Below, piece after piece: positions 1 to 64,000 of a stretch of DNA of 64,000 nucleotides. The notes under the pieces are model-generated. The model was not told the origin of the DNA. It worked only from the letters and a program-made list of their open reading frames with translations, and searched no databases. How positions within the stretch are numbered: the first letter of the stretch is position 1; each line of letters starts with the position of its first letter. This DNA is from a virus. Both the position numbers and the translations under genes were made by a program. The stretch lies in IMG/VR virus record IMGVR_UViG_3300020429_000529, positions 262,762-326,761 of that record. One strand, 5' to 3'.

Positions 1-1
1 C

Positions 2-1249
2 GATAGCGGCAAGTCTTCGCTGATTGATGTGTATCTCGAAGATATCCTCGAAGATGATTCGATCAACATTCAGGTTATCAACGCCCCTGAAGTTCTCGAT
101 GACTTTGCGTTCCTTGCGGTCAATCGATCGAATCTTGCTGGTTCGATGACCGAATCGCAGCAAGGTCGAGTATTTGGTCTTGTCCTTGATAACCGAGGCG
201 TTTGGGATGTTTTGATTGGTCCCGAGGCTATTCTGCGAGAGACAGATACCGGCGGTGTATTCTCATGGCTGAGCGAAGAGTATACAAGAGAACTCATCGA
301 TGACGATGAGGCGTATGACTTCGAGTTCAATAATCCTGCTGGCTTGCCTTCAGAGGTACGCAATGCGATCTCATTGATTCCTGTTCCTGGGTATCCTCAA
401 GTTTGGACGCTTCGTATAGAGAAAGGCGTCAAGGATTATCTGAGGGCTCAGCGAACGGGCGCTAATCGCAACTCAACAACAGGTTGTTCTGTTGATATTG
501 ACATTCTGGTAACAGGCAGATTTACCGGCGTTCAAGGCATCTGCAGAGTCACAGTCTTCTTTGACGTTTACTGCGTATTCGATACTGGACTTTGTGATGT
601 CTTCTGGAATCTCATCAATCCGCCAGAGCCTTCTGGTCCAGATTTGATTGAGAACACGCTGGCTTTCTCGTATCAGTCGCTTACTGACTGTAATAACTTG
701 ACCCAGGACGCCGATGGAGACAATACAGAGATCAATGCTCCTGTTCTTGTCAATGTCACAGGCGTTCCTGTCTTTGAGAATGGCAATGGTCTGCTTCTTC
801 TTAAGTCCTACTATTCTGCCGAAGTTCAAGGCTTCTACTTCCCGAGAGGCGAAGACCTCACTGGTGTTCAGTATGAAGACTGTTCGTCTATTGGAGACAA
901 CTTGCAGCTTGCAACGAGGCTGAATACGCCTGCAATCTATCTGCCTGATGCGCCAGATCAACCGATTACGGACCCGTTTGAGATTGCTGCTCAGTTGGAG
1001 ACCGCGGATTCGTACATGTACGTCAAGCCTGCTTTCCAGTTCCCCTCTTCAGATCCCCAGAGAGATTGCGGGGCCGAAGAGATTGTCATTATTGGCGTAG
1101 GCTACCAGTTCAAGAACTGGACCGCAAGTTCGGGAACTCGTTCGGACGATATCATGTTTGGAGTCAATCTTGTTCTGCCAGGCGGCGTGTTTGCCTCGCC
1201 TGATTTGGACCTTTGTTACCGATACTACTACAACAGAGAGGAAAGCTAA
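2..1249 (+). CDS. hypothetical Cys-containing protein, 5' partial (frame open to window edge; track start 29 is GTG)
   Basis: 406-aa ORF with no upstream in-frame stop to position 2; no recognisable motif. Confidence 0.45.
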   Translation, partial: DSGKSSLIDVYLEDILEDDSINIQVINAPEVLDDFAFLAVNRSNLAGSMTESQQGRVFGLVLDNRGVWDVLIGPEAILRETDTGGVFSWLSEEYTRELIDDDEAYDFEFNNPAGLPSEVRNAISLIPVPGYPQVWTLRIEKGVKDYLRAQRTGANRNSTTGCSVDIDILVTGRFTGVQGICRVTVFFDVYCVFDTGLCDVFWNLINPPEPSGPDLIENTLAFSYQSLTDCNNLTQDADGDNTEINAPVLVNVTGVPVFENGNGLLLLKSYYSAEVQGFYFPRGEDLTGVQYEDCSSIGDNLQLATRLNTPAIYLPDAPDQPITDPFEIAAQLETADSYMYVKPAFQFPSSDPQRDCGAEEIVIIGVGYQFKNWTASSGTRSDDIMFGVNLVLPGGVFASPDLDLCYRYYYNREES

Positions 1250-1253
1250 GTAG

Positions 1254-3092
1254 ATGGGCGCAGGGTTTGACGAACGCAAATGGTGGCACACGGTCCTCAA
1301 GGTTGGGTCCGTAGAGTTCGGTACGCGAAGCGGAGCCGCTAACGAAAACCCTAATGACCGCATCACGGCCCGAGTTCAAGACACCTGCGATCTCACAGAC
1401 ATTCCTGTTCCCGCATGGGATGGTCTTGAATCGCCAGGCTTCTTTATCTACCGTCCTGCTTTTTCTGATGTTTCCGGTGCTGCCAAATCGATTGATTCCT
1501 ATGAGGCCGCTCTGGACCTTGCAAATAGAGAGCCGTTCACTTACGAACTCTACGTTGCGTATGATTCGTCGGATGCGGCCTGTACGTCCGTAGGGCCTCC
1601 TGACACTCATGATCCCGATGTCTTTGCCTCTCTTGTAGATGACTCAGGATTCGTTTTCACGCATCCCAATATCGCTTCCATCGATTCGATCGGCTGTTGC
1701 GAGATCGATCTTGACAATCCAGGCGACCCCATCGATCCAGGCGATCTTCAAGAGTGTTCTCGCATCTGGTATTTGAACATTGAGTCATCGCCGCAGTTGT
1801 ATTCGTATGACTTTGACAGAGATCCTGGACAAGAGATTCAGGATCGAGGGACTATGGCGTCTCAGCTTGGCGGCGGAACTAACTTCCATGACATCGCATG
1901 GGATGATGACGATCGCCTTTGGGCGCTTGAGTCAAACGGTATCCGTCAGGTTATTCCTGGTAGTTCTTCGGTCATTGCGAATGTTCTCGATTATGTCACT
2001 ATAAACGGCGATACATCAAACCTTTTCCCTATATCTGTGAGTTCTACGGGTTCTCCGGGTATGACTTACAATCAGCATAGCCAGCGCATGTATATCACTG
2101 CAAATGGTAGGCTGTTTGAGTTGGAGAAATCAGGAACAGGACAGCCCCCGACTCAGTGGACTGTTGTTAGAGAGGCGGAAGTAGGAAGCGATCTTCGAGA
2201 CCTGGCTGCAGACCCTTTCAATGTGATGTATTGCATCTACAACGATAGTCTTGCAACTGTAGACATTGCAGATGCCTTCGGCACCGTTCAGTATGTCAAT
2301 GGCGAAACAGGCGACTTTGCCAACTTCAATGGTCTTGATTTCATCCTAACCCTTGGAGGCGGTAGTCTCGCAACGCTATATGGTCTTGATGTAAACGGAG
2401 ATCTGGTTGAGATTGATTTTACTGATGGATCGAAGACGATCATATCGGATATCACGAGTAATCCTGGTTCAGTAGTTGGAGCATCAAGTTGTCAGGCTGG
2501 CGAAGACAATAGCCTTCCGGTCTTCCCGTTCTATCCCGGCGAATCTCCATGGATTTTCATGCTCGATGGTTCTACCTCTATGAATGGCATTCCTACTGGT
2601 CGAACCGATTCGAGGTGGGAGATTCTCATCAACGGTATGGTTGCCTTTATCGAGAACAATGTTCGTCTTGGAGAAAGGTTGTTCATGGTTATCTTCGGAC
2701 CAGAAAACAACCCAAGACTTTCGCCAGAGTTCACTTTCAACACAACAGGAGATATTCAGGCGGCGGCTGATTGGATTGCAAACCTTTCTGGTTTCCCAAA
2801 CAACTCCACGAACTTCTGCGAAGATGGACCCTTCAATACATCATGGCTTGATAGGCCCGAGTTCAACGGTATCAACAGCATCGTTGTTGTTGGAGACGGC
2901 GGATTCAGCGCGCCTTGCCCTGATGGAAGCGCGCTATTTGACTACTGTTTGAACGTTATCACGTTCTTCAGAGGGAACGGAAATCCCAACGCTATTGTTC
3001 GAGCGGTTGGCATCTACCCCAGTTCAGACGGACGAGCCGACTTGATGCAGTTGGGCGCGGCTGGCGACGGCGGTTACACGGAATGGATCTAA
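1254..3092 (+). CDS. hypothetical protein with C-terminal vWA-like domain
   Basis: 612-aa ORF; DxSxS-like motif IFMLDGSTSM followed by a Rossmann-like segment suggests vWA/MIDAS. Confidence 0.5.
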   Translation: MGAGFDERKWWHTVLKVGSVEFGTRSGAANENPNDRITARVQDTCDLTDIPVPAWDGLESPGFFIYRPAFSDVSGAAKSIDSYEAALDLANREPFTYELYVAYDSSDAACTSVGPPDTHDPDVFASLVDDSGFVFTHPNIASIDSIGCCEIDLDNPGDPIDPGDLQECSRIWYLNIESSPQLYSYDFDRDPGQEIQDRGTMASQLGGGTNFHDIAWDDDDRLWALESNGIRQVIPGSSSVIANVLDYVTINGDTSNLFPISVSSTGSPGMTYNQHSQRMYITANGRLFELEKSGTGQPPTQWTVVREAEVGSDLRDLAADPFNVMYCIYNDSLATVDIADAFGTVQYVNGETGDFANFNGLDFILTLGGGSLATLYGLDVNGDLVEIDFTDGSKTIISDITSNPGSVVGASSCQAGEDNSLPVFPFYPGESPWIFMLDGSTSMNGIPTGRTDSRWEILINGMVAFIENNVRLGERLFMVIFGPENNPRLSPEFTFNTTGDIQAAADWIANLSGFPNNSTNFCEDGPFNTSWLDRPEFNGINSIVVVGDGGFSAPCPDGSALFDYCLNVITFFRGNGNPNAIVRAVGIYPSSDGRADLMQLGAAGDGGYTEWI

Positions 3093-3096
3093 AGAC

Positions 3097-4098
3097 ATGA
3101 GAGACCCATTTGATGTAAGCCAATATAAGACCTCGTTCGGATTGAACGAGAACTATGCGCCGAATCCGTTTTCATTTGCGGACTTCACGGAATCTTTCGC
3201 GCTCGTCGCAGAGCAAATCCGAATCCGTCAAGCATGTATTCATGTTGGTTTCGGAGTCCCGCTTGATCTGTTTACCAATGTAGAAGCGTATGATGTTTCT
3301 ACTCCTGCTTCGTTGACCGCTGGTGTTGAGCTATTTCAAGATGCTGTGATTGAGCTTGTTGAAGGTACGATCGTCGATCAGTATGCCAAACTACCAGGCT
3401 GCGGTCTGTTTGTTGGCTTCTACACGTTTACCTCGAACGGGTTGCCGATTCTTGGCGAAGGCAGTATCGCTCCGGGAGGAGTCTTTACACCTCCGCCCAA
3501 TCCTGATGACATCACAGACATCATTGATTTTGCGAAAGCGATTGGCGAACGCCTCAATGACATCATCTTTGCGCTGAACAACCTCAGTTTCATTCATGGC
3601 AAGATGGTTTACGAGTATCCGTTCGATGATTCTTGCGGCGATGATTCGTCTCCTGGAACTACTGGTATTTCATCATCGCCAGGTTCATCGCCTGGTTCGT
3701 CAGTTGGTTCATCGGTTGGTTCATCGCCTGGTTCGTCAGTTGGTTCAACGCCTGGAACAGGATCTTCGCCTGGTTCGTCGGTTGGTTCGTCCCCGAACTC
3801 CTCGGTCGGATCATCCCCGAACTCTTCGGTCGGCTCTTCGCCTGGTTCTTCTCCGAACTCGTCGCCTGGTTCGTCTGGCGGTTCTACTCCATCAACAGGA
3901 ACCTCTGCCGGTTCGTCGCCTGGCTCCTCGCCCGGTTCCACTCCGGGAACTGGTTCGTCGCCTGGATCTTCGTCTGGTTCTCCGCCTCCAACGTCGCCAG
4001 GCTCTTCGTATGCTTCGTCTTACGGAAGCCCGCCCGTTTCGCCTGTCGGACCCGTTTCGCCGATCTTTGTCGGACCTGGTGTTGCTCCTGTTGTTTGA
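3097..4098 (+). CDS. Ser/Pro/Gly-rich tandem-repeat (mucin/collagen-like) protein with N-terminal globular domain
   Basis: Globular N-terminus of about 185 aa, then SSPGSSVGSSPN-type repeats encoded by a DNA tandem repeat. Confidence 0.6.
   Translation: MRDPFDVSQYKTSFGLNENYAPNPFSFADFTESFALVAEQIRIRQACIHVGFGVPLDLFTNVEAYDVSTPASLTAGVELFQDAVIELVEGTIVDQYAKLPGCGLFVGFYTFTSNGLPILGEGSIAPGGVFTPPPNPDDITDIIDFAKAIGERLNDIIFALNNLSFIHGKMVYEYPFDDSCGDDSSPGTTGISSSPGSSPGSSVGSSVGSSPGSSVGSTPGTGSSPGSSVGSSPNSSVGSSPNSSVGSSPGSSPNSSPGSSGGSTPSTGTSAGSSPGSSPGSTPGTGSSPGSSSGSPPPTSPGSSYASSYGSPPVSPVGPVSPIFVGPGVAPVV
3655..4020 (+). repeat. coding tandem repeat (about 18-36 nt units, ggttcatcgcctggttcgtcagtt-like)
   Basis: Direct repetition visible in the sequence; encodes the S/P/G repeats of the 3097..4098 protein. 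Confidence 0.7.
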
Positions 4099-4140
4099 TG
4101 TTTTGGCCGATACACATGATGAAGCCTTTTGGGATGATGA

Positions 4141-5187
4141 ATGTCAGAAGAGAAGCCTATACAAGTCAAGGTTCCCCCGCCGCGTAAGCGTACTGATCCG
4201 AATGCGGCCTACGTCAACAAAGGCGCAGTTCCGGGCAACCCTGACAATCTAACAGTTGAAGACGAAAAAGCCTTCAAGGGATTCATCCCTAAGAGAGGCG
4301 AGATGGCTCTGTATGATTCGCAAGGCCACAACTTCAACATGCGAGATATGTATCGAGGGTCTCAGGCCTTTCTCGTACTTTCAGGCCCATCCCTCAATGA
4401 TCTTGATCTCTCGCAACTAAGAGAGCGACGAGGCATTGTGACAATGGGAGTCAACAACTCATGGGTTGTTTACAAGCCTCAACTGTGGGTTGGAGTAGAT
4501 GATCCTGGTAACTTTGTAGACATTGGATGGAAAGACCCGTCCATAACAAAATTCGCGCCCGCTGGACATTGGCATAAATGGCTTGTTGTCAAAGAAGACA
4601 ACGGCACATTCCGCCGTAGCCAGTTTAGAGTAGATGACATGCCTAATGTCTACTACTTCCGTCGAAATCACAACTTCGATGTCAAGAAGTTTCTTCATGA
4701 ACCAACCGTCAACTGGGGCAACGAAGACAAGGGCATTGATGCTCTTGGCATCAAGGGCGGGCGGAGCGTTATGCTCTCTGCCATCAAGATTCTCTACTAC
4801 CTTGGCTTTCGAACAGTCTATATGCTCGGCGCTGATTTCAACATGTCATCGGAAGCAGACCAGAACTATGCTTTCAAGCAGCACAGAGACAGCGTAAGCG
4901 TTTCGGGAAACAACGCAACCTATGCAAAGCTCAACAAGCGATTCACTGCCTTGCTGCCAGAGTTTGCGGAAGAAGGCATGCGAATCTACAACTGTTACCA
5001 GAAGAGCGGACTAACAGCCTTCCCGTACATGAGCTACAACGAAGCATTGGATCGAGCCAGCGCAACTTGTAGTAAGCCCATTGACACTGAGGGTTGGTAC
5101 GATCGCAAGGAACGAGAACGAGCAGCAGAGAAGGCTCGCAAAGAGCAAGAAAAGAAGGCAACTGAAGAAGATGAAAGCGATCGCTGA
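4141..5187 (+). CDS. hypothetical protein, possibly glycosylation-associated
   Basis: 348-aa ORF co-oriented with two glycosyltransferase-like genes; basic/acidic charged C-terminal tail. Confidence 0.45.
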   Translation: MSEEKPIQVKVPPPRKRTDPNAAYVNKGAVPGNPDNLTVEDEKAFKGFIPKRGEMALYDSQGHNFNMRDMYRGSQAFLVLSGPSLNDLDLSQLRERRGIVTMGVNNSWVVYKPQLWVGVDDPGNFVDIGWKDPSITKFAPAGHWHKWLVVKEDNGTFRRSQFRVDDMPNVYYFRRNHNFDVKKFLHEPTVNWGNEDKGIDALGIKGGRSVMLSAIKILYYLGFRTVYMLGADFNMSSEADQNYAFKQHRDSVSVSGNNATYAKLNKRFTALLPEFAEEGMRIYNCYQKSGLTAFPYMSYNEALDRASATCSKPIDTEGWYDRKERERAAEKARKEQEKKATEEDESDR

Positions 5188-5882
5188 TGGCTTTGTACGT
5201 TTCACTCTATACGAAGAACACCGCTTACGAGCGCATTGCAGGTCAGCTTGAAGAATCGCTGAAGAAGTTCGACCTTCGATACAGGATCTACGCTGTCGAA
5301 GATCAGGGTTCTTGGACAAAGAACACCTATCTCAAGCCAGAGATCATTCTCGATGCCTTAGAAGGCGAAGAAGACATCGTATGGATTGATGCAGACAACA
5401 TTGTGTTGAGGCGTCCTGAAATCTTCGATGACGGTATGGATTGCGATCTGGCTTTTCATAGTCGCATTGTAGATGATGGAGGTTGGAGTCCGTTGTCATC
5501 GGTCATGTATTGGAAGCAGACCCAGGCTTCTTTAGAGCTTGTTCGCCTCTGGCTTCAAAAATCTCAACAAGGCGAGCTTGGCAAAGCAGGCATGAAGATC
5601 CCTATTGAGCCTGGTTTTGTTACTCGCATGTATACAGACAAGCAAAACGATCAACATACGTTTGCAAATGCCCTTTGGGAACTGGTCAACGAAGGTCGAG
5701 ACATTCGCATTGCTGACCTTTCCAAGGAGTATGCCATGAAGTACGACTCTGTGAATCGAAGCTTCCATGATCCATACATCATCATGAATCAGGCGGGTCG
5801 TATCTTCAACAAGGAAGAAGGATCAAAGCTAAGAAAGAAGCGCCTAAATACCGATAGAGATAGATGGGAAGGCGCTGTCTGA
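5187..5882 (+). CDS. nucleotide-diphospho-sugar transferase-like protein
   Basis: WIDADNIVL DxD-type motif; start ATG overlaps upstream stop (ATGA). Confidence 0.5.
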   Translation: MALYVSLYTKNTAYERIAGQLEESLKKFDLRYRIYAVEDQGSWTKNTYLKPEIILDALEGEEDIVWIDADNIVLRRPEIFDDGMDCDLAFHSRIVDDGGWSPLSSVMYWKQTQASLELVRLWLQKSQQGELGKAGMKIPIEPGFVTRMYTDKQNDQHTFANALWELVNEGRDIRIADLSKEYAMKYDSVNRSFHDPYIIMNQAGRIFNKEEGSKLRKKRLNTDRDRWEGAV

Positions 5883-5894
5883 GAAGGAGCAAAC

Positions 5895-6566
5895 ATGGAC
5901 GCAGTAAGGATTTTCATTGGTAGCGACATCTACAATGTCAAAGCCGAACGAGCATTGATTTTCTCGATCAAGCATCACGCTTCAGTCCCGACTGAATGCA
6001 ACATCATGAGTCGCTTTGACCAGCATGACACATGGACAGGTTGGCAATGCACCGATCAATGGGCTACCTGTTTTAGCTGCTTCCGTTGGGGCATCCCTGC
6101 GGCATGCGGATTCGAGGGTCGAGCGATCTACCTTGATAGCGATCAGATCGTTCTTGCTGACATTGCAAAGCTTGCAAACATCGATCTCAAGGGGAAGGCG
6201 ATTGGAACAACGCCAAAGCGGGAATCAAGCGTTGCTGTATTTGATTGCGCCAAGTTCAAGGATTGGGATCAGTTCCAGCTTGATGATCTGAAGCAGAACG
6301 CTGCCAAGACCAATCAATACTACAAGTGGCTACGAGATGCTGGCGAGGTAGAGTTTATCTCTCAGCAATGGAACTGTCTCGACGGAGAGGGCTACGATCC
6401 TGTTGAAACGAAGCTCATCCATTACACAAAGCTCACAACGCAGCCTTGGCATCCTGCTCCGCACCGATTCCAATACAAGCCGCATGATCGACCTGATCTT
6501 GTTGAAATCTGGCGTCGTTACTATGAGCTATCCTACGATCATCCCGAAGTTCTTGAGAAGCCCTGA
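5895..6566 (+). CDS. glycosyltransferase family 8-like (glycogenin/LPS glucosyltransferase fold)
   Basis: GT8 signatures YLDSDQIV (DxD) and HYTKLTTQPWHP (HxxGxxKPW-like). Confidence 0.6.
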   Translation: MDAVRIFIGSDIYNVKAERALIFSIKHHASVPTECNIMSRFDQHDTWTGWQCTDQWATCFSCFRWGIPAACGFEGRAIYLDSDQIVLADIAKLANIDLKGKAIGTTPKRESSVAVFDCAKFKDWDQFQLDDLKQNAAKTNQYYKWLRDAGEVEFISQQWNCLDGEGYDPVETKLIHYTKLTTQPWHPAPHRFQYKPHDRPDLVEIWRRYYELSYDHPEVLEKP

Positions 6567-7255
6567 GGCTTCGCCGATAGTTCTCGGCACTTGTGATGGT
6601 CATGGTAGTTGGGCTGCTTGAGTTCATCTGAGCCGCTCGGAGCCATAATACCGACAAGGGCATGCTTATCGCCTCGAAGAACCGGCGCTCCTTGATGGAG
6701 CATCCAGGAATCGAACAAAACTCCGTGACCTCTCTTGACAGGCAAGGATAGAACCTTGCCTTTTTCATTGATGCGGAACTGAGTTTCTCCGCCAATGAGG
6801 TTGTGACTTTGAAAGTCAGATAGGTAGACAAGGAATGTCCCGATTCTATCAGGCATGAGGTCATTGGCATCAGAATGCCAAGTAAACTTCATTTCGGGCT
6901 TGTACCAGAGATATTGCCAGAGAGCATAGTTGAGATCCCAGGGATCCTGATCGGACTTGAGAAGATCCGTAACCAATGGCCTCATGTCTTCAAGCATTCT
7001 TGCAAAGTAGAGTTGTTCGGGAGTCATTCTGGATGCCTCAAGACAAAGCACATCTCGACGCTTCTTCTTGATCTTCATCTCTTTGTAATGATTGCCAACT
7101 CCGCCTTCGACGTAGGATTCTTTGGCGTTGTCTCCAATGAGATTCAAGATGTAGTCGCACTCTTCCGGAGTGAGAAGCTCAAAGGTCCATATCTTACCAG
7201 GCAAGACCTCTTTCATCTTGAGTTTTTTGATATCTACCTTGAAGTGTTCTCCCAT
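6539..7255 (-). CDS. 2OG-Fe(II) oxygenase, prolyl 4-hydroxylase-like (track ORF extends to 7468 with a low-complexity N-terminal extension)
   Basis: HSDANDL...TFLVYL...GGET.F....PK.G.LFDS..LHQG matches the P4H HxD...H/R-x-S core; ATG at 7253-7255. Confidence 0.6.
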   Translation of the reverse strand: MGEHFKVDIKKLKMKEVLPGKIWTFELLTPEECDYILNLIGDNAKESYVEGGVGNHYKEMKIKKKRRDVLCLEASRMTPEQLYFARMLEDMRPLVTDLLKSDQDPWDLNYALWQYLWYKPEMKFTWHSDANDLMPDRIGTFLVYLSDFQSHNLIGGETQFRINEKGKVLSLPVKRGHGVLFDSWMLHQGAPVLRGDKHALVGIMAPSGSDELKQPNYHDHHKCRELSAKPQGFSRTSG

Positions 7256-7515
7256 GGAATCTCTATCGGCTGGCCGATATAGATCACATGAGCGGATGCC
7301 CTTTTCACAACAAATCTCAAGGCAAGTTCCCAGAGCAGGATAAATTCGAGTTGTCGATTTATCGTCTTCACCCTGACGGGGCTCGTTTTGAGAACGCAGA
7401 ACCGACTCGGAAGGGCGAGGCTCACAAAAGTCAGAATGAAGTTGGAGCCCTGAGATTCTGCGGACCATTTGTCCATGCTGGCTCTTGCGGAGTTTGGGCT
7501 TATCCGCCTGTTGAT

Positions 7516-8133
7516 ATGGACATCACATATCTCGGAGATGGTCAATGGGATATCGAGCAACTCTCTGAGTATACGCCGCTTGACGGAATCGTTATCAAGA
7601 ACAACTTGAGAACAGAAGACAAGTTTCGATCGATCTATCGAGGCGGTCGGATCAGCGTGGGTAAAGTTGAACCTGATCTGATTCAGATTTGGACTGGTTG
7701 CATATTCAGAACTCCGCCAGGTTGGGGACTGCATGTTCGTCAGCCGATCAACTTCCCCGAGGCCTACAACAGGCCATATCACATACAAGAGGGGATCATT
7801 GAGTCAGACTGGCTTTGGTATGACATCTGGTTCAATATCAGATTTCATCGCGCAAATGAAAAAGCAGAACTACGCAGAGACATGTGGCCTCCTCTTGCTC
7901 AGCTTGTCCCCGTGAGAAAAGAAGCCTACGCAAAATGCGAAATCCAAGATCAGATCCTTGACAGGAAAACTGAGGATGGCGGCGAGGTTTGGGATTTCTG
8001 GCAAGAATACAACTACCAGAAATGGTACGCAAAGAACGAAAAAGACTCACGAACGTATAATCGGACCAGGAAGCTTCTCAGAGGCGAGGAGCGAAGAAAT
8101 AAAAGCCCCGGAGACGGTTCCACAAAGGAATGA
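7516..8133 (+). CDS. hypothetical protein (alternative longer start at 7288 would overlap the oxygenase gene)
   Basis: First ATG that clears the divergent gene is at 7516; no motif recognised. Confidence 0.35.
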   Translation: MDITYLGDGQWDIEQLSEYTPLDGIVIKNNLRTEDKFRSIYRGGRISVGKVEPDLIQIWTGCIFRTPPGWGLHVRQPINFPEAYNRPYHIQEGIIESDWLWYDIWFNIRFHRANEKAELRRDMWPPLAQLVPVRKEAYAKCEIQDQILDRKTEDGGEVWDFWQEYNYQKWYAKNEKDSRTYNRTRKLLRGEERRNKSPGDGSTKE

Positions 8134-8163
8134 ACCGGCCTCCCTCAACTCGAAGTTAAGGGT

Positions 8164-8790
8164 ATGAGGAAGAGCTTTGAGAATGTCAAAAGTATAACTC
8201 TCAGAGGCAGACGATATCGGGTTTATCTGGTCACAAGGATGGGGACCGAAGATAACCCGATCTATGGTCTTTGCTCTCCGCCCAGCGAAAAAGGGCGATG
8301 CATATCCTACTACATTGGCTTGAAAGGCGAGAGGCGTCTTGATGTTCTCATTCATGAGATGCTGCATGCCTGTTTCTGGGACATCGCAGAAGAAGGCATC
8401 CAGTTCGGCGCAACATCGATAGCGAAGGCGCTTTGGCGTATGGGGTATCGCCTCAGCACAGACGAAGAAGTGCCCGTTGTCCCGCCCGACGTTGATTACG
8501 TCACGATCCGAGGTCGGCGATACAGGTTTGAACGAGTCTCAACGAAGGAAGTATGGTTTCATGCAGGATACCATACTTGGACTTCTGCTCCGCATGAGAA
8601 GAACAAGTTCATGAGGATCAAGAAGGGGATCAAGAAAGAGACAGAGCTTCAAGCGATTCTTAAGAGTCTCATCACAGCATGCTACTGGGACATGGATAGC
8701 GAGTCTGTTCGAGAAACGGCCAAGGACATTGGTCATGCTCTTTGGAGAATCGGATATCGTCGTCGAGCCAAGGACATTGATAGCAAATAG
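8164..8790 (+). CDS. internally duplicated two-domain protein, first copy with HExxH motif
   Basis: Two copies of about 95 aa (ITLRGRRYRV...WRMGYR and VTIRGRRYRF...WRIGYR); HEMLH only in copy 1. Confidence 0.5.
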   Translation: MRKSFENVKSITLRGRRYRVYLVTRMGTEDNPIYGLCSPPSEKGRCISYYIGLKGERRLDVLIHEMLHACFWDIAEEGIQFGATSIAKALWRMGYRLSTDEEVPVVPPDVDYVTIRGRRYRFERVSTKEVWFHAGYHTWTSAPHEKNKFMRIKKGIKKETELQAILKSLITACYWDMDSESVRETAKDIGHALWRIGYRRRAKDIDSK

Positions 8791-8803
8791 TCGAAGAACA
8801 GGT

Positions 8804-9160
8804 ATGAACTGGTACAAAACTCTCAAAATGGCTCAGATCGGCGCGCCTGTAGACATGAATGCTACTGAAGCGGTCTATCAAAGACTTCTTCAAGCGGATC
8901 GCTCACAAGCCGATGGAGCGTCCGCTGTGGACGACCTCTACGGACAGGGCTACGACCCAGCCTCGATCGAGGGAGCCATTCAGGAGGCTGTCAGACGCAT
9001 CGTGGGGCCTAATGCTGACGAGACCATGCTATCGCCTGCTCAGCAGAGCGTTTTGATGGCTCTGAGGTCTCAATCCCAGGCACCTCAGCCGCCTGGTCTT
9101 CCTATGGAGCCTATTGATGCTCCGATGGATGAGCCCATTGGCGAAGCATGGTACAATTGA
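8804..9160 (+). CDS. hypothetical protein, MNWYK N-terminal family
   Basis: ATG 8804 preceded by gaagaacaggt; N-terminus MNWYKTLK shared with three ORFs at 40.5-42.4 kb. Confidence 0.5.
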   Translation: MNWYKTLKMAQIGAPVDMNATEAVYQRLLQADRSQADGASAVDDLYGQGYDPASIEGAIQEAVRRIVGPNADETMLSPAQQSVLMALRSQSQAPQPPGLPMEPIDAPMDEPIGEAWYN

Positions 9161-9195
9161 AAAAAGGCCCCGCCCGAAGGCGAGGCCTTTGTTTG
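9160..9195. terminator. bidirectional rho-independent terminator between convergent genes
   Basis: aaaaaGGCCCCGCCcgaaGGCGAGGCCtttgttt, with A-tract 5' and T-tract 3'. Confidence 0.7.
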
Positions 9196-9213
9196 TATCA
9201 GCTTGGCTGAGAG

Positions 9214-10866
9214 TTAGTCGGTCAGCGATCCCGACATGAACGACGAGATGACGTTCGGAGTCGCCGTGTCGAAGCCAACAACATCGAGCATTCCCGGGTC
9301 GCTGGGGTCAGCGATCGAGAAGCCGTTGGAGTTCATCGCAACGACTGCGAGCTTTGCATCCTCAACCCTCTTGGCGCGGTAGCGCTTGAGAGCCTCGAAC
9401 GGGTGGATCGAGCCGTAGTAAGTCTCCGAGTCCGTGAGGACCATGAAGGAGTCGAAGTCATCCTGCAGCGACATGGCGTGCGTCATGGGCAGAGAGCAGT
9501 CCGTGCCGCCGTAGGTGAGACCCGACATCTTCTTGAGAACCTGGTCAAGACGCATACGCGGAGTGATTCCAGCGTCCTTGATTCCCGTATCGAAGACCGT
9601 GATCTCGTAGTTGTTCTCGACGCGAGCCGTGACCATGCTGAGTACCGCCGCAGCCTCCGCGCAGGAGACGTTTTCGATACCGCTGCAAGCAACGCCCATC
9701 GAGCCCGAGGCGTCGATTCCGATGAAGTAGTTCTTACCCGTCGCCTCGACGTTGCCGAACGACGCGTAGAAGGCCTCATCCAGAGCATCAACGATGCGCT
9801 GGTCCGCCTGCCAGGTAAGCTTGCCTCGGAATCCTCCGCCCTGCGAGTAGGTCTTGAGCGCTACAAGGACCGAGAGCGGGTGCACTCGGCTCTTGCGCAG
9901 GTACGACTCGTCCGTGAGCTTGTCAAGAACGATCGCACGGTTCGCGCTCTTACCCGTACCAAGCACGCCGTAGCTCGTCAGACGACCGAGCGAACGGATC
10001 AGCGCCGTGAGCGGCATGCCCGGAAGCATGACCTCCCAAACCTCGCCCTTCGAAGCGAACTCCTTCGGGATCAGTTCGTGCGGCAGGTTGATCTTGTCCG
10101 CGCGGTACTTCTCGATGAGGTCAGCGACCTCCTGAGCCGAACCCGCAGCCTTCATCTGCTCCGCAGCGCGGAGAATCTTCAGGTCTGCAGCGATACGCCC
10201 CGGAAGCTTGCCCTTCGTGACGTAATCGTAGACGCGGTTGTGCTTGGTGTCGCCGAACGGGTGAGCCTTACGCATCAGGTCGCGGTGCGACCAGCGAGAC
10301 TGCGTAACGCCCTCCTCGGTAACGCGCTGCGGGTACTTCACAACCTGGTACGCCAGGCGCGAAGCATCCATCTCGTTGTACCAGCGAGCGATCGCCTTAC
10401 GGAGGCCCGTACCCCAGCCGCGCATCGCCGAAACGTACTGCGCGAACTGGAACAGGTGCGTACCGATACGAGCGACCTTCGGCAGCGAAGCGAGCGCGTA
10501 GGAACGCACTTCGGCGTCCTCAGACGCAGCCGCGATCGCAAGAGCGAAGAGCGCAGGCTCGTTCTTCGGAGCGCGTCCGGCGTCAGAGATCGCGACGATC
10601 TCATCGACCACTCGCTTTCCGTCCTCCTTGAGGCAGCGCAGGATGCAGTTGGCGTTGTCGATCGTGAGCTTGCGCTCGCCGACGTAGTAAGTACCGCCCT
10701 CTGAGCCGAGGATCAAGAATCGGCTGAGCCGATCCCAATCGGAGACCTGAAAGACGTACCCGCCTGCGTTGTTCTTGACCTGATTCTTCCCAAGAGCCTT
10801 GCGGGTCTGAGGAGTCGTTCGCATTCCAAAGTGAGTTGAGTACGCCATTTCTGTCACCCCTTTCAA
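9214..10866 (-). CDS. rsr: Ro60/TROVE-domain ribonucleoprotein (Rsr) with C-terminal vWA domain
   Basis: 550 aa; TROVE-like N-terminal region and C-terminal vWA with DxSGS MIDAS (IGIDASGSM); same architecture as Ro60/Rsr. Confidence 0.8.
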   Translation of the reverse strand: MKGVTEMAYSTHFGMRTTPQTRKALGKNQVKNNAGGYVFQVSDWDRLSRFLILGSEGGTYYVGERKLTIDNANCILRCLKEDGKRVVDEIVAISDAGRAPKNEPALFALAIAAASEDAEVRSYALASLPKVARIGTHLFQFAQYVSAMRGWGTGLRKAIARWYNEMDASRLAYQVVKYPQRVTEEGVTQSRWSHRDLMRKAHPFGDTKHNRVYDYVTKGKLPGRIAADLKILRAAEQMKAAGSAQEVADLIEKYRADKINLPHELIPKEFASKGEVWEVMLPGMPLTALIRSLGRLTSYGVLGTGKSANRAIVLDKLTDESYLRKSRVHPLSVLVALKTYSQGGGFRGKLTWQADQRIVDALDEAFYASFGNVEATGKNYFIGIDASGSMGVACSGIENVSCAEAAAVLSMVTARVENNYEITVFDTGIKDAGITPRMRLDQVLKKMSGLTYGGTDCSLPMTHAMSLQDDFDSFMVLTDSETYYGSIHPFEALKRYRAKRVEDAKLAVVAMNSNGFSIADPSDPGMLDVVGFDTATPNVISSFMSGSLTD

Positions 10867-10878
10867 TCGACTCAGAGC

Positions 10879-11424
10879 CTATTCTCTGAGTATGTGAGTG
10901 ATCTCACAAACTAAATCTTCAATGTGCCTGACATTGCCTCTCGGCAACGCAAACCTGTCTCTGTTCCGTCTAATGAATGACCTTATGCGTTGCAGGTCAT
11001 TCTTGTCAAGTTCCCTCGACGAAATTTCTGCCCGAACTGCTTCCTTCCACTCTTTCAGGTCAGATTTCCGAATCTCCAAGCGAGGATCAAACGGAGTCAT
11101 CCAACCAGCTTCGATGTTCGCCTCCATGAAGTCGCTATAAACCCAACTGCTGATCTCGTATTCATCCTCATGGAGGAAATCTCGACCGGCCTTGTGGATC
11201 GAAAGCGCTCGATGGTGCCCGTCTCGTATGTAGAGGGCCTCGTCTTCGAAGCGAGCGATCTGAATCAGTTGTAGGTGCCCTTCTCCTGTTTCATTCAAAT
11301 GGCGCTGAAGCTCTGCAAGGTTGAACCTGCCTCCCTTGCGGACATGTTCGATCATCCGAGAGATTTGGTCAGTGTCTCTCAGATCGGCATGAGTCGGCAA
11401 CAATTCAGCAATGCGCAGCATCAT
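10879..11424 (-). CDS. ParB/sulfiredoxin-like nuclease domain protein
   Basis: IRDGHHR motif (ParB N-terminal DGHHR signature); stop lies 13 nt upstream of the rsr start. Confidence 0.6.
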   Translation of the reverse strand: MMLRIAELLPTHADLRDTDQISRMIEHVRKGGRFNLAELQRHLNETGEGHLQLIQIARFEDEALYIRDGHHRALSIHKAGRDFLHEDEYEISSWVYSDFMEANIEAGWMTPFDPRLEIRKSDLKEWKEAVRAEISSRELDKNDLQRIRSFIRRNRDRFALPRGNVRHIEDLVCEITHILRE

Positions 11425-11490
11425 ACTGCCATTGTATCATGGTCCTATTCACATTGTTCGGAGGAACGTGGGATTCCTCATGTCAGTAAG

Positions 11491-11565
11491 CGGGGTACAC
11501 GGGGATCGAACCCGCAGCCTCCGGATCGACAGTCCGGTGTTCTTCCATGTGCGAACTCCTACCCC
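11491..11565 (-). tRNA. tRNA-Asp(GTC)
   Basis: Manual cloverleaf: GGGGTAG acceptor, anticodon loop CTGTCGA, T-arm GCGGGTTCGATCCCCGT, discriminator G; 75 nt; no encoded CCA. Confidence 0.65.
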
Positions 11566-11579
11566 GAGTTCTATGTAAG

Positions 11580-11653
11580 CGAGGCCGAAGGGACTCGAAC
11601 CCTCAGTCTCCGGATCGACAATCCGGGGCATTCACCAATTATGCTACGACCCC
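11580..11653 (-). tRNA. tRNA-Asp(GTC), second copy with U32 anticodon-loop variant
   Basis: Cloverleaf GGGGTCG...; loop TTGTCGA; T-arm GAGGGTTCGAGTCCCTT; 74 nt. Confidence 0.6.
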
Positions 11654-11799
11654 AAGTTTTCAAGACGGCAGACTGGTCTTTCACCAATCACGCAGCACAA
11701 CAGAGCGCAGTATCAGAAGGTCTTGGCGTCCGATCAAGGACAGATCCTTATGAGTAACCCCGATGTCGCATGCGGTTGTCCCGCATCGCTACCGTCAAA

Positions 11800-11927
11800 A
11801 GCCGCTGGCAGGATTCGAACCTGCATCCTCCCGCTCCATATGCGATAACCGTTTGTCATCGACTCCTTCGCAGGAGTATGGGTTCGACGAACGACCGTTA
11901 GGCGCTCTACCGTTGAGCTACAGCGGC
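11800..11927 (-). ncRNA. tRNA-like RNA (128 nt): canonical acceptor, D-arm and T-arm, but anticodon arm replaced by a structured domain of about 80 nt
   Basis: GCCGCTG/CAGCGGC acceptor, GCTCAACGGTAGAGC D-arm, GCAGGTTCGAATCCTGC T-arm; no 5-bp/7-nt anticodon hairpin; insert has a CTCCT-GCGA-AGGAG GNRA hairpin inside a CCATA/TATGG stem. Confidence 0.5.
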
Positions 11928-11947
11928 AATCAGTATTCAGTTGTAAA

Positions 11948-12073
11948 TGGCCGGGGCAGGATTCGAACCTGCAAGATCAATTTATGAGATTGATGTGTTG
12001 ATAACCTTCATTCATTCGGCTCATTGCTGAGCATGTTATCGACAAAGGGTTGGTGCCATTACACTACCCGACC
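11948..12073 (-). tRNA. tRNA with CAT anticodon (Met/Ile2-type) carrying a D-loop insertion of about 52 nt (126 nt total)
   Basis: Acceptor GGTCGGG/CCCGGCC; D-stem GTGT...ACAC enclosing the insert (GATAAC/GTTATC stem plus GCTCA-GCAA-TGAGC hairpin); anticodon arm TCAAT-CTCATAA-ATTGA; T-arm GCAGGTTCGAATCCTGC. Confidence 0.45.
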
Positions 12074-12087
12074 TAAGTTCCTTTCAA

Positions 12088-12161
12088 TAGCGGATACGGG
12101 GATCGAACCCGTCTCTGCGGCTTATGAAACCGCCCTCTGCACACCAGCCGAGTCATCCGCA
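12088..12161 (-). tRNA. tRNA with CAT anticodon (Met-type); 1:72 is U-U unpaired
   Basis: Anticodon arm GCGGT-TTCATAA-GCCGC; T-arm ACGGGTTCGATCCCCGT; acceptor 6 bp GCGGAT/ATCCGC plus T1/T72 mismatch; 74 nt. Confidence 0.5.
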
Positions 12162-12380
12162 ATCTAAACACGGTTTGCAGGTCATTCTCCTGCCGGGCCT
12201 ACCCTCGGATCAGTCCGAGATCGGTCAGCGTTTGCAACCGCTCCTGCTTCTCGCAGGCGGAACCGTAAAACGTAGCGCCGTCTTTCGACGAGCGCTACAT
12301 GGGGCCGGTTGCGGGTGCCGAAGCACCAGCGTGGCCTCCACCACTTGCTCTTTTGCTTGAGAAGCAAGAAACTCGTTCAA

Positions 12381-12454
12381 TAGCGGGGGAAGGATTCGAA
12401 CCTCCGACCTTTTGGTTATGAGCCAAATGAGCTACCAGACTGCTCTACCCCGCA
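12381..12454 (-). tRNA. tRNA-Met(CAT), initiator-like
   Basis: Near-identical to bacterial tRNA-fMet: GCGGGG-TA-GAGCAGTCTGGTAGCTC...CTCATAA...GGTTCGAATCC; 1:72 U-U mismatch; 74 nt. Confidence 0.6.
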
Positions 12455-12532
12455 ATCAATAAAACAGATATGTTGGCGTTGCTTGGACCTTTGTGTGAGA
12501 TAAGTTAACCAATCAACTTCGACCTGTTTTAA

Positions 12533-12604
12533 TCAGAGTGACAGGAATCGAACCTGCTTAGACCTGGCCCCAAACCAGGCGACCTGCCAATGGCCCACAC
12601 TCTG
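12533..12604 (-). tRNA. tRNA-Pro(TGG)
   Basis: C1-G72, A73; anticodon arm CCTGG-TTTGGGG-CCAGG; T-arm GCAGGTTCGATTCCTGT; 72 nt. Confidence 0.65.
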
Positions 12605-12780
12605 TAATCGATGCTTGCTCCGTCCTCACAACCTCTTACTCTTGGACAGAATCGGGAGCTTACCCCGACAGACTTGCCTTCTTAGGGCGTGCGATCGTGC
12701 GCCGAGGTTTGGTAACGCCGATCTTATCTCCCCGCCTAAACGGGTCTCTGCAAACATCATCTGCTATTCGATTGTCAAAG

Positions 12781-12855
12781 TCGGAGTGATTGGATTCGAA
12801 CCAACGACCTTCTGTCCCCCAGACAGACGCGCTCACCAAGCTGCGCCACACTCCG
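12781..12855 (-). tRNA. tRNA-Pro(GGG)
   Basis: C1-G72, A73; anticodon arm TCTGT-CTGGGGG-ACAGA; T-arm GTTGGTTCGAATCCAAT; 75 nt. Confidence 0.65.
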
Positions 12856-13059
12856 AAACAAGAACAAGTATGGGGTGCCAAGGGAGACCCGACAGATAAT
12901 GTAAGCTCCTGCCTTTGACAGCAGTACGAGACACTTTGCGATTCGCTGGGCTCTGCCGATCTCAGCAAGCTGAGATTTACCCGAGAATCATGTCTCAAGC
13001 TTTTCGCGTAATTGATAACCCTACAGCTTCGACCTGTTCTTCTTATTCAGTTTTCAAAG

Positions 13060-13133
13060 TCAGGATGAAAGGATTTGAACCTTCGACCTCTTACTCCCGA
13101 AGCAAGCGCTCTGCCAAGCTGAGCTACACCCTG
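13060..13133 (-). tRNA. tRNA-Pro(CGG)
   Basis: C1-G72, A73; anticodon arm CTTGC-TTCGGGA-GTAAG; T-arm GAAGGTTCAAATCCTTT; 74 nt. Confidence 0.6.
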
Positions 13134-13247
13134 ATGATTCGCAAGTATGGGGCGGCAGAAGAGTTTGGCTTTCGCCACTTTGTGATCAATACAAGGTGTT
13201 AACCTTCAAACCTTCGACCTGCGAGTCGTTCTTATTCAGTTGTCAAG

Positions 13248-13353
13248 CGCCCTCGATTGGATTCGAACCAACTGTAACCAGGATAACCGTTAACTGTCGG
13301 CCCAATCGGGCATGTTGTCGCCAACGGATCGTGACCCTTGCGGGTCCGAGGGC
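13248..13353 (-). ncRNA. tRNA-like RNA (106 nt): acceptor stem and T-arm present, GNRA hairpin immediately after 5' acceptor strand, no anticodon arm identified
   Basis: GCCCTCG/CGAGGGC acceptor; GTTGGTTCGAATCCAAT T-arm; GACCC-GCAA-GGGTC hairpin; GCCC-GATT-GGGC hairpin. Confidence 0.45.
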
Positions 13354-13894
13354 ATTCTAAAAAAAAGCAGGTATGGGTCGCAGAAGGCGTTACGTTTCAA
13401 GTTAACCTTGTTGCATCGACCTGCAATCGTTCTGTGTTTTGTACGAGGCGTGGGATTCCTCGGTCTGTCAGTGTCTCATCTATCGATCATCGGCAGAGAA
13501 GACTCCCAAGATTCCACGCAGTTTCCTACGAAAATCTTGGACTTTATTCAGTTGTGGAAGTGAGATCGACCTGCTTAGGGGCTCAGATTAGGCCGCCGTA
13601 TCAGTAAACCCGAACGGCGGCAATGCAGGGTCTTCTGCACTTCCGTGGCGATTCGGTTGATCGCCAATCATCTTGTTGATGGTCCGTTCCATGGTCTCCT
13701 CGGTCGTTCAGAGAGGGGCTGTCCCCTCATATAACGCAGAGCTTAGCAGTTTGTTCCGCCCTGTCAAGAGCCTCTATCGACTTTTTTCGCTCTCGACATG
13801 AATGGCAGTATACCAACTCAGTCGTCACCTGCAACCACTTCTTCGTCAGTGGCCAGAATTCCTTCTTGAATATCCAAAAATCTGCCGAACAAGG

Positions 13895-14530
13895 TCATTG
13901 GGTCGTCATGCCGACTTCGGCGATCCCCATTTCTTTGCGGATCTCGGTCGAAGACAACCCGATCAGCGCATCATTGAGAGGCTCTTCGGGTACAAAGTTG
14001 ATCGGCAACTGACCTGGCAGATCGTTGATCGTCCAGAGCTTGTCGTTCATGCGCCTCGGGTAGACATGGAACAAAGCTCTGATGCCCTGCGTCCCGACTG
14101 TCGAGTGCATGGAGACGATCCGCAGCGCCGTATCGATACCGATATGGATATGGATGTCTCGGACAGCAGCAAGAACGCCAGTCTTGTCGTAGAAGAGAGG
14201 ATGCTTCGAGACGATCAGCGGACCTTCGTCGTTGAACTGAGTCGCTCGCCCTTCCATGATCTTCGACTCGATCGTGCCCTTGTTGGCTCGGTCGATTGAC
14301 ATCTCGTAGCAGACATGGGCCGTAGGACCGGCGATCTCCGCTGCTCGCTGGTAGATGGCTCGATGGCCGTCATGGATGGGATTGAAAGATCCTGGTACGA
14401 GATGCAGTACCGAATCGCCGAACGGATGTTCGTCGCCGTTGATCGGATCGATCGCGCCGTTGGGATGGCGGACAAAAGCAAACAACGGGTCGTTCTGACA
14501 GGTGTGGTATGCGATCTCAAAGGTATACAT
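13895..14530 (-). CDS. nicotinamide/nicotinate mononucleotide adenylyltransferase (NMNAT, cytidylyltransferase superfamily)
   Basis: GSFNPIHDGH, the (H/T)xGH nucleotidyltransferase motif; start overlaps the upstream stop. Confidence 0.65.
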   Translation of the reverse strand: MYTFEIAYHTCQNDPLFAFVRHPNGAIDPINGDEHPFGDSVLHLVPGSFNPIHDGHRAIYQRAAEIAGPTAHVCYEMSIDRANKGTIESKIMEGRATQFNDEGPLIVSKHPLFYDKTGVLAAVRDIHIHIGIDTALRIVSMHSTVGTQGIRALFHVYPRRMNDKLWTINDLPGQLPINFVPEEPLNDALIGLSSTEIRKEMGIAEVGMTTQ

Positions 14531-15217
14531 TCAACCCTCTCCGTCAAGCCAGTGGTTGTGGTCTTCGGTCAGACCTCCGCTGCCAGAATCGTAGAGACGA
14601 GCAATATACTCGCCATTATTCAAGCTGGCAAACGACGGGTCATTGAGAAGCAGCGACATAACGGCGCGAGAGATAGATTCATCTTCCGCTCGACGCCGAC
14701 CGGCGAGCGCCTGCATGTTGACGCCTCCGTCAACAATGTAGAGAGCTTCCCATTCGGCCTTCTCTTGCTTCGAGATGGCGATCTTGTAGAACTCTCGGCT
14801 TCCGTCAGGTCGATGGATGCCTACAAAGGCTCGGTTATCGCCTCGACGCCAGCGCGTCGTCGTCAGCGCCGCTGAAATTACGATGCTGATGATCGGAGCA
14901 ACGCTGTTGCCCCTGTTGCGATGTTCGAGCGCTTGCAGGTACTTGGAGATGGTCTTCTCGGAGCAGAAGTCGAACTTGTCGAGCGCTCCAAGCGTCGGCT
15001 CAAGGAACCTCAGCGTTTCGCCCTGCTCGTAAGGCATATGCATGCCCAGGATCCTCGCAGAGGCTCCAGGAACGATCAGAAGCTCTCCGAGGCTCATGCC
15101 GCCGCCCGTAGCGAACAGCGACAGCAGAGGAGCCTTAGAGCCGTCTCCTACCTCGTCCAGATACCTCTCAGAGAACTGGACGACGGCTTCGGGATAATCG
15201 AGTACCCATTGACTCAT
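14531..15217 (-). CDS. CinA C-terminal domain-like protein (possible NMN deamidase PncC-like)
   Basis: LFATGGGMSLGELLIVPGASARILGMHMPY resembles the CinA_C ESCTGG...PGSS...GG.V.Y signature; lies between NAMPT and NMNAT. Confidence 0.4.
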   Translation of the reverse strand: MSQWVLDYPEAVVQFSERYLDEVGDGSKAPLLSLFATGGGMSLGELLIVPGASARILGMHMPYEQGETLRFLEPTLGALDKFDFCSEKTISKYLQALEHRNRGNSVAPIISIVISAALTTTRWRRGDNRAFVGIHRPDGSREFYKIAISKQEKAEWEALYIVDGGVNMQALAGRRRAEDESISRAVMSLLLNDPSFASLNNGEYIARLYDSGSGGLTEDHNHWLDGEG

Positions 15218-15225
15218 GATCGCTC

Positions 15226-16788
15226 CTAAGCGGCGGCTGCCGCCTTCATTGCAACGATCTCGGGCAGTTCGGCTCGTTCGCGGACCTCAGCAAAAGTCCA
15301 TTCCTGAACGATCTCCCCGTCTCGGAAGACCTCAACAAGCAGGTCTCCGCCGAAATCATCAACATTCTCATTGAGGGTATTGATGGTCCGCAGCGTACCG
15401 CCATCGTTGACGAGCGCCAGCAGACCTCGCTTGCTGTTCTTGCTGCTGCCGGTCTTGGGTTGCTTGTAGACCTCAAAGCCTTCGCCGTTGATCTCGCTGT
15501 AGCAAGCCTTGAAAGCGCAAGCGTAGGTGTCTCGGTTCATCTTCTGCAACAGAGCGCCGCCGCTGCCGAAGGCCAGGTTCTCGACAGACCATCCGGCATC
15601 GACAACCGCTTGCAGAATCGCTCGGAGGCTTCGCCAGTTGATACCATCGCCCTGAATGACTCGAATCGAGTCATGCAGAACCTTGTAGCCCTTGGCGTTT
15701 TCGGTGTACCCGAACTTCTCGCCGAGGACTTCGAGAACCTTGGGGACGATCTCGGTCGGTTCGCCCGAATCGGGACGAACAACCAGAACGCCCTCTCGTT
15801 CCATGATCTGTTCCTTGAGTTCTCCGCCCCAGACATCGGCGCAGAGTCCGAACAGGTCATAGGAATCAGAAACGCAGGCAACAAAGCCCGTTGGGAACTG
15901 TTCGACCAGACGGCGACAGATTTCTCGTTCGCCTTGCGGACCCTTGATGGTCATGATCGAGTGTTCGGTTGCGGGGATGCTGTAGCCGCTCATTGTTCGG
16001 CTGTAGAACTCGTCCCATGCTCGGAACGAATCATCTGCATCCCAGTCGCCATGAGGAGTAATGCCAATTCGATCGTATTCGAGCAGCTTCTCGAACTCGT
16101 CGCCCTGGTAGAACTGCGTTGTCATCTCGATCGCAGCCATCGTATCGGTGCCTGCAAAGTTGACGAGATGGGCCGCTCCGCCCAGCGCTGCGCTTTCGAC
16201 GCTCGATACGCCTCGGTAGCCGAAGTCATGCAGGCGACTCGGCATGAGGATGGGGATCAGATGATCCTCGGTCGTCATCTGCATGAACTCGAAGATGGTC
16301 TGCTTGCAGGAGCGAGACAGCGAGGCGACGGTCATTGGATACCAGACTTGTACGAGAATGGTTTCCAAGAAGTTCGTCAGCCAGAAGCAGTTCGGGTCGG
16401 TGTTCTCGATCATCATGAGGACATTCGAGACCGGAACGACCGTACCTTCGGGGACGGCCCGAATCGTTACCGGCAGTCGTCCGCCATGGTTCTTGATGAT
16501 GTATCGCCAGCCCTCTTCATTGAAGAGCGTTTCATCGCCCATGAAGTGGTGCTTACAGAAGGCCTTGATGCGAGGCAGATCATGGTAGCCAACGACGCCG
16601 CCTCGGAAGAACCGCTTGAGGAAGTATTGCAGACCGAAGAAGACGGTTTCGTCAGAGAAGTCTGAACCCGCCCTCGCCTCGAAATACGAGACCAGCCGCT
16701 CAACGCCTTCAACATAAAGACGATGATGCGTGATCTTGTAGCTGTCGGTAAAGTTGGGCAACGAAAGATGAAGTGCCTGCGCTACCAT
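15226..16788 (-). CDS. nadV: nicotinamide phosphoribosyltransferase (NAMPT)
   Basis: 520 aa; N-terminal SYKITHH...YFLKRF and overall NAMPT/NadV-like sequence; adjacent to NMNAT as in phage NAD salvage modules. Confidence 0.75.
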   Translation of the reverse strand: MVAQALHLSLPNFTDSYKITHHRLYVEGVERLVSYFEARAGSDFSDETVFFGLQYFLKRFFRGGVVGYHDLPRIKAFCKHHFMGDETLFNEEGWRYIIKNHGGRLPVTIRAVPEGTVVPVSNVLMMIENTDPNCFWLTNFLETILVQVWYPMTVASLSRSCKQTIFEFMQMTTEDHLIPILMPSRLHDFGYRGVSSVESAALGGAAHLVNFAGTDTMAAIEMTTQFYQGDEFEKLLEYDRIGITPHGDWDADDSFRAWDEFYSRTMSGYSIPATEHSIMTIKGPQGEREICRRLVEQFPTGFVACVSDSYDLFGLCADVWGGELKEQIMEREGVLVVRPDSGEPTEIVPKVLEVLGEKFGYTENAKGYKVLHDSIRVIQGDGINWRSLRAILQAVVDAGWSVENLAFGSGGALLQKMNRDTYACAFKACYSEINGEGFEVYKQPKTGSSKNSKRGLLALVNDGGTLRTINTLNENVDDFGGDLLVEVFRDGEIVQEWTFAEVRERAELPEIVAMKAAAAA

Positions 16789-16811
16789 TGGTTGTTCCTT
16801 GCTCTTGCGGC

Positions 16812-16982
16812 TTAGCTGCCGACCGTGTACCTGATTCCCTTGACGATCAGTCCCTTGGGCGAGATCAGGGCGACTTGGGACTTGGCGTCATCCAGATCGC
16901 ATCCATTTTCTCGTACAAGGATCTCGATGAGTTCATCCTTGCTGACCGTCTTGATTTCCATGGTGGGTGTTTCGTCGCTCAT
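16812..16982 (-). CDS. small hypothetical protein (56 aa), absent from ORF track
   Basis: ATG(16980-16982)...TAA(16812-16814) in the gap between NAMPT and the channel gene, co-oriented. Confidence 0.3.
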   Translation of the reverse strand: MSDETPTMEIKTVSKDELIEILVRENGCDLDDAKSQVALISPKGLIVKGIRYTVGS

Positions 16983-17016
16983 GGCTGTTCCTCCCTAATG
17001 CTCCACGCAGCCCTTG

Positions 17017-18129
17017 TCAGTGGCCGAAGTATTTCATGCTGATTTCCTTGATCTCGTCCTGGGAGGCAAGGATAGCAAGATTCGCCTGTTCAACGAGAGG
17101 GCTTCCTTGACGGAAAGCGATGCCGTAGTTCTGCGGGGCGAATGTCGTATCCGCCATGACGACGACATCTTGACCTTCTCCGTTCGCGAAAAACGCCAGG
17201 TTCGGGACATCGCCAACAACAGCCTCGACTCGGCCCATGATAAGAGCAGCGATACACTGGTCGTAGTTGTCGTACTCCCTGACGATGCCATTGTAGAACT
17301 CAACCTCATCGACGCTGGTCGTTCCGCTGACGACAGCGATCTTCTTGCCCTTGAGATCGGAGGGACCATCGATCCGAGCTTCAAACTGCTGAACAACATT
17401 GAACGAGGTAATCGAAGCAGTCAGCGAACTGACGAGGATTGCAACGCAGAAGAAGCAGAGGACAGCAACGATTCGAGCGGCAACGCGCTTGGGGTAAACA
17501 TCGCCGTAGCCGATTGTCGAACCTGTTGTAAAGGCGAGCCAGACAGAGTTTGCGCTGCCCTTCATGACTTCCATAAAGGTCAGTCCGTCGTCGTCATTAG
17601 CATCTTGCTTGCGCTGATCGTCTGTAATGTAGAGAAGAAAACCAAAGACGCAGAGAGCCGCCAAGAACAATGCGCAGATGACGAGAAGGTTGACGATCAG
17701 GGGGATGCGGACTTCGATCCATGCTTGAATCGATGAAACAAAATCCTGGTTCGATTCTTCGGCGATCATAATGCCGAGACCCGTATTCATGTACGGTTGA
17801 GAGAAGTCGTAGATCTGCTCTCGTTCGAGATTGATCGTAATCCCGTTCATGATGCCGTCGATCTGATTGTCGCCCTGAAGCGCCGTGAACAGGTCGGCAA
17901 AGCGATCAAAATGAACAACCTCGACTTGCCAGTTGGCTGTGTCGCCGATCGTTGACAGAACTTCTGCATCGAAACCAGACATTGAGCCGTTTTCGCCTTC
18001 GATGAAGAAGGGTTCTTCGGCGACGATACCGATTCGAACAGTTCTCGGTTCAGAGACCTGAATGGGATCGCTCTGCGCCGATGCGACTGTTGCAAAGAGT
18101 GCGATGACTGCAAGAACGAGAGTCTTCAT
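17017..18129 (-). CDS. GluR0-like ligand-gated potassium channel (SBP lobe 1 - M1-P-M2 with TIGYGD filter - SBP lobe 2)
   Basis: Signal peptide MKTLVLAVIALFATVASA; family-3 SBP-like halves interrupted by two TM helices and pore helix with TTGSTIGYGDVYP; AGGAGA 7 nt upstream of ATG 18129. Confidence 0.65.
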   Translation of the reverse strand: MKTLVLAVIALFATVASAQSDPIQVSEPRTVRIGIVAEEPFFIEGENGSMSGFDAEVLSTIGDTANWQVEVVHFDRFADLFTALQGDNQIDGIMNGITINLEREQIYDFSQPYMNTGLGIMIAEESNQDFVSSIQAWIEVRIPLIVNLLVICALFLAALCVFGFLLYITDDQRKQDANDDDGLTFMEVMKGSANSVWLAFTTGSTIGYGDVYPKRVAARIVAVLCFFCVAILVSSLTASITSFNVVQQFEARIDGPSDLKGKKIAVVSGTTSVDEVEFYNGIVREYDNYDQCIAALIMGRVEAVVGDVPNLAFFANGEGQDVVVMADTTFAPQNYGIAFRQGSPLVEQANLAILASQDEIKEISMKYFGH

Positions 18130-18144
18130 CTCGGGTCTCCTGAG

Positions 18145-18180
18145 TTTGAAAAAGCCCCTCGTCCTGCGGAACAGGACGAG
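18145..18180 (-). terminator. rho-independent terminator downstream of the PspA-like gene
   Basis: CTCGTCCTG-cggaa-CAGGACGAG hairpin followed on the minus strand by GGGGCTTTTTC. Confidence 0.7.
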
Positions 18181-18200
18181 AGGCAAAGTGAGGGGGTGAT

Positions 18201-18899
18201 TCAGAAGTCTACGGACGACCCGCTGCCGCCGTACTTGTCTTCGAGGCTCTCGGCGTTGCCAACGCCAGCCATTTCCTCGAAGCTCTCGGCCTCGGCTTCG
18301 GACTGCTCGACGCTGCGCTCCAGGTCGTCGAGAGCCGAAAGGCCCTTGCCCTCGCTGAGGCCGTTCTGCGCCTTGGCGAACTTCGTGCGGATTGCCGCCG
18401 ACCGCTGGCGAGCGGCAAGGCTGACGACATTCTGCTCGGCGTTGCTGACCTTCTGGCGAGCCTGTTGCAGACGGGTCTGCATCTGCTCGAACAGCGCGCC
18501 GTCTCGCTTGATGTCCGCTTCGAGGCGAGAGACCGTCTTCTGCGCCGTTTCGAGCGCATCGAGGGCCTGCTGACCATCCTTGCGAGCCGCGGCGAGTTCA
18601 TCGGCCTTGCCTTCGAGAGCTTCGCCGGTGTTGCCGTCCTTGAGAGTGCCCGCATGGGCCTTGATCTTGTCGTAGATGCCCTGGTACTTGGCGACATCGG
18701 CCTTGGCAGCATCGAGCGCCCTGGTGTTCTGCTTCTGCGCGGCGCGAAGGGAAGCGATCTCGCTTGTGAACTTGGCGATCTCTTTCTTGGAGTCTTCGAT
18801 CGCCATCTTGCCCTTCGTTACATCATCGACATCGATCGCCTTGGCAACATCGTCAGATGCTTTGCGGCCTCGGCGGAAAATTGCGTCCATCAGTCCCAT
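18201..18899 (-). CDS. PspA/IM30/Vipp1 family protein (paralog 1)
   Basis: MGLMDAIFRRG... N-terminus and extended coiled-coil composition typical of PspA. Confidence 0.6.
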   Translation of the reverse strand: MGLMDAIFRRGRKASDDVAKAIDVDDVTKGKMAIEDSKKEIAKFTSEIASLRAAQKQNTRALDAAKADVAKYQGIYDKIKAHAGTLKDGNTGEALEGKADELAAARKDGQQALDALETAQKTVSRLEADIKRDGALFEQMQTRLQQARQKVSNAEQNVVSLAARQRSAAIRTKFAKAQNGLSEGKGLSALDDLERSVEQSEAEAESFEEMAGVGNAESLEDKYGGSGSSVDF

Positions 18900-18972
18900 T
18901 GTATTCTCCTGGGAAGTTGAGTTCTTCGTGTTCGGGTTTGTTTCGAGTTCAGACGTTCAGCGGCGGAGACGT

Positions 18973-19467
18973 TCAGCCGTTGCTGATGATCGCCTGCATG
19001 GTCAGGTTCGTCAGGTTGATTGCCGACTGCAGCTTGAGGAGCGAATGCTCCAACTCCTCGCGGGAGAAGTCGCCGAGCGGAACCGAATCGATGACCGTGA
19101 TGGGAGACTCGTCGAGATCGCTGATCTGATCCGTCGCTGCGGGTTCATCGATGTTCGTTGCGAAGGGCTTGATCTCGCTGTTGATGCTGACCAGACGCAT
19201 GAAGAGCGCCAGTGCCGTGTCGTTGTCGGGGATGTCAGCGAGCTTGCCGATCTGCGATTCGATGACGAGTTCGCTGTCATCGTCGGAGATGTCGAGGATT
19301 GCGACGAAGTTCTCGTCGCCAACGGGAAGAACGATCGAAACGCTCTTCTCCGCTTCGTCAGTCTCGATGATCCCGTACCCGAGATCCTGAACCGCCTCCG
19401 CCAGTCCGGCGATGTCGGCGATTTTGGTTGATGCCTCAGTTGCAGGCGTTGCCGTGGCCGTCGTCAT
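18973..19467 (-). CDS. acidic hypothetical protein
   Basis: 164-aa D/E-rich ORF co-oriented downstream of PspA. Confidence 0.4.
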   Translation of the reverse strand: MTTATATPATEASTKIADIAGLAEAVQDLGYGIIETDEAEKSVSIVLPVGDENFVAILDISDDDSELVIESQIGKLADIPDNDTALALFMRLVSINSEIKPFATNIDEPAATDQISDLDESPITVIDSVPLGDFSREELEHSLLKLQSAINLTNLTMQAIISNG

Positions 19468-19538
19468 GATTGACTCCTTCGTCGTTTTTCGCGCTGTCCG
19501 CTTCAGCGCTGATGTTCAGCGGATTGGGGTTCTTCTGG

Positions 19539-20243
19539 TCAGCGTTTGATGACCATCATTTCATGCGAGCCGATACTTGTTCCGAAGAACAGTTGAATCA
19601 ACCCGCCGTCGTCGTTGTCGGGATTGCCCATCTCAAGGATGAGCGCCTCGGGGCTATGCGCTCCCTCGGCTTCTGTGTCGTATTGAACGACAGTCGTCAA
19701 GAGCCGATCGCCCTGCGGAGGGTTGCGGCTTGCCCATGCTTGCAGGGGCGAAAAGCTCTTTCTGATGAACTGACACTCGACCGCAGGACCATCTTCAGGA
19801 ACCTGGTCATAGAAGAACTCATTAGCGTATTCGAGACTTCCGATTTCAAAGTCATCGGTGTCTTCGGGTTCTTCGAAGATGTATTCCTGCTCTGCGTCAA
19901 GAATGTCTTGACGGTTGCCGCTATCAAAGCCGCCAGCTTCGTAGAAGATGGTGAAATCAGGCTCGGCATCGGGAACGATGGTAACGAGCAGGTAAACCTC
20001 GGTTCCGTCATTATCGAGCTTGAAGAACAGCCATTCGCAAAGGCCGTCCATCTGTCTGATTTCGTAGACAGAGCGAACAACGCACTCTTGCCCTCGTAGC
20101 CCAACGCCCTGACCGAGAGACGCCATGAGCGCTTCGGTGTCGTTGATGGTGATGAAGCTTTCTGGTCGAACTTCTCGCCAGAAATCAGCTTTGGATTGAT
20201 CGAGTATCTCTGACATGGTTTCTCCGAATCGTAGGTCGTTCAC
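19539..20243 (-). CDS. hypothetical protein
   Basis: 234-aa ORF, same strand block. Confidence 0.4.
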   Translation of the reverse strand: MNDLRFGETMSEILDQSKADFWREVRPESFITINDTEALMASLGQGVGLRGQECVVRSVYEIRQMDGLCEWLFFKLDNDGTEVYLLVTIVPDAEPDFTIFYEAGGFDSGNRQDILDAEQEYIFEEPEDTDDFEIGSLEYANEFFYDQVPEDGPAVECQFIRKSFSPLQAWASRNPPQGDRLLTTVVQYDTEAEGAHSPEALILEMGNPDNDDGGLIQLFFGTSIGSHEMMVIKR

Positions 20244-20252
20244 CCGTTAGGG

Positions 20253-21041
20253 TCAACTCCCTTTGACGACAGCGATGACGACAACAATGATGACAGCGAT
20301 GACGACAACGCTGATGATGACGCCGAGGATGCCGAAGCCGCCGCCCGAGGCGTGATAGACCTGCGGCTGACCATAGGCGTAGCCGTACTGTCGCATCTGC
20401 GTGTTCATGAACATCGCATCAGTCATCATGTCGTACAGAATGAATGTCCCCAGAGCGTCCATGTACCCGTAGCCGCCGTGGGATTGATTGTAGGTGATGT
20501 TGTAGGTTTTCCCTCCGACGCTTGTCGATTGAGGGATATAGTCTGGTCGGGTCGAGGGTTGAGATGAGAAGCTCGTGGGATACTTCTGTTTGATCTCAGC
20601 GCCCTTCTGTTGCTTGAACGCAGCCGTCGCATCGGACCTGCTGTTGAAATGCGTGCCTTGCTTCTTGGCTCGATCGTGGAGAGCCTTCTCCGCCGCCGTC
20701 TTCTGCCTGGCTTCGGCCTTCGACATGCGAGGCTTTGTTGAACCCTTCTTGCTGCCCCAGCCGCTCTTGCTGCTGGTCGCCTTGTCGTTCTTCTTGTCGT
20801 TTTTGTTCCAGTTGTTGTTCTTGTTGGACTTCTGAGTCGTCTTCTTCGGCTGAGAAGCCTTCGGCTTGCTGTACGATCGGCTGCTGCTTCTGCTGCCGCC
20901 TCGCTGACCGTAGGCATCAGCAGGAACCGCAGCGCACACCGTGAAGGCGAGCAAAGCGCAAGCCAGAAGCTTGCCAGGTTTCGAAATGTCCGGCAGCTTC
21001 GGGAGTCCGAGGGCTGCTCTCTTTTTGATCCAAGTCAACAT
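20253..21041 (-). CDS. basic low-complexity protein with C-terminal TM anchor
   Basis: N-terminal signal/TM, K/S/N-rich linker, C-terminal VIISVVVIAVIIVVVIAVV helix. Confidence 0.4.
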   Translation of the reverse strand: MLTWIKKRAALGLPKLPDISKPGKLLACALLAFTVCAAVPADAYGQRGGSRSSSRSYSKPKASQPKKTTQKSNKNNNWNKNDKKNDKATSSKSGWGSKKGSTKPRMSKAEARQKTAAEKALHDRAKKQGTHFNSRSDATAAFKQQKGAEIKQKYPTSFSSQPSTRPDYIPQSTSVGGKTYNITYNQSHGGYGYMDALGTFILYDMMTDAMFMNTQMRQYGYAYGQPQVYHASGGGFGILGVIISVVVIAVIIVVVIAVVKGS

Positions 21042-21190
21042 CGTCGTCTCCTTATGAGGAATCTGAGCCGATCGATTTTCAACCGACTCCTACAGTATGA
21101 CAGCTTTCCTCTTCACCTGCAAAGGCGAAGCGGTCAGTGGCTCGCAGATACAACTATAAGGGAAGCGTTTCGGGAGATTCTGGTTGCAGA

Positions 21191-21781
21191 TTAGCTGCGA
21201 ATAAACCATGAATCATCAACCTGCGTTTTTACGCGATCTTTGATCTGCTCCATAAACCATCGCAGAGGCCTGTTGCTCTTGCCTGCAGTATGGTTGTCAA
21301 TGATGTTGAAGATCAGGAAGAGATCCCAATCTTCAATCTCGTTGACCAGCCGATCAAGACGATCCTGATTGAAGGAACCCTTCTTTTCGAATCGCCGGTA
21401 CAAAGCAAAACTTTCATCATGGTATTGCACCATGTTGAGCATGTCTTCATCATCAAGGAACTTCGACAAGAACTCTCTTGCAAGAGAGGCATGACTGTAC
21501 GGGCTATCAATGGAAGAACCAGGCGTTGCATGGATCTTGCGAATATCATGAACATGAATCAGAATGAGCAGCTTCATGCGCTGAACATCATCGATCATGT
21601 TCTTCCCGTAGAAGTAATCGAGGTTCGATTCAAGCTCTTGAATGTGCGCTCTGATGGTTCCTTCATTATGCCCAGAGCGAGGCTTGCCCCAGTCAAGTCC
21701 AGCCTGGTAGAGTTCGTCTTCGATAATTTGATCGAAAGCGAACCGCAGAGTTTCAAGGCTCTGATCCGTTTCCGTTGACAT
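21191..21781 (-). CDS. hypothetical protein, possible HD-domain phosphohydrolase
   Basis: LILIHVHDIRK resembles the HD motif; weak. Confidence 0.3.
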   Translation of the reverse strand: MSTETDQSLETLRFAFDQIIEDELYQAGLDWGKPRSGHNEGTIRAHIQELESNLDYFYGKNMIDDVQRMKLLILIHVHDIRKIHATPGSSIDSPYSHASLAREFLSKFLDDEDMLNMVQYHDESFALYRRFEKKGSFNQDRLDRLVNEIEDWDLFLIFNIIDNHTAGKSNRPLRWFMEQIKDRVKTQVDDSWFIRS

Positions 21782-21802
21782 ATCGTGTTGTCTTTCTGTT
21801 GC

Positions 21803-22153
21803 TCAAAGCAATCGCATGGGGTCAAGAATGTCCCTGATACGGTTTGCTGCTTTTAGACGATCTTGGGCTGTCATCTCTGGTATGATAAGCGCAGCATAGG
21901 ACTCAAGAAGGCACATGAGTACCTCTTTTAGAGCCGCTCCATCAATAGCTATTCCTTCCATCTTTTTTGTCTGGACGAGTTTCAAAACATCGGGTCTTTC
22001 GTATGCATCGAAATACTCCGAATCATCGTACAAGACAATATGACCATGGTCGCCCTGGTAATCATCATTCTCATCGAACACGCCTACAAATGCGTTCTTG
22101 AGATCAATGTTGATCGGCGGCTCTTGCATATGTTCGAGCAGGTCCATGGTCAC
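21803..22153 (-). CDS. hypothetical protein
   Basis: 116-aa ORF. Confidence 0.35.
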   Translation of the reverse strand: MTMDLLEHMQEPPINIDLKNAFVGVFDENDDYQGDHGHIVLYDDSEYFDAYERPDVLKLVQTKKMEGIAIDGAALKEVLMCLLESYAALIIPEMTAQDRLKAANRIRDILDPMRLL

Positions 22154-22254
22154 CTCCCTGAAAAGGTATCCGCGCCGTATCCGACGCGGACACCTCGACG
22201 AAGAACTCCAACGAAGAGATTCTACCTCAAAACGCTTTCACTTTGTTCGAGAAA

Positions 22255-23523
22255 CTACGCACCTGGAATTTCGGAGATCTTTTCCCCGATAACAAACCTA
22301 TGTTCGCCTGGTGCAATCTCATGCTGACCAATCTGAGTGGGCTCATCCGATAGATTGCTGACGAGCAGTATCTCGATACCAGCTACCTTCACGCCTGACC
22401 ATTGGACTCCGCTCTCCTTGTCTGTTTCGACGTTCATGATCTCTTTTTCGATCGGTAGTCTGAACAGAGCATCAAGAGAGTGCCATGCCTCCATAGCGAG
22501 ATCCATGTAGTCTCTCTGGAATGACTGAGCGAAGCAGTAGAAACAATCAGCGCCTCGCATACGGAAATGCATCATCAGAGCTTTGTTGTCTGTTTCTGAT
22601 GGCTTGGGAGCGTGGTAAAGATTTTCTCCGCCCGAATGGTAAATGTATTCGCCGACCCACGGGATAAGCATATGGCCTTCGGGTAGATGTCTCTTTGCAG
22701 CGCTCAGTCTTTCGAGTCCCTGCCAGAAGATCGCAGCGCGAGGGTTCGGAGCGACTATCCCATTCTGGATCCAGTCGATGCAATGCACCGATGCTGTTTC
22801 ATACGGGTAGGTTGATGGCATAGAAACATCAAGGCAGTCAAGATACATTGAAACCGGGTTGTATCCTTCCTCTTCCCACCTTGTTAGGAGATCTCTTCTG
22901 TCGGGCCAAATCATGCCCTCGTCGCGAGAGTTTGCCGAGTTGCCATAGTTTCCAAGGCGTGCCTGATTGATGCGAGGATCAGGATGTTCTCGAATCATGC
23001 GATGAATCTCTCGCACGTTCTTCTCAATCATCTCGACATCGCCCTCAAGATCCATGAAGACGTAATCAAGTTGAGCGATGTTATCGAGCGCCAGTTGCAG
23101 CGAATCTGGCTGACCTCGCCTGTCTACGTCATCGCCGTAGGGGAAGGGCGAGTTGTATTGGCGCATCATGATGCCAATCGGCTCTCCTCGCTCTTTCATC
23201 ACGCGAGAGAGTTCGATTGCGTACCAGCCGTACCAGCCGTCGTCGCTATAGCGAGGACCGCCATGAAAGCCGCCTGTATGGGGTACGGGCGAATAGCCAA
23301 GAGGATGCTGTTCGTATTGAATATCAGGTACATCCGAGCCGTTGAGCCTTGACGGGAAGTCTGCTCTGTTTTCGGGATGACCGTAGAAGAAGTCAGGAAA
23401 GATGATCGGCTTTTTGCCGAAAGTCGCCTTCTTCTGCTTGTCGATTTCGACTTTCTTGCCTGGTTGCAGCTTGACATTCGCTGCTTCGACTGCTTTTATT
23501 ACCTGAGCTTGTGTTGGTTTCAT
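22255..23523 (-). CDS. hypothetical protein (422 aa)
   Basis: Long ORF with W/Y-rich content; no motif recognised. Confidence 0.45.
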   Translation of the reverse strand: MKPTQAQVIKAVEAANVKLQPGKKVEIDKQKKATFGKKPIIFPDFFYGHPENRADFPSRLNGSDVPDIQYEQHPLGYSPVPHTGGFHGGPRYSDDGWYGWYAIELSRVMKERGEPIGIMMRQYNSPFPYGDDVDRRGQPDSLQLALDNIAQLDYVFMDLEGDVEMIEKNVREIHRMIREHPDPRINQARLGNYGNSANSRDEGMIWPDRRDLLTRWEEEGYNPVSMYLDCLDVSMPSTYPYETASVHCIDWIQNGIVAPNPRAAIFWQGLERLSAAKRHLPEGHMLIPWVGEYIYHSGGENLYHAPKPSETDNKALMMHFRMRGADCFYCFAQSFQRDYMDLAMEAWHSLDALFRLPIEKEIMNVETDKESGVQWSGVKVAGIEILLVSNLSDEPTQIGQHEIAPGEHRFVIGEKISEIPGA

Positions 23524-23609
23524 TGCTCTCCTTGGTTGAGGTATGTTGATACCTCATTTTTCGAGAGACAATGATACCTGTCCTTGCGAGAACAGTTCAG
23601 GTCGCAAAA

Positions 23610-23882
23610 TTAGGCAAAGTTCTTAGCGAGTTGATCGGTCATGAACGCTGAGTAATGCGTTAGCCGATCAACAATCCGAGTGTCCGGTCGGAAGTCGCTG
23701 CAGATACCGGATTTATGAACGCTGAGACTGCGATCTTCGCCCGTATGCTTGCGATGAGAGTACGAATGATGACCGCAGGTTCCCCAATCGTCGTTCGGGA
23801 ACTGACCATGCGCGCAGAGGCCGCAACTCGGTTGGAGTTGGTATTCAATCTGCTTGAGTTTGATGGTCTTGTTGGCGTCCAT
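23610..23882 (-). CDS. small Cys/His-rich (zinc-ribbon-like) protein
   Basis: CGLCAHG...WGTCGHH; ATG at 23880-23882 lies 2 nt after the GluQRS-like stop (longer track start 23915 would overlap). Confidence 0.4.
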   Translation of the reverse strand: MDANKTIKLKQIEYQLQPSCGLCAHGQFPNDDWGTCGHHSYSHRKHTGEDRSLSVHKSGICSDFRPDTRIVDRLTHYSAFMTDQLAKNFA

Positions 23883-23884
23883 TT

Positions 23885-24727
23885 TTACGCTCTCGCTCGG
23901 TACTTCCTGTCCCATGCCTTGAGCTTGTCAAGGTCAAAGTTGGCGTTGTTGTTTCGCAGCTTCCCTTTGCCCCAGAACATCTCGATCATCCGATCCTTCG
24001 GTAACAGCTTCGTCGTCTTGTCGTCAGTGGTCGGAGACCATCCGAGACGAGCAACGCAGTTGAGTATAGCGTCGGGATGGTAGGATTTCATCAACTCGTC
24101 AAGAGATAGTCCATCGTCTCGCTTTGACAGTTTTCTGCCCTCGTGCATGATAAGACCGACATGGTAGAAGTCTGGCAGATCAGCGCCGAGCGCAGCAAAC
24201 AGCATCGCCTGGAATGACGTATTCGTCGTATGGTCCTTGCCTCGGATGACGCAATCGATTCCAAGCTCTATGTCGTCGATGACGGTTGCGAAGTTGTAAG
24301 TCGGCGTCCCGTCTTGTTTTCGTAGGATCTTGTTGCCAGCAATGCTCTTGTCGGTATCAGAGATACAGATCTGACCAGCGATGCCGTCTGTCCAGTGATC
24401 GAGATCGACGCCTCGGAGATCGCTCAGAACAACTCCGTAACCATTGTCGCTTGCCCATCCATCTGCGATGAGCCGATCGATGTAGCTGTTGTAGATGTCG
24501 ATACGATCGCTTTGATGAACGAGATCATCGTAGTCGAGACCAAAGTGCCCGAGCATGCTGACGATCTCTTTTGTATGGATCGCTTTTGATCGAGATTTAT
24601 CGGTGTCATCGATCCGTACAACAAAAGAGCCGCCCGTTGAACGAGCGGCTAACCAGTTTTGGTATGCTGTTCTAAGCGAGCCGAGATGCGGCGATCCCGT
24701 TGGCGATGGTGCGAATCTCGTTTTCAT
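23885..24727 (-). CDS. truncated class-I glutamyl-tRNA synthetase paralog (glutamyl-Q tRNA(Asp) synthetase-like, catalytic domain only)
   Basis: HIGH-type RFAPSPTGSPHLGS; KLSKR (KMSKS-type, as AKLSKQ in GluQRS/YadB); 280 aa with no anticodon-binding domain. Confidence 0.7.
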   Translation of the reverse strand: MKTRFAPSPTGSPHLGSLRTAYQNWLAARSTGGSFVVRIDDTDKSRSKAIHTKEIVSMLGHFGLDYDDLVHQSDRIDIYNSYIDRLIADGWASDNGYGVVLSDLRGVDLDHWTDGIAGQICISDTDKSIAGNKILRKQDGTPTYNFATVIDDIELGIDCVIRGKDHTTNTSFQAMLFAALGADLPDFYHVGLIMHEGRKLSKRDDGLSLDELMKSYHPDAILNCVARLGWSPTTDDKTTKLLPKDRMIEMFWGKGKLRNNNANFDLDKLKAWDRKYRARA

Positions 24728-24743
24728 GGCTCAATCTCCTGAA

Positions 24744-24818
24744 TGACGCTGAAGGGAATCGAACCCTCGGACTTCTCCTTGAGAGGGAGAGATTTCTACC
24801 AGCAGAAACTACAGCGCC
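24744..24818 (-). tRNA. tRNA-Glu(CTC)
   Basis: Acceptor GGCGCTG/CAGCGTC; anticodon arm TCTCC-CTCTCAA-GGAGA; T-arm GAGGGTTCGATTCCCTT; 75 nt; 17 nt upstream of the GluRS-like start. Confidence 0.6.
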
Positions 24819-24823
24819 TCGAA

Positions 24824-24895
24824 TGACCCCTACGGGACTCGAACCCGTATTACAGCCTTGAAAGGGCCGCGTCCTAACCATTAGACGAAGGGGCC
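24824..24895 (-). tRNA. tRNA-Glu(TTC)
   Basis: GGCCCCT...; D GTCT-AATGGTTA-GGAC; anticodon arm CGGCC-CTTTCAA-GGCTG; T-arm ACGGGTTCGAGTCCCGT; 72 nt. Confidence 0.6.
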
Positions 24896-24905
24896 AGATT
24901 GTAAA

Positions 24906-24980
24906 TGACGCTGACGGGACTCGAACCCGCGAACTTCGGGATGAAAACCCGAGATTTCTGCCCACAGAAACTACAGCGCC
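24906..24980 (-). tRNA. tRNA-Glu(TTC), U32/U38 loop variant
   Basis: Same acceptor as 24744..24818; anticodon arm TCGGG-TTTTCAT-CCCGA; T-arm GCGGGTTCGAGTCCCGT; 75 nt. Confidence 0.55.
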
Positions 24981-24987
24981 ATGTAAA

Positions 24988-25062
24988 GTGACCCCACCGG
25001 GATTCGAACCCGGATTCCGACCTTGAGAGGGTCGTGTCCTAAACCTGCTTAGACGACAGGGC
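24988..25062 (-). tRNA. tRNA-Glu(CTC)
   Basis: GGCCCTG...; anticodon arm CGACC-CTCTCAA-GGTCG; T-arm CCGGGTTCGAATCCCGG; three G-U pairs in acceptor; 75 nt. Confidence 0.5.
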
Positions 25063-25075
25063 CAAAATTTGAAAG

Positions 25076-25150
25076 CACTCCCAAGGGGATTCGAACCCCT
25101 ATCGCTTGGATGAGAACCAAGTATCCTGAACCAGATTAGACGATGGGAGC
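25076..25150 (-). tRNA. tRNA-Glu(CTC), U32/U38 loop variant
   Basis: GCTCCCA...; anticodon arm CTTGG-TTCTCAT-CCAAG; T-arm AGGGGTTCGAATCCCCT; 75 nt. Confidence 0.5.
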
Positions 25151-25210
25151 GTCTACCAGCGAGGACGGTTCACTCTTCAGTTGTGTTGGGAACGGAGAGC
25201 GACCGCGGCG

Positions 25211-25399
25211 TCAGTGAACCTGACGTTCCTGTTCTTCGAAGTGTTCTCGAAATGCGGTCATAGCTCGATCCATAAGGGGTTCTTCGGCGAGTATAGCAGT
25301 AATCCTCTTCACTTCCACGCTATTCCCCAAGATTTTTTGCGTTAGGGAGATTTTTGCTATGGCTTGACCCCTTGCAGGTGATAGCCTATTATGCTCCAA
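25211..25399 (-). CDS. small hypothetical protein (62 aa)
   Basis: ORF in the divergent intergenic region; weak. Confidence 0.2.
   Translation of the reverse strand: MEHNRLSPARGQAIAKISLTQKILGNSVEVKRITAILAEEPLMDRAMTAFREHFEEQERQVH
25364..25392 (+). promoter_or_regulatory. sigma-70-like promoter (TTGACC-17-TATTAT)
   Basis: ttgacc ccttgcaggtgatagcc tattat about 30 nt upstream of the plus ORF. Confidence 0.55.
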
Positions 25400-25421
25400 T
25401 GGCTACTCTTGACTCAAACTT

Positions 25422-26528
25422 GTGGAGGTCGTTTTGGCAATAGGCATCTCAACAGAGAGGGCTACCGAGCTTCTTTCGACAGTCGCTACGCCCAAAGTCC
25501 GTATGAAGGCTATCGGCGGCGCTCAACACCGATCTACAGCAGTTCTCAAAGAGGTTCAAGGCGATCATGCAATCGTCTTGCCCCACGGTCATCGGAGAAC
25601 AGAGCGCATTCCTCTCTCGGACCTGTCGGAATGGAAGGCCGCAAACGAATCAGGACACAAGAGGAAGACGCCTCCTCCGAAAGGGAAGCCGCAACGCCAA
25701 CCTCGTCTTCCATATCAGTCAGTGCAGCATGGTTCAGGAACAGAGCAGGCGACGAAGCATGTTGTCTTCAGCCGCAAACAGAAGGGCATGTTCGGAGGAA
25801 CCAAGCGCCGATGGACATCGCAGACCACGATGTGCATCCAATACGAGACAGAGGCAGGCGCAAAGAGATCGGCAGCCAAGCTTCGCAGAAACAACGAGTC
25901 AGACGACGCCGAGGTTATGACGGTTGTTGCAGGTCGCCAACTCGCAATCGAACTGCATCAGAAAGAGCCTGAGTCAATAGTTGTCGAGGAAGAGAAGCCT
26001 TCTGTCTCTTTCCCTTTCGACCAGTTTGCGGGAGATCTTCTCGAACCTTCGATCGCATCGATTCTGTCTCTCGACTTTGAACGCATGCAGTCTTTGGACG
26101 CTGGAAAATTTACTGCGGCCATGGACAAGCGGACCAAAGCAATCAGCGATCTTCTCGAAGTCAAAGACATGATGGTCGATGCCATTAATGCCGTCAAAGC
26201 AGCAGACGCAGAAGTACGAGAGGCAGCAAGGTCGGTCCTGGTCAGCGGCGACATCGATTTGGCAGAAGCCAATGGCAAGGCGAAATCGACGGTTGAAAAG
26301 CCAACCGCGCCAAAGATAACCGTCAAGGCAGTTGTCGAGGGGATTCTTCTTGAAGAGCCCAACTCGCTCTTCAAGAAACACCTGGTTACAAAGGTTGTTG
26401 ACACTGGAATTAGCAAGGCTAAGCATCCTCGTACCAGCGTCGGCATTGCCATCGGCAAGATGATCGAGAATGGGATTATCAAAGTCAACGGCAACAGGAC
26501 CCTGCAGTGGGTTGGCGATGGCGCATGA
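25422..26528 (+). CDS. hypothetical protein (start ambiguous: GTG 25422, TTG 25434 after GGAGG, or ATG 25503)
   Basis: 368-aa ORF; GGAGG at 25423-25427 favours TTG 25434. Confidence 0.45.
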   Translation: MEVVLAIGISTERATELLSTVATPKVRMKAIGGAQHRSTAVLKEVQGDHAIVLPHGHRRTERIPLSDLSEWKAANESGHKRKTPPPKGKPQRQPRLPYQSVQHGSGTEQATKHVVFSRKQKGMFGGTKRRWTSQTTMCIQYETEAGAKRSAAKLRRNNESDDAEVMTVVAGRQLAIELHQKEPESIVVEEEKPSVSFPFDQFAGDLLEPSIASILSLDFERMQSLDAGKFTAAMDKRTKAISDLLEVKDMMVDAINAVKAADAEVREAARSVLVSGDIDLAEANGKAKSTVEKPTAPKITVKAVVEGILLEEPNSLFKKHLVTKVVDTGISKAKHPRTSVGIAIGKMIENGIIKVNGNRTLQWVGDGA

Positions 26529-26552
26529 AAAAGGCGGCTTTCGCCGCCTTGA
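26528..26552. terminator. hairpin terminator between convergent genes (stronger for minus strand)
   Basis: aaaaaGGCGGCtttcGCCGCC; the minus-strand reading gives a T-run after the stem. Confidence 0.55.
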
Positions 26553-26572
26553 GTAGATTGCCTTGAAACGAG

Positions 26573-27262
26573 TTAGACTTCGTTCTGCGTGATGACGATT
26601 CGTCCGTTAGACTTGGACTCCGTATACTTCGGGTTTGTCCAGAAAACGCCGATTGTTCCGTCGCTGTTCTGACGCTCAACATAGCGGCGCTTGTAGTCGG
26701 GACCAACCGATCTCATCTTTGTTGAGGTCAGAAGGTTCTTCCATTCGCTCCATGTCTTGCCGTTCTCTCGGATACGGAACTCATAGCTATAGGTTCGGTT
26801 CAGGTCAATATCGATCTGACTCTTGTTGACGCTTTGCAGAACCTCAAGAGATGGGACAGCGAAGCCGTCATACGCTCGGAACGAGTAGATCAGAACAGAG
26901 TCGTTCTTGCGACGAATCTGCCAATCTGTGTAGGTATGGCTCGCGCTATCTGTAGAAACGGCAATGCGAGTTTCGTTGGGACGAGAAATCGGGTTTGCGC
27001 CAAGCGCTCCCCTTGCAACAGAGGTCGAGGACAGGAACTTATGGCTGATGGTAAAGGCCCTGAGCGGAACGCCGCCTGAGCCGCCTTCGCCTGCTCCAAC
27101 GCCGCCCTCTTCGCCTACCTGTCCTCCCATTCCTGGTTCGATCTCGCCGCCGCTAACCTCGCCGCCTTCAAGATCTCCGCCGCCAATGCTTCCTCCGCCG
27201 AGACTTCCTCCGCCGCCAACGCCTTTACCAAATACTGGCATAGCTCTGCCCTCCGAATACAC
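26573..27262 (-). CDS. Gly-rich N-terminal region plus C-terminal beta-rich domain protein (start likely internal MPVFG)
   Basis: GGGGSLGGGS repeats then a globular C-terminus. Confidence 0.4.
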   Translation of the reverse strand: MYSEGRAMPVFGKGVGGGGSLGGGSIGGGDLEGGEVSGGEIEPGMGGQVGEEGGVGAGEGGSGGVPLRAFTISHKFLSSTSVARGALGANPISRPNETRIAVSTDSASHTYTDWQIRRKNDSVLIYSFRAYDGFAVPSLEVLQSVNKSQIDIDLNRTYSYEFRIRENGKTWSEWKNLLTSTKMRSVGPDYKRRYVERQNSDGTIGVFWTNPKYTESKSNGRIVITQNEV

Positions 27263-27313
27263 ATAAGTTGAAGACTATGCCTCACTTTATTGCTTCCAGA
27301 GAACTATTCCTTC

Positions 27314-27871
27314 TTATTCAACGTAGATCGGGTCGATCTCATAGCCGGAAATGGCGCTGAGATTGGCCCAATCTCTTGATACAAGATATCCGGCTATAGA
27401 CAAGAACTCGTTGATATTTTCTTCATCGCTACTATTCAATGCGTGTTGATTCAGTCTCTTGGCTGCTGAAACAAGCGAGTTGTATCTGCCGTTGTCAAAC
27501 CTGTTGTATGTGTCTCTGAATGAGGCGAGCAGTTCCATCTTGACATCCGGGTCATCAATTTCAACGACATTTTGAAGGCCGAAGAAGATGCTATCAAAAC
27601 CTTCTTCGATAGCCTTTGTCGCTTGACCATAAATATCAGATACTATTTTGTAGATAGATACAGTTGCAGGAACTTCTTCTGATGCAAGAAGAACATATTC
27701 AGGATTGCAATCTGGTTCCATATCGGCATAGATAGCATCGATGCCATCCATTATGATTTGCATCTGCGATGTTCCAAGAGATCCTTCGGCGATCAAAAAT
27801 GGATCATCAATCGAACCGATGCCGTCTGGATATGTTTCGCTTACCAAGAAGTAGTAGATATCGCAAGCCAT
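27314..27871 (-). CDS. hypothetical protein sharing a C-terminal module with 29190..29915
   Basis: C-terminus SLVSAAKRLNQHAL...RDWANLSAISGYEIDPIYVE parallels GMLAAVKTLNRHVL...RSWQSLSRAAGFSISDDYVEG. Confidence 0.45.
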   Translation of the reverse strand: MACDIYYFLVSETYPDGIGSIDDPFLIAEGSLGTSQMQIIMDGIDAIYADMEPDCNPEYVLLASEEVPATVSIYKIVSDIYGQATKAIEEGFDSIFFGLQNVVEIDDPDVKMELLASFRDTYNRFDNGRYNSLVSAAKRLNQHALNSSDEENINEFLSIAGYLVSRDWANLSAISGYEIDPIYVE

Positions 27872-29187
27872 TATGGTGCTACTCCTGTCCTGATAAACTG
27901 CAAATGCCCCATGACCTCATCATAGAGAGTTTCAATTGTGCCGCCTCCGTCAAACCAGCTTCTAACAAAGACGATAGGTATTACTTCATTATGCAACAGG
28001 TCTGCAATGTAATACGATATGTTGGTAGAATCATTGCCGCTGTTTATCCAAACCAGATTTTTACCAAGAACGCTATCGGGAGAACTTGTAGCATCAGAAT
28101 ACCATTCAGGATTGGATCTCCACCAGCTTCGATCGACCATAACCCGATCCCATCCGTTATCACTATTCCAGTGAGTTTCCGATGTCGGATGTCTTGGTTC
28201 GCAGTAAACCTTTCTACCCTGAAGGGCCAAAAGTTTGCGGATCATGTCCTGCGCTTCATATCGAGCCTCTCCTGGTTCAATCCTTGGATTATCTTCAGTT
28301 GAGCTTGCTCTATACGGAACATCAAGACATAGTTCTAAGCGAGGATACCTGAGAATAGGCTTAAGCGATTTGAAGAATCGTTCAATAAAACTTCGCGCGT
28401 TTTCTCCTGATCTTTGCTCTATGTAGTTGTTGTCGCCTCTTAGCGTTCCCATGTAAACAAAAATTCTTACATTAGGATTGAGGCTAAACAAATACTCCAT
28501 TGCATCAAACCATTCATCTCTCCAAATACCTTGCTCTGGGTATAACTCTTCTGATTCAACAAACTGGTCAAATTGAAAGTCTGTATCGCCTGTATATTCT
28601 TGAGTTCTACCAAAAGGTGTCCATATGAACTGTTGATATACTCCTTCTTCAATACTTGGTCCAGGATTCGTGGTTGCAAAGTTCATATGACCATTACTTG
28701 CTCCCCATCCGAGACCAAGCGGATTTTGATCCGATGCAGAGTTTGCTCCAACGTTCCAGTATTGGATGAGCTTATTGCGACGAAAATCTTCGAATGACAT
28801 CTCGATTTCTTGGCCGCCAGTTGTCCCGATGCGACCTACAACCCGAAAAGTAAATTCAAGATCAGGTCCGCCTTCATCGTAGTTTATTGTGAACTCTTGC
28901 CAATATGCTCCAATATAATCACCGTCATGGATGTCTCCTCTTCTTGAGGCTGGTGTAATCGGTAACTCGTGAACATCTGGCGTTACAAAAGTGACAGGCA
29001 AAGAGTCTGAATCGACGCTTACGCCCCTCCCCCAAGAAGCGCTGCTAACGCTTTGCAAGGTTGTGCCTGCAGAGACAAATAATCGGATGGTCGATGGGCT
29101 TATCCCTGATTCAACAACAGCATCAGGCATGACATATGTCTCGCCATTGGCAACCGCATCATTATCGATTGTTATTGTGATTGGCAT
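27871..29187 (-). CDS. hypothetical protein (438 aa), W/Y-rich
   Basis: Long ORF; start overlaps the stop of the downstream gene. Confidence 0.45.
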   Translation of the reverse strand: MPITITIDNDAVANGETYVMPDAVVESGISPSTIRLFVSAGTTLQSVSSASWGRGVSVDSDSLPVTFVTPDVHELPITPASRRGDIHDGDYIGAYWQEFTINYDEGGPDLEFTFRVVGRIGTTGGQEIEMSFEDFRRNKLIQYWNVGANSASDQNPLGLGWGASNGHMNFATTNPGPSIEEGVYQQFIWTPFGRTQEYTGDTDFQFDQFVESEELYPEQGIWRDEWFDAMEYLFSLNPNVRIFVYMGTLRGDNNYIEQRSGENARSFIERFFKSLKPILRYPRLELCLDVPYRASSTEDNPRIEPGEARYEAQDMIRKLLALQGRKVYCEPRHPTSETHWNSDNGWDRVMVDRSWWRSNPEWYSDATSSPDSVLGKNLVWINSGNDSTNISYYIADLLHNEVIPIVFVRSWFDGGGTIETLYDEVMGHLQFIRTGVAP

Positions 29188-29189
29188 AT

Positions 29190-29915
29190 TTAGCCCTCAA
29201 CATAATCGTCGCTAATAGAGAATCCAGCAGCCCTTGAGAGCGATTGCCAGGATCTTGGGACCAAGATACCTTGATCGAAGAGAAAGGCATCCAGATTGCC
29301 GTATCCGCCCCTCAGGAGAACATGACGATTGAGAGTCTTGACTGCTGCCAGCATACCAGTAGGATTGCGATACGCATCGCTTACGATCTGGTAAGAATTG
29401 TAAAAAGGCGTCAGCAGATCGGCTTCTGGTATAAGATCGTTCAATCCAACAATTTCGTAGACTGCGCTGAAGAACTGCTCGACAGCTTGGCTGGTGTTCG
29501 TTCTTGTTTGGGCGTAAAGGTTGGCAACAGATTCGTATGTGTCTCGGTTGATGAGATTTTCATCAACGCCAATCACGACCACGTTGAACGTGAAGATAAA
29601 TGGAGTTGGGTTTGTCCCGTTGTGAGGAATGGAAATGTTTGCGAGGAAGCTGCCTTCGGTAGACAAATCAAATGTCAGAGTTCTCCCCAGGCTTCCTCCT
29701 CCAAAGATAAGCGCGCCGCTCGTTGTCCCATTAATGGAAAGAGGGCTTTCAACAGTGGTTTGACCGAGAGCAATAACAGAGTTTCCTACGCTCCGAATCC
29801 GAATTTGAATGGTATCGGTTCCTTCGGGTATATGCGGGAAAACATAGATACGCTGCCCGTTTTGAGGCAGGTCAAATCCGTTGGTATTGTCGAGTAAGGC
29901 GAGTTCACTTGGCAT
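29190..29915 (-). CDS. hypothetical protein (paralogous C-terminal module)
   Basis: See 27314..27871. Confidence 0.45.
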   Translation of the reverse strand: MPSELALLDNTNGFDLPQNGQRIYVFPHIPEGTDTIQIRIRSVGNSVIALGQTTVESPLSINGTTSGALIFGGGSLGRTLTFDLSTEGSFLANISIPHNGTNPTPFIFTFNVVVIGVDENLINRDTYESVANLYAQTRTNTSQAVEQFFSAVYEIVGLNDLIPEADLLTPFYNSYQIVSDAYRNPTGMLAAVKTLNRHVLLRGGYGNLDAFLFDQGILVPRSWQSLSRAAGFSISDDYVEG

Positions 29916-29965
29916 GGCTTAGCTCCATATCGTCTATACGACGATTTAAGCTTTGATGCCTTCGG

Positions 29966-30814
29966 TCAATTGAAGCAATCGTCGCCTCGATCGTCTGCCC
30001 ATTCGCTTTCATGAACAATCAAGACTTCGATCGCCGAATCCTTTGATCCGCCGGTCTGCATGTGCTTTTTGACTGTTCTGGTATGGAATGTGCAATCCAG
30101 ATCTTTGTAGAGATCCCGAATGACCTCGCCGTCGTAATAGCTGATTGCCCAACTCCCTTGGAGTTCCGCTACAGCATCTCTCATCGCCACATGATCGAAA
30201 CCGTCTTTCTTGTTGACATGGTAGAAGTCTTTTTCGACTCCCTCATAAGGAGGATCGAGATAGAAGCACGCCTGAGGCGAGTCCCACTTCTTGAGTAGCT
30301 CCCGATAGTCCAGGCACTCGATGTAAGCATCCTTCAGACTCGTTGCGGTTTTCTGGATGAGAGGCGGCAGCGTAGCCCATGTCATGCAGATATTTTCGCC
30401 ATGAAGAGAGATACACCAGTTACCTGTTTCTTTGCCGAAGATCGACTGACGGTTATAGATCAGGTAGTTTCTGGCCCACTCGACAGGATCCCCGTCTTTC
30501 CATGGCTCGGCAGGATCTTCGATGTAGGCGACAGCATTCGAAAACTCTTCTCGACTGTACGGAGTCAAGGCAACTTGATCGACAAGCTCAGTAGGGTTAT
30601 CTCGAAGGACTCGAAAGAAGTTGACAATATGACCGTCCAGATCATTGTAGATCTTGCGATACTTGCTCTTGTTGGATTCCTGACTCAGAGCAAGGCCAAC
30701 AGCGAATGAGCCGCCGAACGGCTCTACATAGATCGTATGGGAGGGGAGAAGTCCCCTGATCCATTGAGCCAGTTTAGCCTTACCTCCGACTCGCTTCACG
30801 ATCGTGTCTGCCAT
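29966..30814 (-). CDS. N6-adenine DNA methyltransferase, Dam/D12 class
   Basis: VEPFGGSFAV (motif I) and DPPY (motif IV). Confidence 0.7.
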   Translation of the reverse strand: MADTIVKRVGGKAKLAQWIRGLLPSHTIYVEPFGGSFAVGLALSQESNKSKYRKIYNDLDGHIVNFFRVLRDNPTELVDQVALTPYSREEFSNAVAYIEDPAEPWKDGDPVEWARNYLIYNRQSIFGKETGNWCISLHGENICMTWATLPPLIQKTATSLKDAYIECLDYRELLKKWDSPQACFYLDPPYEGVEKDFYHVNKKDGFDHVAMRDAVAELQGSWAISYYDGEVIRDLYKDLDCTFHTRTVKKHMQTGGSKDSAIEVLIVHESEWADDRGDDCFN

Positions 30815-31329
30815 CAGTTCCCGTCCCAGTTCTGCCAGTCAGCGTCTCGACGCTTGCGCTTCATGTAGAACCTGCCGGGCATCGTTGAATACTTGATGAT
30901 CGACTGAAACGCCTCGGTCGTGCCATGATTGGCGCATTTCTTGTAAACCGTCTGAGCGCGTTCTACGATGCTTCTATCGACAAAGAAGATGCCGTTTTCG
31001 TCAGCAGACACGATCGCATGTAGCGTGATGCCATCGTACTCTTGCTTCAGTTTTCTCTCAGGTATATGGAACGATTGAAACGAGAAAGGCTGCGTACCGT
31101 CTTTCCATTCTCCTTTGACCTCTACTTCGACCCGGTGAACAGTGTCATTGGTCAAGGGATCAAGAATGAGAATGTCAGCATACTCGCCTGATCCTATCTT
31201 GTCCTGGTGAGGGACTGCTTTCCACATCGGGAAGCGTGCCTGCAGCGCCTCGATGACGGCAAGCTTGCCCCGAGCATCATTATCTCGATGAGAGGTTGGA
31301 TCGAATGGCTTGTGAGAACATGACATCAT
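30814..31329 (-). CDS. PD-(D/E)xK-type nuclease-like protein, candidate restriction partner
   Basis: ADILILD...VEVEVKGE fits D-(D/E)xK; stop overlaps the MTase start (ATGA). Confidence 0.4.
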   Translation of the reverse strand: MMSCSHKPFDPTSHRDNDARGKLAVIEALQARFPMWKAVPHQDKIGSGEYADILILDPLTNDTVHRVEVEVKGEWKDGTQPFSFQSFHIPERKLKQEYDGITLHAIVSADENGIFFVDRSIVERAQTVYKKCANHGTTEAFQSIIKYSTMPGRFYMKRKRRDADWQNWDGN

Positions 31330-31369
31330 ACTGAATCATCGACCGATCCTAAATCGGGTGATTCAGAAG

Positions 31370-31804
31370 TCACTCTGATGAGTTGAGAGCGTTGAGCTTC
31401 TGTACCATTCTCTCAATCTTCACCCGAGTTTCTGCGATAGTCCGTGCCTCATCGAGCAAGTATGAAACATCAATATGACTCTTGTCGATGACGCCAGAGA
31501 TTCCGCATTTGAACAGCTTTTTCAGGAAGTCGTAGTCATTGAATTCCAAGATGACAAACACCGAAGCCTCGGGTTCGTGATCTTTGATCTTCTTGATTTG
31601 ATCGATGCAGGATTGCTGACTGTCCACATGCTGAGCGCATACATACAGGTCATGATCGAAGCTGCAGTTCTCAAAGTTGTCAGCGATCTGGATTCCAAGA
31701 TCAAGACCTTGAGAATGGCTCTCGATTTCTTCCAACAGTTCTTTGCGGAACTGCTTGTCATCATCGATTATGAGAACTTGTACGCCGTGAGGAGTCTTAG
31801 ACAT
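31370..31804 (-). CDS. stand-alone response-regulator receiver (REC)-like domain protein
   Basis: VLIIDDD acidic pocket, conserved Lys region; 144 aa. Confidence 0.45.
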   Translation of the reverse strand: MSKTPHGVQVLIIDDDKQFRKELLEEIESHSQGLDLGIQIADNFENCSFDHDLYVCAQHVDSQQSCIDQIKKIKDHEPEASVFVILEFNDYDFLKKLFKCGISGVIDKSHIDVSYLLDEARTIAETRVKIERMVQKLNALNSSE

Positions 31805-31854
31805 CGTTTCTTCATCCTTTAGGTTCTTCTTTGCAGATCCAAGGGTAAATACCT

Positions 31855-32331
31855 TTACGGGCCCTGCGTTGGGTTGGATGTCGAAGGCTGAGACTGAGGC
31901 TGAACTACCGTTGTATCAGGATCTTTTACAAGATTTGGCAAACGATACACAATTGTTGCAACGCCTCCGACAAGTCCTGTTAGACCGATAATGGCGCTGA
32001 CAATCAGAGCGATCCAGGTCTTTGGACTTTTTACGGTTTCGATAAACTTGTCAACCTTCTTGTAGAACTCTTTCCGCTCTTTGGCGTCGTCTTTGGTCTC
32101 AAGACGGCTCAGAATGTCCCTGAGCAGGTCGTTCTGTCTTTCATGAAGGTCGTTGAGCTTGTTTGTGACGGAGCCTCTGTTGTCTCGAATCTCTTTTGTG
32201 AGTTCGTCAACTTCGACTCGTTGTTCAGCGATCGCGGAACGCAACTGAGACAACGCATCAGCGTGTTTGACATTTTCATCGATCATACGATCGAGGAAGT
32301 TCAAAATGACCTGGTTCATTGAGTCTGACAC
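31855..32331 (-). CDS. coiled-coil protein with one TM helix
   Basis: Heptad-rich N-terminus, WIALIVSAIIGLTGLVGGVATIV helix. Confidence 0.4.
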   Translation of the reverse strand: MSDSMNQVILNFLDRMIDENVKHADALSQLRSAIAEQRVEVDELTKEIRDNRGSVTNKLNDLHERQNDLLRDILSRLETKDDAKERKEFYKKVDKFIETVKSPKTWIALIVSAIIGLTGLVGGVATIVYRLPNLVKDPDTTVVQPQSQPSTSNPTQGP

Positions 32332-32419
32332 TTGCCACCCCCGCGCCTGAAAACAACGTAGGCTACAAATGGGTCTTACGAGCGGGAAGGCTTAGATCCC
32401 TTCGCCCGAGTGTCAGCGG

Positions 32420-34006
32420 TTATTCAAATTGTGACAGCTTATAGATATGGCTTCCTTCGGGTATATGGTCTTCGGTAGACCACCCGTCGCTGAGGAACCA
32501 ATACCACTTGGTCGGATCTTGAGGATGGACATCATCTCCCATGCCGTCCGTGATAACGAAGACAGCATCAGGATATCTCTTGAGTTCGCCTTGCTTCAAG
32601 AGTTTTTGGACGTGCTTCTCAAGAATCCTGAACGACGTACCGCCTCCTCCTCGCAGATCTCCGCCATCGAGATCTACGGGATTTACCTCAGTGTCAAAGC
32701 AGAAAGTCTTGACATTGAACCTGTCAGTCGGCAATGATTTCGCGGCCTTGAAGAATCGTTCGGCAAGATGGAAGCATGATCCGCTGAAGTCCTGGTAAAA
32801 CACAACATCGATGCGTTCAACATCTTTGTGTTCGTCCGTATGCTCCGAAGGAACCATGAGATCCAGATCCAATGCCATCAGCCTTCGATTTTGTCTTGCC
32901 CATTGTTCAACAGAAGACTCATCAGACAAGTAGCGACGAGACCATTTCTTGATGATGGTCTCCCACTTGCGCTTCTTTTTGACTCTGCGAGACTCAGGAT
33001 GGAAGACGATATTTCCTGCGATGCTGCCAGCTTCTCGTCCGCCAACATCGCCGCCCTCGCCCTTATCCTTGTCCTGACCCTTCTTGTTGGCTGCGTTGCC
33101 TTCCTCGGTCTTGTTGATGCGCTTGTTTACGTCTTCCTTTTCTTCGTCGCTTAGACGCTCGTTGAGAGCATCGGAGATTTCCTTCTTGACATCCCCGTTA
33201 CTGAAGTCTTCGAGACCCGAGTGATCGTCAAGGACTCGACCCCCGACATCGCTGCCGAGACCGTCTCCCTGCTCATCGCCCTGATCTTCTCCGCCTTTGC
33301 CGCCAGAGCCCGATCCCTTGCCTTTGCCCTTGCCGAACTTGCCTCTGAGCTTCATTCCGCCGGATTCTTGGATGACGACATTTTGTTCGAGCAGATGGTA
33401 GTAATACTCGAACGGCTTGTTCGCCATAACCTGCGAAGCATGCTCTTTGAAGACGGTATCGATCCAGCAGAGAACCGTATCATCGCCTCTGTCGTTTGTT
33501 GTTGGTTCTCCTGGCTCGCACAGAGGGCTCATATCGATCGAAGCTCGATTGAAGCCAAACTTGCTGACCAGCATATGATTGACAACGATATCAAGAGCGA
33601 TATTGGCAAGCTGCGGAATGGGGCAATCTTTGCTCCGAATACCGTGATTGAGCATGACATGGAGACATTCATGACAGATGATGAATGCCTTGGTGTACGC
33701 GTTCAATCTCTCCCATGCAACGGGATTGAACATGAAGTCAGTGTTGTGGCCTTCTTGGTTGAACGCAACAGCAGCGGTAGGAACCCTAAACGTCAGAGAC
33801 GGCGTTCCCATGTCAAACAACTGGTAGAAAACGCCATGAAAATCTTCAAGATCGTTGGCGATCTCGCTTAGCTCATCATCGATGTTGAGGCGCAGCAGCC
33901 TCTCCCGCTCTTGTGGCGGCATCTTCTCAGGAGCATAGTTGACATGGAAGTCTTCGAACGAGTTGGCCGAAGGCAAGCCGTCTTTGACTGCAGGTTTCGC
34001 GCTCAT
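32420..34006 (-). CDS. VWA-domain protein with N-terminal putative HExxH metallopeptidase domain (DUF2201-like MoxR partner)
   Basis: CHECLHVMLNH HExxH; C-terminal YQDFSGS MIDAS-like and ITDGMGD; start overlaps the MoxR stop. Confidence 0.55.
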   Translation of the reverse strand: MSAKPAVKDGLPSANSFEDFHVNYAPEKMPPQERERLLRLNIDDELSEIANDLEDFHGVFYQLFDMGTPSLTFRVPTAAVAFNQEGHNTDFMFNPVAWERLNAYTKAFIICHECLHVMLNHGIRSKDCPIPQLANIALDIVVNHMLVSKFGFNRASIDMSPLCEPGEPTTNDRGDDTVLCWIDTVFKEHASQVMANKPFEYYYHLLEQNVVIQESGGMKLRGKFGKGKGKGSGSGGKGGEDQGDEQGDGLGSDVGGRVLDDHSGLEDFSNGDVKKEISDALNERLSDEEKEDVNKRINKTEEGNAANKKGQDKDKGEGGDVGGREAGSIAGNIVFHPESRRVKKKRKWETIIKKWSRRYLSDESSVEQWARQNRRLMALDLDLMVPSEHTDEHKDVERIDVVFYQDFSGSCFHLAERFFKAAKSLPTDRFNVKTFCFDTEVNPVDLDGGDLRGGGGTSFRILEKHVQKLLKQGELKRYPDAVFVITDGMGDDVHPQDPTKWYWFLSDGWSTEDHIPEGSHIYKLSQFE

Positions 34007-35673
34007 TAGATAGACATCTCTTCCAACTCGGAGTTAGAACGTTGCTTTGGGGAGACAGCGTTTCCCTTGGGCTTGATGATGAGTTCTCCCGTGATCTTTG
34101 AGTAGTTTTTGTGACTTGCGCTGCTATTGTGGCCGTAGTAGATGTAGAAGATGTAGGGAGCCAAATCAAAGACCTGCTGAGTAGTGATCGTAGGATCGGC
34201 TTCTCTGAGGTTATGGATAACCGTGTTGACCATTCTGTGGTAGTTCTGATTGCCAAAAATGGTGTTTGGGTTTGAGCGAGAGGCGTAGAACTCCAAAATA
34301 GAAAGACACGCCTTTGCTTCAACTTCGCTCATATCGGGCTTGGTTATCAGCGGTTCCAACTCTTCAAAGACCCGAGTTCGGTAGTAGTTGTTGACCGCAG
34401 AAATTCGGCAGAAGTGGGCGATTTTACGAATGGCAGTATCGAAGTTACCCGAAAACTCGGTTTCGGACTCGTACATCTCGTAGCCCTTGTCAACAATCTC
34501 GTAATCAGAGACAAGCGAATCCTTCTTCTTGCCGCTCAGGCTCTTCGGAAGTTCCTTGGTCCCGAGATCCAGATTTTCGATACTCTGGTCATTGTTCTCG
34601 GATATGAATTCCAGCGCTTCCTTTGCTCGCTTCTTGAGACGGATGTTCTGACCGCCATTAGCGATGATCTCGATGATGTCTTTGTAGGTTGCAGGATTGG
34701 AGAAGAGATCTTCTTGAATCTCTCGATGAGAGGAAACCAAAGAGATCAGTTTCTCTTGGTCAAGCAGAGGCATGGCGAATTGACGGGATGCATCATCCTT
34801 GACGATACGATCCTTGACCGCTTCGTAGTTGTTCTCTTTGCCAAGCCACTTGCGAGCTTCATCGATATTGCTACTCTTCATGAGTTCGGCAAACTCTTCA
34901 TCAGGAATACCTGATCGAATAGACTGATGCAGCTTGTTGGGATTTGAAGCCTGAGGAAGAATAGATCGCAGACTCAGACCAACCCGATTGGCCTTGATCG
35001 CGTACTCAAGACGACGAGGCGATACTTCGAGCTTGACAGTATCGGGAAGAGAATTCCACCAATCGCATGCAGCCTTAGCGACCGAGTTGCCATACTCCGA
35101 AGACAGGTAGCCTTCATCTGGCTTGTATGGAATTTCGATCTGAACTTCGAAGCGATCCTTCTGAGCAGGATCGAGCGCTTCAACATCGAATTCGAGGTCA
35201 TCGTCCTCTTCGGGGTTGATAGCCGCCCAGATTACCTCAAGATTCGGCATGGGATTGCCGTTGATGGTTCCGAACTGAAGAAGCTCCATGACGGCGTTAC
35301 GAACCTTCTTGTGGGCTCGGTTCAACTCGTCAAACATGATGCCTCGAACAGAGGCAAGAGCCAAAGCCCTTGGCCTCACAAAGTCAAGAATCTCGGTCTT
35401 CTTGCCATCGATTTCAACTTCTACAGGTCGAGGAACGCCAACAAGGTCTGCCCACGGATCAAGAGTGGCTGCTGAGAAGTAAAGCCATTCTTGATTGATG
35501 CGACCTGGCTTCTCGTTGCCATCGTCGTCGGTGTAAGGGAAGTTGCGCTCGAAAGCGGCTTTTACTTTGCTCGTCTTGCCGACACCATGACGCCCCTCAA
35601 ACAGGACATTCAGACCTGCTTTGATGAAGGAATCAAGCTCTCGATCTTGCGGCATCTTCTTTGAAAAGGCCAT
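34006..35673 (-). CDS. MoxR-like AAA+ ATPase (AAA_5 type)
   Basis: Walker A GRHGVGKTS; Walker B IMFDELNRA. Confidence 0.65.
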   Translation of the reverse strand: MAFSKKMPQDRELDSFIKAGLNVLFEGRHGVGKTSKVKAAFERNFPYTDDDGNEKPGRINQEWLYFSAATLDPWADLVGVPRPVEVEIDGKKTEILDFVRPRALALASVRGIMFDELNRAHKKVRNAVMELLQFGTINGNPMPNLEVIWAAINPEEDDDLEFDVEALDPAQKDRFEVQIEIPYKPDEGYLSSEYGNSVAKAACDWWNSLPDTVKLEVSPRRLEYAIKANRVGLSLRSILPQASNPNKLHQSIRSGIPDEEFAELMKSSNIDEARKWLGKENNYEAVKDRIVKDDASRQFAMPLLDQEKLISLVSSHREIQEDLFSNPATYKDIIEIIANGGQNIRLKKRAKEALEFISENNDQSIENLDLGTKELPKSLSGKKKDSLVSDYEIVDKGYEMYESETEFSGNFDTAIRKIAHFCRISAVNNYYRTRVFEELEPLITKPDMSEVEAKACLSILEFYASRSNPNTIFGNQNYHRMVNTVIHNLREADPTITTQQVFDLAPYIFYIYYGHNSSASHKNYSKITGELIIKPKGNAVSPKQRSNSELEEMSI

Positions 35674-35733
35674 GCTTACCTCGTCATAGTGAGTTTACGG
35701 CATCATTGTAACACGAAAAGTCTTCACATACAG

Positions 35734-36192
35734 TTAGAGAAGACTGCTCATCACTCGGAAATGTTCTTCTTCATCTGCAAGTAGATCGCTTGCGAGATCG
35801 GCAGTTGCAGGATCGTTTGCGAGTTCTGCTTGTTCGATGAGCGCCTTGTAAATCTCGATTGCTTCGAGTTCGGCTTTCATGATAGCAGATACGCTGAGTT
35901 CAGGGCTTGAGGCGTTGCTCATTTCATTCTGCCCCTCGGAGAACTCAGCATTTCTCACATCAAAGGCAGATGGCACCGGATAGCCGAGAGCAAAAAGACG
36001 ACTGGCGAGTTTCTTGGCGTGCCCGAACTCTTCATCAATATCAGGCTCAATCAAATCCCGGACAATCTGACCATTGAAGCCTTTCAGATTGTGAGAGAGT
36101 TGGATATACGCAAGAGCGGTGTTGATCTCTGCGAAGTATCCTTCACGAAGCAGGCGATGAACTTCAGCTTGTGGCTTGGACGACGCTTCCAT
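35734..36192 (-). CDS. ferritin-like diiron protein (bacterioferritin/Dps/rubrerythrin superfamily)
   Basis: Paired E..H helices: EEFGHAKK, LLADEEEHF. Confidence 0.55.
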   Translation of the reverse strand: MEASSKPQAEVHRLLREGYFAEINTALAYIQLSHNLKGFNGQIVRDLIEPDIDEEFGHAKKLASRLFALGYPVPSAFDVRNAEFSEGQNEMSNASSPELSVSAIMKAELEAIEIYKALIEQAELANDPATADLASDLLADEEEHFRVMSSLL

Positions 36193-37252
36193 CTACTTCT
36201 CCTCGGGCGTATGCCCCGCAAACGGTTTCAAGAAGGACTCCGCATACGAGATACGGATCGATGTTTGCTGCTGGTCGTCGGTCCTCAAGGTATCCCTTGC
36301 CTTCTTTGACGATTGCAGGCGGAACTCGGATTGAAGCCCCTCTGTCCGATTCTCCAAATCGGTATTCTTCAATACTACAAGTCTCGTGTTCACCTGTGAG
36401 TCTTTCGTGATTTTGATGTCCGTAGACTTTCAGGTGTTCATCAACTCGCTCTCCGATGGCTTCGCAGATCGCCGTCCAATGTTCCGCAGGGCACTTGTTC
36501 CGCATCTGTCGAGTGCTGAAGTTCGTATGACAACCAGCGCCGTTCCAGTCGCCCTTGATTGGTTTGGGATCAAGCTTGATGGTGCATCCGTGCTGTTCGC
36601 CAACTCGATTCAGAAGGAAACGGGCAAGCCAGAGATTGTCGGCGGCATCAAGAGCCTCAAGCGGTCCTGTTTGGAACTCCCATTGCGACGGCATAACCTC
36701 AGCATTGGTTCCAACGATGCTCATATCTGCCCAGAGACAGGCTTCAAGATGATCGTTGCTGATATCTCGGCCCCACGCAACATCATCTCCTACGCCGCAG
36801 TAGTATTTACCTTGCGGAGAAGGAAAACCAGAGATAGGCCAACGGTAAGGAGCGGTTCCTTCTCCGTCATAGATGGTGTATTCTTGCTCGAAAGCAAACC
36901 ACATTTTATGGCTTTCGTACTTCTCAGCAAGTTCAACAAGACCTGCTCGGGTGCTTGTTTCATGGGGCTTGCCATTAGGGTTGGCAACATCGCACAAGAC
37001 AATCAGAGACATGTCACCTGATGAAGCATTGGGACGGTAGAGAGGATTTTCGATTACTCGCACGGGCTTGAGAATTATATCGCTCTTGTTCCCAGGAGCC
37101 TGGTTGGTGCTTGACCCATCGAAACCCCAGTCGGGATAGTGTTCGGGCTCGAAGCTTCGAAACTCTTCAACATTCATCACCTTGATCTTTGATCTCAGGT
37201 TCTTGACAGCGTTACCATCAAGCCATACATACTCAAGCACCAGCCGAATCAT
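36164..37252 (-). CDS. glutamine synthetase type II (track ORF extends to TTG 37363)
   Basis: MIRLVLEYVWLDG N-terminus, GKYYCGVG and NGAGCHTNFS motifs typical of GSII. Confidence 0.7.
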   Translation of the reverse strand: MIRLVLEYVWLDGNAVKNLRSKIKVMNVEEFRSFEPEHYPDWGFDGSSTNQAPGNKSDIILKPVRVIENPLYRPNASSGDMSLIVLCDVANPNGKPHETSTRAGLVELAEKYESHKMWFAFEQEYTIYDGEGTAPYRWPISGFPSPQGKYYCGVGDDVAWGRDISNDHLEACLWADMSIVGTNAEVMPSQWEFQTGPLEALDAADNLWLARFLLNRVGEQHGCTIKLDPKPIKGDWNGAGCHTNFSTRQMRNKCPAEHWTAICEAIGERVDEHLKVYGHQNHERLTGEHETCSIEEYRFGESDRGASIRVPPAIVKEGKGYLEDRRPAANIDPYLVCGVLLETVCGAYARGEVDGSVVQATS

Positions 37253-37733
37253 TCTTGTTCTCCTCCGCGAGAAATACGCTCTCGACATCCGGCTGAATGA
37301 AGTCAGCAGGTATGTCATCTGTTTTTGTCGGTAGTCTAATGAGATCGCTTGCGAGACTGCCAATGGCTCTTTCTCGGAACCGCTTGGACCGCTGCAGGGC
37401 TTCTTCTATGGAACTGTCTCGAAACGCCATGACCTCTTCTCCTCAACGACCATATCGGTCTTCTGTGGCCAGTAATTCACTGGCTCTACAGCGATTTGAG
37501 GCAAAAGCCTCTTTGATGCGTGTAGTTCTCTTATCCGATGACAGAGTTGGCCGAAAGAACACATTGGCTCTTGGAGGACCGCCTTGTGAGGCTCCCCATA
37601 ATCGATCTCAACTTCTCGGACTGCTCCGTTTGCGAGGAACGAATACGGTTGTCGTTCGCGAACACGCTGACCAGCTTCAGGTGCCGCCGATTTAGGGTAC
37701 AATGAGGTTGCAGTATAAGTCAAAGGTGACATC

Positions 37734-38252
37734 ATGAGCGACCAGGCGATTGCCGAAAAACAACGCAACTACTCGTTTCTCTCGAAGAAGGCCGACTCGC
37801 TCGATTCGGTTGAGATCGATGGTCAAGAGTTTGTTGTTCCAGCGCAGAACGGTTCATGCTATTGGGCCATCATTAAAATCGGGTATCTTCATCATGATGA
37901 GCCCCTCTCACTCGATACTTTCATCGATGAGGTGGCCGAGCTTCTCGAAGAACGAGACCCCATCAAGTGGGACAAGTTCAAGAATAAGAAGCGAGTCAAG
38001 ACGCTGAAGAACGGAGAGGTTGTCGAGAAGCCCGCAAACTGTTGGCGGAAGAGAATCGAGACCAATATCAAAACTTTGACCAGAGATGGCGGCAGCAATC
38101 CTTATGGTCAAAGGCTGATTGAAAGAGGTCACATTCTTCGCTATGAGCCCTTCCACTTCGGAGGCAGAGGGGCTTTTGTGTTGCGCACGAATACCAATAG
38201 GCCGCTTGAACTCAAGAAGGGACGATCATCTCGCGACTCCGAGAAGGAGTAA
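37734..38252 (+). CDS. hypothetical protein
   Basis: 172-aa ORF with aaggtga SD-like upstream. Confidence 0.4.
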   Translation: MSDQAIAEKQRNYSFLSKKADSLDSVEIDGQEFVVPAQNGSCYWAIIKIGYLHHDEPLSLDTFIDEVAELLEERDPIKWDKFKNKKRVKTLKNGEVVEKPANCWRKRIETNIKTLTRDGGSNPYGQRLIERGHILRYEPFHFGGRGAFVLRTNTNRPLELKKGRSSRDSEKE

Positions 38253-38308
38253 CGCAGTCGTTCCCGTAAAGCAACATACGCAATGTCGCGGATAACAGGA
38301 GAGCCAAA

Positions 38309-38497
38309 ATGGGATTCATTCTTGGACTGATCGTAGGCGTCGTCGTTGGCGGCGGTCTTGTCATCGTTTTTGGCAAGAACAACAAGAAGAAGGTAGAGGC
38401 TGCTCGTTCGGCAATCGTCGATGCATATGAGAAAATCAAAGACAAGTTTGATGGCGATGAGGACGATGCAAAGCAGGCAGTTGACAAGATTCGCTAA
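38309..38497 (+). CDS. small single-TM protein
   Basis: acaggagagcc SD; GFILGLIVGVVVGGGLVIVF helix. Confidence 0.4.
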   Translation: MGFILGLIVGVVVGGGLVIVFGKNNKKKVEAARSAIVDAYEKIKDKFDGDEDDAKQAVDKIR

Positions 38498-38578
38498 CTT
38501 ACCAGGCGATGACTGAACAGATAGACCGTCGCCTGTTGAGAAGCAGGCGGCGGTTTTCGCATATAGCCGATATAGACC

Positions 38579-38764
38579 ATGGTTGATCGATGCATCTGTT
38601 TTGATACCACCTTCAAGGAAATCCTTGAGCTTGTTGAGAGCGGTAAGACGCTTGAAGAAGTAATGGAAGAGACAGGGGCGGGCCAAGGTTGCGGAATGTG
38701 CATTCCATACATACAGCTAACCATTGAAACAAAACAGGTCGATCATCCTGTGACTAAGTTCTGA
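38579..38764 (+). CDS. BFD-like [2Fe-2S]-binding domain protein (bacterioferritin-associated ferredoxin-like)
   Basis: CxC...GCGxC pattern: CICFDTT...GAGQGCGMC. Confidence 0.5.
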   Translation: MVDRCICFDTTFKEILELVESGKTLEEVMEETGAGQGCGMCIPYIQLTIETKQVDHPVTKF

Positions 38765-38774
38765 GGAGACAGTT

Positions 38775-39101
38775 ATGGCAATGACATGGGAAGAGGCGCA
38801 GCAAGGCGCTCTCGCTAATCTGATGACTGCGCTGGTTGAGCTTTCACTCAACGGGGCTACGCTTGATTCCAACGCAAGAGATGATCTTGAGGAAGTAATC
38901 GATGATGCCAAGACTGACCTGAATACGCTCGGCGGTCAAGATCTGGATTCAAATATCGATGGCTCCCTTGAGACAGCAATTGAAACTCGCGCTACTGAAA
39001 TCGGAAACATTCAAGCGGGCAAGCTCAAAGATGGAACCCTTATCATCGGCGGCGGCAAGGGCGGCGAAATCGGAGGAGAGGGAGAAGGCGGCATTCTTTG
39101 A
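38775..39101 (+). CDS. hypothetical protein
   Basis: 108-aa ORF. Confidence 0.35.
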   Translation: MAMTWEEAQQGALANLMTALVELSLNGATLDSNARDDLEEVIDDAKTDLNTLGGQDLDSNIDGSLETAIETRATEIGNIQAGKLKDGTLIIGGGKGGEIGGEGEGGIL

Positions 39102-39117
39102 ATCAGGTGACTTTCTG

Positions 39118-39555
39118 ATGGATAGAATGAAGCAGAAGGAGAATGCGATGTTTGGATGGTTTGTGGTAGCTACAAACGCAGTTCAACTTGCGATACTGGG
39201 CAGAGATACAGCGAACCGAGCCCGGAAAACCAAGCTCGGTCGCAATATCGAAAAGAATGTCCGATCTATACCTGAAACTCAGCCTGTCAAAGCAATCCGC
39301 TCGACGAGAGTGGTCCGTTCCTTGGAGGATGGTTGTTCGAAGCTCGTCTCTGCGGTAGGAGATCAGTTGTCAACTGACGAGGCAGAACCGCAGAAGACTG
39401 AAGAGGGCGCTGCGGTTGATTGTCAGGAACATTCGAGTTCAGATAACCAGAGTCCAAAGCAGGCTGAACAACCCGCTGTTGCCAAAACTCCTCAATCGAA
39501 AGACCGCTCAACGGAACAAACATGTCCAACAACTGATTCCTGCCAGCAAAAATAA
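39118..39555 (+). CDS. hypothetical protein, conflicts with convergent ORF on the opposite strand
   Basis: ATG 39118; 3' 270 nt overlap with 39287..40354(-); both overlap regions are low-complexity. Confidence 0.2.
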   Translation: MDRMKQKENAMFGWFVVATNAVQLAILGRDTANRARKTKLGRNIEKNVRSIPETQPVKAIRSTRVVRSLEDGCSKLVSAVGDQLSTDEAEPQKTEEGAAVDCQEHSSSDNQSPKQAEQPAVAKTPQSKDRSTEQTCPTTDSCQQK

Positions 39556-40354
39556 CCGCATCGGTTATCCCAAGATCCCTACATGCAGTAAACCAGATTT
39601 CAAGCGTTCGAGGACCATGCGCTCCTGCTGTACCGTCGCTTGATGTACCTTGAAGCCAGAACGAAGGTATTGCTTGCTTTCCGAGCGAACGAGCATACTC
39701 CTGTATGCGTCGGATGTTCTTGTAGTGGTAATCGTATTTGCCCTCATCAGTATCTTGGTCGGCTATTGATTCATTGACCTGATACGAATGAACATCGATG
39801 AAATCTTGGTATTCAAGAAGAGGAGCAAGCTTCTCTTCTTCTCCATCAACTCTTTCAAGCCCTCGCCTTGACTTTGTGACAAAGCTACAGCCCGGCAGAT
39901 GATACCAAGCATGCTTTGCTTTCGGGTATTTCTTTTTCATCATCTCAAGGAATACAATCATTGCTGGTTGAACAATGTCGGTTATCCGTTCAATCTCTTC
40001 GGGATCTTCGATAGAGTCAGCCGATTGCGTTTGCCCCCAAGTCCCCCAATACTCGCCGATTGGAGGTAGGGTCTCGTTGTCATATAGCATATACCCGTCC
40101 CAGTCGGGAGGAAGAAAGTCTACTCCATCAAGATTACGCTGGGCTTCTTCTACCCAATCCATAGTCCTGCCGGCGGCAAGATCATCGATGTCATAGAAAT
40201 GGGGAGCTAAACTTGTTCCGTAGTGGCGAAAGGCTCGGATTTTGAGATTAGTCTGAGTAAACCAGACGTAATCTTTCTTGGTGTGCGGCCCGAGGTCTAA
40301 CGATCTCAGTTGCTCTACGGGCAAGTTGATACCAAAATGAATACGAGCGGTCAT
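39287..40354 (-). CDS. hypothetical protein (possible glycoside hydrolase-like), C-terminal tail uncertain
   Basis: ATG 40354 preceded by caGGAGcgaac; W/Y-rich globular region, Q/P-rich tail. Confidence 0.4.
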   Translation of the reverse strand: MTARIHFGINLPVEQLRSLDLGPHTKKDYVWFTQTNLKIRAFRHYGTSLAPHFYDIDDLAAGRTMDWVEEAQRNLDGVDFLPPDWDGYMLYDNETLPPIGEYWGTWGQTQSADSIEDPEEIERITDIVQPAMIVFLEMMKKKYPKAKHAWYHLPGCSFVTKSRRGLERVDGEEEKLAPLLEYQDFIDVHSYQVNESIADQDTDEGKYDYHYKNIRRIQEYARSLGKQAIPSFWLQGTSSDGTAGAHGPRTLEIWFTACRDLGITDAVIFAGRNQLLDMFVPLSGLSIEEFWQQRVVQPALDSGYLNSNVPDNQPQRPLQSSAVLPRQLTTDLLPQRRASNNHPPRNGPLSSSGLL

Positions 40355-40499
40355 GGTTCGCTCCTGTTGAAAAGGTTGATGCTGTTGCTGTAGCACTACA
40401 GGGGCACAGATAAAACCCCTTGCGAAAACCAGTTTCGTTAGGGATAAACCTGATGTAAATCTGATTCAGATAGGGAAAACGACCCACCCGAACGGAGGG

Positions 40500-41561
40500 T
40501 TAGAAGCCGGTACTCTCGTTATTCGGATATCTTGTTCCGTAGATCGATGATCGCCAGTCTGTAGAGTATTCGGCCTTTTGTCGGGCATAGTTAATGTGGG
40601 GGATGTTGGTTTTTGCAAGCCTTGATCGATCGATTGCATCCCATGTATTGACAATCAAGTAACGAGTGATGATGCTGTTCGGAGCTTCTTCAAAGTCTCC
40701 ATCCGTAAACTTCTTGTGAGTCTCAGCAACAACATGCTTCAGTTTGTCGAAATCGGATCGAGCAACTGACTCTTCATCAGTGCCGTACTTCCAAAACTCT
40801 TCGCAAACCATGATACCATTGTGCCAGTTCCAGGCATTGAGAGTAAGAACAATCAACTCTCTGGTCTTTGTGTAGCGACACGAAATCTCGTAGGCATCGA
40901 TGACCCATCTCTTGTAATCGCCAAATGACCAAGTAACCTGTTCTTGCTTGAAGTTAGGATAGTCAGTGATCTCTTCGTGATTGCCGTTTTCCATTGCCTT
41001 CTGCGAAGCCGCTGTCTTCTCTCGACCGTAACTACTGGTCAGATCGCGAACAGTTCCGGTCTCGCCGAAACTCGTATCGCCATCGTATTCAAGATATTGC
41101 TTGTAGTATCCCTCAAGGCGACCCTTGGCAAAGACTTCGAGGTCTTTCCAGATCTTTTTGTCATCGCAGTATTCGCAGTCGAACTCTGCATTATCTCTGG
41201 GGTATGCTTTGCCGCTGTCATCGGGATCGGATAGGTTTGGATTATTCTCAGGTATGACAATGAACTTGATACCTATCGAGAACGTACTGTCCTCATCATG
41301 CTTGTAGAACTCTTGGCAACGGAAGTAGTATGTCGGGCATTGCCAGTCTCCGCCCGCTGAGCGAAGTTCGGCATAGACAACCGTCTTGGCATGGTTGCCG
41401 ATGTTGCCCATGTCAATCTCTTTGTCTGCGACAACATCGTCGTTCTCGGTATCAAAGCTGATGCCTGATCGCTCCATTTCGTCGCGCAACAAATCTCGCC
41501 AGAGACTCTGAATCTCTTCGTTATACTCGAAGTCTCGTTTTGCGATCTTGTACCAGTTCAA
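40500..41561 (-). CDS. MNWYK-family protein (353 aa)
   Basis: TTG start overlapping upstream stop; N-terminus MNWYKIAK. Confidence 0.5.
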   Translation of the reverse strand: MNWYKIAKRDFEYNEEIQSLWRDLLRDEMERSGISFDTENDDVVADKEIDMGNIGNHAKTVVYAELRSAGGDWQCPTYYFRCQEFYKHDEDSTFSIGIKFIVIPENNPNLSDPDDSGKAYPRDNAEFDCEYCDDKKIWKDLEVFAKGRLEGYYKQYLEYDGDTSFGETGTVRDLTSSYGREKTAASQKAMENGNHEEITDYPNFKQEQVTWSFGDYKRWVIDAYEISCRYTKTRELIVLTLNAWNWHNGIMVCEEFWKYGTDEESVARSDFDKLKHVVAETHKKFTDGDFEEAPNSIITRYLIVNTWDAIDRSRLAKTNIPHINYARQKAEYSTDWRSSIYGTRYPNNESTGF

Positions 41562-42085
41562 CGTAGCTTCCTATACCAGTTAGAACTCGTCTTTGGCTGA
41601 AGGCCTTCGTTGACCTCTTTACCTTGGTCTTGCCAGTCGATTTTCTCGCGGCTCTTGGATTCGGCAATCTCTTTGAACTCGTCGAAAGGAACTTCGGTCA
41701 TTCCGCCAAAGAAATCGCTTCGATCATAATGATGCAGGTATGCTGTTTTCGCAGCTTCAGCATCATCAAATCCAAGCATAACCTTCTCTTCGTCAAACTC
41801 GTGATCTTTGTACGGATTGACTTGGTGAACAACGTAAGCGTTCTTCGCTTCCCAGTTGGGGCCAAGGTAGACATCGAGCCCTTCCTCGTCGCCGCCCTTC
41901 TGAGAAAAGATGAAGCCGTAATCGTACTTCATCTTGGTTCGCCATTCATGACCATCAGGATCTACGCCGATACGTTCTGTACCAGCGGGATTCTCTACAT
42001 TGATGCGAAGTCCGTTGAAGTCTCGGATCATACCAAGATCTTCTTCGGGCACTTCTGCATGTTTGATGGTCTTATACCAGTTCAT
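41558..42085 (-). CDS. MNWYK-family protein (175 aa), also ends SNWYRKLR
   Basis: ATGA overlap with upstream stop; N-terminus MNWYKTIK. Confidence 0.5.
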   Translation of the reverse strand: MNWYKTIKHAEVPEEDLGMIRDFNGLRINVENPAGTERIGVDPDGHEWRTKMKYDYGFIFSQKGGDEEGLDVYLGPNWEAKNAYVVHQVNPYKDHEFDEEKVMLGFDDAEAAKTAYLHHYDRSDFFGGMTEVPFDEFKEIAESKSREKIDWQDQGKEVNEGLQPKTSSNWYRKLR

Positions 42086-42369
42086 AGTAATGTCTTCTTT
42101 GCCAGAGGCAGGTCAAATTTCCCAAGGTATCCGCCGTCCAAAGATACGTCGCACTTATCTGTTACGGCTCTGCCTGAATGATCTGCTGCATCAGTTTGAG
42201 CAAGAACATTGTGAAGAGCAACGGTCATGCCGCATCGACTGCATCTATTGGTCAGAAAAGCGGTCCATGGACCAAGCGAATGACCAAGATCTTTCGCTTT
42301 ACTCTCAGCAGCGGCAATGTGACTGTCTCTGACAGAATGGACTTCCTTGAGCTTGTGATACCAGTTCAT
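42082..42369 (-). CDS. MNWYK-family protein (95 aa)
   Basis: N-terminus MNWYHKLK; first gene of a three-gene coupled unit. Confidence 0.45.
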   Translation of the reverse strand: MNWYHKLKEVHSVRDSHIAAAESKAKDLGHSLGPWTAFLTNRCSRCGMTVALHNVLAQTDAADHSGRAVTDKCDVSLDGGYLGKFDLPLAKKTLL

Positions 42370-42454
42370 GCTATGAGAGTATTTCGTCTAACTTTCAACA
42401 ATCCCTTCAAGTGTTTAGCGGCAATGGGTCGCAGAAAAAGACGATAGAAGAACC

Positions 42455-43102
42455 ATGAGCCAGCTTGAAGTTATTGATGATCTGTCTCCGTCTATGCCGA
42501 GTATCGGATCTTGGCCCTTTGAGAAGTGGCATTCCACCAACAATACAGGATACTATCACAAGTCATCCGAAGCCCCTTCTCCAAAATATGACAATGAGTC
42601 ATATGCCTTGCTCGATCCCATTCTCCGCCCCCTCTGTTTGTCCTTGCATCAGCAGAACATCTTGACGACTCCGAGCCGCTCAGGCTCTTTCTACGAGCGT
42701 TCGGATCTCAAGCAAGTATGGAATCAACTCAAGGCGGAAGAGCGCCTCATACGCCGTCGAGGGCTCTCTGTGACGAATGCAGATACCAAAGAGCAAGTCT
42801 TGTTTACAAACAAGCGGTATCAGTTGCCGTGGAATACGTTTGAGGATTTTGAGAAAGAAGCCGATGCAAGTCACAGGATCGGATGTCTCGGGATCATAGT
42901 TCCCGAAAACTTGCAGCGACTCAGCGAAAAGTTGAAGGAATTCAACTACTCGACTTCGTATACGAAGGTTGAACACGCCGCTGATTTGGATGGCGGTTCT
43001 CAGCTATTCCATGTCACTGTTCAAGCGCCGGATGAGGATCAGCAGACTCAAGAGTGGCGTCTTGTGACAGTTTTCTTTCTGAAGCTGCTGAACGAGAAGT
43101 AA
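42455..43102 (+). CDS. hypothetical protein
   Basis: 215-aa ORF. Confidence 0.4.
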   Translation: MSQLEVIDDLSPSMPSIGSWPFEKWHSTNNTGYYHKSSEAPSPKYDNESYALLDPILRPLCLSLHQQNILTTPSRSGSFYERSDLKQVWNQLKAEERLIRRRGLSVTNADTKEQVLFTNKRYQLPWNTFEDFEKEADASHRIGCLGIIVPENLQRLSEKLKEFNYSTSYTKVEHAADLDGGSQLFHVTVQAPDEDQQTQEWRLVTVFFLKLLNEK

Positions 43103-43103
43103 C

Positions 43104-43430
43104 ATGGCAGAGTTCAAAAAGACGTTGCGTATTGGGGCAGCCGTTTTTCTCGTCCTCACAGGACTGTCGATCATGGTGTCGTCGCTTGCCCTTGGCGCAG
43201 GCGTTATCTCCCTGACATCATCTGAGATCAGCGTTCAAAAGTACCGAGAAGGCTTCATTGAAGGATACGATCGAGGCTATGACCAGGGATTAGAGGACAC
43301 GATCAGGGCTCTTCTCGGGACTGGTCTGTTGCCCGATAGCGGCGAAGGCGTCATTCCGATTGATCCCAATGGTCCGAAGATTTACCCCGAGATCCCGAAT
43401 CTCGAAGACGAAGTAGAAAGCCAAACATGA
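43104..43430 (+). CDS. small membrane protein
   Basis: N-terminal TM helix AAVFLVLTGLSIMVSSLALGAGVI. Confidence 0.4.
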   Translation: MAEFKKTLRIGAAVFLVLTGLSIMVSSLALGAGVISLTSSEISVQKYREGFIEGYDRGYDQGLEDTIRALLGTGLLPDSGEGVIPIDPNGPKIYPEIPNLEDEVESQT

Positions 43431-43810
43431 AAACGATCATCGCAGGCAGCAGAGACATCGCAGACTACGAAGCCCTTTGTCAGGCTATCGAAGGCGCTCC
43501 GTTCGGAGTAACTCACTTTATCTCAGGCGGAGCAAGAGGCGTTGACTCAATGGCAGAGCGATATGCCAAAGAGAACGAGATGCCGATTACGATTTTTCCC
43601 GCGCAATGGTCGAAACACGGAAGAAGGGCCGGACCCATTCGTAACTCTCAAATGGCTGCGGAGGCAGAAGCCCTAATCGCCCTTTGGGATGGAGAGTCTC
43701 GGGGAACCGCTCACATGATCGAGACTATGAAGAAACAGAACAAGGCAACTCATGTTGTCATTTTACAGTCATCGGGTAAAGTTCCCCTCGATGACGACAT
43801 ACTTTCTTAG
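43427..43810 (+). CDS. SLOG/DprA-like Rossmann-fold protein (DUF2493-like)
   Basis: IIAGSRD...GGARGVD...WDGESRGT pattern. Confidence 0.4.
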   Translation: MKTIIAGSRDIADYEALCQAIEGAPFGVTHFISGGARGVDSMAERYAKENEMPITIFPAQWSKHGRRAGPIRNSQMAAEAEALIALWDGESRGTAHMIETMKKQNKATHVVILQSSGKVPLDDDILS

Positions 43811-43820
43811 GAGGAAGACA

Positions 43821-44042
43821 ATGGCTTTTTACAAGACAACGACTGCGGATCACAAGCCGTCAATTGGCGTGCTTGCTGATTTGATTCGCAAGCATGGCGC
43901 TCACTCAGGAGAGGTAGAAGCGTACATGACCCGTTTCCAAGACGACACTTCATTCTGCAAGAGAGCCAATCTATTGATCGGCGCTGGCGGAATTGTCGAT
44001 GTGATTGCAGAGGGCACAAGCGATGCCCAAGATGAGGAGTAA
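43821..44042 (+). CDS. small hypothetical protein
   Basis: AGGAGGAAGACA-ATG strong SD. Confidence 0.4.
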   Translation: MAFYKTTTADHKPSIGVLADLIRKHGAHSGEVEAYMTRFQDDTSFCKRANLLIGAGGIVDVIAEGTSDAQDEE

Positions 44043-44045
44043 GGA

Positions 44046-44807
44046 ATGATTTCGACCGAAGAACTACAAGAGACGCTGAATATCAAACTCGCCGAAGAAG
44101 TTGCAGCAGAAATCGCAAACACCTTTGAGACAAGGGCAAATAACGAGAACCTTGAGCTTGAGTTCCGAATTCCTGCGGGACAAGGGCGAATGGAAGGTAC
44201 TCTGGACGGTCCTAACACCTGGTTCAAGTTCGATGCCGAAGAAGGCACGACTCTTGCGAGGGTCAGAGACATCATTGTTGATGTGTTCTCAGAGGATTTC
44301 GATCTGAATGACGGTAAGGCGTCGGCCCGTATGGATGCCCGCCGCAACATCATTGATGGTTTCGTCGATCAGGTCAGAACCGTTCTCAACAGCGGTCAGT
44401 TCCATGAGGAGATTGCTGGCACGATCCGTCGAGTTTGTTTGCAGAACATCCCCGAAGAGATCCATCCGCTCGATGTCATTCGTTTCTTGGAGATCGAGAT
44501 CGGAGACGGCAATCCCGATGAGGTTCTGCTCATCATCGAAAAGAAAGCGCTCGTTGACTCTGCGACAGGGCAGTTCATAAACCCGCCTGTCTCCGTGCAA
44601 GAAGTTCTGCATGAAGAGCATCGAGAGACTGGTAAGGATTTCAATCAGATCATCGAAGAGAAGAAGGCAGCAGGCGACGAGCGATTCGACCTTGTTACAG
44701 GTGCCAGAACTGTACGGTATGCTTTCGAGGTCCATTGCGATATCGCCGTAGACTACTCTCTTGCGGAGCGATCTGATGTCCCAAAGCCTCGTATTGCCCA
44801 AACCTGA
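44046..44807 (+). CDS. hypothetical protein
   Basis: 253-aa ORF. Confidence 0.4.
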   Translation: MISTEELQETLNIKLAEEVAAEIANTFETRANNENLELEFRIPAGQGRMEGTLDGPNTWFKFDAEEGTTLARVRDIIVDVFSEDFDLNDGKASARMDARRNIIDGFVDQVRTVLNSGQFHEEIAGTIRRVCLQNIPEEIHPLDVIRFLEIEIGDGNPDEVLLIIEKKALVDSATGQFINPPVSVQEVLHEEHRETGKDFNQIIEEKKAAGDERFDLVTGARTVRYAFEVHCDIAVDYSLAERSDVPKPRIAQT

Positions 44808-45348
44808 AGAACTGAAGATTCGTCTTAGTCCGTATTCGACTCTGTACGAAAGAGCCCAAGAAGTACCCGTCTCCAAAGAGGGTTTCGAGGACGCTGATTC
44901 TACGCGAGCATACTGCGATCGACTTATTGCTCTTCTCGAATCAACAGGCAACAGAGGTATTGGCCTGGCTGCAAATCAGGCAGGACTATTGTTGCGCATC
45001 TTCATCTGTCGAGACAATCTCAACGATCCTGCTGCAAAAGATCGCCCTTGCCGAGCATATATCAACCCGAAGATTTTGAGCGGCTATGGGGGCAAGATCG
45101 CCGAAACAGAAGGATGCTTGAGTTTTCCAGGCGTCAATGGACCCGTCGAAAGATATCAGACAATCGATGCGGAATGGTACGATATTAATGGAGCGAAGCA
45201 TCATCAGCCTTTGACGGGTCTGCATGCACGGTGTTTCATCCATGAAGTCGATCATTTGGATGGGGTAAATATCCCCGACCGTTTCGACGATGCCGCCCTC
45301 AAGAGGAACAGAGCGGCCCTCAAGCGGCTCGGATATCGCCGCCACTGA
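44776..45348 (+). CDS. def: peptide deformylase
   Basis: GIGLAANQ, EGCLSFPG and HEVDHLDG motifs. Confidence 0.75.
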   Translation: MSQSLVLPKPEELKIRLSPYSTLYERAQEVPVSKEGFEDADSTRAYCDRLIALLESTGNRGIGLAANQAGLLLRIFICRDNLNDPAAKDRPCRAYINPKILSGYGGKIAETEGCLSFPGVNGPVERYQTIDAEWYDINGAKHHQPLTGLHARCFIHEVDHLDGVNIPDRFDDAALKRNRAALKRLGYRRH

Positions 45349-45357
45349 CTCCCGCCG

Positions 45358-45386
45358 TTGCAGGTGTAACGATATGAGGCTATGAT
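45358..45386 (+). promoter_or_regulatory. sigma-70-like promoter (TTGCAG-17-TATGAT) with TTGCAGGTG extended -35
   Basis: ttgcag gtgtaacgatatgaggc tatgat upstream of AAGGAG-ATG 45461. Confidence 0.5.
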
Positions 45387-45460
45387 AGTGAAGCCTCAAT
45401 ATGGGACAGCCTTCGTAGGGCAGACCCATGGAGATCGAACACCGACGAAGGAGTCAAACG

Positions 45461-47356
45461 ATGCTGACGCGAGTGATTCTGGGGATCTTCGCCATGGTCC
45501 TGACGACCGTGGCGAACGTCGCCCATGCGCAAGACGGAAAGAGTTTCACCGATCAGTTGGGCCGAGCGCCCATCGGCGATGTCGAACAGGACGGGCCCTG
45601 GAATGTCGGCTACATTCTTTGGGGCGCAGACCTCATTACCTTCAACGCCAATGGCAACAACCTGACGACGCAGCGAGGTTCGCTCTTCGACGAGAAGGGA
45701 CTGAACATCAACCTGGTGTCTTGCGATGATCCCTACGAGGCGATCCGCAGGTACATGGCTGGCGATCTTCATGTCCTTCGCATGACGGGCACCATGGCGG
45801 CGCTCGCTGCGGATGTCATCAATGCCGACCCGAGAACGAGGACGCATTACCTCCTGCAGATGTCATGGAGCGGCGGCGACCACCTTGTGGTTCGAGGCAA
45901 CATCAAGACGGTCGGCGACATGAAGGGCAAGACCTTCGCTGTTCAGCGGGGCGGTCCTCATATCAAGCTGATGAACGATGCGCTCGCCACGGACGGGTTG
46001 ACCTGGGGCGATATCAATGTCGTTTGGGCCGACACCATCACGGGGCCTGGCAGCGCCGCTGAGTTGTTCAAGAATGACCCGAACATCGATGGCTGCACCG
46101 TTGTTACTCCCGACATGTTCGGTCTGACCGGCGGTTTGCAGGCGATCGGCGACGGTCGAGATGGAACGATCAACGGTTCGAGAGTTCTGGTCTCAACGGC
46201 TGAACTGTCCCGTTCGATCGCCGACTGCTTCTTCATTCGCGCCGATTTCTGGGACTCGAACCGAGCCGAGGTCGAGGCGTTCGCTGCCGCTTGGCTCAAG
46301 TCTGCCGAACAGATGGTTCAGATGTCTGCCGAGTACGACGATCGAGGCAATGCCGACTACGAGGATGTTCTTCGGTTTGCCGTCGAGACCTACGGCAAGG
46401 TAGCGCTTCCTAATGAAGCCGAAGCGCATGGTCTCTTTCTCGATGCTCGTATCGTTGGGTATCCTGGTCAGATCGTCTTCTTTGAAGAGTCGAACAACCC
46501 TGTCGGCTTCGACAAGTTCTCTGACGAAACGATCGGCATTGCTCGTACTCTCGGGTATGTTCGCAATCCCAACTCCTTCCTGCCCACTCCGCTGAACTGG
46601 GGCTCTCGTTCGTTCGTCGGCTACCTCGACAACACGAATGTTCAGCGCAAGGAGCGCTTCAACGAGGAAATCGTTGCGGAGATCGAGAACTTCGACCTGG
46701 GCGATTTCGACGATCGAACCATCACGAAGTTCGAGATCAACTTCGATGTTGGTCAGGCAGACTTCCCTTACGCTCGCTTCGCTTCATCGTTCGATCGAGT
46801 TCTTGAGCAGCTTCCTCGATACGGTTCTGCTGCGATCGTCATTCGAGGTCACGCTGACCCGACTGCTACGCTGCGAGACATCGTTCGAGCGGGCAAGGAA
46901 CTTGGCGTCATTACCAATCAGCAGGGCGAGGGAGCGGATGCGGTCTACACGATCAGCGGTCGTCCTGTTCGCATCACCAGCATCGAGAACCTGATTCAGC
47001 TTGTCGAAGGCGGCGCTTTCGACGGAGCGGGCGTTGCGAATCCTCGGGAGACCTTCTCTGCGGCTATTCGTCTTGCAAGCAACCGAGGCGAATCGGTTCG
47101 GCAGATTCTCATCGAAGAGGCCGAGAAGCGAGGCGTCTACCTTGATCCTTCTCAGATCCAGGTTCAGGGCGTCGGCATTCGAGAGCCGTTGTACGCTCGT
47201 CCTTCCGGTTCGGGTTCGATGCCCGCTCGCGGTACGCCCGAGTTCAATCAATGGATGGACGAGGCAAGGCGTCAGGCGGCTGCCAACCGTCGTATCGAGT
47301 TCCGTCTGATCCGAGTCTCTGCTGAAGCGCAGAACGCTCAGGACTTCGACTTCTGA
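45461..47356 (+). CDS. secreted NitT/TauT-type substrate-binding-like domain fused to C-terminal OmpA-like domain
   Basis: Signal peptide MLTRVILGIFAMVLTTVANVAHA; SBP-like core; C-terminus VIRGHADPTAT...NRGESVRQILI OmpA_C-like. Confidence 0.5.
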   Translation: MLTRVILGIFAMVLTTVANVAHAQDGKSFTDQLGRAPIGDVEQDGPWNVGYILWGADLITFNANGNNLTTQRGSLFDEKGLNINLVSCDDPYEAIRRYMAGDLHVLRMTGTMAALAADVINADPRTRTHYLLQMSWSGGDHLVVRGNIKTVGDMKGKTFAVQRGGPHIKLMNDALATDGLTWGDINVVWADTITGPGSAAELFKNDPNIDGCTVVTPDMFGLTGGLQAIGDGRDGTINGSRVLVSTAELSRSIADCFFIRADFWDSNRAEVEAFAAAWLKSAEQMVQMSAEYDDRGNADYEDVLRFAVETYGKVALPNEAEAHGLFLDARIVGYPGQIVFFEESNNPVGFDKFSDETIGIARTLGYVRNPNSFLPTPLNWGSRSFVGYLDNTNVQRKERFNEEIVAEIENFDLGDFDDRTITKFEINFDVGQADFPYARFASSFDRVLEQLPRYGSAAIVIRGHADPTATLRDIVRAGKELGVITNQQGEGADAVYTISGRPVRITSIENLIQLVEGGAFDGAGVANPRETFSAAIRLASNRGESVRQILIEEAEKRGVYLDPSQIQVQGVGIREPLYARPSGSGSMPARGTPEFNQWMDEARRQAAANRRIEFRLIRVSAEAQNAQDFDF

Positions 47357-47384
47357 TCGTTGGGCATCGAGCAATAGGAGACTC

Positions 47385-48311
47385 ATGATGAAGATCATCG
47401 CAACACTCATCGCGTTCATTCTCGCGCCGCTTTGTATGGCGCAAGATTCGACGCCCAACGCCTTCTACCAGGACAATGTTGTCGTCGTCTTCGACGCCAG
47501 CGGTTCCATGGAGTGGGAGTTCAAGGGCGGAGGCACCGGCGAAGACCGCATCACGGTCGCTCGCAGGTCTCTCAAGGCCGTTCTGCAGCAAATCCCTTCG
47601 ACCACGAATGTCGGCATTCTCGTCTTCGGCGGGCAGCGAGGATGGATCTACGAGCTTGGACCCGCTGATCCGCAGAAGCTCGCTGAGGCTGTCGATCGCA
47701 TCAGAACGGGCGGAGGTACGCCTCTCGGTTCGTACATCAAGCAAGGCTGCGATATGCTGCTCTCTCAAAGAGACCAGCAAAACAACAACGGCAACTACAA
47801 GCTGCTGATCGTAACGGACGGCGATGCTGATGATGGGCGAGAAGCTCGACTGATGAACGAGTACGCCCCCATGGTCAAGCAGCGGGGCATCGTTCTTGAT
47901 GTCATCGCTCTCGACTTCGAGGGAGGTAATCGCCATGCGTTGTCGCAGCATGCTTCGATCTATCGTCCGGCGAATGACCCGAATGCAATGACTCAGCAGT
48001 TGCAGGAGGCTTTTGCTGAGGTCGGCGGTACGGATACGGTTGCATTCGAGGAAGCCATTGAAGAGATTGCTTTCCTTGACAGCGACAGGGCTCTTGCGCT
48101 GATTCAGGGGTTTGCGAATCCTCCGAATCAACCGCTCGGACAGAATGCTATTCCGACTAATGCGAGACGACAGGTCAATGGTTCTTCTGCTCAGCAGTCT
48201 CAATCGCAGCAGACGCAGGGGGCCGCTCCGATCGGAGCTATCTTCGGAATCGGAGCCATTGTCGTTGTCGTCATCATTGTGATCGTCATCCTCTCTGCCA
48301 TGAGGTACTGA
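47385..48311 (+). CDS. secreted von Willebrand factor A domain protein with C-terminal TM anchor
   Basis: Signal peptide; VVVFDASGSM MIDAS; GGTPLG; C-terminal IGAIVVVVIIVIVIL helix. Confidence 0.6.
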   Translation: MMKIIATLIAFILAPLCMAQDSTPNAFYQDNVVVVFDASGSMEWEFKGGGTGEDRITVARRSLKAVLQQIPSTTNVGILVFGGQRGWIYELGPADPQKLAEAVDRIRTGGGTPLGSYIKQGCDMLLSQRDQQNNNGNYKLLIVTDGDADDGREARLMNEYAPMVKQRGIVLDVIALDFEGGNRHALSQHASIYRPANDPNAMTQQLQEAFAEVGGTDTVAFEEAIEEIAFLDSDRALALIQGFANPPNQPLGQNAIPTNARRQVNGSSAQQSQSQQTQGAAPIGAIFGIGAIVVVVIIVIVILSAMRY

Positions 48312-48312
48312 T

Positions 48313-49896
48313 ATGCCCAGCAAAGGACCAGCAAGAACGCTGGCGATTGCGGGCGTATGGATTGTCGTCATCCTCGCAATCGTCCTGACCGTCAAGTTCA
48401 TCGTCTTTCCATCGCAGAAGCAGGCGGCGATCGACGAGACCAGCGCATCAAGCCGCTACAAGGAAGAGGTTCGTTTCGGCCTCGACAACTTTTCGTCCTA
48501 CGCGACAATCCGTTCCGAAGATATGGCGAACGATCTCGGACAGTCGGGTATCCGCTTGGAGCTTGTCTCCGACAATGCCGACTACACCGATCGTCTGAAG
48601 CGCATCAAGAACGGCGATCTTGATATGGCGGCGTTTACTCTTGACGCCCTTATCCTCGCTACGATCGAGTTGGGCGAAGCTCCCGCTGTTGCGGTCGCCA
48701 TGATCGATGCGACGGTCGGCGCTGATGGGATCGTTGCATGGGAGTCATCTGTCGCCAGTCTTGACGACCTGAATACGGCTGATGCGAGAATCCTCGGTAC
48801 GCCCCTGTCTCCGAGCGAAACCGTCAGCCGTATCACCAAATCGCACTTTCTGCCCAACATGCCAGATAACAACTGGTTTCTTGAGGCAAATGGCGCGCAA
48901 GATGTTTTCAACAGAATGCGACAGTATCGAGGAAAGCGGGTCGCATTTGCTCTCTGGGAGCCTTGGCTATCGAAGGCTGTTGCTGATCCTGGTATTCATG
49001 TCCTGATTGACAGCGGCAACATGCCCGATGCCATTGTTGATGTCATCGTTGTTCGCCGTCAGTTCCTTATCTCGAATCCGAGCGCTACAAGAGCGGTAGT
49101 CGAATCGTACCTGAGATCAGCTTACTCGCATCAGTCTGATATGCCCGCTCTTCTCATGGCCGATGCCAAGCAGCATGCAGATGAAATAACTCTCGACCAG
49201 GCTAAGTCGATTGTCAAGGGCATTCTTTGGAAGCGAACGATTGAGAACTACGCTCATTTCGGCTTGCTGCCAAGGCATGAGGCTGGCGGTCTGACCCATA
49301 TAGAGGACATGATCGCCAATATCACTCGGGTTCTGGTAGATACTGGCGCTATCTCTGCGGACAACATTGTCTATGGCAGAGAGAACACGCTCTACAACGA
49401 CAGCATCTTGCAGGCGATGCGAGAGAACAACTTCCATCCCGGCGATCGCAGTACCGTTGTCCAGAACTCGGGCGGTCGAGCAACCCTTGGAGACCTGGCA
49501 ACGGGCGCTCGTCCTGATCTTGGAAGCGTTCGAGGCGTTGAACAACTGCCGCCATTGTCCGAAGAGGAATGGAACTCCCTTATCGCTGTTGGAAGCCTCA
49601 AGGTCGAAGAACTCGATTTCCGTCGAGGAAGTTCTGACCTGAGCGGTTCGAGCAAGCGAGAGCTTCGGACGTTGGCGACGACGCTTGAAAACTTCCCTCG
49701 GTACTACTTGCTCGTCATCGGTAAGTCTCAGGGCGAGGATTCGGAATCGAATCGAACGTTTGCCCAAGAAAGAGCGCAGTCTGCGCTGGACTACCTTACC
49801 GATCTCGGCGTCAACCCCAATCGTCTCCGAGCGATCGGAACCGTAACCAGCGATTCATCTTCAGTTCAGTTCGTCGTAGGACAAAGGTCGTACTAA
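48313..49896 (+). CDS. membrane-anchored SBP-like domain fused to C-terminal OmpA-like domain (paralog of 45461..47356)
   Basis: N-terminal TM; C-terminus YYLLVIGKSQGEDSESNRTFAQERAQSALDYL OmpA_C-like. Confidence 0.5.
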   Translation: MPSKGPARTLAIAGVWIVVILAIVLTVKFIVFPSQKQAAIDETSASSRYKEEVRFGLDNFSSYATIRSEDMANDLGQSGIRLELVSDNADYTDRLKRIKNGDLDMAAFTLDALILATIELGEAPAVAVAMIDATVGADGIVAWESSVASLDDLNTADARILGTPLSPSETVSRITKSHFLPNMPDNNWFLEANGAQDVFNRMRQYRGKRVAFALWEPWLSKAVADPGIHVLIDSGNMPDAIVDVIVVRRQFLISNPSATRAVVESYLRSAYSHQSDMPALLMADAKQHADEITLDQAKSIVKGILWKRTIENYAHFGLLPRHEAGGLTHIEDMIANITRVLVDTGAISADNIVYGRENTLYNDSILQAMRENNFHPGDRSTVVQNSGGRATLGDLATGARPDLGSVRGVEQLPPLSEEEWNSLIAVGSLKVEELDFRRGSSDLSGSSKRELRTLATTLENFPRYYLLVIGKSQGEDSESNRTFAQERAQSALDYLTDLGVNPNRLRAIGTVTSDSSSVQFVVGQRSY

Positions 49897-50669
49897 TGCC
49901 TCGTCGAGAAGCCTTCAAGCAAAGAGTCATGATTGAGACAGCGGCATCGCTGCCGGTCCTGATTCCGACTGTTCTCGGAGTCACGGCGGGTATCGCTGGT
50001 ATCATCACGACTCCCCTTGTCGCCGCAGGCGGAGGCATTCTCGTCCTGATCGGCGGTGGTATCTGGGCGACTCGGATGATGAGCCCTCAAAGCGATATCC
50101 ATGAGAAGACCTGGAAAAAGATGGCAGAGGAAGAAGAGCGCAAAGAACAGGCTCGACTCGATGCTCTAAGCGAACATCTTGAACAGGACGGCGACCATCG
50201 AACAGAAAGCGCTCTTTCGGATATGCGGCAACTGATCCATTCGCTTAAGACTTCTGAGTTGTCAGCGAATGTCGTTCAGTCAGAAGGAATTGTTGACAAG
50301 GCGGAGCGCCTGTTCGAGGCTTCGGTAGACATGCTCGAAAAGACCCTTGGCGTCAATGCGACGATCTCGGGTTTGAGCAGAGGAAGCTCGGCTCGGGCGA
50401 GACTGGAAGAACAGCGCGAGCATATGGTAACGGAGGTACTGACCAATGTAGACCGACTAAGCAGCATCGTTGCCAAGATGCAGACCCTCGGAGCAACAGG
50501 AGACTTTGATTCTGCTGAGGGTCTTCGCGCTGAACTTGAATCGGATTTGGAAATCGTCGCGGAAGTCGAAGAACAGACTCGGCGCTGGGCGCGTGGCGAT
50601 TTTAGCCCCACATCGGGTATAGATTACGATGCCCTCGCCGAGGAAGGAGAACTCCATGGGACTCATTAG
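49896..50669 (+). CDS. membrane protein with cytoplasmic coiled-coil
   Basis: Gly-rich TM hairpin then heptad-rich region. Confidence 0.4.
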   Translation: MPRREAFKQRVMIETAASLPVLIPTVLGVTAGIAGIITTPLVAAGGGILVLIGGGIWATRMMSPQSDIHEKTWKKMAEEEERKEQARLDALSEHLEQDGDHRTESALSDMRQLIHSLKTSELSANVVQSEGIVDKAERLFEASVDMLEKTLGVNATISGLSRGSSARARLEEQREHMVTEVLTNVDRLSSIVAKMQTLGATGDFDSAEGLRAELESDLEIVAEVEEQTRRWARGDFSPTSGIDYDALAEEGELHGTH

Positions 50670-51495
50670 AGCATTTGGACGACTGTGGCGAGCGATTATT
50701 CTTCGTATCTCTGGTAACGCAGAGAACAAGGCTGATCGCATGATGGAAAACGCAAGCGCCATCCGTCAGGAATATCGAGAGATCAGCACCGAACTGCAGG
50801 GCGAACTCACCACCTTCCGAGATTCTGTTGGGCGCATGCTCGCTCAGAAAAAGTCGTTCGAGAAGAAGTCTGACCAGCATGCGACTGAAGCTGAGCGTTT
50901 CGGCAGAATCATGCGAGGCGCTCAGGCGAAGGCCAAGGCGTATGCCGACGAGAAGGGGCTTACGAAGGAACAGGCGCAGTCTGATCCCCAGTTCGTTACG
51001 CTCATGTCGGCGTATCAGGACGCCAAGACCAGTTTCGACCAGGAAACTGCGGCTGCCACAAACTACGCCAACGACGCTGCTGACATGCAGAAGAATCTCG
51101 ATTCGTACATGATCCAACTGCAGCAGAAGCAGCGCATGGTCGAGCAGGTCGCCCGAGAAGGTTCGACGGCGGAGGCTCGGGCGCAAGCGGCGCAGGAGAA
51201 GCAGCGTCTCGCCGAACTGCAGGCGGGAATGTCTTCGCAGAGCAGCACGACAGATCGCCTCAACAAGATCCGAGGCATCGTCGATCAGGTCGAGAGCCGA
51301 GCGGAAGTTACCGCCGAACTGGCGGGCACCAACACGACGGCGCTCGATGCGGAACTCGAACACTACGGCGAGCATGGCGCTGCCGCAGATCAGTTCATGG
51401 GGGACATCTTCGGCACTGACGGAGCCGACGATACCTCAAGGGCTGAGCATATCGAGATCGGGGGCGGAAGCGGCGACGGTAAGCCGAACGCCTGA
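50656..51495 (+). CDS. PspA/IM30/Vipp1 family protein (paralog 2)
   Basis: GAAGGAGAACTCC-ATG; MGLIRAFGRLWRAII N-terminus and coiled-coil. Confidence 0.65.
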   Translation: MGLIRAFGRLWRAIILRISGNAENKADRMMENASAIRQEYREISTELQGELTTFRDSVGRMLAQKKSFEKKSDQHATEAERFGRIMRGAQAKAKAYADEKGLTKEQAQSDPQFVTLMSAYQDAKTSFDQETAAATNYANDAADMQKNLDSYMIQLQQKQRMVEQVAREGSTAEARAQAAQEKQRLAELQAGMSSQSSTTDRLNKIRGIVDQVESRAEVTAELAGTNTTALDAELEHYGEHGAAADQFMGDIFGTDGADDTSRAEHIEIGGGSGDGKPNA

Positions 51496-51556
51496 GCGGA
51501 GCGGCTTGTTGCCGCCGGTAAGAACACACTTCTCAATGACGAAGGAGTCAAAGAAC

Positions 51557-52741
51557 ATGAGACTGTCAAGCATCATCATCGGGACCATTGCAGCCGCCGT
51601 TATCGGCTGCGGCGGTCAGGTCGCTGCCAGCACGAACGAGAGCGCCGATTACCCCGTCGTTACTCACCTGTGGAGCGAGTACCCGTCCTGGTCTGTCTTC
51701 GGCGTTGCGGGCAACCGCGCCGTCGCTCCTGACGAGGGCATCACCTTTGTCGGCAACGGCAAGAGCATCACCATCGAGGCTGGCGAGAGGTATGTCCTCG
51801 TCAATCCGAAGACCGGCGGGTCGATGGGCGTCCTCGAAGATCTCTATGAGATCGACTACAACTTCAGTCAGAAGGATTACGACCCGTGCATGCAGTTGTA
51901 CGGCAACGGCAATGCCGATTCCGTCTGCCTGACCAACATCGACATCCTTCCTTCTTCTCTCAGTCGCCCGTCTGTCATGATCCTCGCTACTTCGACGAGC
52001 GACAGCGCTGATGCGTTCATCGTCGAAGAGAGTCTGGTCGGCGAAAACCTTCTCGCAACTCTCGACAACATCCGCAAGGCGGGCATCGAGGTTCGAGGTC
52101 TCGACAAGTCGGTTTCCGACTTCACTCTGTTCCGCGCCATCGAGGAGGCGGGCGGCAATTGGGAAGACTACGCTGATCTCTGGTCCTACGCTGATCCCGC
52201 CGTCGCTGCTACCGGCATGCAGCAGCGCGATGACAAGTTCCAGGCGATCGTCGTTTGGAATCCCTTCAAGATGGAGACGCTTGCTCGTCGAGGCGACAGC
52301 GTTCGGGTCGTCGTCGATTCTGGCATCATCCCCAATGAGATCATCGACAGCGTATTCATGTCTCAGGCGCTTCTCGATCAGCCCCACGGCGAGCGAGCGG
52401 CGCAGGGCATCATCCATTCGTTCTACGCTGTCTGCGACCGCATGAACGCCTCGACGACAAGGGATGACACTCTCATCGCTATCGGCGAGCGGTTCAGCAA
52501 TCTCAGCCTTGGCGCTATGCGTCAGGTCGTTCGCGAGACCGTCTTCTACGATACCCCGGCGAAGAGCTTCGGCCTCATGACCGATCCGAACTTCCCCGCC
52601 ACCATGGATCGAGTTACGCAGTTCTCGCTCGACCGCGATGCCACGGACCAGCGAGCTACGGTCAGCTTCGGCAATGAGCGAGGCTCCAACCTCCGCATCG
52701 ACGCTTCGTTCATCGAGGCGTACCAGCAGAGCCAGCCCTGA
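51557..52741 (+). CDS. ABC transporter substrate-binding lipoprotein (NitT/TauT-like)
   Basis: GAAGGAG SD; lipobox AVIGC; SBP-like. Confidence 0.5.
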   Translation: MRLSSIIIGTIAAAVIGCGGQVAASTNESADYPVVTHLWSEYPSWSVFGVAGNRAVAPDEGITFVGNGKSITIEAGERYVLVNPKTGGSMGVLEDLYEIDYNFSQKDYDPCMQLYGNGNADSVCLTNIDILPSSLSRPSVMILATSTSDSADAFIVEESLVGENLLATLDNIRKAGIEVRGLDKSVSDFTLFRAIEEAGGNWEDYADLWSYADPAVAATGMQQRDDKFQAIVVWNPFKMETLARRGDSVRVVVDSGIIPNEIIDSVFMSQALLDQPHGERAAQGIIHSFYAVCDRMNASTTRDDTLIAIGERFSNLSLGAMRQVVRETVFYDTPAKSFGLMTDPNFPATMDRVTQFSLDRDATDQRATVSFGNERGSNLRIDASFIEAYQQSQP

Positions 52742-52810
52742 TCTGCGGCCACTCGCGTCGGCTTCGGCTGATGCACTCGCTGCGCCTCGCCCCCAGCGGG
52801 GCGCAGTTTT

Positions 52811-53632
52811 ATGATACGAGGCAGTATTTCAAAACGACGAAGCCTCTTCTTTAGCCTCCTCGCTGTGGCGATCATTGCGATCGGGTATGTTTCCCTATCG
52901 TGGATCATGAACAGTCGAGCCGAGGCAAGGGGAGAGTCCCTAAGCACGATGCCCAACGTCCAACAGTTGTGGGGAGGCTTCAAGGAAGTCTTTACGCCGC
53001 ACTACAGGTCGGGCGAGATTTGGGCCAAGCAAGACGCCATCGCTACGGGCACTCGCTTTGGCCTCGGTCTGTTGGCAACGATTGTTGGATCGATTTCGAT
53101 CGGTCTGATCTCTGGTTGCTTCCGAAGCATCGATGCTTTCTTTACTCCGATCCTTGTATGGATCGCCAAGATTCCGCCTACGGCTGCGCTACCAGTATTT
53201 TTCGCGCTGCTCGGAGCCGACAACACCATGTTCATCGGCCTCGCCATCTTCGGAACCGTTACTGGTTTGTATATGACGAGCCGCAACTCGGTCCTCAACA
53301 TCCCCGAACAGTTGATCCACAAGTCATACATCCTTGGCATCGATCATACAACGGCTGTTACGACGATTGCCGCACGAATGAGCCTCCCGCATATCATCGA
53401 AGGCATCCGTCTCTCCATCGGTCCTCTCATGGTCTATCTGATCGCTGCTGAAGCGCTGAGCGCTGATGTCGGCTTCGGATACACCATTCGAGTCCAGGCT
53501 CGCATCAATGACATGAAGGTCGTTTATCCTTACCTGTTGATGCTCTCGATGTTCGGGCTCTTTGTTGACTGGATCTTTGTTTGGCTCAAGCGGCTTCTCT
53601 GCTCATGGGCTATTGAGAAGCAGGAGAAATAA
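52811..53632 (+). CDS. ABC transporter permease
   Basis: Six TM segments, binding-protein-dependent permease-like core. Confidence 0.6.
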   Translation: MIRGSISKRRSLFFSLLAVAIIAIGYVSLSWIMNSRAEARGESLSTMPNVQQLWGGFKEVFTPHYRSGEIWAKQDAIATGTRFGLGLLATIVGSISIGLISGCFRSIDAFFTPILVWIAKIPPTAALPVFFALLGADNTMFIGLAIFGTVTGLYMTSRNSVLNIPEQLIHKSYILGIDHTTAVTTIAARMSLPHIIEGIRLSIGPLMVYLIAAEALSADVGFGYTIRVQARINDMKVVYPYLLMLSMFGLFVDWIFVWLKRLLCSWAIEKQEK

Positions 53633-53634
53633 TC

Positions 53635-54615
53635 ATGCCAAACAGAAAGCCCATTCTAAGCATCAAGAACCTCAGCCAATGGTTCGGCGATGTTCATGTT
53701 CTTGACAACCTGAACATTGACATCTATCCCGGAGAAATTGTTGCCCTTGTTGGACCAAGCGGTTGCGGCAAGTCTACGGTCCTCAACTGTATCACGGGGA
53801 CGTTACGGCCTAAGCGCGGCGAGGTCGTCCTTAGAGAGGCTGACGGCTCTCTCGTAAGCGTCAAGGGGCCGAGCCGAAGCCTTGGGCGAGTCTATCAGAA
53901 CTACTCGCTGTACCCCTTCTGGTCCGCTCGCAAGAATGTCGCCGCTGGACCGATGTTCAGAGAATCCAATCCCATCACCCGATGGACAGGGCATCCTTCC
54001 CTCAAAACCGGATGGAGAGGCGGTATTTGGTGGTGGTGGAAGGCCCGCAAGCGGCACCTTCTTCAAGCCGACCAGGAACTTGCTCGTCTTGGCCTTGGGG
54101 GACATGAGCGAAAGCTACCCAAACAACTCTCAGGCGGGCAGCAACAGCGAGTCGCAATTGCTCAAGCGCTTATCAACAAGCCAAGGGTTCTCCTGATGGA
54201 TGAGCCTTTCGGCGCTCTTGATGAAGCGACCCGAGAAAGGGAGCAGAAGTTTCTTCTGTCTCTCTACCTTGAGAACAAACGGGCTATTGCCGCTGGTCAA
54301 GAGCCTCCGAATACTGTCATCATCGTGACGCATGAGTTGAGCGAGGCAATCTATGTCGGCTCTCGCATCATTGGACTCAGCCAATGGAGAGATTCGAACG
54401 GAGACGGAGAGAGAACCGAGCATCCGAACGGTGCTGCCGTTCTACTCGACGAACCGTGTCCCATCTTTGATCCTCATGACACAAAGGACAAAGATGCTTT
54501 TATTGACCTGAGTCATCGCATTCTCGATGAGGTTTACGAGCCCAAGGAAGCGAACATGGTCAAGGATCTGCAAGAGACTCGTAAGCAGGTCAGCAGGATG
54601 GATGCCGAGTCATGA
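53635..54615 (+). CDS. ABC transporter ATP-binding protein
   Basis: Walker A GPSGCGKST; signature LSGGQQQR; Walker B VLLMDEP. Confidence 0.75.
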   Translation: MPNRKPILSIKNLSQWFGDVHVLDNLNIDIYPGEIVALVGPSGCGKSTVLNCITGTLRPKRGEVVLREADGSLVSVKGPSRSLGRVYQNYSLYPFWSARKNVAAGPMFRESNPITRWTGHPSLKTGWRGGIWWWWKARKRHLLQADQELARLGLGGHERKLPKQLSGGQQQRVAIAQALINKPRVLLMDEPFGALDEATREREQKFLLSLYLENKRAIAAGQEPPNTVIIVTHELSEAIYVGSRIIGLSQWRDSNGDGERTEHPNGAAVLLDEPCPIFDPHDTKDKDAFIDLSHRILDEVYEPKEANMVKDLQETRKQVSRMDAES

Positions 54616-54977
54616 GACCCGATGAAGTCGAAGTCGGTCAAGAGGTATGGATCAAGAACCCATGGGTTGATTCCATGGGCAACAACCCCATGCTTCCAAT
54701 CCTGAAAGGAAAGATCGAACAGATCAATGAAGCCAACGCCAGAAGAGCGTGTTGGGTATCAGGCGTCAACAGGTGGCTCTATCCCGAAGCCCTGCATCGA
54801 ACAAGGGAAGAAGCGGATAGCGTGCCTGCGGCAACTGTACCTGCGTATTCTTTCGTAGCAACAGTCAACGCCAATGTTGATAATGAAAAGTTGACTGATG
54901 CGGAGTTCAGAGAGTTCGTTCGCAATTCGCTACCGCTGGTCAGAGAGCTATTCGTGGAGCCTCTGTCGTCGGTATAA
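54612..54977 (+). CDS. hypothetical protein
   Basis: 121-aa ORF overlapping the upstream stop. Confidence 0.4.
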   Translation: MRPDEVEVGQEVWIKNPWVDSMGNNPMLPILKGKIEQINEANARRACWVSGVNRWLYPEALHRTREEADSVPAATVPAYSFVATVNANVDNEKLTDAEFREFVRNSLPLVRELFVEPLSSV

Positions 54978-54998
54978 GCATTCGGAGTTGTAGCCATC

Positions 54999-56219
54999 AT
55001 GCAGTTTGCTTTCGATGGAATCGATATCGCCAAGCCGTCTAATCTTCGTCGCATGAACCTCAACCGAGACGAAATTGATCGTCTGCGCATGTTTTGTTCA
55101 TCGGAGGAACTCCGATTCATCCCGCATCCTGCTTTTGAGTCGGGCACCGAGTTCCCCGACCCTATGCCAGAGTACCATCCGGACATTACCTGGTTTGTGA
55201 ATCTTGTTTCTTCGGATGCAACTGATGTCCACAGAGTTCGCCCTCCTGTGGATATTATTCGTTTGACTGCTGCTGAAGAGGACATGCTCTTTAGCCGGTA
55301 CAACTTCCATCGACGCCGACTGTATCTTGTTCAGGAAGAATGGATCAAGAACGGTCGCAGAAGCATGTTGATTCGAGACATTCGAGCGATTCTCCATGAC
55401 ATGCTTATGGTTGAACAGATCGAGGAGCGAATCTCGCATTTCAACCTGGGACTCTGCGTTGCGATGGCGAAGAAGATTCGACGAGAGGGCGACTACGAAA
55501 CGATGTCTGAGTTGTGGAGCGAATGCAACATCGCTCTTCTTCGGGCGATCAGAGGATTCGATTCCAGTCGAGGTTTCAAGTTCAGCACCTACGCTTGTCG
55601 AGCCATGCTCAAGGCCATGAGCAGAGAAAGGCAGCGCAACGCCAAGCATCGCAGCAGGTTTATCCCCGCTTCGTGCTTTGGCAGAGAAGGCTCTGATGCC
55701 GAAGAGCGTCATGCCTTCATGAATGCCATGGGCGAGTCTCCTGATGAGTTAGGCGATATCGTTGACTCGAATCATGATTCCTTCATTCACGATCAGGTTC
55801 AATTCCTTCTAACCAATCGCCTTGATTTCGGTCCTGAGCATTCTCTGACCGATCAAGAGAGAACTGCTATCCTTCACAGGTTTGATCCTAATGGAGGTAG
55901 CGGTATGCAGGGGCTCGTGACGCTTGAGAACATCGGCGAGATCATGGGCGTTACGAAGGAACGAGTCAGGCAAGTTATCAACAGCGGACTTTCCAAGATC
56001 CGCGACATCATCATGCACTTTGACCCGACTTCTGATTTTGAACTCGAAATTCCGCCCAAGCAGGAAGAAATCTCTGACGAAGATGATGTCAGAAGCGTCT
56101 TTACTGTTGTGGCGACAAACCAGGAGCCTTACGATGACGGATCTCTCGCTGCCACAGTTACACAAGACGATGATTTCGGAGTTTCAATGCTCGGGATGCT
56201 CTCGGGGGTTGAATCCTGA
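54999..56219 (+). CDS. sigma-70 family RNA polymerase sigma factor
   Basis: Region 2 RGFKFSTYACRAMLKAM; region 4 HTH LVTLENIGEIMGVTKERVRQVINSGLSKIR. Confidence 0.7.
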   Translation: MQFAFDGIDIAKPSNLRRMNLNRDEIDRLRMFCSSEELRFIPHPAFESGTEFPDPMPEYHPDITWFVNLVSSDATDVHRVRPPVDIIRLTAAEEDMLFSRYNFHRRRLYLVQEEWIKNGRRSMLIRDIRAILHDMLMVEQIEERISHFNLGLCVAMAKKIRREGDYETMSELWSECNIALLRAIRGFDSSRGFKFSTYACRAMLKAMSRERQRNAKHRSRFIPASCFGREGSDAEERHAFMNAMGESPDELGDIVDSNHDSFIHDQVQFLLTNRLDFGPEHSLTDQERTAILHRFDPNGGSGMQGLVTLENIGEIMGVTKERVRQVINSGLSKIRDIIMHFDPTSDFELEIPPKQEEISDEDDVRSVFTVVATNQEPYDDGSLAATVTQDDDFGVSMLGMLSGVES

Positions 56220-56726
56220 CGAGTGCGACAGCTTCAAGTACCATAAGCATGATGAAGGCAATGCTGGTTTCGGTTGCCATAATCATTCGCCTGGTACTAT
56301 GCTCGCTGGCGTGATTGTTACGGGAGGGAAGCAGGCGATTCAGAATGTCGTTCTTGGCTTGCCCAAGGGCTTCGATCGTTGCGGCCCTGTCGATTTCAAC
56401 AAGCAAGGCGTTTTCGTTCGCTTGTTCGACAGCACCGATCAGCTTGAGGGTCATTGGAACGAACTGAATATCCCCGTTTGGGCGATGGAGCGGGACGGCT
56501 TTTTGTTCGTTCGGACCTACATGCCTCGCATCAATACCTGCTATGTCGATGTCATTCACAACGGCAGCAGGGAAGCTCTTGTTCCGAGCGCTGTTGATGT
56601 CGGCGTTTTTGCCGATCAGATCGATTGAAAATTCGTCATGGCTTGCAGGTGCCGTATTTACTCGGTACACTAAAGATGAGCCCAAGCAGGCACTTCACCC
56701 GAAACGCCCGAAACGGAGGCAATCCA

Positions 56727-57299
56727 ATGACAGCATGTACGAGTCGATACACGCCCGACCAGGCAATCAATGCCGTCTGGCATCACTACATCCAACTGGG
56801 CGGTTTGCCTGCTCTGAGCATGGATGGTCGCAAGCTGTACCACATCGATGGCAACGGCTGCGCCATCACCGTTCTCGCAACGCCCGCCATGCGAGAGATG
56901 CTCGCCCTCACAGACCACCATGTCTCGCCCGCCTGCGAGCTTTCGAACCAGAACATCAACATCGCCGAGATCATCGATGCGCCGGATTGGTGTCGAGGCA
57001 GAGTTCTTGAGTTCCTGCAGTCCATCCAGAGCGCCCACGATGCCGCTGGCGACGAGTACCGCTTGAATCTTCTGGGCGGCGAGCCGAGGGGTCTCTGCCA
57101 CGACATCTTCTGCACTCGTCTCGCCCGCGAACTGGCGAATGTCTGTCGAGAGTTCGATCTCACCAAGCTGGCGCAGGATCTCAAGCTGCGCGATCGACCT
57201 GTTCGCCGAGACATCCCTGCGAAGCAGATCATCGACGACGCTCCGAAGTTCGATGTCCAGGAGTCCGAGGCTCCGTCCGAACTCGTCGGCGCTCTCTGA
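56727..57299 (+). CDS. hypothetical protein
   Basis: aacGGAGGc SD then ATG 56727. Confidence 0.4.
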   Translation: MTACTSRYTPDQAINAVWHHYIQLGGLPALSMDGRKLYHIDGNGCAITVLATPAMREMLALTDHHVSPACELSNQNINIAEIIDAPDWCRGRVLEFLQSIQSAHDAAGDEYRLNLLGGEPRGLCHDIFCTRLARELANVCREFDLTKLAQDLKLRDRPVRRDIPAKQIIDDAPKFDVQESEAPSELVGAL

Positions 57300-57366
57300 A
57301 CAGCAAGTCGCTTCATCTCTTTTCTCCCCACGCAAGGCTTCGCCAATCGGCGGAGCCTTGTTTCTT

Positions 57367-57395
57367 TTGCAGGTGTCGTTCGTAAGCAGTAGAAT
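57367..57395 (+). promoter_or_regulatory. sigma-70-like promoter (TTGCAG-17-TAGAAT) with TTGCAGGTG motif
   Basis: ttgcag gtgtcgttcgtaagcag tagaat upstream of GAGGG-GTG 57430. Confidence 0.5.
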
Positions 57396-57429
57396 GAAGG
57401 CGGCTCTGCCAAGATAGCGAGGGTTACAG

Positions 57430-58110
57430 GTGTACGACCTATTCTTTGACGGATACGCTTCAGTTTTCTCTGTACCAGCAATGCTGGCAACGTTTTTCTT
57501 GGGCATCAAGTTCGTCTTGATGATGACGGGCGGCTCGGAAGACGGTAGCGAAATTGATGCGGATGGCGTTGATATCGATGTTGACGCCGACGTTGATGTA
57601 GATGCTGGCGATATCGATGCGGATGCGGCTGAGATCGATCATGACTCGGCTGAGTTTACCTCCAAGAGCCACAGCCACAACAAACAGGCTCGTCCATCGG
57701 GTTTCAAGCTGCTGACGACCATGACGCTTGCCGCTGCCATTATGGGAGGCGGCTTTGCTGGTCTCGCAACTTTCCGCTCAACAGGAGATAACCTGTTTGC
57801 GGCAATCATCGCTGCTGGCATCTTCGGGTTCATCTTCATGTTTACCTTCGCATGGCTCATGCGATTCATCTTTACCTTGAGCGAGCATGGAACCATCACG
57901 GTTGGCGATGCTTTGTATGAGACTGCTGTTGTCTACATTTCTGTACCTGGCAAAAGAGGCGGCAGAGGCGAAGTCAAGGTTCTCGTAAACGGACGTATTC
58001 GGTATTTCCGCGCCGAGACTGACGAAGAAACAATCCCTTCCGGTGAGGAAGTATACATCATCGATGACCAGCCTGCGGATGGACTGGTTATTGTTGCCCG
58101 CAAGGACTGA
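57430..58110 (+). CDS. NfeD/YqiJ-like membrane protein with OB-fold C-terminus and Asp-rich linker
   Basis: TM-acidic repeat-TM-OB fold; immediately upstream of a flotillin gene as in yqiJK. Confidence 0.6.
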   Translation: MYDLFFDGYASVFSVPAMLATFFLGIKFVLMMTGGSEDGSEIDADGVDIDVDADVDVDAGDIDADAAEIDHDSAEFTSKSHSHNKQARPSGFKLLTTMTLAAAIMGGGFAGLATFRSTGDNLFAAIIAAGIFGFIFMFTFAWLMRFIFTLSEHGTITVGDALYETAVVYISVPGKRGGRGEVKVLVNGRIRYFRAETDEETIPSGEEVYIIDDQPADGLVIVARKD

Positions 58111-58124
58111 GCAAGGAGCAAGCT

Positions 58125-59792
58125 GTGGACAAAATAATGTCTGGACCCATTCTGTGGCTGATAGTTGGAGGAGCCTTCATCGGCCTCTTCATCTTTGTGA
58201 TGATGGTCATCAAATCGCTCTACAAGCGATGCCCCTCCAACAAGGTGCTGGTCATCTATGGTAAAGTCGGCGGCGACTCTGCCAAGTGCATGCACGGCGG
58301 CGGTTCGATGATTATCCCGCTGATTCAAGACTATGCCTACCTGAGTCTTGAACCGCTCGTCATCGACATCCCTCTTGAAGGCGCGCTCTCGCTCAACAAC
58401 ATCCGAGTCAATGTTCCGTCAACCTTCACGGTCGGTATCTCAACCGAACCGACCCTCATGGCGAACGCTGCCGAGCGTCTGCTTGGTCTGAACCAGAAGC
58501 AGATTCAGGATCAGGCGCAGGACATCATTCTCGGTCAGCTTCGTCTCGTGATCGCTACCTTGTCGATTGAAGAGATCAACAAGGACCGCGAGAAGTTCAT
58601 GAATCTCGTCAACGAGAACGTGACGCAAGAGATCAACAAGGTCGGTCTCGAACTTATCAACGTCAACGTTCGAGACATCACCGACGAAAGCGGGTACATT
58701 ACCGCTATCGGTCAGCGCGCTGCCGCCGAAGCTGTCAACAAGGCCCGAGTCGAAGTCGCTGAGCAGGAGCGAGACGGCGAGATGGGCGTTGCCAAGGCGA
58801 GCCGAGAGAGGGCCGTCAAGGTCGCTGAGGAAGATTCGCTCGCTGAACAGGGCCGTAAGACCGCTGAGCAGTCGCAGCGTATTCGGCTTGCTCAGCTTGA
58901 GGCTGAGGCTGTTTCTGGCGAAGCCGAATCTCAGCGGACCCGAGAGATTGCCGTTGCTCAGAGAGAGGCTGAGACGGCTTCTGCGATGGCCGAGGCTGCT
59001 CAGTCTCGTCGTATCAAGATCGCTACCGCTGAGGCGACTGCAAGACAGGGCGAAAACGAAAGCTCTGCTCTGGTCGCCAAGTCTGACGCCGAGCTTGCCA
59101 AGACGCGAGCCGAATCGTCGCAGACTGCTGAAACGGCGCAAGCCTCGGCTCGTCGAGCGATTCTCGAAGCCGAGGCTGAGGCCGAGACTGCTCGACTCCA
59201 CAAGGAACTGGTCGTTCCCGAAGAGGCCGAGAAGAGGCGAATCGAGATTGAGGCGGAAGCCGAAGCGGAACGAGAGCGTCGTCGAGCGAAGGGCGAGGCC
59301 GATGCGATCTTCGCTCGCTACGATGCCGAAGCTCGCGGTACGCAGGCGGTGCTTGAGGCGAAGGCCGAGGGCTATCGCAAGATGATGGAGGCTTGCGCTG
59401 CGAATCCTGACATCGCTCCGACGCTGCTGCTTATCGAGCAGTTGCCGACGCTTGTTGATGCTCAGGTCCAGGCGATCTCGAACCTCAAGATCGACAAGAT
59501 CACGGTTTGGGAAGGCGGCGGCGGAGCCAACGGTCAGACCTCGACCGCCAACTTCCTCCGCAACATTGTTCAGGTTCTTCCTCCGCTAACCGATCTCGCC
59601 CGTCAGGCGGGGATCAAGCTGCCTGACGCGCTCGGTCAGATCGAGGAGATGGCGAATATGAGCATCAAGAACCCGCAGGTTGTTGATGTTGATGCCATCG
59701 ACGAAGATGAAGAAACCGGAGAAGCCGTTTCGCCGGGTTCGACGGGCAACGCGAAACTTGCTGCTACTGTCATCGGCGGCAAGGACGACTAA
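58125..59792 (+). CDS. SPFH/Band-7 flotillin-like protein (YqiK-like)
   Basis: N-terminal TM, SPFH core, long EA-rich coiled coil. Confidence 0.7.
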   Translation: MDKIMSGPILWLIVGGAFIGLFIFVMMVIKSLYKRCPSNKVLVIYGKVGGDSAKCMHGGGSMIIPLIQDYAYLSLEPLVIDIPLEGALSLNNIRVNVPSTFTVGISTEPTLMANAAERLLGLNQKQIQDQAQDIILGQLRLVIATLSIEEINKDREKFMNLVNENVTQEINKVGLELINVNVRDITDESGYITAIGQRAAAEAVNKARVEVAEQERDGEMGVAKASRERAVKVAEEDSLAEQGRKTAEQSQRIRLAQLEAEAVSGEAESQRTREIAVAQREAETASAMAEAAQSRRIKIATAEATARQGENESSALVAKSDAELAKTRAESSQTAETAQASARRAILEAEAEAETARLHKELVVPEEAEKRRIEIEAEAEAERERRRAKGEADAIFARYDAEARGTQAVLEAKAEGYRKMMEACAANPDIAPTLLLIEQLPTLVDAQVQAISNLKIDKITVWEGGGGANGQTSTANFLRNIVQVLPPLTDLARQAGIKLPDALGQIEEMANMSIKNPQVVDVDAIDEDEETGEAVSPGSTGNAKLAATVIGGKDD

Positions 59793-59811
59793 GACTTTCT
59801 TTCGCAAGCGT

Positions 59812-59836
59812 CCCTCAACCGAGGGGCGTTTGTTTT
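59812..59836 (+). terminator. rho-independent terminator after the flotillin gene
   Basis: CCCTC-aacc-GAGGG then cgtttgtttt. Confidence 0.6.
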
Positions 59837-59837
59837 A

Positions 59838-60176
59838 ATGAACGCAAATCGCATGAAGATTCTAACCGAAGCGCTTAGGTCGGGTCGCTTTAAGCAATCT
59901 CAAGATCCTGAGATTCTAAATGAGAGATGCGACGATCCTGAGCAGTGCTGCGTCGGTGGAGTAGTCTTGAATCTTTTACAGGATTATGGACTGACTCGCA
60001 AGCCTATATGCGCAAGAAAATGGCTTGGCATGAGCGAAGCAGAAATAAGTCGATTTGCCGCATGGACAAGTCAAATGAACCTGCTAAAAACGTTCGATGA
60101 AATCGCAGATTTGATCGATGACGAGGTTCAGAAGCAGACCACTGACAGCGGATTCGCTATGGTATGGAGACCATGA
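59838..60176 (+). CDS. hypothetical protein
   Basis: 112-aa ORF. Confidence 0.4.
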   Translation: MNANRMKILTEALRSGRFKQSQDPEILNERCDDPEQCCVGGVVLNLLQDYGLTRKPICARKWLGMSEAEISRFAAWTSQMNLLKTFDEIADLIDDEVQKQTTDSGFAMVWRP

Positions 60177-61153
60177 TTCGTTACGGCCTTTGCTGCATCT
60201 CGAACGAGCTTCAACGCCAAGGCTCGAAGTTCCAGACAATGACCTTCAAGCGATTCAGCGCGCTTGATCGAGATGAAGCTGTCGCAACGCTCTGCGGACG
60301 GTACGCCAACAATCTCCGAGTCATCAGCGCCATTCTTGACCAATGCGCCGAGCATGGCTGGATCTATCGAGCTTCATCCGATATTTTTCCGCTGATGACT
60401 CATCCTGACTCTGGCCTCGTCTACGACGACCTGCCTAATGCTGCTGAACTCGATGCTCTGTTCGCAGAGTGCGCCGATAAGATCAGCAGGCACGGTATCC
60501 GAGTCTCTTGTCATCCAGATCAGTTCAATGTCCTCGCTTCCAAGAATGATCGGGCGGTCGAAAACACGATCCGAGAACTCGATCATCATGGTTGGTTCAT
60601 GGACAAGATCGGCGCTCCTCGGAGCTATGAAGCTCCCATCAACATCCATGTCAACTGCTCAAGCGACTCGCCCGAAGTCGTTGCTCGTCGCTTCGCCAGA
60701 AACCTCGCTCGCTGCTCTGAGGCTGTCCGTAGCCGCTTGGCCGTCGAGAACGAAGACAAGGGCATCTGGACCGCCGAAGCCCTCTGCGGCGTCCTCTCGC
60801 TCGAAGCGAACGTTCCTGTCACCTTCGACAATCTCCATCATGCCTGCAATCCCGGCAGCATCAGCGAACAGGCGGCTTTTGAGCTATGCTACCTGACTTG
60901 GCTGCATTATGGAGATATCGTTCCTCTCTTTCATTACTGCGAGGCGCTACCAGACCAGCCCAACCCTCGCAAGCATGCAGAGATGCCTGTTGGCTATCCG
61001 AACAACTACGGCATGCCCGTTGACTTCGATATTGAACTCAAGGGCAAGGACGATGCTATCAAGCAGCTTGAGATCAATGTCGCTCCTGTCCGGGAAGAGC
61101 AACGGGCGAGGGCCGCTGAGTTTGTCCGCCAGGCAGAAAGCATTGGAATATGA
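60164..61153 (+). CDS. uvdE: UV damage endonuclease (UvdE/UvsE family)
   Basis: MIRYGLCCISNEL N-terminus and TIM-barrel endonuclease-like length and pattern. Confidence 0.6.
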   Translation: METMIRYGLCCISNELQRQGSKFQTMTFKRFSALDRDEAVATLCGRYANNLRVISAILDQCAEHGWIYRASSDIFPLMTHPDSGLVYDDLPNAAELDALFAECADKISRHGIRVSCHPDQFNVLASKNDRAVENTIRELDHHGWFMDKIGAPRSYEAPINIHVNCSSDSPEVVARRFARNLARCSEAVRSRLAVENEDKGIWTAEALCGVLSLEANVPVTFDNLHHACNPGSISEQAAFELCYLTWLHYGDIVPLFHYCEALPDQPNPRKHAEMPVGYPNNYGMPVDFDIELKGKDDAIKQLEINVAPVREEQRARAAEFVRQAESIGI

Positions 61154-61659
61154 CGAAGATCGCTGTATATGCTGGTAGCTTTGATCCGCCTACGAACGGT
61201 CATCTTTGGATGATCGAGCAGGGCTCCAAGATGTTCGATCAACTGATCGTCGCTGTCGCTGTCAATCCAGAGAAGAAGTATTCCTTCGACATCGACCAGC
61301 GATTCGATTGGCTACAAGAGATTGTTGGACCCTTTGCTACTCATTACGGCGCAGAACTCTGCACGATCGGAGACTCGTTTCTGGTTGATTTCGCGCAGCA
61401 GATGAAAGCCTCATACATACTGCGAGGTATCCGAAACGAAGGCGACTTCCTTTATGAGCGAAGCATGAGGAATGTCAACGGAGACCTGCATCCTGACATA
61501 CAGACGGTCTTCCTGATGCCTCCCCGAAACCTATGCGAGATTTCTTCCAGTCTCGTCAAGGGCCTTGTTGGACCGAGGGGCTGGCAGAGAATTGTCCGAA
61601 ATTACGTCCCAGAATGCGTTTTCAGGGGCCTTGAAAAGGCTGCCGAAACCGACCACTGA
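61150..61659 (+). CDS. coaD: phosphopantetheine adenylyltransferase
   Basis: IAVYAGSFDPPTNGH, RGIRN, ISSSLVKG motifs. Confidence 0.8.
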   Translation: MTKIAVYAGSFDPPTNGHLWMIEQGSKMFDQLIVAVAVNPEKKYSFDIDQRFDWLQEIVGPFATHYGAELCTIGDSFLVDFAQQMKASYILRGIRNEGDFLYERSMRNVNGDLHPDIQTVFLMPPRNLCEISSSLVKGLVGPRGWQRIVRNYVPECVFRGLEKAAETDH

Positions 61660-61677
61660 CGGCTCCATCAGGATATC

Positions 61678-62907
61678 ATGGGTATGGGTAGCGAAGACAA
61701 AGTTCGGATCGCATCGGATTTTGCGACGTTTCCGTTCCGCCTGATGTCGCAGAATGCGCCTATCAACTGGGGACAAGGAGCAGAGCCGCAGATCCAACTG
61801 CGCCAGAAGGATGTAAATCTTCGTCTTGCTGAAGACCTGCTAAAGAGCAATGCTCCGATCCTCTACGCTGATGATGTTCTTCTGACCCACAGCGTCGAAG
61901 GCAAGGATCGTATCGATCTTCGCAAGATCCGAGACATCCCCACCGCTGTACCAGCATTCGACCGCATGTTCATCGAAGTCGATATCAGCGACAACATCGC
62001 CGAGACTGTCGATGCGCTCGCCGGATATGTCGTCAGCGACCCGTTCAACAGAGAGTTGACCGAGAAGCTGAGAGACACGATCTACTCTCATGCGAACAAG
62101 CTGAACAGCCGCAACATACCTGTTACCGAGGATGACATCAAAGGCATTGATGTCGAGAAGGCGGAAGGGAACGGCGACGACTCGATTGAGGAGTTGCAAA
62201 AGCTCTTTGCCGGATTCCGTATCCCCAAGTGGATTTTCCGCGCAGGTCCGATCGACAAGGAAAGCATTCCGATCATCGAGACCGCTCGCTTCATTGCCAT
62301 CTACCCGTATATCTATGGTCATCATATCAGCGACGACCGAGGCTCTCAATGCATCGGTCCTGTTGGATGCGTCTACTACATGGTCGATCCCAATAAGGGA
62401 CTCGTCCGCTCTCCCAATGGCGAGCCTTTCATGTTCTGGCTCGACCCGACAGAGGCCAATGAAGAGACGCACTACATCGAAAAGAATGCTGAGTATTTCC
62501 GAGACTGCGTAGAAACTGCGGCGGCTGTCTGTCTGCGATCCATGGCGCTGCTCAACTGCTCGAACGTCGAGATTGTCAAGACCGGCGAAACGAGCGAGGG
62601 CGGCAAGAAGGCGAGACAAGCTCGCCGCAAGCACGGCGGTCATCATCGAGGCGGCTTGAAGCACCATGAGCTTCGGGTCAAGGTCGGCAAGCAGTTGATC
62701 CGAGTCTCTGGCGACAAGGATTCGACAGGAGGCAGAGCCCTCGGTATGGTCCGCGGGCACTTCCGAGACTACAGTAGGGGCAAGGGCCTCTTTGGGCAGT
62801 TCAAGTATCCAGCGGTATGGGTTCCTCCCCATGCCCGAGGCAATGCAGAAAATGGCGTAGTCACCGCAGACTACGTTTTGACAGAAGGCAATAATGAAGA
62901 TTCATAG
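61678..62907 (+). CDS. hypothetical protein (409 aa)
   Basis: Long ORF; His/Arg-rich segment near the C-terminus. Confidence 0.45.
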   Translation: MGMGSEDKVRIASDFATFPFRLMSQNAPINWGQGAEPQIQLRQKDVNLRLAEDLLKSNAPILYADDVLLTHSVEGKDRIDLRKIRDIPTAVPAFDRMFIEVDISDNIAETVDALAGYVVSDPFNRELTEKLRDTIYSHANKLNSRNIPVTEDDIKGIDVEKAEGNGDDSIEELQKLFAGFRIPKWIFRAGPIDKESIPIIETARFIAIYPYIYGHHISDDRGSQCIGPVGCVYYMVDPNKGLVRSPNGEPFMFWLDPTEANEETHYIEKNAEYFRDCVETAAAVCLRSMALLNCSNVEIVKTGETSEGGKKARQARRKHGGHHRGGLKHHELRVKVGKQLIRVSGDKDSTGGRALGMVRGHFRDYSRGKGLFGQFKYPAVWVPPHARGNAENGVVTADYVLTEGNNEDS

Positions 62908-62950
62908 CAGATCTGGTAAACAGCAGTCAACTGTTCAAGACCGTCCGACG

Positions 62951-64000
62951 ATGGTCATGTATACCTGCGGCCCGACTGTTTATGACGATTCGCATATCGG
63001 CAATTTCCGCAGTTTTGTTATGGCTGATTCGCTCCGCAGATGGCTTGAATCGCCATTGCGTGTTGATAATCCTCCCAAAGTCCGACATGTCATGAACATT
63101 ACGGATATCGGTCATCTGACCGAAGATGATATCGACAGAATGACAATCGGTATTTCTCGGAGCGGAATGGCTTCTGTTGAACTGGTTGCCATTCATTACA
63201 CGAAGCGATTCATCGAAGATGCAAAGCTTTTGAATATCAAGGTGGCAAGCGAGGCAGATAACAATCCTCGTCTCATGCCTCGCGCATCCGATTATATTCA
63301 AGACATCATTGATGCAATCATGTCTATGATTGAAGTCTGCAAGGCTTATGTCACCGAGGACGGCGTGTTCTTCGACGTTTCAAGCTTTCCTCGACATGGA
63401 GAGGTTGCGGGAGATAGATTAAACGATCAACCAGGAATGGGCGGTCGTCTGACTTTTGAGCAGGCTGCCGGGAAAAGAAACCCCGAAGACTTTTTGCTTT
63501 GGAAGAAAGATTTCACGCATCTAATGACCTGGAAAAGCCCCTGGGGTAGAGGTTATCCTGGTTGGCATATTGAATGCTCGGTTATGGCCTCTGCAATGGG
63601 GCATGACGATATGACCGGCATCATTGATATCCATACCGGAGGCGAAGACAACGCCTTTCCTCATCATGAGGCAGAGAACGCTCAATCTTGCTCGATGTTC
63701 GGCAGAAACCCGCACAAGACCGTCTTCTCTCGCCACTGGTTCCATGTCGCTCATCTACAGATCAGCGACAAGAAGATGTCCAAGAGCGAAGGCACGTTCA
63801 TCCGCATCAAGGATCTGACGGAACTCGGCGTATCGGCTGCGGCGGTTCGCATGTTCCTTCTTTCCGCGCACTACAGAACAAACCTGCTCTACGATGGTAC
63901 AAGGTCAATCGCTCAGTACGAGCGCATGCTCGAAAAGTGGCGTCATATACCAGCGGCCCAAACAACGAGCGACGAGTTCAAGGAAGAGTTCGCAAGAGCC
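62951..64000 (+). CDS. cysS: cysteinyl-tRNA synthetase, 3' partial
   Basis: YTCGPTVYDDSHIGN (HIGH), KMSKS, WHIECS zinc motif; runs off the window end. Confidence 0.8.
   Translation, partial: MVMYTCGPTVYDDSHIGNFRSFVMADSLRRWLESPLRVDNPPKVRHVMNITDIGHLTEDDIDRMTIGISRSGMASVELVAIHYTKRFIEDAKLLNIKVASEADNNPRLMPRASDYIQDIIDAIMSMIEVCKAYVTEDGVFFDVSSFPRHGEVAGDRLNDQPGMGGRLTFEQAAGKRNPEDFLLWKKDFTHLMTWKSPWGRGYPGWHIECSVMASAMGHDDMTGIIDIHTGGEDNAFPHHEAENAQSCSMFGRNPHKTVFSRHWFHVAHLQISDKKMSKSEGTFIRIKDLTELGVSAAAVRMFLLSAHYRTNLLYDGTRSIAQYERMLEKWRHIPAAQTTSDEFKEEFARA

Follow-up and report, generated by a model that had tools for sequence, protein, structure and literature searches.

What occupies the Y RNA slot beside the Ro60 (rsr) gene of this marine phage: an ordinary set of tRNAs, or RNAs of the kind that Ro60 binds? 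We analyzed the window, i.e., a whole stretch of 64,000 nt from IMG/VR record IMGVR_UViG_3300020429_000529 (positions 262,762 to 326,761), in which minus-strand tRNA and tRNA-like genes at 11490-13353 are followed by a gene for a ParB/sulfiredoxin (Srx)-fold protein, Ro60, and a strong terminator (Table 1). The preliminary description had counted ten tRNA or tRNA-like genes in this array, and these resolve into seven tRNAs and three tRNA-shaped RNAs; its limits for the array were right, but it overlooked small Y-like modules in the spacers, with which the noncoding RNA feature reaches upstream to ~13423. We read 11490-13423 (-) as the Ro60/Y-RNA module of a ~0.5-Mb phage, composed of tRNAs, YrlA homologs in tRNA order, and about four free-standing modules, and working by the mechanism proposed below; we put the probability of this reading at roughly 0.7.

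Table 1. Features of the Ro60 locus in minus-strand order (bits for tRNAs, Rfam tRNA model; R1, covariance model described in the text, E-value rough)
Feature	Position	Strand	Remarks
Module I-1, Y-like (probable)	13368-13423	-	CAGGUCGAUGC...GGUUAAC...CCCAU-ACCUG; R1 20.7 bits
Element A, tRNA-shaped Y RNA	13248-13353	-	7-bp acceptor stem, T arm, no anticodon arm
Trailer motif 3' of element A	13232-13246	-
Module I-2, Y-like (probable)	13142-13221	-	CAGGUCGAAGG...GGUUAAC...CCCCAU-ACUUG; R1 21.7 bits, E 0.006
tRNA-Pro(CGG)	13059-13133	-	ARAGORN; 61.4 bits; then trailer motif at 13043-13057
Module I-3, Y-like (probable)	12865-13036	-	Long internal insert
tRNA-Pro(GGG)	12780-12855	-	ARAGORN; 62.8 bits; then trailer motif at 12764-12778
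tRNA-Pro(UGG)	12533-12604	-	ARAGORN; 48.4 bits
Module I-4, Y-like (probable)	12465-12526	-	CAGGUCGAAG...GGUUAAC...CAACAU-AUCUG; weak fold, z -0.8
tRNA, CAU anticodon	12380-12455	-	ARAGORN; 65.6 bits
tRNA, CAU anticodon, atypical D arm	12087-12162	-	ARAGORN; 34.9 bits
Element C, tRNA-shaped Y RNA	11948-12073	-	126 nt; acceptor stem, D arm, Y arm, T arm
3' trailer motif, UUUACAACUGAAUA-type	11933-11947	-
Element B, tRNA-shaped Y RNA	11800-11927	-	7-bp acceptor stem, D arm, T arm
tRNA-Asp(GUC)	11579-11653	-	ARAGORN; 65.3 bits
tRNA-Asp(GUC), atypical D arm	11490-11565	-	ARAGORN; 31.6 bits, partial match
ParB/sulfiredoxin-fold protein	10879-11424	-	181 aa, DGHHR motif; conserved upstream partner of Ro60 in phage clade
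Ro60 (rsr)	9214-10866	-	TROVE E 1.6e-38, vWA_Ro60 E 5.8e-58; phrog_850
Intrinsic-terminator-like hairpin closing the unit	9163-9190	-, also readable on +	12 pairs, 8 G-C, loop of 4, T run

The identification of rsr held up: besides its TROVE and vWA_Ro60 domains, the ORF matched the solved Xenopus Ro60 structure (E 4.8e-119) and, across the Xenopus, human, and D. radiodurans proteins, gave E-values of 1e-103 to 1e-119. Its mechanical start is the TTG at 10866, and an ATG 18 nt downstream gives the 544-aa database form. The upstream ORF passed no Pfam threshold; it has the ParB/sulfiredoxin fold, so that of the earlier label "ParB-like nuclease" the fold and the DGHHR motif stand, but for a nuclease the evidence reaches the fold only. 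The partnership of this gene with Ro60, already remarked upon, is real and conserved in the phage clade, and we found no report in the literature of a ParB-like protein as a Ro60 partner. The protein most likely serves as a nucleotide-binding accessory of the Ro60 RNP. A strong bidirectional terminator had also been predicted after rsr, and the hairpin there is the sole strong terminator-like site within 8800-14200. No promoter was identified at the locus, and the spacing together with the lack of internal signals would fit a single transcript of array, ParB-like gene, and Ro60.

ARAGORN made eight minus-strand tRNA calls between 11490 and 13133, and seven are true tRNAs (three Pro, two Met(CAU), and two Asp). 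The eighth, a "tRNA-Met" at 11948-12021, was rejected, being the 3' part of element C. A second tRNA array is present in the window at 24744-25150. In YrlA and YrlB, the published Rsr-binding motif, GNCGAAN0-1G, is located close to the 5' end (PMC4201824), and the window contains seven copies of a motif of this type, all on the minus strand between 11863 and 13420, where ~1.5 would be expected in 64 kb on both strands. They comprise GUCGAAG (three copies), GUCGAUG (two), GCCGAAUG (one), and GCCGACAG (one), so that three of the seven deviate from the published form, and a related locus, L069, has GUUGAUG; in all seven cases, GGUUA(A/U)C comes 3-14 nt further downstream.

Elements A, B, and C carry this motif (GNCGAA-type, then GGUUAUC) in a hairpin arm that stands either in place of the anticodon arm or next to it. 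Element A has a GNRA hairpin where a tRNA has its D arm, and a Y arm consisting of GCCC-GAUU-GGGC followed by GCCGACAG...ACGGUUAUC, and its minimum free energy fold (z -3.5) reproduces exactly these arms. The Ro-binding-type arm of element B stands in place of the anticodon arm and combines the hairpin CUCCU-GCGA-AGGAG with GUCGAUGAC...ACGGUUAUC (fold z -3.4), while that of element C is GCUCA-GCAA-UGAGC followed by GCCGAAUG...AGGUUAUC (z -2.5). Element C also keeps, by its fold, an anticodon-like hairpin with the loop CUCAUAA. The preliminary description had seen correctly that tRNA-shaped RNAs other than tRNAs exist here, but it had two of them, both without an anticodon arm, where there are three, one of which retains such a hairpin. 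When 13 tRNA-shaped elements from seven sources (the window and six loci) were aligned, RNAalifold recovered the acceptor, D, and T arms and two Y-arm helices, with compensatory changes in 18 of 24 pairs.

Could this be an ordinary phage tRNA array next to Ro60 by coincidence, with A, B, and C as tRNA pseudogenes or as tRNAs with spliced intervening sequences? Such arrays are common in phages, and the window has another; moreover, element B (128 nt) matches the Rfam tRNA model over its full length at 50.9 bits, with a 69-nt insert where the anticodon loop belongs, and the anticodon-type loop of element C is perfect, although as a tRNA this element scores 26.9 bits, under the threshold of 29. 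We nevertheless consider this explanation highly improbable. The inserts bear the conserved motif for Ro binding, and along their entire length they can be aligned to YrlA; at ~56-70 nt they are much below group I intron size; phage loci with a Ro60 only 54-64% identical to that of the window have kept them, with compensatory changes; and bacterial metagenome-assembled genomes (MAGs) again have them next to Ro60. The covariance models find more here than ordinary tRNAs.

The genomic surroundings point the same way. At least 11 related loci have conserved this arrangement of tRNAs, Y RNAs, ParB-like gene, and Ro60, so array and rsr are neighbors in relatives too. Ro60 lies immediately downstream of a close ParB-like homolog in 11 loci, ten of which have Pro/Met/Asp tRNAs upstream (the record of L063 is without the upstream DNA), and Y elements were found in those ten, in nine by motif scan and in L069 by R1. 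Conversely, loci with distant ParB-like homologs and without Ro60 showed no Y elements by motif scan or R1. TRNA-order Y RNAs adjoin Ro60 in four bacterial MAGs, where the ParB-like gene is absent. Searches with the RNA only also led back to Ro60, which lay beside the RNA in four of five true matches in IMG/VR and in all seven convincing matches in GTDB genomes.

How, then, do these RNAs relate to known Y RNAs? Judged by sequence and pairing, the tRNA-shaped RNAs are homologs, in a different circular order, of YrlA, a Y RNA known from bacteria and phages. Classical YrlA ends in the Ro-binding helix and its acceptor stem is closed by a loop, whereas in the window RNAs the ends form an open 7-bp acceptor stem and the Ro-binding helix, with its GNCGA(A/U)G motif, is loop-closed in the position of the anticodon arm. 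When copies were re-permuted in silico, they could be aligned with YrlA-type RNAs of the classical order from one end to the other (66% mean column identity; 17 of 25 pairs compensatory). We built two covariance models, R1 in classical order, trained on re-permuted copies alone, and R2 in tRNA order; both have small training sets and rough E-values, and ordinary tRNAs score 25-42 bits on R2. R1 retrieved full-length classical YrlAs (L034, 81.6 bits; L039, 79.8; L020, up to 73.4), including that of mycobacteriophage Sparky (57.2 bits, rough E 2e-12, full length). R2 gave these classical RNAs 26-38 bits, as against 50-105 bits for untrained tRNA-order elements, among them element A (50.2 bits, rough E 2e-10); elements B (107.4 bits) and C (82.5 bits) are members of its training set.

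We also asked whether the elements might be classical YrlAs misread in register, running from Y motif through T arm and a long "acceptor loop" into the following unit's D arm. R1 does score 61.9 bits over 11873-12023 of the window and 81.6 bits over 3545-3685 of L069, and the Rfam YrlA model gives a weak match in the classical register at 11904-11974 (24.2 bits against a threshold of 69), which bridges two elements. This misreading is scarcely tenable, since pairing fails across the C-to-B junction (acceptor 3/7, S1 2/5) and is complete within each window element (acceptor 7/7, S1 4/4 or 5/5, with 5/5 in element B). Acceptor pairs within elements covary in the 13 sequences, the supposed acceptor loop contains the conserved 3' trailer motif (four copies in the window versus 0.03 expected), and element A is solitary, between two free-standing modules. 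R2, furthermore, clearly favors the tRNA order at these loci, and R1 favors classical loci. Sequence anatomy, permutation homology, covariation, and conserved synteny support a tRNA-order variant of YrlA, a rearranged form of which we found no description in the literature. The proposal that the array fills the Y RNA slot beside rsr is supported, notably for the tRNA-shaped RNAs. The neighborhood itself is not new, because Sparky already has a tRNA array, YrlA, and Ro60 in that order.

Four spacers probably hold small free-standing Y-like modules with the same motif, of which we are less sure than of A, B, and C. An ortholog of I-1 occurs at 2515-2570 of L001, with UGAGC/GCUCA as S1, and the 5' 45 nt of I-3 share 85-89% identity with L001 and L044. 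These modules might instead be conserved leaders or trailers of tRNA precursors (processing signals, promoters, or Ro60 docking sites) rather than independent Y RNAs. They fold no better than shuffled sequence (z -0.5 to -1.0), their R1 scores are marginal (just 20-22 bits), and their place is exactly between a conserved 3' trailer motif and the tRNA that follows. Against this, the two-part motif G-N-CGA-W-G, then GGUUAWC, is common to the modules, the tRNA-shaped elements, and classical YrlA, and the 5-nt helix joining the module ends varies between loci yet stays complementary (CAGGU/ACCUG, UGAGC/GCUCA, UGGGC/GCCCA, CGAGU/ACUCG, GAAGC/GCUUC, and others). Some modules also lie back to back with no intervening tRNA (L001, 2750-2887 and 2901 onward), and no sigma-70-type promoter was found at the modules. 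The 5-nt helix, however, was itself located by seeking complementarity, and although own strands paired in 26 of 27 cases, a control with foreign 5' strands did so in 50%. We regard the leader or trailer explanation as possible, though the less probable one.

As for function, we propose that one or a few precursor transcripts would cover the region along with Ro60 and the ParB/Srx-fold gene. TRNAs and tRNA-shaped Y RNAs alike would be excised from them by RNase P of the host and by an activity that processes tRNA 3' ends, which would also liberate the spacer modules. The phage Ro60 ring would bind the GNCGA-type motif, leaving the tRNA-like body as a putative effector-binding module. Ro60 is tethered to PNPase by a Y RNA in Deinococcus, Salmonella, and Thermus phage phiLo; the Ro60 of phiLo binds both the PNPase of its host and two Y-like RNAs encoded upstream. 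Alternatively, the tRNA-shaped RNAs could be real Ro60 ligands whose main role concerns the tRNA-handling machinery instead of PNPase tethering: they may act as decoys for, or sensors of, tRNA-cleaving nucleases of host defence, or they may guide Ro60 to phage pre-tRNAs for quality control, and they might gain CCA or even be aminoacylated. With their open 7-bp acceptor stem and discriminator base, they resemble the RNAs on which RNase P and the CCA-adding enzyme act. In M. smegmatis, YrlA is first cut by RNase P and then given CCA. The Y RNAs sit among tRNAs, with C retaining its anticodon-like loop. A scan of ~50 window ORFs found no PNPase or RNA-repair genes; however, the Y RNA joins Ro60 to the host's PNPase in all systems studied, and a phage-encoded copy is therefore unnecessary. 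We hold the tRNA-handling role to be unlikely and favor the Ro60/Y-RNA module with a PNPase link, in which, by analogy with these systems, tethering would turn the exoribonucleases of the infected host toward structured RNA.

The minus-strand array upstream of the Ro60 gene (rsr) was found to consist of seven tRNAs and three tRNA-shaped RNAs, which in 5'-to-3' order are elements A, C and B, in agreement with the ten tRNA or tRNA-like genes counted in the preliminary description. ARAGORN called eight tRNAs here (Asp-GUC twice, CAU three times, Pro-UGG, Pro-GGG and Pro-CGG), most of which were confirmed by the Rfam tRNA model. One of these calls, a "tRNA-Met", is the 3' part of element C, which scored 26.9 bits as a tRNA against a threshold of 29. 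Element B (128 nt) gave a full match to the Rfam model, with 69 nt replacing 13 nt around the anticodon loop, and its 50.9 bits on RF00005 were reached only by skipping this 69-nt insert, which has no anticodon loop. Element A was not reported by RF00005; in its sequence and fold, a T arm accompanies an acceptor stem of 7 bp, and there is no anticodon arm. Thus, judged by cloverleaf, anticodon stem, 7-nt loop and gathering score, the array's other seven genes belong to the tRNA family, and A, B and C do not.

Features of the Ro60 unit and its surroundings (positions in the window)
Feature	Position	Strand	Remark
Upstream gene block	13895-18186	-	NMNAT-like, NAMPT and channel genes
Module I-1	13368-13423	-	free-standing Y-like module
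Element A	13248-13353	-	tRNA-shaped Y RNA
Module I-2	13142-13221	-	free-standing Y-like module
Module I-3	12865-13036	-	free-standing Y-like module
Module I-4	12465-12526	-	free-standing Y-like module
Element C	11948-12073	-	tRNA-shaped Y RNA
Element B	11800-11927	-	tRNA-shaped Y RNA
Eight ARAGORN tRNA calls	11490-13133	-	
CAU tRNAs with U1 and U72	12380-12455, 12087-12162	-	
Spacer between these CAU tRNAs	12163-12379	-	217 nt
Spacer between tRNA-Pro(GGG) and tRNA-Pro(UGG)	12605-12779	-	175 nt
wcaG-like match	12329-12434	-	25.1 bits, below threshold
Two-part motif, seven copies	11863-13420	-	about 1.5 expected in the whole window, both strands
3' trailer copies	13232-13246, 13043-13057, 12764-12778, 11933-11947	-	4 against 0.03 expected
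ParB-like ORF, 181 aa	10879-11424	-	starts 65 nt past the last tRNA
Ro60 ORF	9214-10866	-	12 nt after the ParB-like ORF; the 544-aa database form starts at an ATG 18 nt further in
Terminator-like hairpin	9163-9190		12 pairs
Second tRNA array	23885-25150	-	five tRNA-Glu-type genes
Gene of second array found by Rfam only	24906-24980	-	

To describe the fold of these RNAs, we used a structural alignment of 13 tRNA-shaped elements, comprising two from the window, nine from L001, L004 and L005, and one each from L044 and L051 (IMG/VR contigs). RNAalifold recovered an acceptor stem, a D arm and a T arm, together with a basal helix (CCGU/ACGG) and a distal hairpin, S1, in the anticodon position, and placed the GNCGA motif directly 3' of S1. 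Compensatory changes were seen in 18 of the 24 pairs, and the sequences G-CCGA(U/A) and A-CGGUUAUC were invariant or nearly so. Each window element also folded better on its own than shuffles did (z -2.5 to -3.5).

These RNAs share much with YrlA (RF02553; PMC4201824; bioRxiv 10.1101/312249). Like YrlA, they lie within a few kb of Ro60: A, B and C are 0.9-2.5 kb upstream on the same strand, inside the ~4 kb used as a criterion by Chen et al., and Y elements in related loci are likewise near Ro60, upstream and on the same strand. They carry a GNCGAA-type Ro-binding motif with a helix after it, and they have T-arm, D-arm and acceptor-stem mimics with tRNA-like sequences, all three of which are present in B and C, while A combines a T arm and an acceptor stem with a GNRA hairpin at the D position. 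A GGUUAUC block and a hairpin before the T arm are further shared with phage and actinobacterial YrlAs. YrlA has its ends paired in the Ro-binding stem, with a loop closing the acceptor. In the window RNAs, by contrast, the two ends form the 7-bp acceptor stem, and a 4-nt loop caps the Ro-binding helix as a hairpin; moreover, the locus holds several copies, interleaved with real tRNAs.

Common to A, B and C and to several spacers is a two-part motif, in which G-N-CGA-(A/U)-G is followed after 3-14 nt by GGUUA(A/U)C, and all seven copies in the window are on the minus strand. In YrlA and YrlB, the probable Rsr-binding motif, GNCGAAN0-1G, is close to the 5' end and is related to the GGUCCGA contacted by Xenopus Ro60 (Chen et al. 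2014, PMC4201824). Four of the seven window copies fit it exactly and the other three are one base off. Element C reads GCCGAAUG and three spacer modules read GUCGAAG, while B (GUCGAUG) and A (GCCGACAG) each depart from the consensus by one base.

We then considered how these RNAs relate to YrlA in spite of their different topology. In the Rfam YrlA model, the order is Ro-binding stem, T arm, closed acceptor hairpin, D arm and Ro-binding stem. The best window match to this model reached 24.2 bits against a threshold of 69, at 11904-11974 (model positions 29-81), and spanned two adjacent elements. Since the known YrlA of mycobacteriophage Sparky and other phage YrlAs also fall below the threshold (31.7-36.8 bits), the model is tight for phage sequences. 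A pattern scan of IMG/VR yielded classical-order RNAs with a closed acceptor hairpin on three contigs (L020, L034 and L039), each directly upstream of a Ro60 gene, and these share the sequence GCCGAU...CGGUUAUC...hairpin...T arm with the window elements. When tRNA-shaped elements were re-permuted in silico, by cutting them in the S1 loop and joining the acceptor ends, they aligned over their whole length with five classical YrlAs, that of Sparky among them, at 66% mean column identity, and 17 of the 25 pairs in the shared structure were compensatory. A covariance model trained on seven re-permuted sequences only (R1, classical order) gave full-length matches to the classical RNAs of L034 (81.6 bits), L039 (79.8 bits) and L020 (73.4, 68.1, 63.7 and 49.7 bits) and detected the Sparky YrlA at 57.2 bits (E about 2e-12, rough because the training sets are small), whereas a model in tRNA order (R2) gave only 26-38 bits on the same classical RNAs. 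On R2, untrained elements scored 50-105 bits, with window element A at 50.2 bits (E about 2e-10, equally rough), and ordinary tRNAs scored 25-42 bits.

R1 also matches across element junctions, for example at window 11873-12023, where two neighboring elements would be read as one RNA in the classical order. In this junction register, 3/7 acceptor pairs and 2/5 S1 pairs can form, and the would-be acceptor loop holds a conserved trailer motif, while pairing within each element is perfect. Because of the permuted alignment, the R1 and R2 scores and the failed junction pairing, we conclude from comparison of sequence and predicted structure that the window elements are YrlA homologs in tRNA strand order. 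This supports the main point of the preliminary description, that the Y RNA slot beside rsr is filled by an array with tRNA-shaped RNAs: A, B and C bear the Ro motif and are homologous to YrlA.

A variant was noticed on the 487-kb contig L069, which encodes a Ro60 with only 57% identity to that of the window. Three tandem tRNA-order elements at L069 3485-4015, otherwise scoring 72-92 bits on R2, read GGGUUGAUGG at the Ro-motif position (U for C in GNCGA); therefore, either the motif tolerates this change or the L069 Ro60 recognizes something else.

Four spacers have the motif at the 5' end of the unit (modules I-1 to I-4). The last five bases of each module can pair with the five bases ending at the N of GNCGA, and this terminal helix varies between loci with complementarity kept (CAGGU/ACCUG, UGAGC/GCUCA, UGGGC/GCCCA, UGGGU/ACCCA, CGAGU/ACUCG, GAAGC/GCUUC and CAAGC/GCUUG). 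Closure was seen with a module's own strands in 26 of 27 modules, compared to 50% of foreign strand combinations, which supports the helix, though not strongly; a shuffle control, with chance rates of 0.3-0.8, was too permissive. The modules fold no better than shuffles and scored 20-22 bits on R1, and their support is weaker than that for the tRNA-shaped elements. Judged by sequence, the four are probably small Y RNAs that can be compared with YrlB or with the Thermus phage phiLo RNAs Yrl1 and Yrl2. Two conserved blocks were also seen in related loci, one (L004 235-340 and L005 1035-1150) containing GGCAGGUCGAGG..CCUUGACAC, which resembles the metazoan Ro helix and has a tiny closing loop, and another (L004 1345-1560 and L005 1515-1740) of ~200 nt before tRNA-Met.

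A 15-nt trailer, UU(U/G)A(C/A)AA(C/U)(U/C)GAAUA (also written UUUGAMAAYUGAAUA), follows four of the window's tRNA or tRNA-like genes, starting 1-2 bases past their 3' ends. The trailer is also present in L001, L004, L005, L060-L062, L066-L069 and L044, recurring in every related Ro60 array, and in one (L065) of six scanned ParB-like loci that lack Ro60; in the bacterial locus L099, CAAUUGAAUAA directly follows its element. It may be a 3'-processing signal. Two other roles were considered and rejected. Pairing of the trailer's UUGAC with the GUCGA of the next module, or of the module before the tRNA, would form a metazoan-type Ro helix, which is possible in the window and is not kept in L001, L004 and L005. 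The trailer's likeness to a sigma-70 promoter (TTGACA) is accompanied by no -10 element at the right distance and by no promoter on that strand.

Other peculiarities of the array concern its tRNAs and spacers. The U at position 1 and U at position 72 of two CAU tRNAs form no standard pair and were flagged as non-standard in the Rfam alignment. The spacer between these two tRNAs folds at -93.4 kcal/mol (z -3.7, 0/200 shuffles) and contains a CCCCAUG-hairpin-ACGGUU segment that resembles a Y arm without the GNCGA motif; blastn detected no conservation of this spacer among related loci. The spacer between tRNA-Pro(GGG) and tRNA-Pro(UGG) is 82% identical over 164 nt to L069 3131-3291 and, on this sequence match, is probably another conserved non-coding RNA. 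A wcaG RNA motif was matched below its threshold of 42 bits both in the window, where the match overlaps a tRNA and is probably spurious, and in L004 (922-1020, 33 bits), where it sits in a spacer with two similar hairpins.

Of the two proteins encoded downstream, the larger contains a TROVE domain (PF05731, the HEAT-repeat ring, E 1.6e-38) and, after it, a vWA_Ro60 domain (PF25045, E 5.8e-58), both far above cut-offs, and has full-length similarity (residues 18-547) to Xenopus Ro60 (1yvp, E 4.8e-119), human Ro60 (9nen, E 4.3e-118) and Deinococcus radiodurans Rsr (2nvo, E 2.2e-103). Its assignment as Ro60 by sequence is beyond doubt. The smaller, ParB-like protein has the ParB/sulfiredoxin fold; its AF2 model was made from a 54-sequence alignment, a 3-sequence input having given a pLDDT of 48. 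Among the 54 relatives, G69 and R72 of its DGHHR segment are invariant and D68, H70 and H71 nearly so, and the segment aligns with DGVHR of SbnI. This segment is the nucleotide-binding motif in the ParB/Srx families (Atu1540, sulfiredoxin, SerK/SbnI and ParB/KorB/Noc), and, by analogy, we infer that DGHHR binds a nucleotide in the ParB-like protein as well. The protein reached no Pfam family, the best being ParBc_2 (PF08857) at 15.7 bits against a cut-off of 23.6, and weak ParBc_2 matches were found in 21 of the 54 relatives (best E 8e-04). It differs from other proteins of this fold (Atu1540, a ParBc_2 protein, PDB 2hwj; sulfiredoxin; the free serine kinase SerK/SbnI; and the ParB/KorB/Noc CTPases) in a distinct C-terminal helical part, and no DNA-binding HTH was seen in it. 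The term "nuclease" is a family label only; our best guess, held with low confidence, is a nucleotide-dependent accessory.

The ParB-like family comprises 472 representatives. In 11/11 loci examined (L001, L004, L005, L060-L063 and L066-L069), Ro60 follows the closest relatives (~39-51% identical) directly or after one small ORF, and ten of these loci have Pro/Met/Asp tRNAs upstream together with Y elements, found by motif scan in nine and by R1 in L069; the eleventh, L063, lacks upstream DNA. The array, the ParB-like gene and rsr, proposed earlier to belong together, are therefore kept as neighbors in related genomes. Conversely, no Ro60, tRNA array or Y motif was found within 5 kb of distant family members (31-41% identical), and because only the closest relatives adjoin Ro60, the pairing is a property of a phage clade and not of the whole family. 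Around the Ro60-less homologs (L064, L065 and L071-L075), the neighbors, identified from translated sequences without a Pfam check, include peptide deformylase (L064), methionine aminopeptidase (L071), a ClpX-like ATPase and an HD-like protein (L065), and HNH proteins, and show no common theme.

We also analyzed the distribution of such RNAs using degenerate pattern scans of IMG/VR and of GTDB (one genome per species). Chance matches inside genes accounted for 48/53 and about 110/120 matches, respectively, and only matches with a T arm and a Ro60 neighbor were kept. Searching IMG/VR with a single protein yielded no Ro60 loci, and a protein database and contigs were used instead. Seven of the 120 GTDB loci encode Ro60, and these seven carry convincing RNAs. 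The tRNA order was found in MAGs of Armatimonadetes (L099, 2.16-Mb contig; R2 91 and 58 bits), Chloroflexia (L185, 2.36-Mb contig; six elements in tandem, 59-90 bits), Polyangiaceae (L092; four elements, 67-105 bits) and Myxococcota (L129; 84 bits), with all RNAs beside Ro60 and the ParB-like gene in none. Nocardia terrae (L160) looks classical by acceptor pairing alone (7/7 in the classical register, at 3099).

Proteins identical to the window's Ro60 and ParB-like protein are also encoded on 498-502-kb marine metagenome contigs, Tara Oceans among them; therefore, the window is part of a very large marine phage. Syntenic relatives are on 212-487-kb contigs, and no close relative was found among the deposited phages in INPHARED. 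Many window proteins have no known family; others include a sigma factor, a glutamine-synthetase-like protein, NAMPT, a glutamate-receptor-like channel, flotillin, a DNA methylase and UvdE. The block upstream of the array on the same strand encodes a cytidylyltransferase-like (NMNAT-like) protein, a 228-aa protein without a Pfam match, NAMPT and the glutamate-receptor-like ligand-gated channel, an order also seen in L060 and L062, so that an NAD-salvage module adjoins the Ro60 module in these phages. The second tRNA array (CUC and UUC anticodons) immediately precedes a 280-aa class I Glu/Gln tRNA-synthetase catalytic domain that lacks the anticodon-binding part and whose length resembles that of glutamyl-Q tRNA(Asp) synthetase.

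Ro60 with neighboring tRNA-like Y RNAs is already known in phage. Ro60 and YrlA have been described in mycobacteriophages (Chen et al. 2014, PMC4201824), and Ro/TROVE proteins have been noted in some jumbo phages (Iyer et al. 2021). The Ro locus of Sparky (KM083128) resembles the window in running on one strand from a tRNA cluster (Ser/Pro/Trp/Tyr) through YrlA and a small ORF to Ro; unlike the window, it has a single, classical-order YrlA (57.2 bits on R1 against 29.1 on R2), and its small ORF of 45 aa is not the ParB-like protein. In phage phiLo, a structural study found Ro60 bound to two upstream Y-like RNAs and host PNPase, with Yrl1 and Yrl2 recognized by a CGAA motif in a stem-bulge-stem (PMC12135203). 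At least two small Y-like RNAs thus lie directly upstream of a phage Ro60, comparable to the window's free-standing modules; however, the phiLo protein is only distantly related to the window Ro60 (E 5e-07, compared to 1e-119 for Xenopus Ro60), and no tRNA-shaped forms, tRNA array or ParB-like partner were reported there (PMC12135203). In D. radiodurans Yrn1 and metazoan Y RNAs, the helix formed by the two RNA ends has a GGUC(C)GA-like 5' strand; similarly, the window modules begin with CAGGUCGA(A/U)G. Yrn1 also has T-like and D-like arms, in an order opposite to YrlA (Chen et al., PMC4201824); its Ro-binding helix is formed by the RNA ends rather than by a hairpin in the anticodon position, and no 7-bp acceptor stem is reported for it. 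YrlA itself has been likened to a circularly permuted tRNA, and a dimeric-tRNA origin discussed (Wang et al. 2018, bioRxiv 10.1101/312249). The 2014 YrlA survey dropped all candidates overlapping tandem tRNA genes (Chen et al., PMC4201824), which would have removed tRNA-order elements. In the part of the literature covered, we found no description of tRNA-order Y RNAs or of a ParB-like partner of Ro60. Four features appear to be new: the order of the strands in the Y RNAs, how many of them a locus holds, the way they alternate with tRNAs, and the conserved ParB/Srx-fold partner.

Beyond the observed anatomy, permutation homology, covariation and synteny, a course of events can be proposed. Since neither a sigma-70-type promoter nor a strong terminator was found on the minus strand at 9200-14200, and the gaps between genes of the unit are short, the array and the downstream genes are probably transcribed as one or a few precursors. 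RNase P and 3' processing would release the tRNAs and the tRNA-shaped Y RNAs, thereby freeing the spacer modules. Ro60 would bind the GNCGA-bearing helix, and the tRNA-like body would bring in an effector; by analogy with Deinococcus, Salmonella and phage phiLo, host PNPase is the likeliest one.

Taken as a whole, the reading that tRNA-order Y RNAs are a widespread, overlooked class, processed by the tRNA machinery, possibly ancestral, and used by megaphages to build RNPs is one to which we give roughly a one-in-three chance (about 0.35). If it is true, this class is processed by RNase P, 3' trimming and CCA addition, with a Ro60-binding arm in place of the anticodon arm, and the tRNA-order form may be ancestral, classical YrlA having arisen from fused tandem copies, which would fit the dimeric-tRNA proposal of Wang et al. 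2018. In megaphages, several tRNA-order Y RNAs and free-standing modules would be punched from one tRNA-punctuated precursor and, with a new ParB/Srx-fold nucleotide-dependent cofactor, would assemble into a phage Ro60 RNP, with a role either in commandeering host RNA decay or in protecting the tRNAs of the phage.

Conservation of Ro60 and Y RNAs extends from bacteria to humans, and there is as yet no settled account of how the latter arose from tRNAs. Bacterial YrlA as known so far resembles a circularly permuted tRNA, and the window RNAs, with a normal tRNA frame and the Ro60-binding helix at the anticodon position, are its missing unpermuted counterpart. Their frequent tandem occurrence is an arrangement from which classical YrlA could form by fusion, which makes the origin of Y RNAs testable by phylogeny. 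The layout also predicts that tRNA-processing enzymes release Y RNAs in cells and phages, possibly with CCA ends. Both tRNA finders and YrlA searches mishandle these genes, as with the tRNA-Met call and the survey's exclusion of tandem-tRNA overlaps; therefore, tRNA counts in large phages are partly inflated, and Ro60 loci seemingly without a Y RNA may have one. Finally, the conserved ParB/Srx-fold protein is a new candidate component of a Ro60 RNP.

Follow-up and report, generated by a model that had tools for sequence, protein, structure and literature searches.

Three tRNA-shaped elements, here called E1, E2 and E3, are probably Ro60-associated Y RNAs of the YrlA type laid out in tRNA gene order. 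Y RNAs are obligate partners of Ro60, which is a conserved protein of RNA quality control and also an autoantigen in humans. All three elements are carried by the minus strand of the window, the whole 64,000-nucleotide stretch of viral DNA that was analysed, and each holds a structured insert of 55–70 nt. Judged by its sequence features, the insert corresponds to the core with which a Y RNA binds Ro60, and not to an intron. A first-pass annotation of the same DNA had named Y RNA-like tRNA mimics as its first candidate, which is borne out by an Ro60 orthologue nearby, by the Y-RNA signature and by colinearity with permuted YrlA. Its caution that the topology may differ from that of YrlA was also well placed, as the 5' and 3' ends close an acceptor stem and not the Ro helix. 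Decoy or regulatory tRNA-like RNAs, which it listed as alternatives, are not supported. Coordinates are given in Table 1.

Table 1. Features of the Ro60/Y RNA locus, in window coordinates; paired strands are separated by a slash.
Feature	Position	Strand	Evidence or remark
Ro60 (Rsr) orthologue	9214..10866	-	Pfam TROVE 1.6e-38, vWA_Ro60 5.8e-58
181-aa ORF between RNA array and Ro60	10879..11424	-	conserved position
Ordinary tRNAs among the Y RNAs	11490..13133	-	Asp x2, Met x2, Pro x3; ARAGORN, Rfam tRNA
E1	11800..11927	-	probable tRNA-order Y RNA, 128 nt
E1 acceptor	11921-11927 / 11801-11807	-	
E1 D arm	11904-11918	-	
E1 P2	11890-11894 / 11849-11853	-	
E1 P1	11872-11877 / 11862-11867	-	
E1 P1 cap	11868-11871	-	GCGA
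E1 CGA	11859-11861	-	
E1 UUAUC	11844-11848	-	
E1 V arm	11832-11844	-	vestigial
E1 T arm	11808-11824	-	
E2	11948..12073	-	probable tRNA-order Y RNA, 126 nt
E2 acceptor	12067-12073 / 11949-11955	-	
E2 D arm	12053-12064	-	short
E2 P2	12045-12048 / 12005-12008	-	
E2 P1	12028-12032 / 12019-12023	-	GCAA cap
E2 motif	12013-12020	-	GCCGAAUG
E2 UUAUC	12000-12004	-	
E2 anticodon-like arm	11976-11994	-	CUCAUAA loop
E2 T arm	11956-11972	-	
E3	13248..13353	-	probable reduced tRNA-order Y RNA, 106 nt; without D arm or anticodon-like arm
E3 acceptor	13347-13353 / 13249-13255	-	
E3 extra hairpin	13335-13344	-	CCC-GCAA-GGG
E3 P2	13320-13327 / 13287-13294	-	
E3 P1	13308-13311 / 13300-13303	-	GAUU cap
E3 CGA	13297-13299	-	
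E3 UUAUC	13282-13286	-	
E3 T arm	13256-13272	-	
Yd	12461..12530	-	free-standing Y RNA-like hairpin; P1 AAAACAGGU/AUCUGUUUU (9 bp), GUCGAAGU motif, GGUUAAC
Yc	12860..13041	-	free-standing Y RNA-like RNA, 182 nt; P1 AAGAACAGGU/ACUUGUUCUU (10 bp), GUCGAAGC motif, GGUUAUC
Yb	13139..13224	-	free-standing Y RNA-like hairpin; P1 UCGCAGGU/ACUUGCGA (8 bp), GUCGAAGG motif, GGUUAAC
Ya	13367..13424	-	free-standing small Y RNA-like hairpin; composite motif match

The outer parts of the elements are those of a tRNA. The acceptor stems had been described as perfect and the T arms as canonical, and both descriptions hold: seven of seven positions pair in each element (GCCGCUG/CAGCGGC in E1; GGUCGGG/CCCGGCC, with one G-U, in E2; GCCCUCG/CGAGGGC in E3), and GGUUCGAAUCC is present in all three. 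When acceptor strands are mixed between elements, only 3–5 of the seven positions pair. Pairing in cis is perfect (acceptor 7/7, P1 5–6 bp, P2 4–5 bp), and this is not so between neighbouring elements. Read from the sequence, E1 and E2 retain U8, A14, G18G19, the UUCGAAU loop and A15:U48. E3 has no D arm, and a tRNA elbow is therefore impossible in it.

The core of the insert follows the order short helix P1, motif (G)NCGA(A/U), helix P2 and UUAUC. The last lies directly 3' of the 3' strand of P2 in all three elements, so the YUAY feature of YrlA is present. The published Y-RNA signature is GNCGAA(N0-1)G followed by YUAY (PMC4201824). The inserts carry it, exactly in E2 (GCCGAAUG) and with a different sixth base in E1 (GUCGAUGA, GNCGAU) and E3 (GCCGACAG, GNCGAC). 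A composite motif, GNCGA-N6-16-GRUUAWC, matches seven times in the 64 kb, always on the minus strand and always inside 11844–13420; when the whole window is shuffled with its dinucleotides kept, the average is 1.3 matches, both strands together.

Each insert had been reported to carry a GNRA-capped hairpin. All three exist as quoted, but only those of E1 (CUCCU-GCGA-AGGAG) and E2 (GCUCA-GCAA-UGAGC) correspond to each other. Their counterpart in E3 is GCCC-GAUU-GGGC (13300–13311), whereas GACCC-GCAA-GGGUC is a separate hairpin at the place where a D arm is expected. E1 and E3 were also said to lack any 5-bp/7-nt anticodon hairpin. None is found in E3, but E1 keeps a vestigial 3-bp/7-nt arm, CGC-AUAUGGA-GCG. 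E2 does have a CAU arm after its insert, as claimed; the insert, however, is not inside the D loop but, according to the homologues, between the D arm (GUG/CAC) and the CAU arm. In E2 the minimum free energy (MFE) fold recovers the acceptor stem, P1 and both the CAU and T arms; in E3 it consists of exactly the annotated helices (z = -3.5).

The Ro60 gene lies about 0.9 kb downstream of the elements on the same strand, and all three elements fall within about 4 kb of it, the 3' end of E1 being at 11800. Thousands of homologues of this Ro60 were found, and the seven RNAs of the array, E1–E3 and the free-standing Ya–Yd, presumably all have it as their protein partner. Ya–Yd have the same core as the inserts of E1–E3, are placed between neighbouring tRNAs, and show the ordinary open-helix layout. 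In Ya, P1 is formed from the ends (GCAGGU/ACCUGC) and is followed by CGAUG and AAGG-UUAAC; its MFE fold closes with P1, and a run of eight U residues occupies 13359–13366. Yb, Yc and Yd contain GUCGAAG, an exact fit to GNCGAA(N0-1)G, and end 5, 4 and 5 nt ahead of tRNA-Pro(cgg), tRNA-Pro(ggg) and tRNA-Met, respectively. The sequence UUGACAACUG, which follows tRNAs, was considered as the 3' partner of CAGGUCGAAG and rejected; CCCAUACUUG extends the pairing with compensatory changes. The ordinary tRNAs are probably co-transcribed with the Y RNAs, and tRNA processing would then set the Y-RNA ends. A scan of 10800–13900 for sigma-70 promoters and intrinsic terminators gave no more than chance.

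The genome as a whole is phage-like and roughly 0.5 Mb in size, and its seven Y RNAs are interleaved with tRNAs, which points to a heavy investment in the Ro60 RNP. The same Ro60 is also present on Tara and JGI contigs of about 0.5 Mb. The 181-aa ORF has counterparts of 43–44% identity at the same position in the homologous loci L001, L004 and L005. Against Pfam it gives a weak, sub-threshold ParBc_2 match; it has no sequence relative in the PDB and three word-sharing homologues, and its AlphaFold model (pLDDT 47.9) is too poor for a fold search. Whether this ORF is part of the Ro60/Y RNA system is uncertain.

Existing family models capture these RNAs poorly. The Rfam tRNA model (RF00005, threshold 29 bits) matches E1 with 50.9 bits only when it passes over 69 nt that stand where an anticodon arm would be, and E2 with a sub-threshold 26.9 bits via a poor alternative fold, the same kind of fold that ARAGORN reports as tRNA-Met at 11948–12021. 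It does not match E3, for which Rfam returned nothing even at a permissive threshold. The Rfam search proposed in the first-pass annotation thus gave a tRNA match on E1, but the YrlA gathering score (RF02553, 69 bits) was not reached; the best value, 24.2 bits, fell only on the junction of E2 and E1, and 13140–13620 gave no YrlA match. The same gathering score is also not reached by classical YrlAs picked by eye (BearBQ, Catera, L034, L052 and L053). Since this score misses those classical YrlAs, Rfam is unusable for a census.

A covariance model, R1, was seeded only from foreign homologues (L006, L009, L010 and L015). It recovers E1 (53.9 bits, E = 9e-14), E2 (51.2 bits, E = 5e-13) and E3 (40.8 bits, E = 3e-10) and matches none of the eight ordinary tRNAs in 11400–13700. 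For Ro60 loci in viral contigs, a scan with a single protein was empty and an alignment-based scan succeeded. R1 finds 75 such elements close to Ro60 genes, in contigs of phages and in MAGs of bacteria, and the homologues span phages and several bacterial phyla. Its matches lie on the Ro60 strand in 136 of 136 bacterial and 88 of 89 viral cases. In 80 IMG/VR Ro60 loci a regex for the composite signature matches 125 times, a figure that counts overlapping matches and a few duplicate loci; 122 of these matches are on the Ro60 strand, mostly no more than 2 kb upstream.

The helices of these homologues are maintained by compensatory changes. Over 109 aligned matches (75 of them module-bearing), pairing reaches 99.3% in the acceptor, 98.5% in P2 and 99.1% in P1; slid controls give 38–50%, and the observed values were reached in none of 500 shuffles. 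One P2 pair occurs as GC in 27, CG in 15, GU in 14, UA in 12 and AU in 7 cases, and a P1 pair as GC in 61 and AU in 9, counts that rest on an alignment fitted to the covariance model. The P1 cap is 3–5 nt long in 62 of the 75 elements, CG follows P1 in 70, and the full CGA in 42. The orthologue of E3 at L001:6678–6830 has an identical acceptor sequence. Orthologues keep the stem of the V arm and vary its loop: CUCAUAA in E2 against CAAUCAA in L001c; AUAUGGA in E1 against ACAUGGA in L001b and CUCUUAA in L004b; and all different loops in L009, L010, L006 and L015.

The insert could alternatively be an intron, to be removed by an endonuclease and a ligase or by self-cleavage so that decoding tRNAs result. 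The perfect CUCAUAA anticodon arm of E2 speaks for such a reading, as do the loops beside the insert in relatives (Phe-like CUGAAAA, Lys-like CUCUUAA, Cys-like UUGCAAC) and the ARAGORN call of E1, with introns allowed, as a tRNA-His with a 56-nt intron. That call forces on E1 an anticodon stem of 3 bp that contains two mismatches, together with an A34 anticodon; E2 is inconsistently called Asn, and E3 is not called, so the mini-introns suggested by the first-pass annotation find no footing. The insertion site varies, as the insert may follow the D arm and precede the anticodon arm, lie at 31/32, or take the place of both arms, and the anticodon-like loops differ between orthologues, often without tRNA-like positions 33 and 37. 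As had been noted earlier, the insert is too small for a group I intron, which would have at least about 200 nt with a P3-P9 core in the anticodon loop, and Rfam gives no Intron_gpI, other intron or ribozyme match even at E <= 10. No RtcB, other RNA ligase or splicing endonuclease was found in the 44 window ORFs that were compared with Pfam or PHROGs. The setting is moreover that of a phage or bacterium, whereas bulge-helix-bulge introns go with an archaeal or eukaryal splicing endonuclease. The insert is a conserved Ro60-linked Y-RNA core that also occurs free-standing, and none of E1–E3 has the 5-bp/7-nt arm on the D stem and the conserved anticodon of a decoding tRNA. Intron-bearing tRNA genes are thus a very unlikely explanation. 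It is likewise improbable, if a shade less so, that at least E2 has a dual function, being aminoacylated and decoding AUG or AUA with the Ro60-binding arm as a fifth arm. E2 does keep a 7-bp acceptor, G18G19, the T loop and a 6-bp anticodon stem with a canonical CUCAUAA loop, and its insert lies outside the anticodon arm. A roughly 58-nt arm at position 26, however, would disrupt the stack of D stem and anticodon stem required for decoding, and the D stem has only 3 bp. The apparent orthologue of E2 at L001:5904–6030 has a CAAUCAA loop without U33, and two ordinary tRNA-Met(CAU) genes are already in the array.

Read across the E2–E1 junction, the RNA could instead be a YrlA of classical topology that spans neighbours, with the T arm of E2, a closed stem from the 3' acceptor strand of E2 and the 5' acceptor strand of E1, and the D arm of E1. 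The Rfam YrlA model aligns to precisely this junction (11904–11974), where CCCGGC faces GCCG-UG with five of six positions paired. The score is far under the gathering threshold, and trans pairing of E2 with E1 (P1 4/5, P2 3/4, in the 5'-to-3' strand assignment tested) is no better than that of other trans sets. Many homologues are solitary, including L006, L009, L010 and L015, and have no neighbour to pair with. The junction topology was rejected, as the cis helices are perfect and the trans helices are not, and we consider it extremely improbable. Just as hard to credit is the view that the elements are degenerate, functionless pseudo-tRNAs, produced by recombination of tRNA and Y-RNA genes. 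The array is repetitive, E3 has no D arm and the anticodon-like loops drift; yet in the 75 homologues, which come from phages and several bacterial phyla, every helix is kept via compensatory changes, and the linkage to Ro60 and the shared strand are retained.

Reading E1–E3 as Y RNAs in tRNA order suggests how they may work. The elements would be transcribed jointly with the tRNA array and then matured tRNA-style by RNase P, 3' trimming and CCA addition. The capped P1-CGA-P2 arm, which in the tRNA-like fold would occupy the position of the anticodon stem, may bind the phage Ro60, as the shared motif suggests. By analogy, the tRNA-like half could be a nuclease-resistant, L-shaped handle that recruits a tRNA-binding effector to Ro60; PNPase or an RNA-repair enzyme would be candidates.

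It is a tentative proposal, on which we lean slightly towards doubt, that these RNAs form an undescribed topological class, an un-permuted tRNA-order YrlA with an open acceptor and a capped Ro arm, at least as common as the classical form, matured by the tRNA pathway and intermediate in the origin of YrlA. No description of the arrangement was found in the Ro60 and Y RNA literature, parts of which may hold an earlier mention. A heuristic script counts the tRNA-order form in 19 of 80 viral and 46 of 80 bacterial Ro60 loci and the classical form in 7 and 22, the MAFFT alignment of classical YrlA being too poorly registered for a trusted structure line. On this heuristic basis, the tRNA-order form appears no rarer than classical YrlA within the sampled Ro60 clade. 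If the proposal is true, permutation is dispensable for function, and RNase P together with the CCA enzyme would make these RNAs, whose acceptor end would be free and far from Ro60. CCA, or even an amino acid, could be attached to such an end, which raises the question whether it is charged or recruits tRNA-binding enzymes. There would also be a concrete duplication-permutation route to YrlA: tandem duplication of a tRNA-order element followed by loss of the outer halves would give the classical permuted form, and it is precisely the E2–E1 junction to which the Rfam YrlA model aligns, below threshold. In phage and MAG annotation, such elements are now missed or mis-annotated as intron-bearing tRNAs or pseudo-tRNAs.

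To our knowledge, descriptions of the bacterial tRNA-like form (YrlA) present it solely as a tRNA mimic that is circularly permuted, with tRNA dimers as its proposed origin. YrlA (Rfam RF02553) is a Y RNA that mimics tRNA and occurs in Salmonella, Mycobacterium and actinophages (Chen et al. 2014, PMC4201824; Wang et al. 2018, bioRxiv 10.1101/312249). Its ends pair into the Ro60-binding helix and its acceptor-like stem is closed by a loop, and as a consequence the T arm precedes the D arm. None of E1–E3 has this topology. In contrast to YrlA, their ends form a 7-bp acceptor stem, the Ro helix is internal and loop-capped (GCGA, GCAA or GAUU), and in E1 and E2 the T arm comes 3' of the D arm. Both kinds of RNA share same-strand linkage to Ro60, the Ro core (P1, GNCGAA with another sixth base in E1 and E3, P2 or 'AC stem', YUAY), an optional V arm, the T arm, an acceptor helix of the 7-bp type, UA and, in E1 and E2, the D arm. 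When the classical YrlAs of Gordonia phage BearBQ, mycobacteriophage Catera, L052 and L053 are permuted in silico, by cutting at the closed acceptor loop and rejoining at the Ro helix, they become colinear with E1–E3 over the full length, in the order acceptor, UA, D arm, NUAAAA, P2, J...CAUG, P1, CGA, P2', UUAUC, V, T arm, acceptor. This colinearity identifies E1–E3 as probable YrlA homologues in un-permuted tRNA order.

Other known RNAs resemble E1–E3 in part. Circularly permuted tRNA genes (Cyanidioschyzon) and two-piece permuted tmRNA are precedents for one RNA in two gene orders; these are processed back to the standard form, and E1–E3 show no sign of interconversion. A known two-piece RNA bears a CCA-tailed, open 7-bp acceptor on a Ro-binding module, which indicates that tRNA enzymes accept such RNAs; there both helices are open, whereas each of E1–E3 would be one continuous chain. 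Yrn1 of D. radiodurans, which binds Ro60 and shares its transcript with a tRNA, has tRNA-like T (and D-like) elements arranged with D ahead of T. In Yrn1 the Ro helix is formed by the ends and stands where an acceptor would be, and D and T are separated by an anticodon-like arm, whereas E1–E3 have a real acceptor and an internal Ro helix. The small Y RNAs YrlB, Yrn2 and Yrl1/Yrl2 of Thermus phage phiLo (PMC12135203) are laid out like Ya–Yd, with a terminal stem flanking a CGAA-bearing internal loop, upstream of Ro60; they have no tRNA-like domain, whereas E1–E3 carry one.

E1, E2, and E3 had been described in the first-pass annotation as tRNA-shaped RNAs with an acceptor stem, a T arm, and an insert. 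This description was borne out where it had placed them, with small corrections, and the GNRA hairpins it quoted are all present in the sequence. The elements lie inside a tRNA array or at its upstream edge, and every relevant feature of the window is on the minus strand. They have the T arm GGUUCGAAUCC in common, and the middle of each holds 55–70 extra nt. Against the Rfam tRNA model, E1 scores 50.9 bits, only with 69 nt skipped at the site of the anticodon arm. E2 reaches a sub-threshold 26.9 bits via a poor alternative fold, which is the tRNA-Met call of ARAGORN (11948-12021), and E3 does not match the model. E3 is without a D arm, so that the tRNA elbow is not formable; it is a reduced acceptor/T minihelix joined to a Ro arm.

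The array is followed downstream by a gene for an orthologue of Ro60 (Pfam TROVE, 1.6e-38; Ro60 vWA, 5.8e-58), a protein with thousands of homologues in the databases. In bacteria and phages, Y RNAs flank their partner Ro60 genes on the same strand; their Ro-binding site consists of a GNCGAA(N0-1)G motif and, ~10 nt on, YUAY, and a tRNA-like domain is carried by one Y RNA per genome, YrlA (Chen et al. 2014, PMC4201824). This signature is found within the inserts as GUCGAUGACAAACGGUUAUC (E1), GCCGAAUGAAUGAAGGUUAUC (E2), and GCCGACAGUUAACGGUUAUC (E3). The 64-kb window has seven matches to GNCGA-N6-16-GRUUAWC, always on the minus strand and within 11844-13420; dinucleotide shuffles of the whole window average 1.3 over both strands. 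The closest Ro60 relatives (59–64% identity) are on three phage-like contigs, L001, L004, and L005, which have the same arrangement and clear orthologues of E1–E3.

The array also holds four free-standing Y RNA-like hairpins, Ya–Yd, whose layout is recovered by unaided MFE folding. They share the layout standard among small Y RNAs, for example YrlB, Yrn2, and phiLo Yrl1/2 (PMC12135203): an end-to-end closing helix, and an internal loop holding CGAA/CGAU immediately 3' of the 5' strand of the helix. The flanking base pairs show compensatory differences among the copies. Yb, Yc, and Yd end 4–5 nt ahead of the next tRNA, and therefore RNase P cutting of that tRNA would set their 3' ends. Only 5 nt before E3, eight consecutive U (13359-13366, minus strand) follow Ya and may represent a terminator or an oligo-U tail at the 3' end resembling that of metazoan Y RNAs.

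Features of the window and tandem elements at other Ro60 loci
Feature	Location	Strand	Remarks
Ro60 orthologue ORF	9214-10866	minus	strand of E1–E3; ~0.9 kb downstream of E1
181-aa ORF	10879-11424	minus	between RNA array and Ro60
tRNA array	11490-13133	minus	eight ordinary genes: Asp x2, Met x2, Pro x3, and a dubious Met call
E1	11800-11927	minus	perfect 7-bp acceptor stem, T arm, insert
E2	11948-12073	minus	perfect 7-bp acceptor stem, T arm, insert
E3	13248-13353	minus	perfect 7-bp acceptor stem, T arm, insert
Yd	12461-12530	minus	closing helix 9 bp
Yc	12860-13041	minus	closing helix 10 bp
Yb	13139-13224	minus	closing helix 8 bp
Ya	13367-13424	minus	closing helix 6 bp
13-mer ACAACUGAAUAAG	11932-11944, 13042-13054, 13231-13243, 13543-13555	minus	<=2 mismatches
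Cytidylyltransferase-like ORF	13895-14530	minus	possibly NMNAT; near NAMPT
NAMPT (nicotinamide phosphoribosyltransferase)	15226-16788	minus	near cytidylyltransferase-like ORF
Channel ORF	17017-18186	minus	SBP_bac_3, ligand-gated ion-channel, and potassium-channel pore domains
280-aa Glu/Gln-tRNA synthetase-type protein	23885-24727	minus	class I catalytic domain only, 1e-54
UvdE UV-damage endonuclease	60164-61153	plus	7e-38
Tandem tRNA-order elements	L144:5852-6540, L118:2180-2466, L147:2190-2479, L135:1321-1609		bacterial MAG loci

E1–E3 share their core with Ya–Yd but differ in connectivity: the order is that of a tRNA, and the 7-bp acceptor stem is open. The acceptor strand is followed by UA, the D arm, an A-rich linker, and the 5' strand of a helix P2 (UCGUU in E1, CCUU in E2, CCGUUGGC in E3). 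A joiner of ~12 nt with CAU at its end leads to P1, the putative Ro60-binding helix, which has a 4-nt closing loop: ACUCCU-GCGA-AGGAGU (E1), GCUCA-GCAA-UGAGC (E2), and GCCC-GAUU-GGGC (E3). Then come CGA, the P2 3' strand (AACGG, AAGG, and GUUAACGG, respectively), UUAUC, an optional small arm with a 7-nt loop, the T arm, and the acceptor strand. Gordonia phage BearBQ and mycobacteriophage Catera, both cultured, and the IMG/VR loci L052, L053, and L034 have classical YrlAs upstream of their Ro60 genes. These consist of the same segments, but both termini of the RNA lie in P1 and a loop closes the acceptor helix, as CAUCGGAC-GCGA-GUCCGAUG in BearBQ. When the YrlAs of BearBQ, Catera, L052, and L053 were cut in silico in the acceptor loop and rejoined at P1, all four aligned colinearly, end to end, with E1–E3 and four IMG/VR relatives. 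This makes E1–E3 circular permutations of YrlA, best read as YrlA in unrearranged tRNA order, its un-permuted counterpart.

The small arm after UUAUC (V arm) has a 3–6-bp stem and a 7-nt loop with U usually in the second position. The pattern is seen in tRNA-order elements and in other loci, classical YrlAs included (L086:2251-2386, L087:2172-2323, L052:7768-7904). Its resemblance to a vestigial anticodon arm suggests that, in an ancestral tRNA, the Ro module was inserted after the D arm and ahead of the anticodon arm.

A covariance model of the tRNA-order Y RNA (R1), seeded with four foreign elements only (L006, L009, L010, L015) and supplied with six helices, scores 53.9 (E1), 51.2 (E2), and 40.8 (E3) bits (E = 9e-14 to 3e-10) and matches no ordinary tRNA of the window region. 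Among 80 IMG/VR Ro60 loci and 80 bacterial loci, the latter mostly MAGs (Myxococcota, Chloroflexota, Armatimonadota, Gemmatimonadota, Verrucomicrobiota), R1 finds many full-length elements of 105–145 nt, all matches except one being on the Ro60 strand. In an alignment of 109 hits, 75 of them module-bearing, that was itself fitted to the covariance model, pairing is 99.3% (acceptor), 98.5% (P2), and 99.1% (P1) with many compensatory changes; it drops to 38–50% with the partner shifted by 1–3 columns, and the observed values were reached by none of 500 shuffles. P1 is 3–8 bp long; its cap has 3–5 nt in 62 of the 75 elements (13 of those GNRA), CG directly follows P1 in 70, and UUAYC follows P2. 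Computationally, E1–E3 are shown to have Y-RNA-core homology, linkage to Ro60, conserved helices, and tRNA order around an open acceptor stem. A heuristic script census, rough and skewed to relatives of the window's Ro60, counted tRNA-order elements in 19/80 viral and 46/80 bacterial loci, and classical YrlA in 7/80 and 22/80. Two to four tandem tRNA-order elements adjoin Ro60 in MAG loci of Polyangiaceae and Chloroflexota.

E1–E3 could instead be read as intron-containing tRNAs. With introns allowed, however, ARAGORN forces E1 into a tRNA-His(AUG) with a 3-bp anticodon stem, inconsistently calls E2 tRNA-Asn, and makes no call for E3. The insert site varies among members, no Rfam intron or ribozyme family was matched, and no RNA ligase or splicing enzyme was detected with Pfam or PHROGs among the 44 window ORFs scanned. 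Between orthologues, the stem of the small arm is conserved and its loop sequence is not. E2 alone might decode as a tRNA because it retains a textbook CUCAUAA arm; this is argued against by the insertion of a further arm at position 26, a D stem of only 3 bp, and a loop that is not conserved in the L001 orthologue. Pseudogene debris is contradicted by covariation that holds across phyla.

Another reading places a classical YrlA across the E2-E1 junction. It is the one chosen by the Rfam YrlA model (24.2 bits), and its acceptor pairs at 5/6 positions. The P1 and P2 strands, however, pair only partly in trans (3–4 of 4–5 positions in the combinations tested), whereas all helices are perfect in cis, and many homologues are solitary.

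Several further features of the window are noteworthy. Copies of the 13-mer ACAACUGAAUAAG lie directly 3' of E2, tRNA-Pro(cgg), and E3, with a fourth upstream; the window has 6 matches against 0.9 expected. UUGA(C/A)AACUGAAUA is also found 5' of elements in L001, L004, and L009. The 13-mer could be a phage promoter or processing signal, and sigma-70 spacing is not matched. The 181-aa ORF, to which L001, L004, and L005 have 43–44% identical counterparts in the equivalent position, contains an RDGHHR motif and a weak, sub-threshold ParBc_2 match (E = 0.017). The PDB contains no relative of it, and its AlphaFold model (pLDDT 48) is too poor for use; its product may belong to the Ro60 system as a partner. 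NAMPT and the cytidylyltransferase-like ORF, just upstream of the array, look like an NAD salvage pair. The channel ORF encodes a GluR0-like glutamate-receptor channel, apparently within a phage genome. The synthetase-type protein resembles GluQRS in being without an anticodon-binding domain, and its gene is immediately downstream of five tRNA-Glu genes (24744-25150), one of which (24906-24980) was detected by Rfam and missed by ARAGORN. Since Ro60 and Y RNAs are linked with UV survival in bacteria, the UvdE gene also deserves mention. The ORFs of the window include phage-type genes (sigma factor, HNH endonuclease, Dam methylase, NAMPT, and others) and many without a family match. Ro60 proteins identical to that of the window are on marine contigs of ~0.5 Mb, and the window probably belongs to a phage with a very large genome.

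E1–E3 would most likely be co-transcribed with the array tRNAs and matured by RNase P, a 3' exonuclease, and the CCA enzyme; the YrlA of M. smegmatis, with a 7-bp acceptor helix, is RNase P-cut and receives CCA in vivo. The capped P1-CGA-P2 arm would dock on Ro60 as does the GGUCCGA/GNCGAA strand in the complexes of frog and Deinococcus, and the tRNA-like half may be a stable handle for an effector, for which PNPase is the precedent (RYPER, phage Ro60 among the cases; PMC12135203). No description of a tRNA-order Y RNA was found in the full-text literature searched on YrlA, Ro60, and Y RNAs, and priority is uncertain.

Tandem tRNA-order copies hold a classical YrlA across their junction; therefore duplication and trimming would yield the permuted form, and tandem elements are an arrangement that could give rise to it. 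This route would refine the published "dimeric tRNA" model for the origin of YrlA. E1–E3 are homologous to YrlA and would work likewise. They differ from the YrlA family in its described connectivity, one of its defining features, and fail the Rfam YrlA model. Yrn1 of D. radiodurans has another layout again, with the Ro helix in the acceptor position.

Follow-up and report, generated by a model that had tools for sequence, protein, structure and literature searches.

The window analysed here, a 64-kb stretch of DNA from a marine phage of roughly 500 kb, carries on its minus strand an orthologue of Ro60/Rsr and, upstream of it, an array of short repeated units interleaved with tRNA genes. The protein aligns with Xenopus Ro60 (1YVP, E=5e-119) and with D. 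radiodurans Rsr (2e-103), and it is the presumed protein partner of the array RNAs. The units between 12460 and 13428 lie 1.6-2.6 kb upstream of the Ro60 gene on the same strand. The array comprises four stand-alone Y-like hairpins (U1-U4) and three tRNA-shaped chimeras with the same module (elements A, B and C). In the following list, R1 denotes a covariance model built from the hairpin and h1 the terminal helix.

9214..10866, minus: Ro60/Rsr orthologue, TROVE and Ro60 vWA domains (Pfam PF05731 1.6e-38, PF25045 5.8e-58)
12380..12455, minus: tRNA-Met(CAU) (ARAGORN; Rfam 65.6 bits)
12460..12531, minus: U4, Y-like hairpin, 72 nt (R1 54.6 bits, E=1e-9)
12533..12604, minus: tRNA-Pro(UGG), ending 1 nt before U4 h1 (ARAGORN and Rfam)
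12780..12855, minus: tRNA-Pro(GGG), starting 4 nt past the end of U3 h1 (ARAGORN and Rfam)
12860..13041, minus: U3, Y-like unit, 182 nt (motif and pairing scan)
13044..13057, minus: inter-unit spacer motif TTGAAAACTGAATA
13059..13133, minus: tRNA-Pro(CGG), starting 5 nt past the end of U2 h1 (ARAGORN; Rfam 61.4 bits)
13137..13226, minus: U2, Y-like hairpin, 90 nt (R1 24.3 bits, E=0.03 over 1.08 Mb, 8e-5 locally)
13233..13246, minus: inter-unit spacer motif TTGACAACTGAATA
13363..13428, minus: U1, stand-alone Y-like hairpin, 66 nt (R1 64.6 bits, E=6e-12), earlier described as an empty cassette
13540..13573, minus: U0, fragmentary copy CAGGTCGAT ... AACTGAATAAA (no R1 match)
13588-13692, minus: conserved 34-codon ORF

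Motifs and helices of the array units

The repeats had been noticed in a sequence-only reading as an upstream and a downstream motif around tRNAs. The upstream motif, CCCATACYTG, is found exactly at 12865-12874, 13142-13151 and 13368-13377, always on the minus strand. With at most one mismatch it occurs 11 times in the window compared with 2.9 +/- 1.7 in shuffled sequence, and none of 100 shuffles reaches 11. The proposed spacing of 7-15 nt before the next element agrees with the measured 9, 8 and 14 nt. The third of these elements (13248-13353) is called as a tRNA by neither ARAGORN nor Rfam. The downstream motif is real as well, but it consists of two separate elements rather than one, and some of the cited copies are incomplete. 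CAGGTCGAAG is found exactly at 12517-12526, 13027-13036 and 13212-13221, with its variant CAGGTCGATG at 13414-13423 (12 matches vs 5.7 expected); AACTGAATAAG is found exactly at 13042-13052 and 13231-13241, with a one-mismatch copy at 13543-13553. The copy near 12515 lacks the TTATTCAGTT part; near 13525 only the pieces CAGGTCGAT and AACTGAATAAA are present, with neither GGTTAWC nor a 3' partner. U0 is probably a decayed unit. The supposed degenerate upstream copy at 12285-12300 displays a noise score under R1 (3.5 bits) and lacks the invariant CGA; at approximately 12271-12299, CCCCAT is followed by a 7-bp hairpin, GTAGCGC/GCGCTAC. Both U0 and this site were considered as Y modules and rejected, as neither qualifies under the R1 model. 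The 540-nt stretch described as non-coding and free of tRNAs carries the conserved 34-codon ORF and a single complete hairpin, U1.

Read on the minus strand, the motifs represent the two strands of one hairpin, with CAGGTCGA(A/T)G on the 5' side and CCTTCTGC-NN-CCCAT-ACYTG on the 3' side. Helix h1 is formed by the bases immediately 5' of CGAWG and those immediately 3' of CAT. For the stand-alone units U1-U4, h1 is the terminal helix of 6-10 bp, followed by an asymmetric internal loop with a near-invariant G-Y-CGAW-G on its 5' strand and ~7 nt ending in CAU on its 3' strand. Beyond this loop lie a helix h2 of ~9 bp, an invariant UUAWC cap and variable inserts. As the motifs are two strands of one hairpin located between tRNAs, the "empty cassettes" are themselves the cargo. 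The repeated modular architecture around tRNAs, with some units tRNA-free, is retained from the cassette reading, but the motifs flank no tRNA cargo.

The individual units display this architecture with inserts of very different length. For U1, GCAGGU (13424..13419) pairs with ACCUGC (13372..13367), CGAU and GACCCAU make up the two sides of the loop, and h2, capped by UUAAC, joins GCA..AAGG to CCUU..UGC; the hairpin runs into a U8 tract, and the MFE fold recovers the same helices. U2 pairs UCGCAGGU (13224..13217) with ACUUGCGA (13146..13139), contains GUCGAAG and GGUUAAC, and has an apical insert of 34 nt. U3 displays a 10-bp h1 (AAGAACAGGU with ACUUGUUCUU) together with GUCGAAG, GGGUUAUC and CCCCAU; its apical insert of ~120 nt, which lacks a T-loop, causes the R1 model to miss the unit and thus limits the basis of its assignment to motifs and h1. 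U4 pairs UAAAACAGGU with AUCUGUUUUA, harbors GUCGAAG, GGUUAAC and AACAU, and is located between tRNA-Pro(UGG) (1 nt) and tRNA-Met (4 nt). From hairpin to next element, the gaps for U1-U4 are 13, 5, 4 and 4 nt, and 13 of the 69 R1 hits, window included, end within 15 nt before a tRNA.

Both helices covary. Of the cells scored across the 69 R1 hits, 88.7% are paired, compared with 59.6% after shuffling and ~40% with slid partners, and changes on both sides occur at 17 of 18 pairs, with the reservation that pair counts from alignment A3 lean toward the model because this alignment was fitted to it. The covariation score of the same hits is 0.79, a value reached in none of 500 shuffles, versus 0.26. 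RNAalifold likewise predicts h1 when given 8 short units aligned by MAFFT without fitting to the model, and 8 of the 9 pairs show compensatory changes; h1 positions 6-8, which played no part in unit selection, are paired in 17, 17 and 14 of 18 units. One such replacement is GCAGGT/ACCTGC of the window for ATGAGC/GCTCAT at locus L001. Pairing maintained through compensatory changes is the signature of an RNA structure and not of a -10 box. The covarying h1 and h2 flank the motif-bearing loop, which corresponds to the stem-bulge-stem arrangement of Y RNAs. Whole-unit folding energies are no better than those of shuffles for U2 (z = +0.8) and U3 (z = -0.45), and thermodynamics alone would not have revealed these two units.

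The C and G of CGA occur without exception in the 69 family members. GTCGAAG is present in U2, U3 and U4, and U1 departs from this strict published motif at one position (GTCGATG), where 20 of the 69 members have U. A pairing of CAGGUCGAAG with the tRNA trailer CUUUGACAACUG, placing the tRNA inside the Y stem, was considered and rejected, because the variant at locus L005 (AAGTG) is uncompensated, L001 has units without an intervening tRNA, and covariation indicates a partner on the CCCAU side.

Association with Ro60 and competing explanations

The R1 model was searched against the window, 77 viral loci (1.08 Mb) and 80 bacterial Ro60 loci. The 78 viral sources yielded 69 hits, every one on the Ro60 strand and most within ~2 kb of Ro60, and the bacterial loci yielded 28, again all on the Ro60 strand. 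Hits inside the window are confined to this array. The strict motif CGAWR-N3-10-GRTTAWC displays a similar strand bias, with 107 copies against 7 in the viral set and 39 against 2 in the bacterial one. Scanning viral contigs with a single Ro60 protein detected nothing, whereas an alignment-based scan succeeded; a DNA search of phage genomes matched the tRNAs alone. A Pfam scan of 20 neighbouring proteins revealed no RNA-repair partners (RtcB, ligases).

Several other explanations of the array have to be weighed against these observations. The hairpins could have nothing to do with Ro60 and act only as leader or trailer structures of tRNAs that guide precursor processing, for instance as RNase III/RNase E entry sites. 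The array is rich in tRNAs, and its hairpins lie 1-13 nt from them. However, 52 of the 69 have no tRNA within 100 nt downstream and yet adjoin Ro60 on its strand, the second tRNA cluster of the window (24744-25150) is without hairpins, and the bases that stay unpaired and invariant agree with the Ro60-contact motif known from the literature, making such a role improbable.

Somewhat less probable still is the tandem promoter or processing-site cassette around tRNA cargo, with CATACT as a -10 box or RNase signal. The motifs do keep a short and constant spacing to tRNA 5' ends, and the spacer TTGACAAYTGAATA, positioned between units, has a perfect TTGACA. A scan of the minus strand for sigma-70-like sites, with -35 and -10 boxes at 16-18 bp, nevertheless found none, and with just 8-14 nt between TTGACA and the RNA that follows, the hexamer is wrongly placed to serve as a -35 box. 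CATACT is not conserved as DNA, reading CATGCT in L001, and the bases beside it vary jointly with a pairing partner that lies 46-162 nt upstream. Outside the array, the motifs are absent from the 64-kb window, the second tRNA cluster included. Across all loci, 24 copies of the spacer motif are found on the Ro60 strand versus 3 on the opposite one, and its variants are conserved in sequence without helix-like compensation. A processing-site or promoter role is therefore possible for TTGACAAYTGAATA, which among the motifs is the only remaining candidate for such a signal.

Intrinsic terminators or attenuators between tRNA genes would fit the eight-U run after U1, but U2-U4, the homologues and the L001 counterpart of U1 have no U run, a terminator scan is negative at the units, and conserved internal-loop bases are unexpected in terminators, so that this explanation is very unlikely. 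An origin as non-functional remnants of tandem duplication or a small mobile repeat, to which the fragmentary copies (U0 and the CCCCAT with its hairpin) could point, is just as hard to uphold, as compensatory changes preserve the structure across genomes that share just 42-64% identity in their Ro60 proteins, and the inter-unit spacers and apical inserts display no similarity by blastn against loci L001-L087; dissimilar spacers indicate selection on the module itself.

Y RNA-type hairpins just upstream of a phage Ro60 gene are thus best explained as a new example of a known system and not as a promoter cassette. We estimate at roughly 80% the probability that the motifs are phage Y RNA-like genes encoding the small RNA partners of Ro60. 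The motifs described earlier are real, local and non-random, which confirms the original observation in part; their interpretation as a duplicated promoter or processing cassette gaining and losing tRNAs was mostly wrong.

tRNA-shaped chimeras and known Y RNAs

Three further elements carry the Y module within a tRNA-like frame.

11800..11927, minus: element C, tRNA-shaped chimera (Rfam tRNA 50.9 bits with a large insert)
11948..12073, minus: element B, tRNA-shaped chimera (sequence; ARAGORN with intron option; motif/hairpin scan)
13248..13353, minus: element A, tRNA-shaped chimera (read from sequence and fold)

Of the cloverleaf, element A has only a 7-bp acceptor stem (GCCCUCG/CGAGGGC) and a T arm, with a GC hairpin in place of the D arm and the Y module AACAU-GCCC-gauu-GGGC-CGACAG-..-GGUUAUC at the anticodon-arm position; its T-loop follows 13 nt after GGTTATC in the motif and hairpin scan. 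Element B carries AACAU-GCUCA-gcaa-UGAGC-CGAAUG-..-GGUUAUC between the D arm and an anticodon-like arm. In element C, the anticodon loop is replaced by CCCAU-ACUCCU-gcga-AGGAGU-CGAUGA-..-GGUUAUC, and compensatory changes affect 7 of 7 acceptor-stem pairs in an alignment of 10 homologues.

The topology of A, B and C is the reverse of YrlA, with the acceptor stem open at the RNA ends and h1 closed by a tetraloop. We tentatively suggest that it could represent a third, undescribed topology of tRNA-like Y RNA, in which a tetraloop-closed Ro60-binding module occupies the anticodon-arm position. On this reading it would keep the normal tRNA gene order, with an open 7-bp covarying acceptor stem, D arm and T arm, and would be an exact circular permutation of YrlA, distinct also from Yrn1. 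The chimeras adjoin Ro60 in many phages and are also found in bacterial loci of Polyangiaceae, Armatimonadota and Chloroflexota where Rfam detects no YrlA. Within the tandem pair B-C, a T arm, a spacer and a D arm are located between two Y modules, the arrangement predicted by the "dimeric tRNA" origin model for YrlA (10.1101/312249). The Rfam YrlA model matches this junction weakly: its sole match (24.2 bits, 11904-11974) extends from the T arm of B to the D arm of C and stays below the RF02553 gathering score of 69 bits.

The genes of YrlA/YrlB-type Y RNAs share a strand with Ro60 and lie no more than 4 kb from it, and the two ends of these RNAs form a stem (Chen et al. 2014, PMC4201824). 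The array likewise lies within 4 kb of Ro60 on its strand, with a terminal stem and the 5' motif GNCGAAG followed by YUAY. The bacterial motif is given as GNCGAAN0-1G with a conserved YUAY after it (PMC4201824); GTCGAAG in U2-U4 matches it, and UUAWC occupies the published YUAY position. In contrast, the tRNA-like T/AS/D domain that defines YrlA is absent from U1-U4, which are therefore YrlB-like minimal forms, at 66-90 nt under the usual 80-130 nt. U1-U4 have no T-loop, and the YrlA domain order, with T arm, closed acceptor stem-loop and D arm inside the Ro-binding stem, is not seen in them; no Y RNA family matches them in an Rfam search of the array at E<=10. A further difference is that one array here combines four stand-alone copies and three chimeras, directly abutting tRNAs, although tRNA-gene adjacency of Y RNAs has already been noted in some bacteria (10.1101/312249). 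The Rfam YrlA tRNA-like domain of mycobacteriophage Bxz1 is embedded in a unit GGCAGGC-CGAGAG..GGTTACC ... CCACCAT-GTCTGCC, the same frame as that of the window's hairpins, and two R1-type hairpins flank this unit upstream of the Ro gene.

Thermus phage phiLo encodes two hairpins (Yrl1/Yrl2) upstream of its Ro60 gene that are bound by Ro60, have a 5'-3' stem flanking an internal loop with CGAA, and form complexes with host PNPase (PMC12135203). The window shares with phiLo phage-encoded hairpins upstream of a phage Ro60 and a stem flanking a CGAA-type loop. The R1 model does not hit the bound phiLo RNAs, which display no detectable sequence similarity, so that it provides no direct bridge to RNAs experimentally shown to be Ro60-bound. 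The phiLo Ro60 is a distant TROVE protein relative to the window's (E=5e-7), and tRNA interleaving is not reported for phiLo in PMC12135203.

Metazoan Y RNAs and stem-bulge RNAs (RF00019, RF01656) likewise consist of a terminal stem and a conserved bulged loop contacting Ro60, and GGUCCGA of vertebrate Y RNA corresponds to G-Y-CGAW of the phage hairpins. Nematode stem-bulge RNAs are regarded as Y RNA homologues. Two R1-type hairpins, relatives of the window's, reach the gathering score of RF01656, whereas the window's own units match neither family at E<=10. The metazoan RNAs are RNA polymerase III products with a U-tract end, in contrast to the window's units, which would belong to a bacterial polycistron.

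Processing and implications

Processing of the RNA probably occurs beside the motif, as the hairpins are followed at 4-13 nt by the tRNA 5' ends, which are RNase P sites. Small RNAs released by tRNA punctuation are known from the mitochondrial tRNA punctuation model, plant tRNA-snoRNA dicistrons and MHV68 tRNA-miRNA units. These systems share with the array a small RNA abutting a tRNA, and the likeness is an analogy of mechanism only. Such direct abutment suggests release by tRNA-processing enzymes, with RNase P or RNase Z cleavage defining the RNA ends.

We infer both the RNA ends and the binding by Ro60. The array would be co-transcribed with its interleaved tRNAs, and the hairpin 3' end would be set by the RNase P cut at the tRNA 5' end, 4-13 nt past h1. 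The 5' end might be set by tRNA 3' processing, possibly together with a cut in the AU-rich spacer TTGACAAYTGAATA. The conserved loop would then be bound by the phage Ro60, and, on the model of Ro60-Y RNA particles already described, the complex may gate Ro60 or tether it to host enzymes such as PNPase. If the topology proposed for A, B and C is correct, their free acceptor ends could undergo RNase P processing, CCA addition and possibly charging, and chimeras and minimal hairpins would come from one tRNA-punctuated precursor.

On the Y RNA reading, ~1.5 kb of unexplained repeats become a Ro60-Y RNA locus, in which eight tRNAs are interspersed among at least seven Y modules. The signature G-Y-CGAW-G, h2, UUAWC, CAU and h1 partner, read in that order and combined with the small covariance model, detects Ro60-linked RNAs in phages and bacteria that are missed by Rfam's YrlA model. 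The tRNA-shaped chimeras are relevant to the proposal that Y RNAs arose from tRNAs, and they may reflect coupling of Ro60 by phages to tRNA metabolism or host RNA decay.

Conserved hairpins between the tRNA genes

The minus strand of 11490-13430 is densely packed with RNA genes, including eight tRNAs (two Asp, three Met/CAU and three Pro; ARAGORN, Rfam). Between tRNAs stand four hairpins, whose conserved blocks read, 5' to 3', CAGGTCGA(A/T)G, 5-7 nt, GGTTAWC, a variable stretch and then CCTTCTGC-NN-CCCAT-ACYTG, with 4-13 nt from this last block to the following tRNA.

Stand-alone hairpins, with the two strands of their terminal helix (h1)
13363-13428, minus strand: U1, GCAGGT/ACCTGC
13137-13226, minus strand: U2, tcgCAGGT/ACTTGcga
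12860-13041, minus strand: U3, gaaCAGGT/ACTTGttc
12460-12531, minus strand: U4, AAAACAGGT/ATCTGTTTT

The motifs that the sequence-only reading had noticed around the tRNAs are present and local. CCCATACYTG occurs 11 times with at most one mismatch against 2.9 expected, a count that no shuffle reaches, and is exact at 12865-12874, 13142-13151 and 13368-13377 (minus strand). The motif noted downstream exists too, but as two elements rather than one: CAGGTCGAAG, with three exact copies and the variant CAGGTCGATG at 13414-13423, and AACTGAATAAG, with two exact copies and one carrying a single mismatch.

The RNA structure and the conserved loop of the units are demonstrated. In h1, the bases directly 5' of CGAWG pair with those directly 3' of CAT. 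In the second helix (h2), the 5' strand begins at the final G of CGAWG, the CCTTCTGC block supplies the other strand, and UUAAC or UUAUC forms the cap. The homologous unit in L001, a contig from a related phage with a 64% identical Ro60, reads ATGAGC-CGATG ... TACAT-GCTCAT, changed on both sides in 5/6 h1 pairs relative to the window. Given eight short units in an unfitted alignment, RNAalifold predicts h1, and 8/9 of its pairs show compensatory changes. A covariance model of 66 positions comprising both helices (R1) gave 69 matches at E<=1 in 1.08 Mb, namely the window and 77 Ro60-centred viral loci. Across these matches 88.7% of cells pair, versus 59.6% after shuffling and ~40% with slid partners, and 17/18 pairs are altered on both sides (covariation score 0.79 versus 0.26), counts that are biased in the model's favour as the underlying alignment was fitted to R1. 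The unpaired positions G-Y-C-G-A-W-G and UUA-N-C vary little or not at all, and (C/A)AC(A/U)U ends the 3' loop strand. Within the window R1 matches only U1 (64.6 bits), U4 (54.6 bits) and U2 (24.3 bits); U3 escapes because of a 120-nt insert.

The proposal that the CATACT core is a -10 element fails, because no promoter geometry was found and the core varies between genomes together with its pairing partner. Nor are there empty cassettes that lost their tRNA cargo: the true genes are the hairpins, with the tRNAs as their neighbours. Of the supposed cassette copies at 12285-12300 and near 13525, something is there, but only fragments. The former (CCCCAU and a 7-bp hairpin, without the CGA motif) falls in a 217-nt spacer between two tRNA-Met genes (12163-12379, minus strand), a predicted structured RNA (z = -3.7; 0/200 shuffles fold as well) with no blastn similarity in related loci. 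The stretch called non-coding in fact holds a conserved 34-codon ORF (13588-13692, minus strand) with GAGGAGA upstream; its counterpart at this location in L001 is a 40-codon ORF with 41% identity, and both share an LPPF..D.AA tail.

Linkage to Ro60 and relation to Y RNAs

A Ro60/Rsr orthologue with TROVE and Ro60 vWA domains is encoded at 9214-10866 (minus strand); its matches include Xenopus Ro60 (E=5e-119) and D. radiodurans Rsr (E=2e-103). The units are strictly tied to Ro60 in both position and strand: 69/69 viral R1 matches lie on the Ro60 strand, nearly all <=~2 kb from the gene, as do 28/28 matches (E<=0.1), adjoining the gene, in 80 bacterial Ro60 loci. Bacterial Y RNAs are recognized by a position near Ro60 on the same strand, a 5' GNCGAAN0-1G, thought to be the Ro60 contact, and a conserved YUAY ~8 nt further on (Chen et al. 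2014, PMC4201824). GTCGAAG...GGUUAUC displays all three features.

In mycobacteriophage Bxz1, three Y modules, none annotated in the record, follow one another upstream of the Ro gene (4077-4425 of its locus): R1-type hairpins at 4077-4153 and ~4345-4425 flank a YrlA-type unit at ~4171-4325. The Rfam YrlA tRNA-like domain sits within a unit of the same frame as the window hairpins, which makes that frame the Ro-binding module of YrlA and U1-U4 minimal, YrlB-like forms of the module. The nematode stem-bulge RNA family RF01656 (ceN72-3/ceN74-2, Rfam) passes its gathering score on two relatives of the window hairpins that are also R1 matches beside a Ro60 gene, one phage (L058 8772-8844) and one bacterial (L093 1962-2031). 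Experiments on the Thermus phage phiLo provide a precedent: its Ro60 binds a pair of hairpins that originate upstream of the Ro60 gene, in each of which a stem flanks a CGAA loop (PMC12135203); these RNAs are distant and do not match R1. The feature is real, and we consider it likely, at roughly 80%, that it represents Y RNA members in a tRNA-punctuated array of a phage Ro60 locus.

Related arrays (L004 236-330, L005 3040-3150) contain a conserved non-coding block, CCGGCAGGTCGAGG...CCTTGACACAGACGCAGGG..., absent from the window; its GGTCGAGG and CTTGAC look like the two sides of the stem in vertebrate Y RNAs. Ro60 lies within or next to arrays of <=~20 tRNA genes in some bins of bacterial genomes (Gaiellaceae, Chloroflexia; L105 1301-5203; L093 301-1096). 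A second tRNA cluster of the window, 24744-25150 (minus strand), comprises five tRNA-Glu (four by ARAGORN, 24906-24980 added by Rfam) and no Y motif of any type. Directly upstream of the array lies an NAD-salvage pair (NAMPT, 15226-16788; a cytidylyltransferase-like gene, 13895-14530; minus strand), and beyond it a glutamate-receptor-like protein with ligand-gated ion-channel and solute-binding domains (17017-18186, minus strand), unusual in a phage.

tRNA-shaped chimeras

Three tRNA-shaped elements carry the same Y module (CAU, h1 hairpin, CGAWG, GGUUAUC) at the position of the anticodon arm or loop; in each, a tetraloop caps h1.

Chimeric elements
13248-13353, minus strand: A
11948-12073, minus strand: B
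11800-11927, minus strand: C

Their T-loop lies 13-31 nt past GGTTATC (19-23 nt in most homologues), and the open acceptor stem shows compensatory changes at 7/7 pairs among ten homologues. According to published work, YrlA is a permuted tRNA whose acceptor stem is closed; the chimera topology is a circular permutation of it. Relatives occur in phages and bacteria (L001 5305-6170; L004 681-2792; L094 5107-6553), and similar chimeras adjoin Ro60 in bacterial loci without an Rfam YrlA match. None of the literature examined, in which reviews are incompletely covered, describes this topology; of the parts of the finding, it is the likeliest to be new.

Spacers, and a proposed processing route and role

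A spacer, TTGACAAYTGAATA, separates RNA units, its end lying 0-10 nt ahead of the following RNA.

Copies of TTGACAAYTGAATA
13545-13558, 13233-13246, 13044-13057, 12765-12778 and 11934-11947, minus strand: the window, with none in its remainder
L001 4730; L004 571/1304/1991; L009 6237; L010 6747; L015 5850/6232; L086 (Bxz1) 4435: other loci

With 24 copies on the Ro60 strand versus 3 on the opposite one, it is conserved at the sequence level, its variants lacking helix-type compensation. Of these two candidate roles, processing site appears likelier than promoter; a promoter here would be an unusual one. TGCGTGGAATC and, 24-25 nt on, CGATAG are kept in three genomes immediately upstream of the first Y unit (window ~13470-13511, minus strand; L001 ~4383-4425; L005 ~1733-1775); the spacing is constant and the intervening sequence is not. 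This block may be the array promoter or a further RNA. An exact 13-nt repeat, CGTGGGATTCCTC (plus strand, 13449-13461 and 11467-11479), brackets the entire array; read on the minus strand, each copy supplies a small hairpin with its 5' arm and loop.

Hairpins and following tRNAs are separated by 13, 5, 4 and 4 nt, and U4 lies 1 nt from the preceding tRNA; such abutment recurs in other loci (13/69 R1 matches) and is not universal. We propose that the Y units would be co-transcribed with the tRNAs, RNase P setting the hairpin 3' ends, and tRNA 3' processing or cleavage in the spacer producing the 5' ends. The released hairpins would bind the phage Ro60, and the complex may serve as a gate or tether, by analogy with known Ro60-Y RNA particles.
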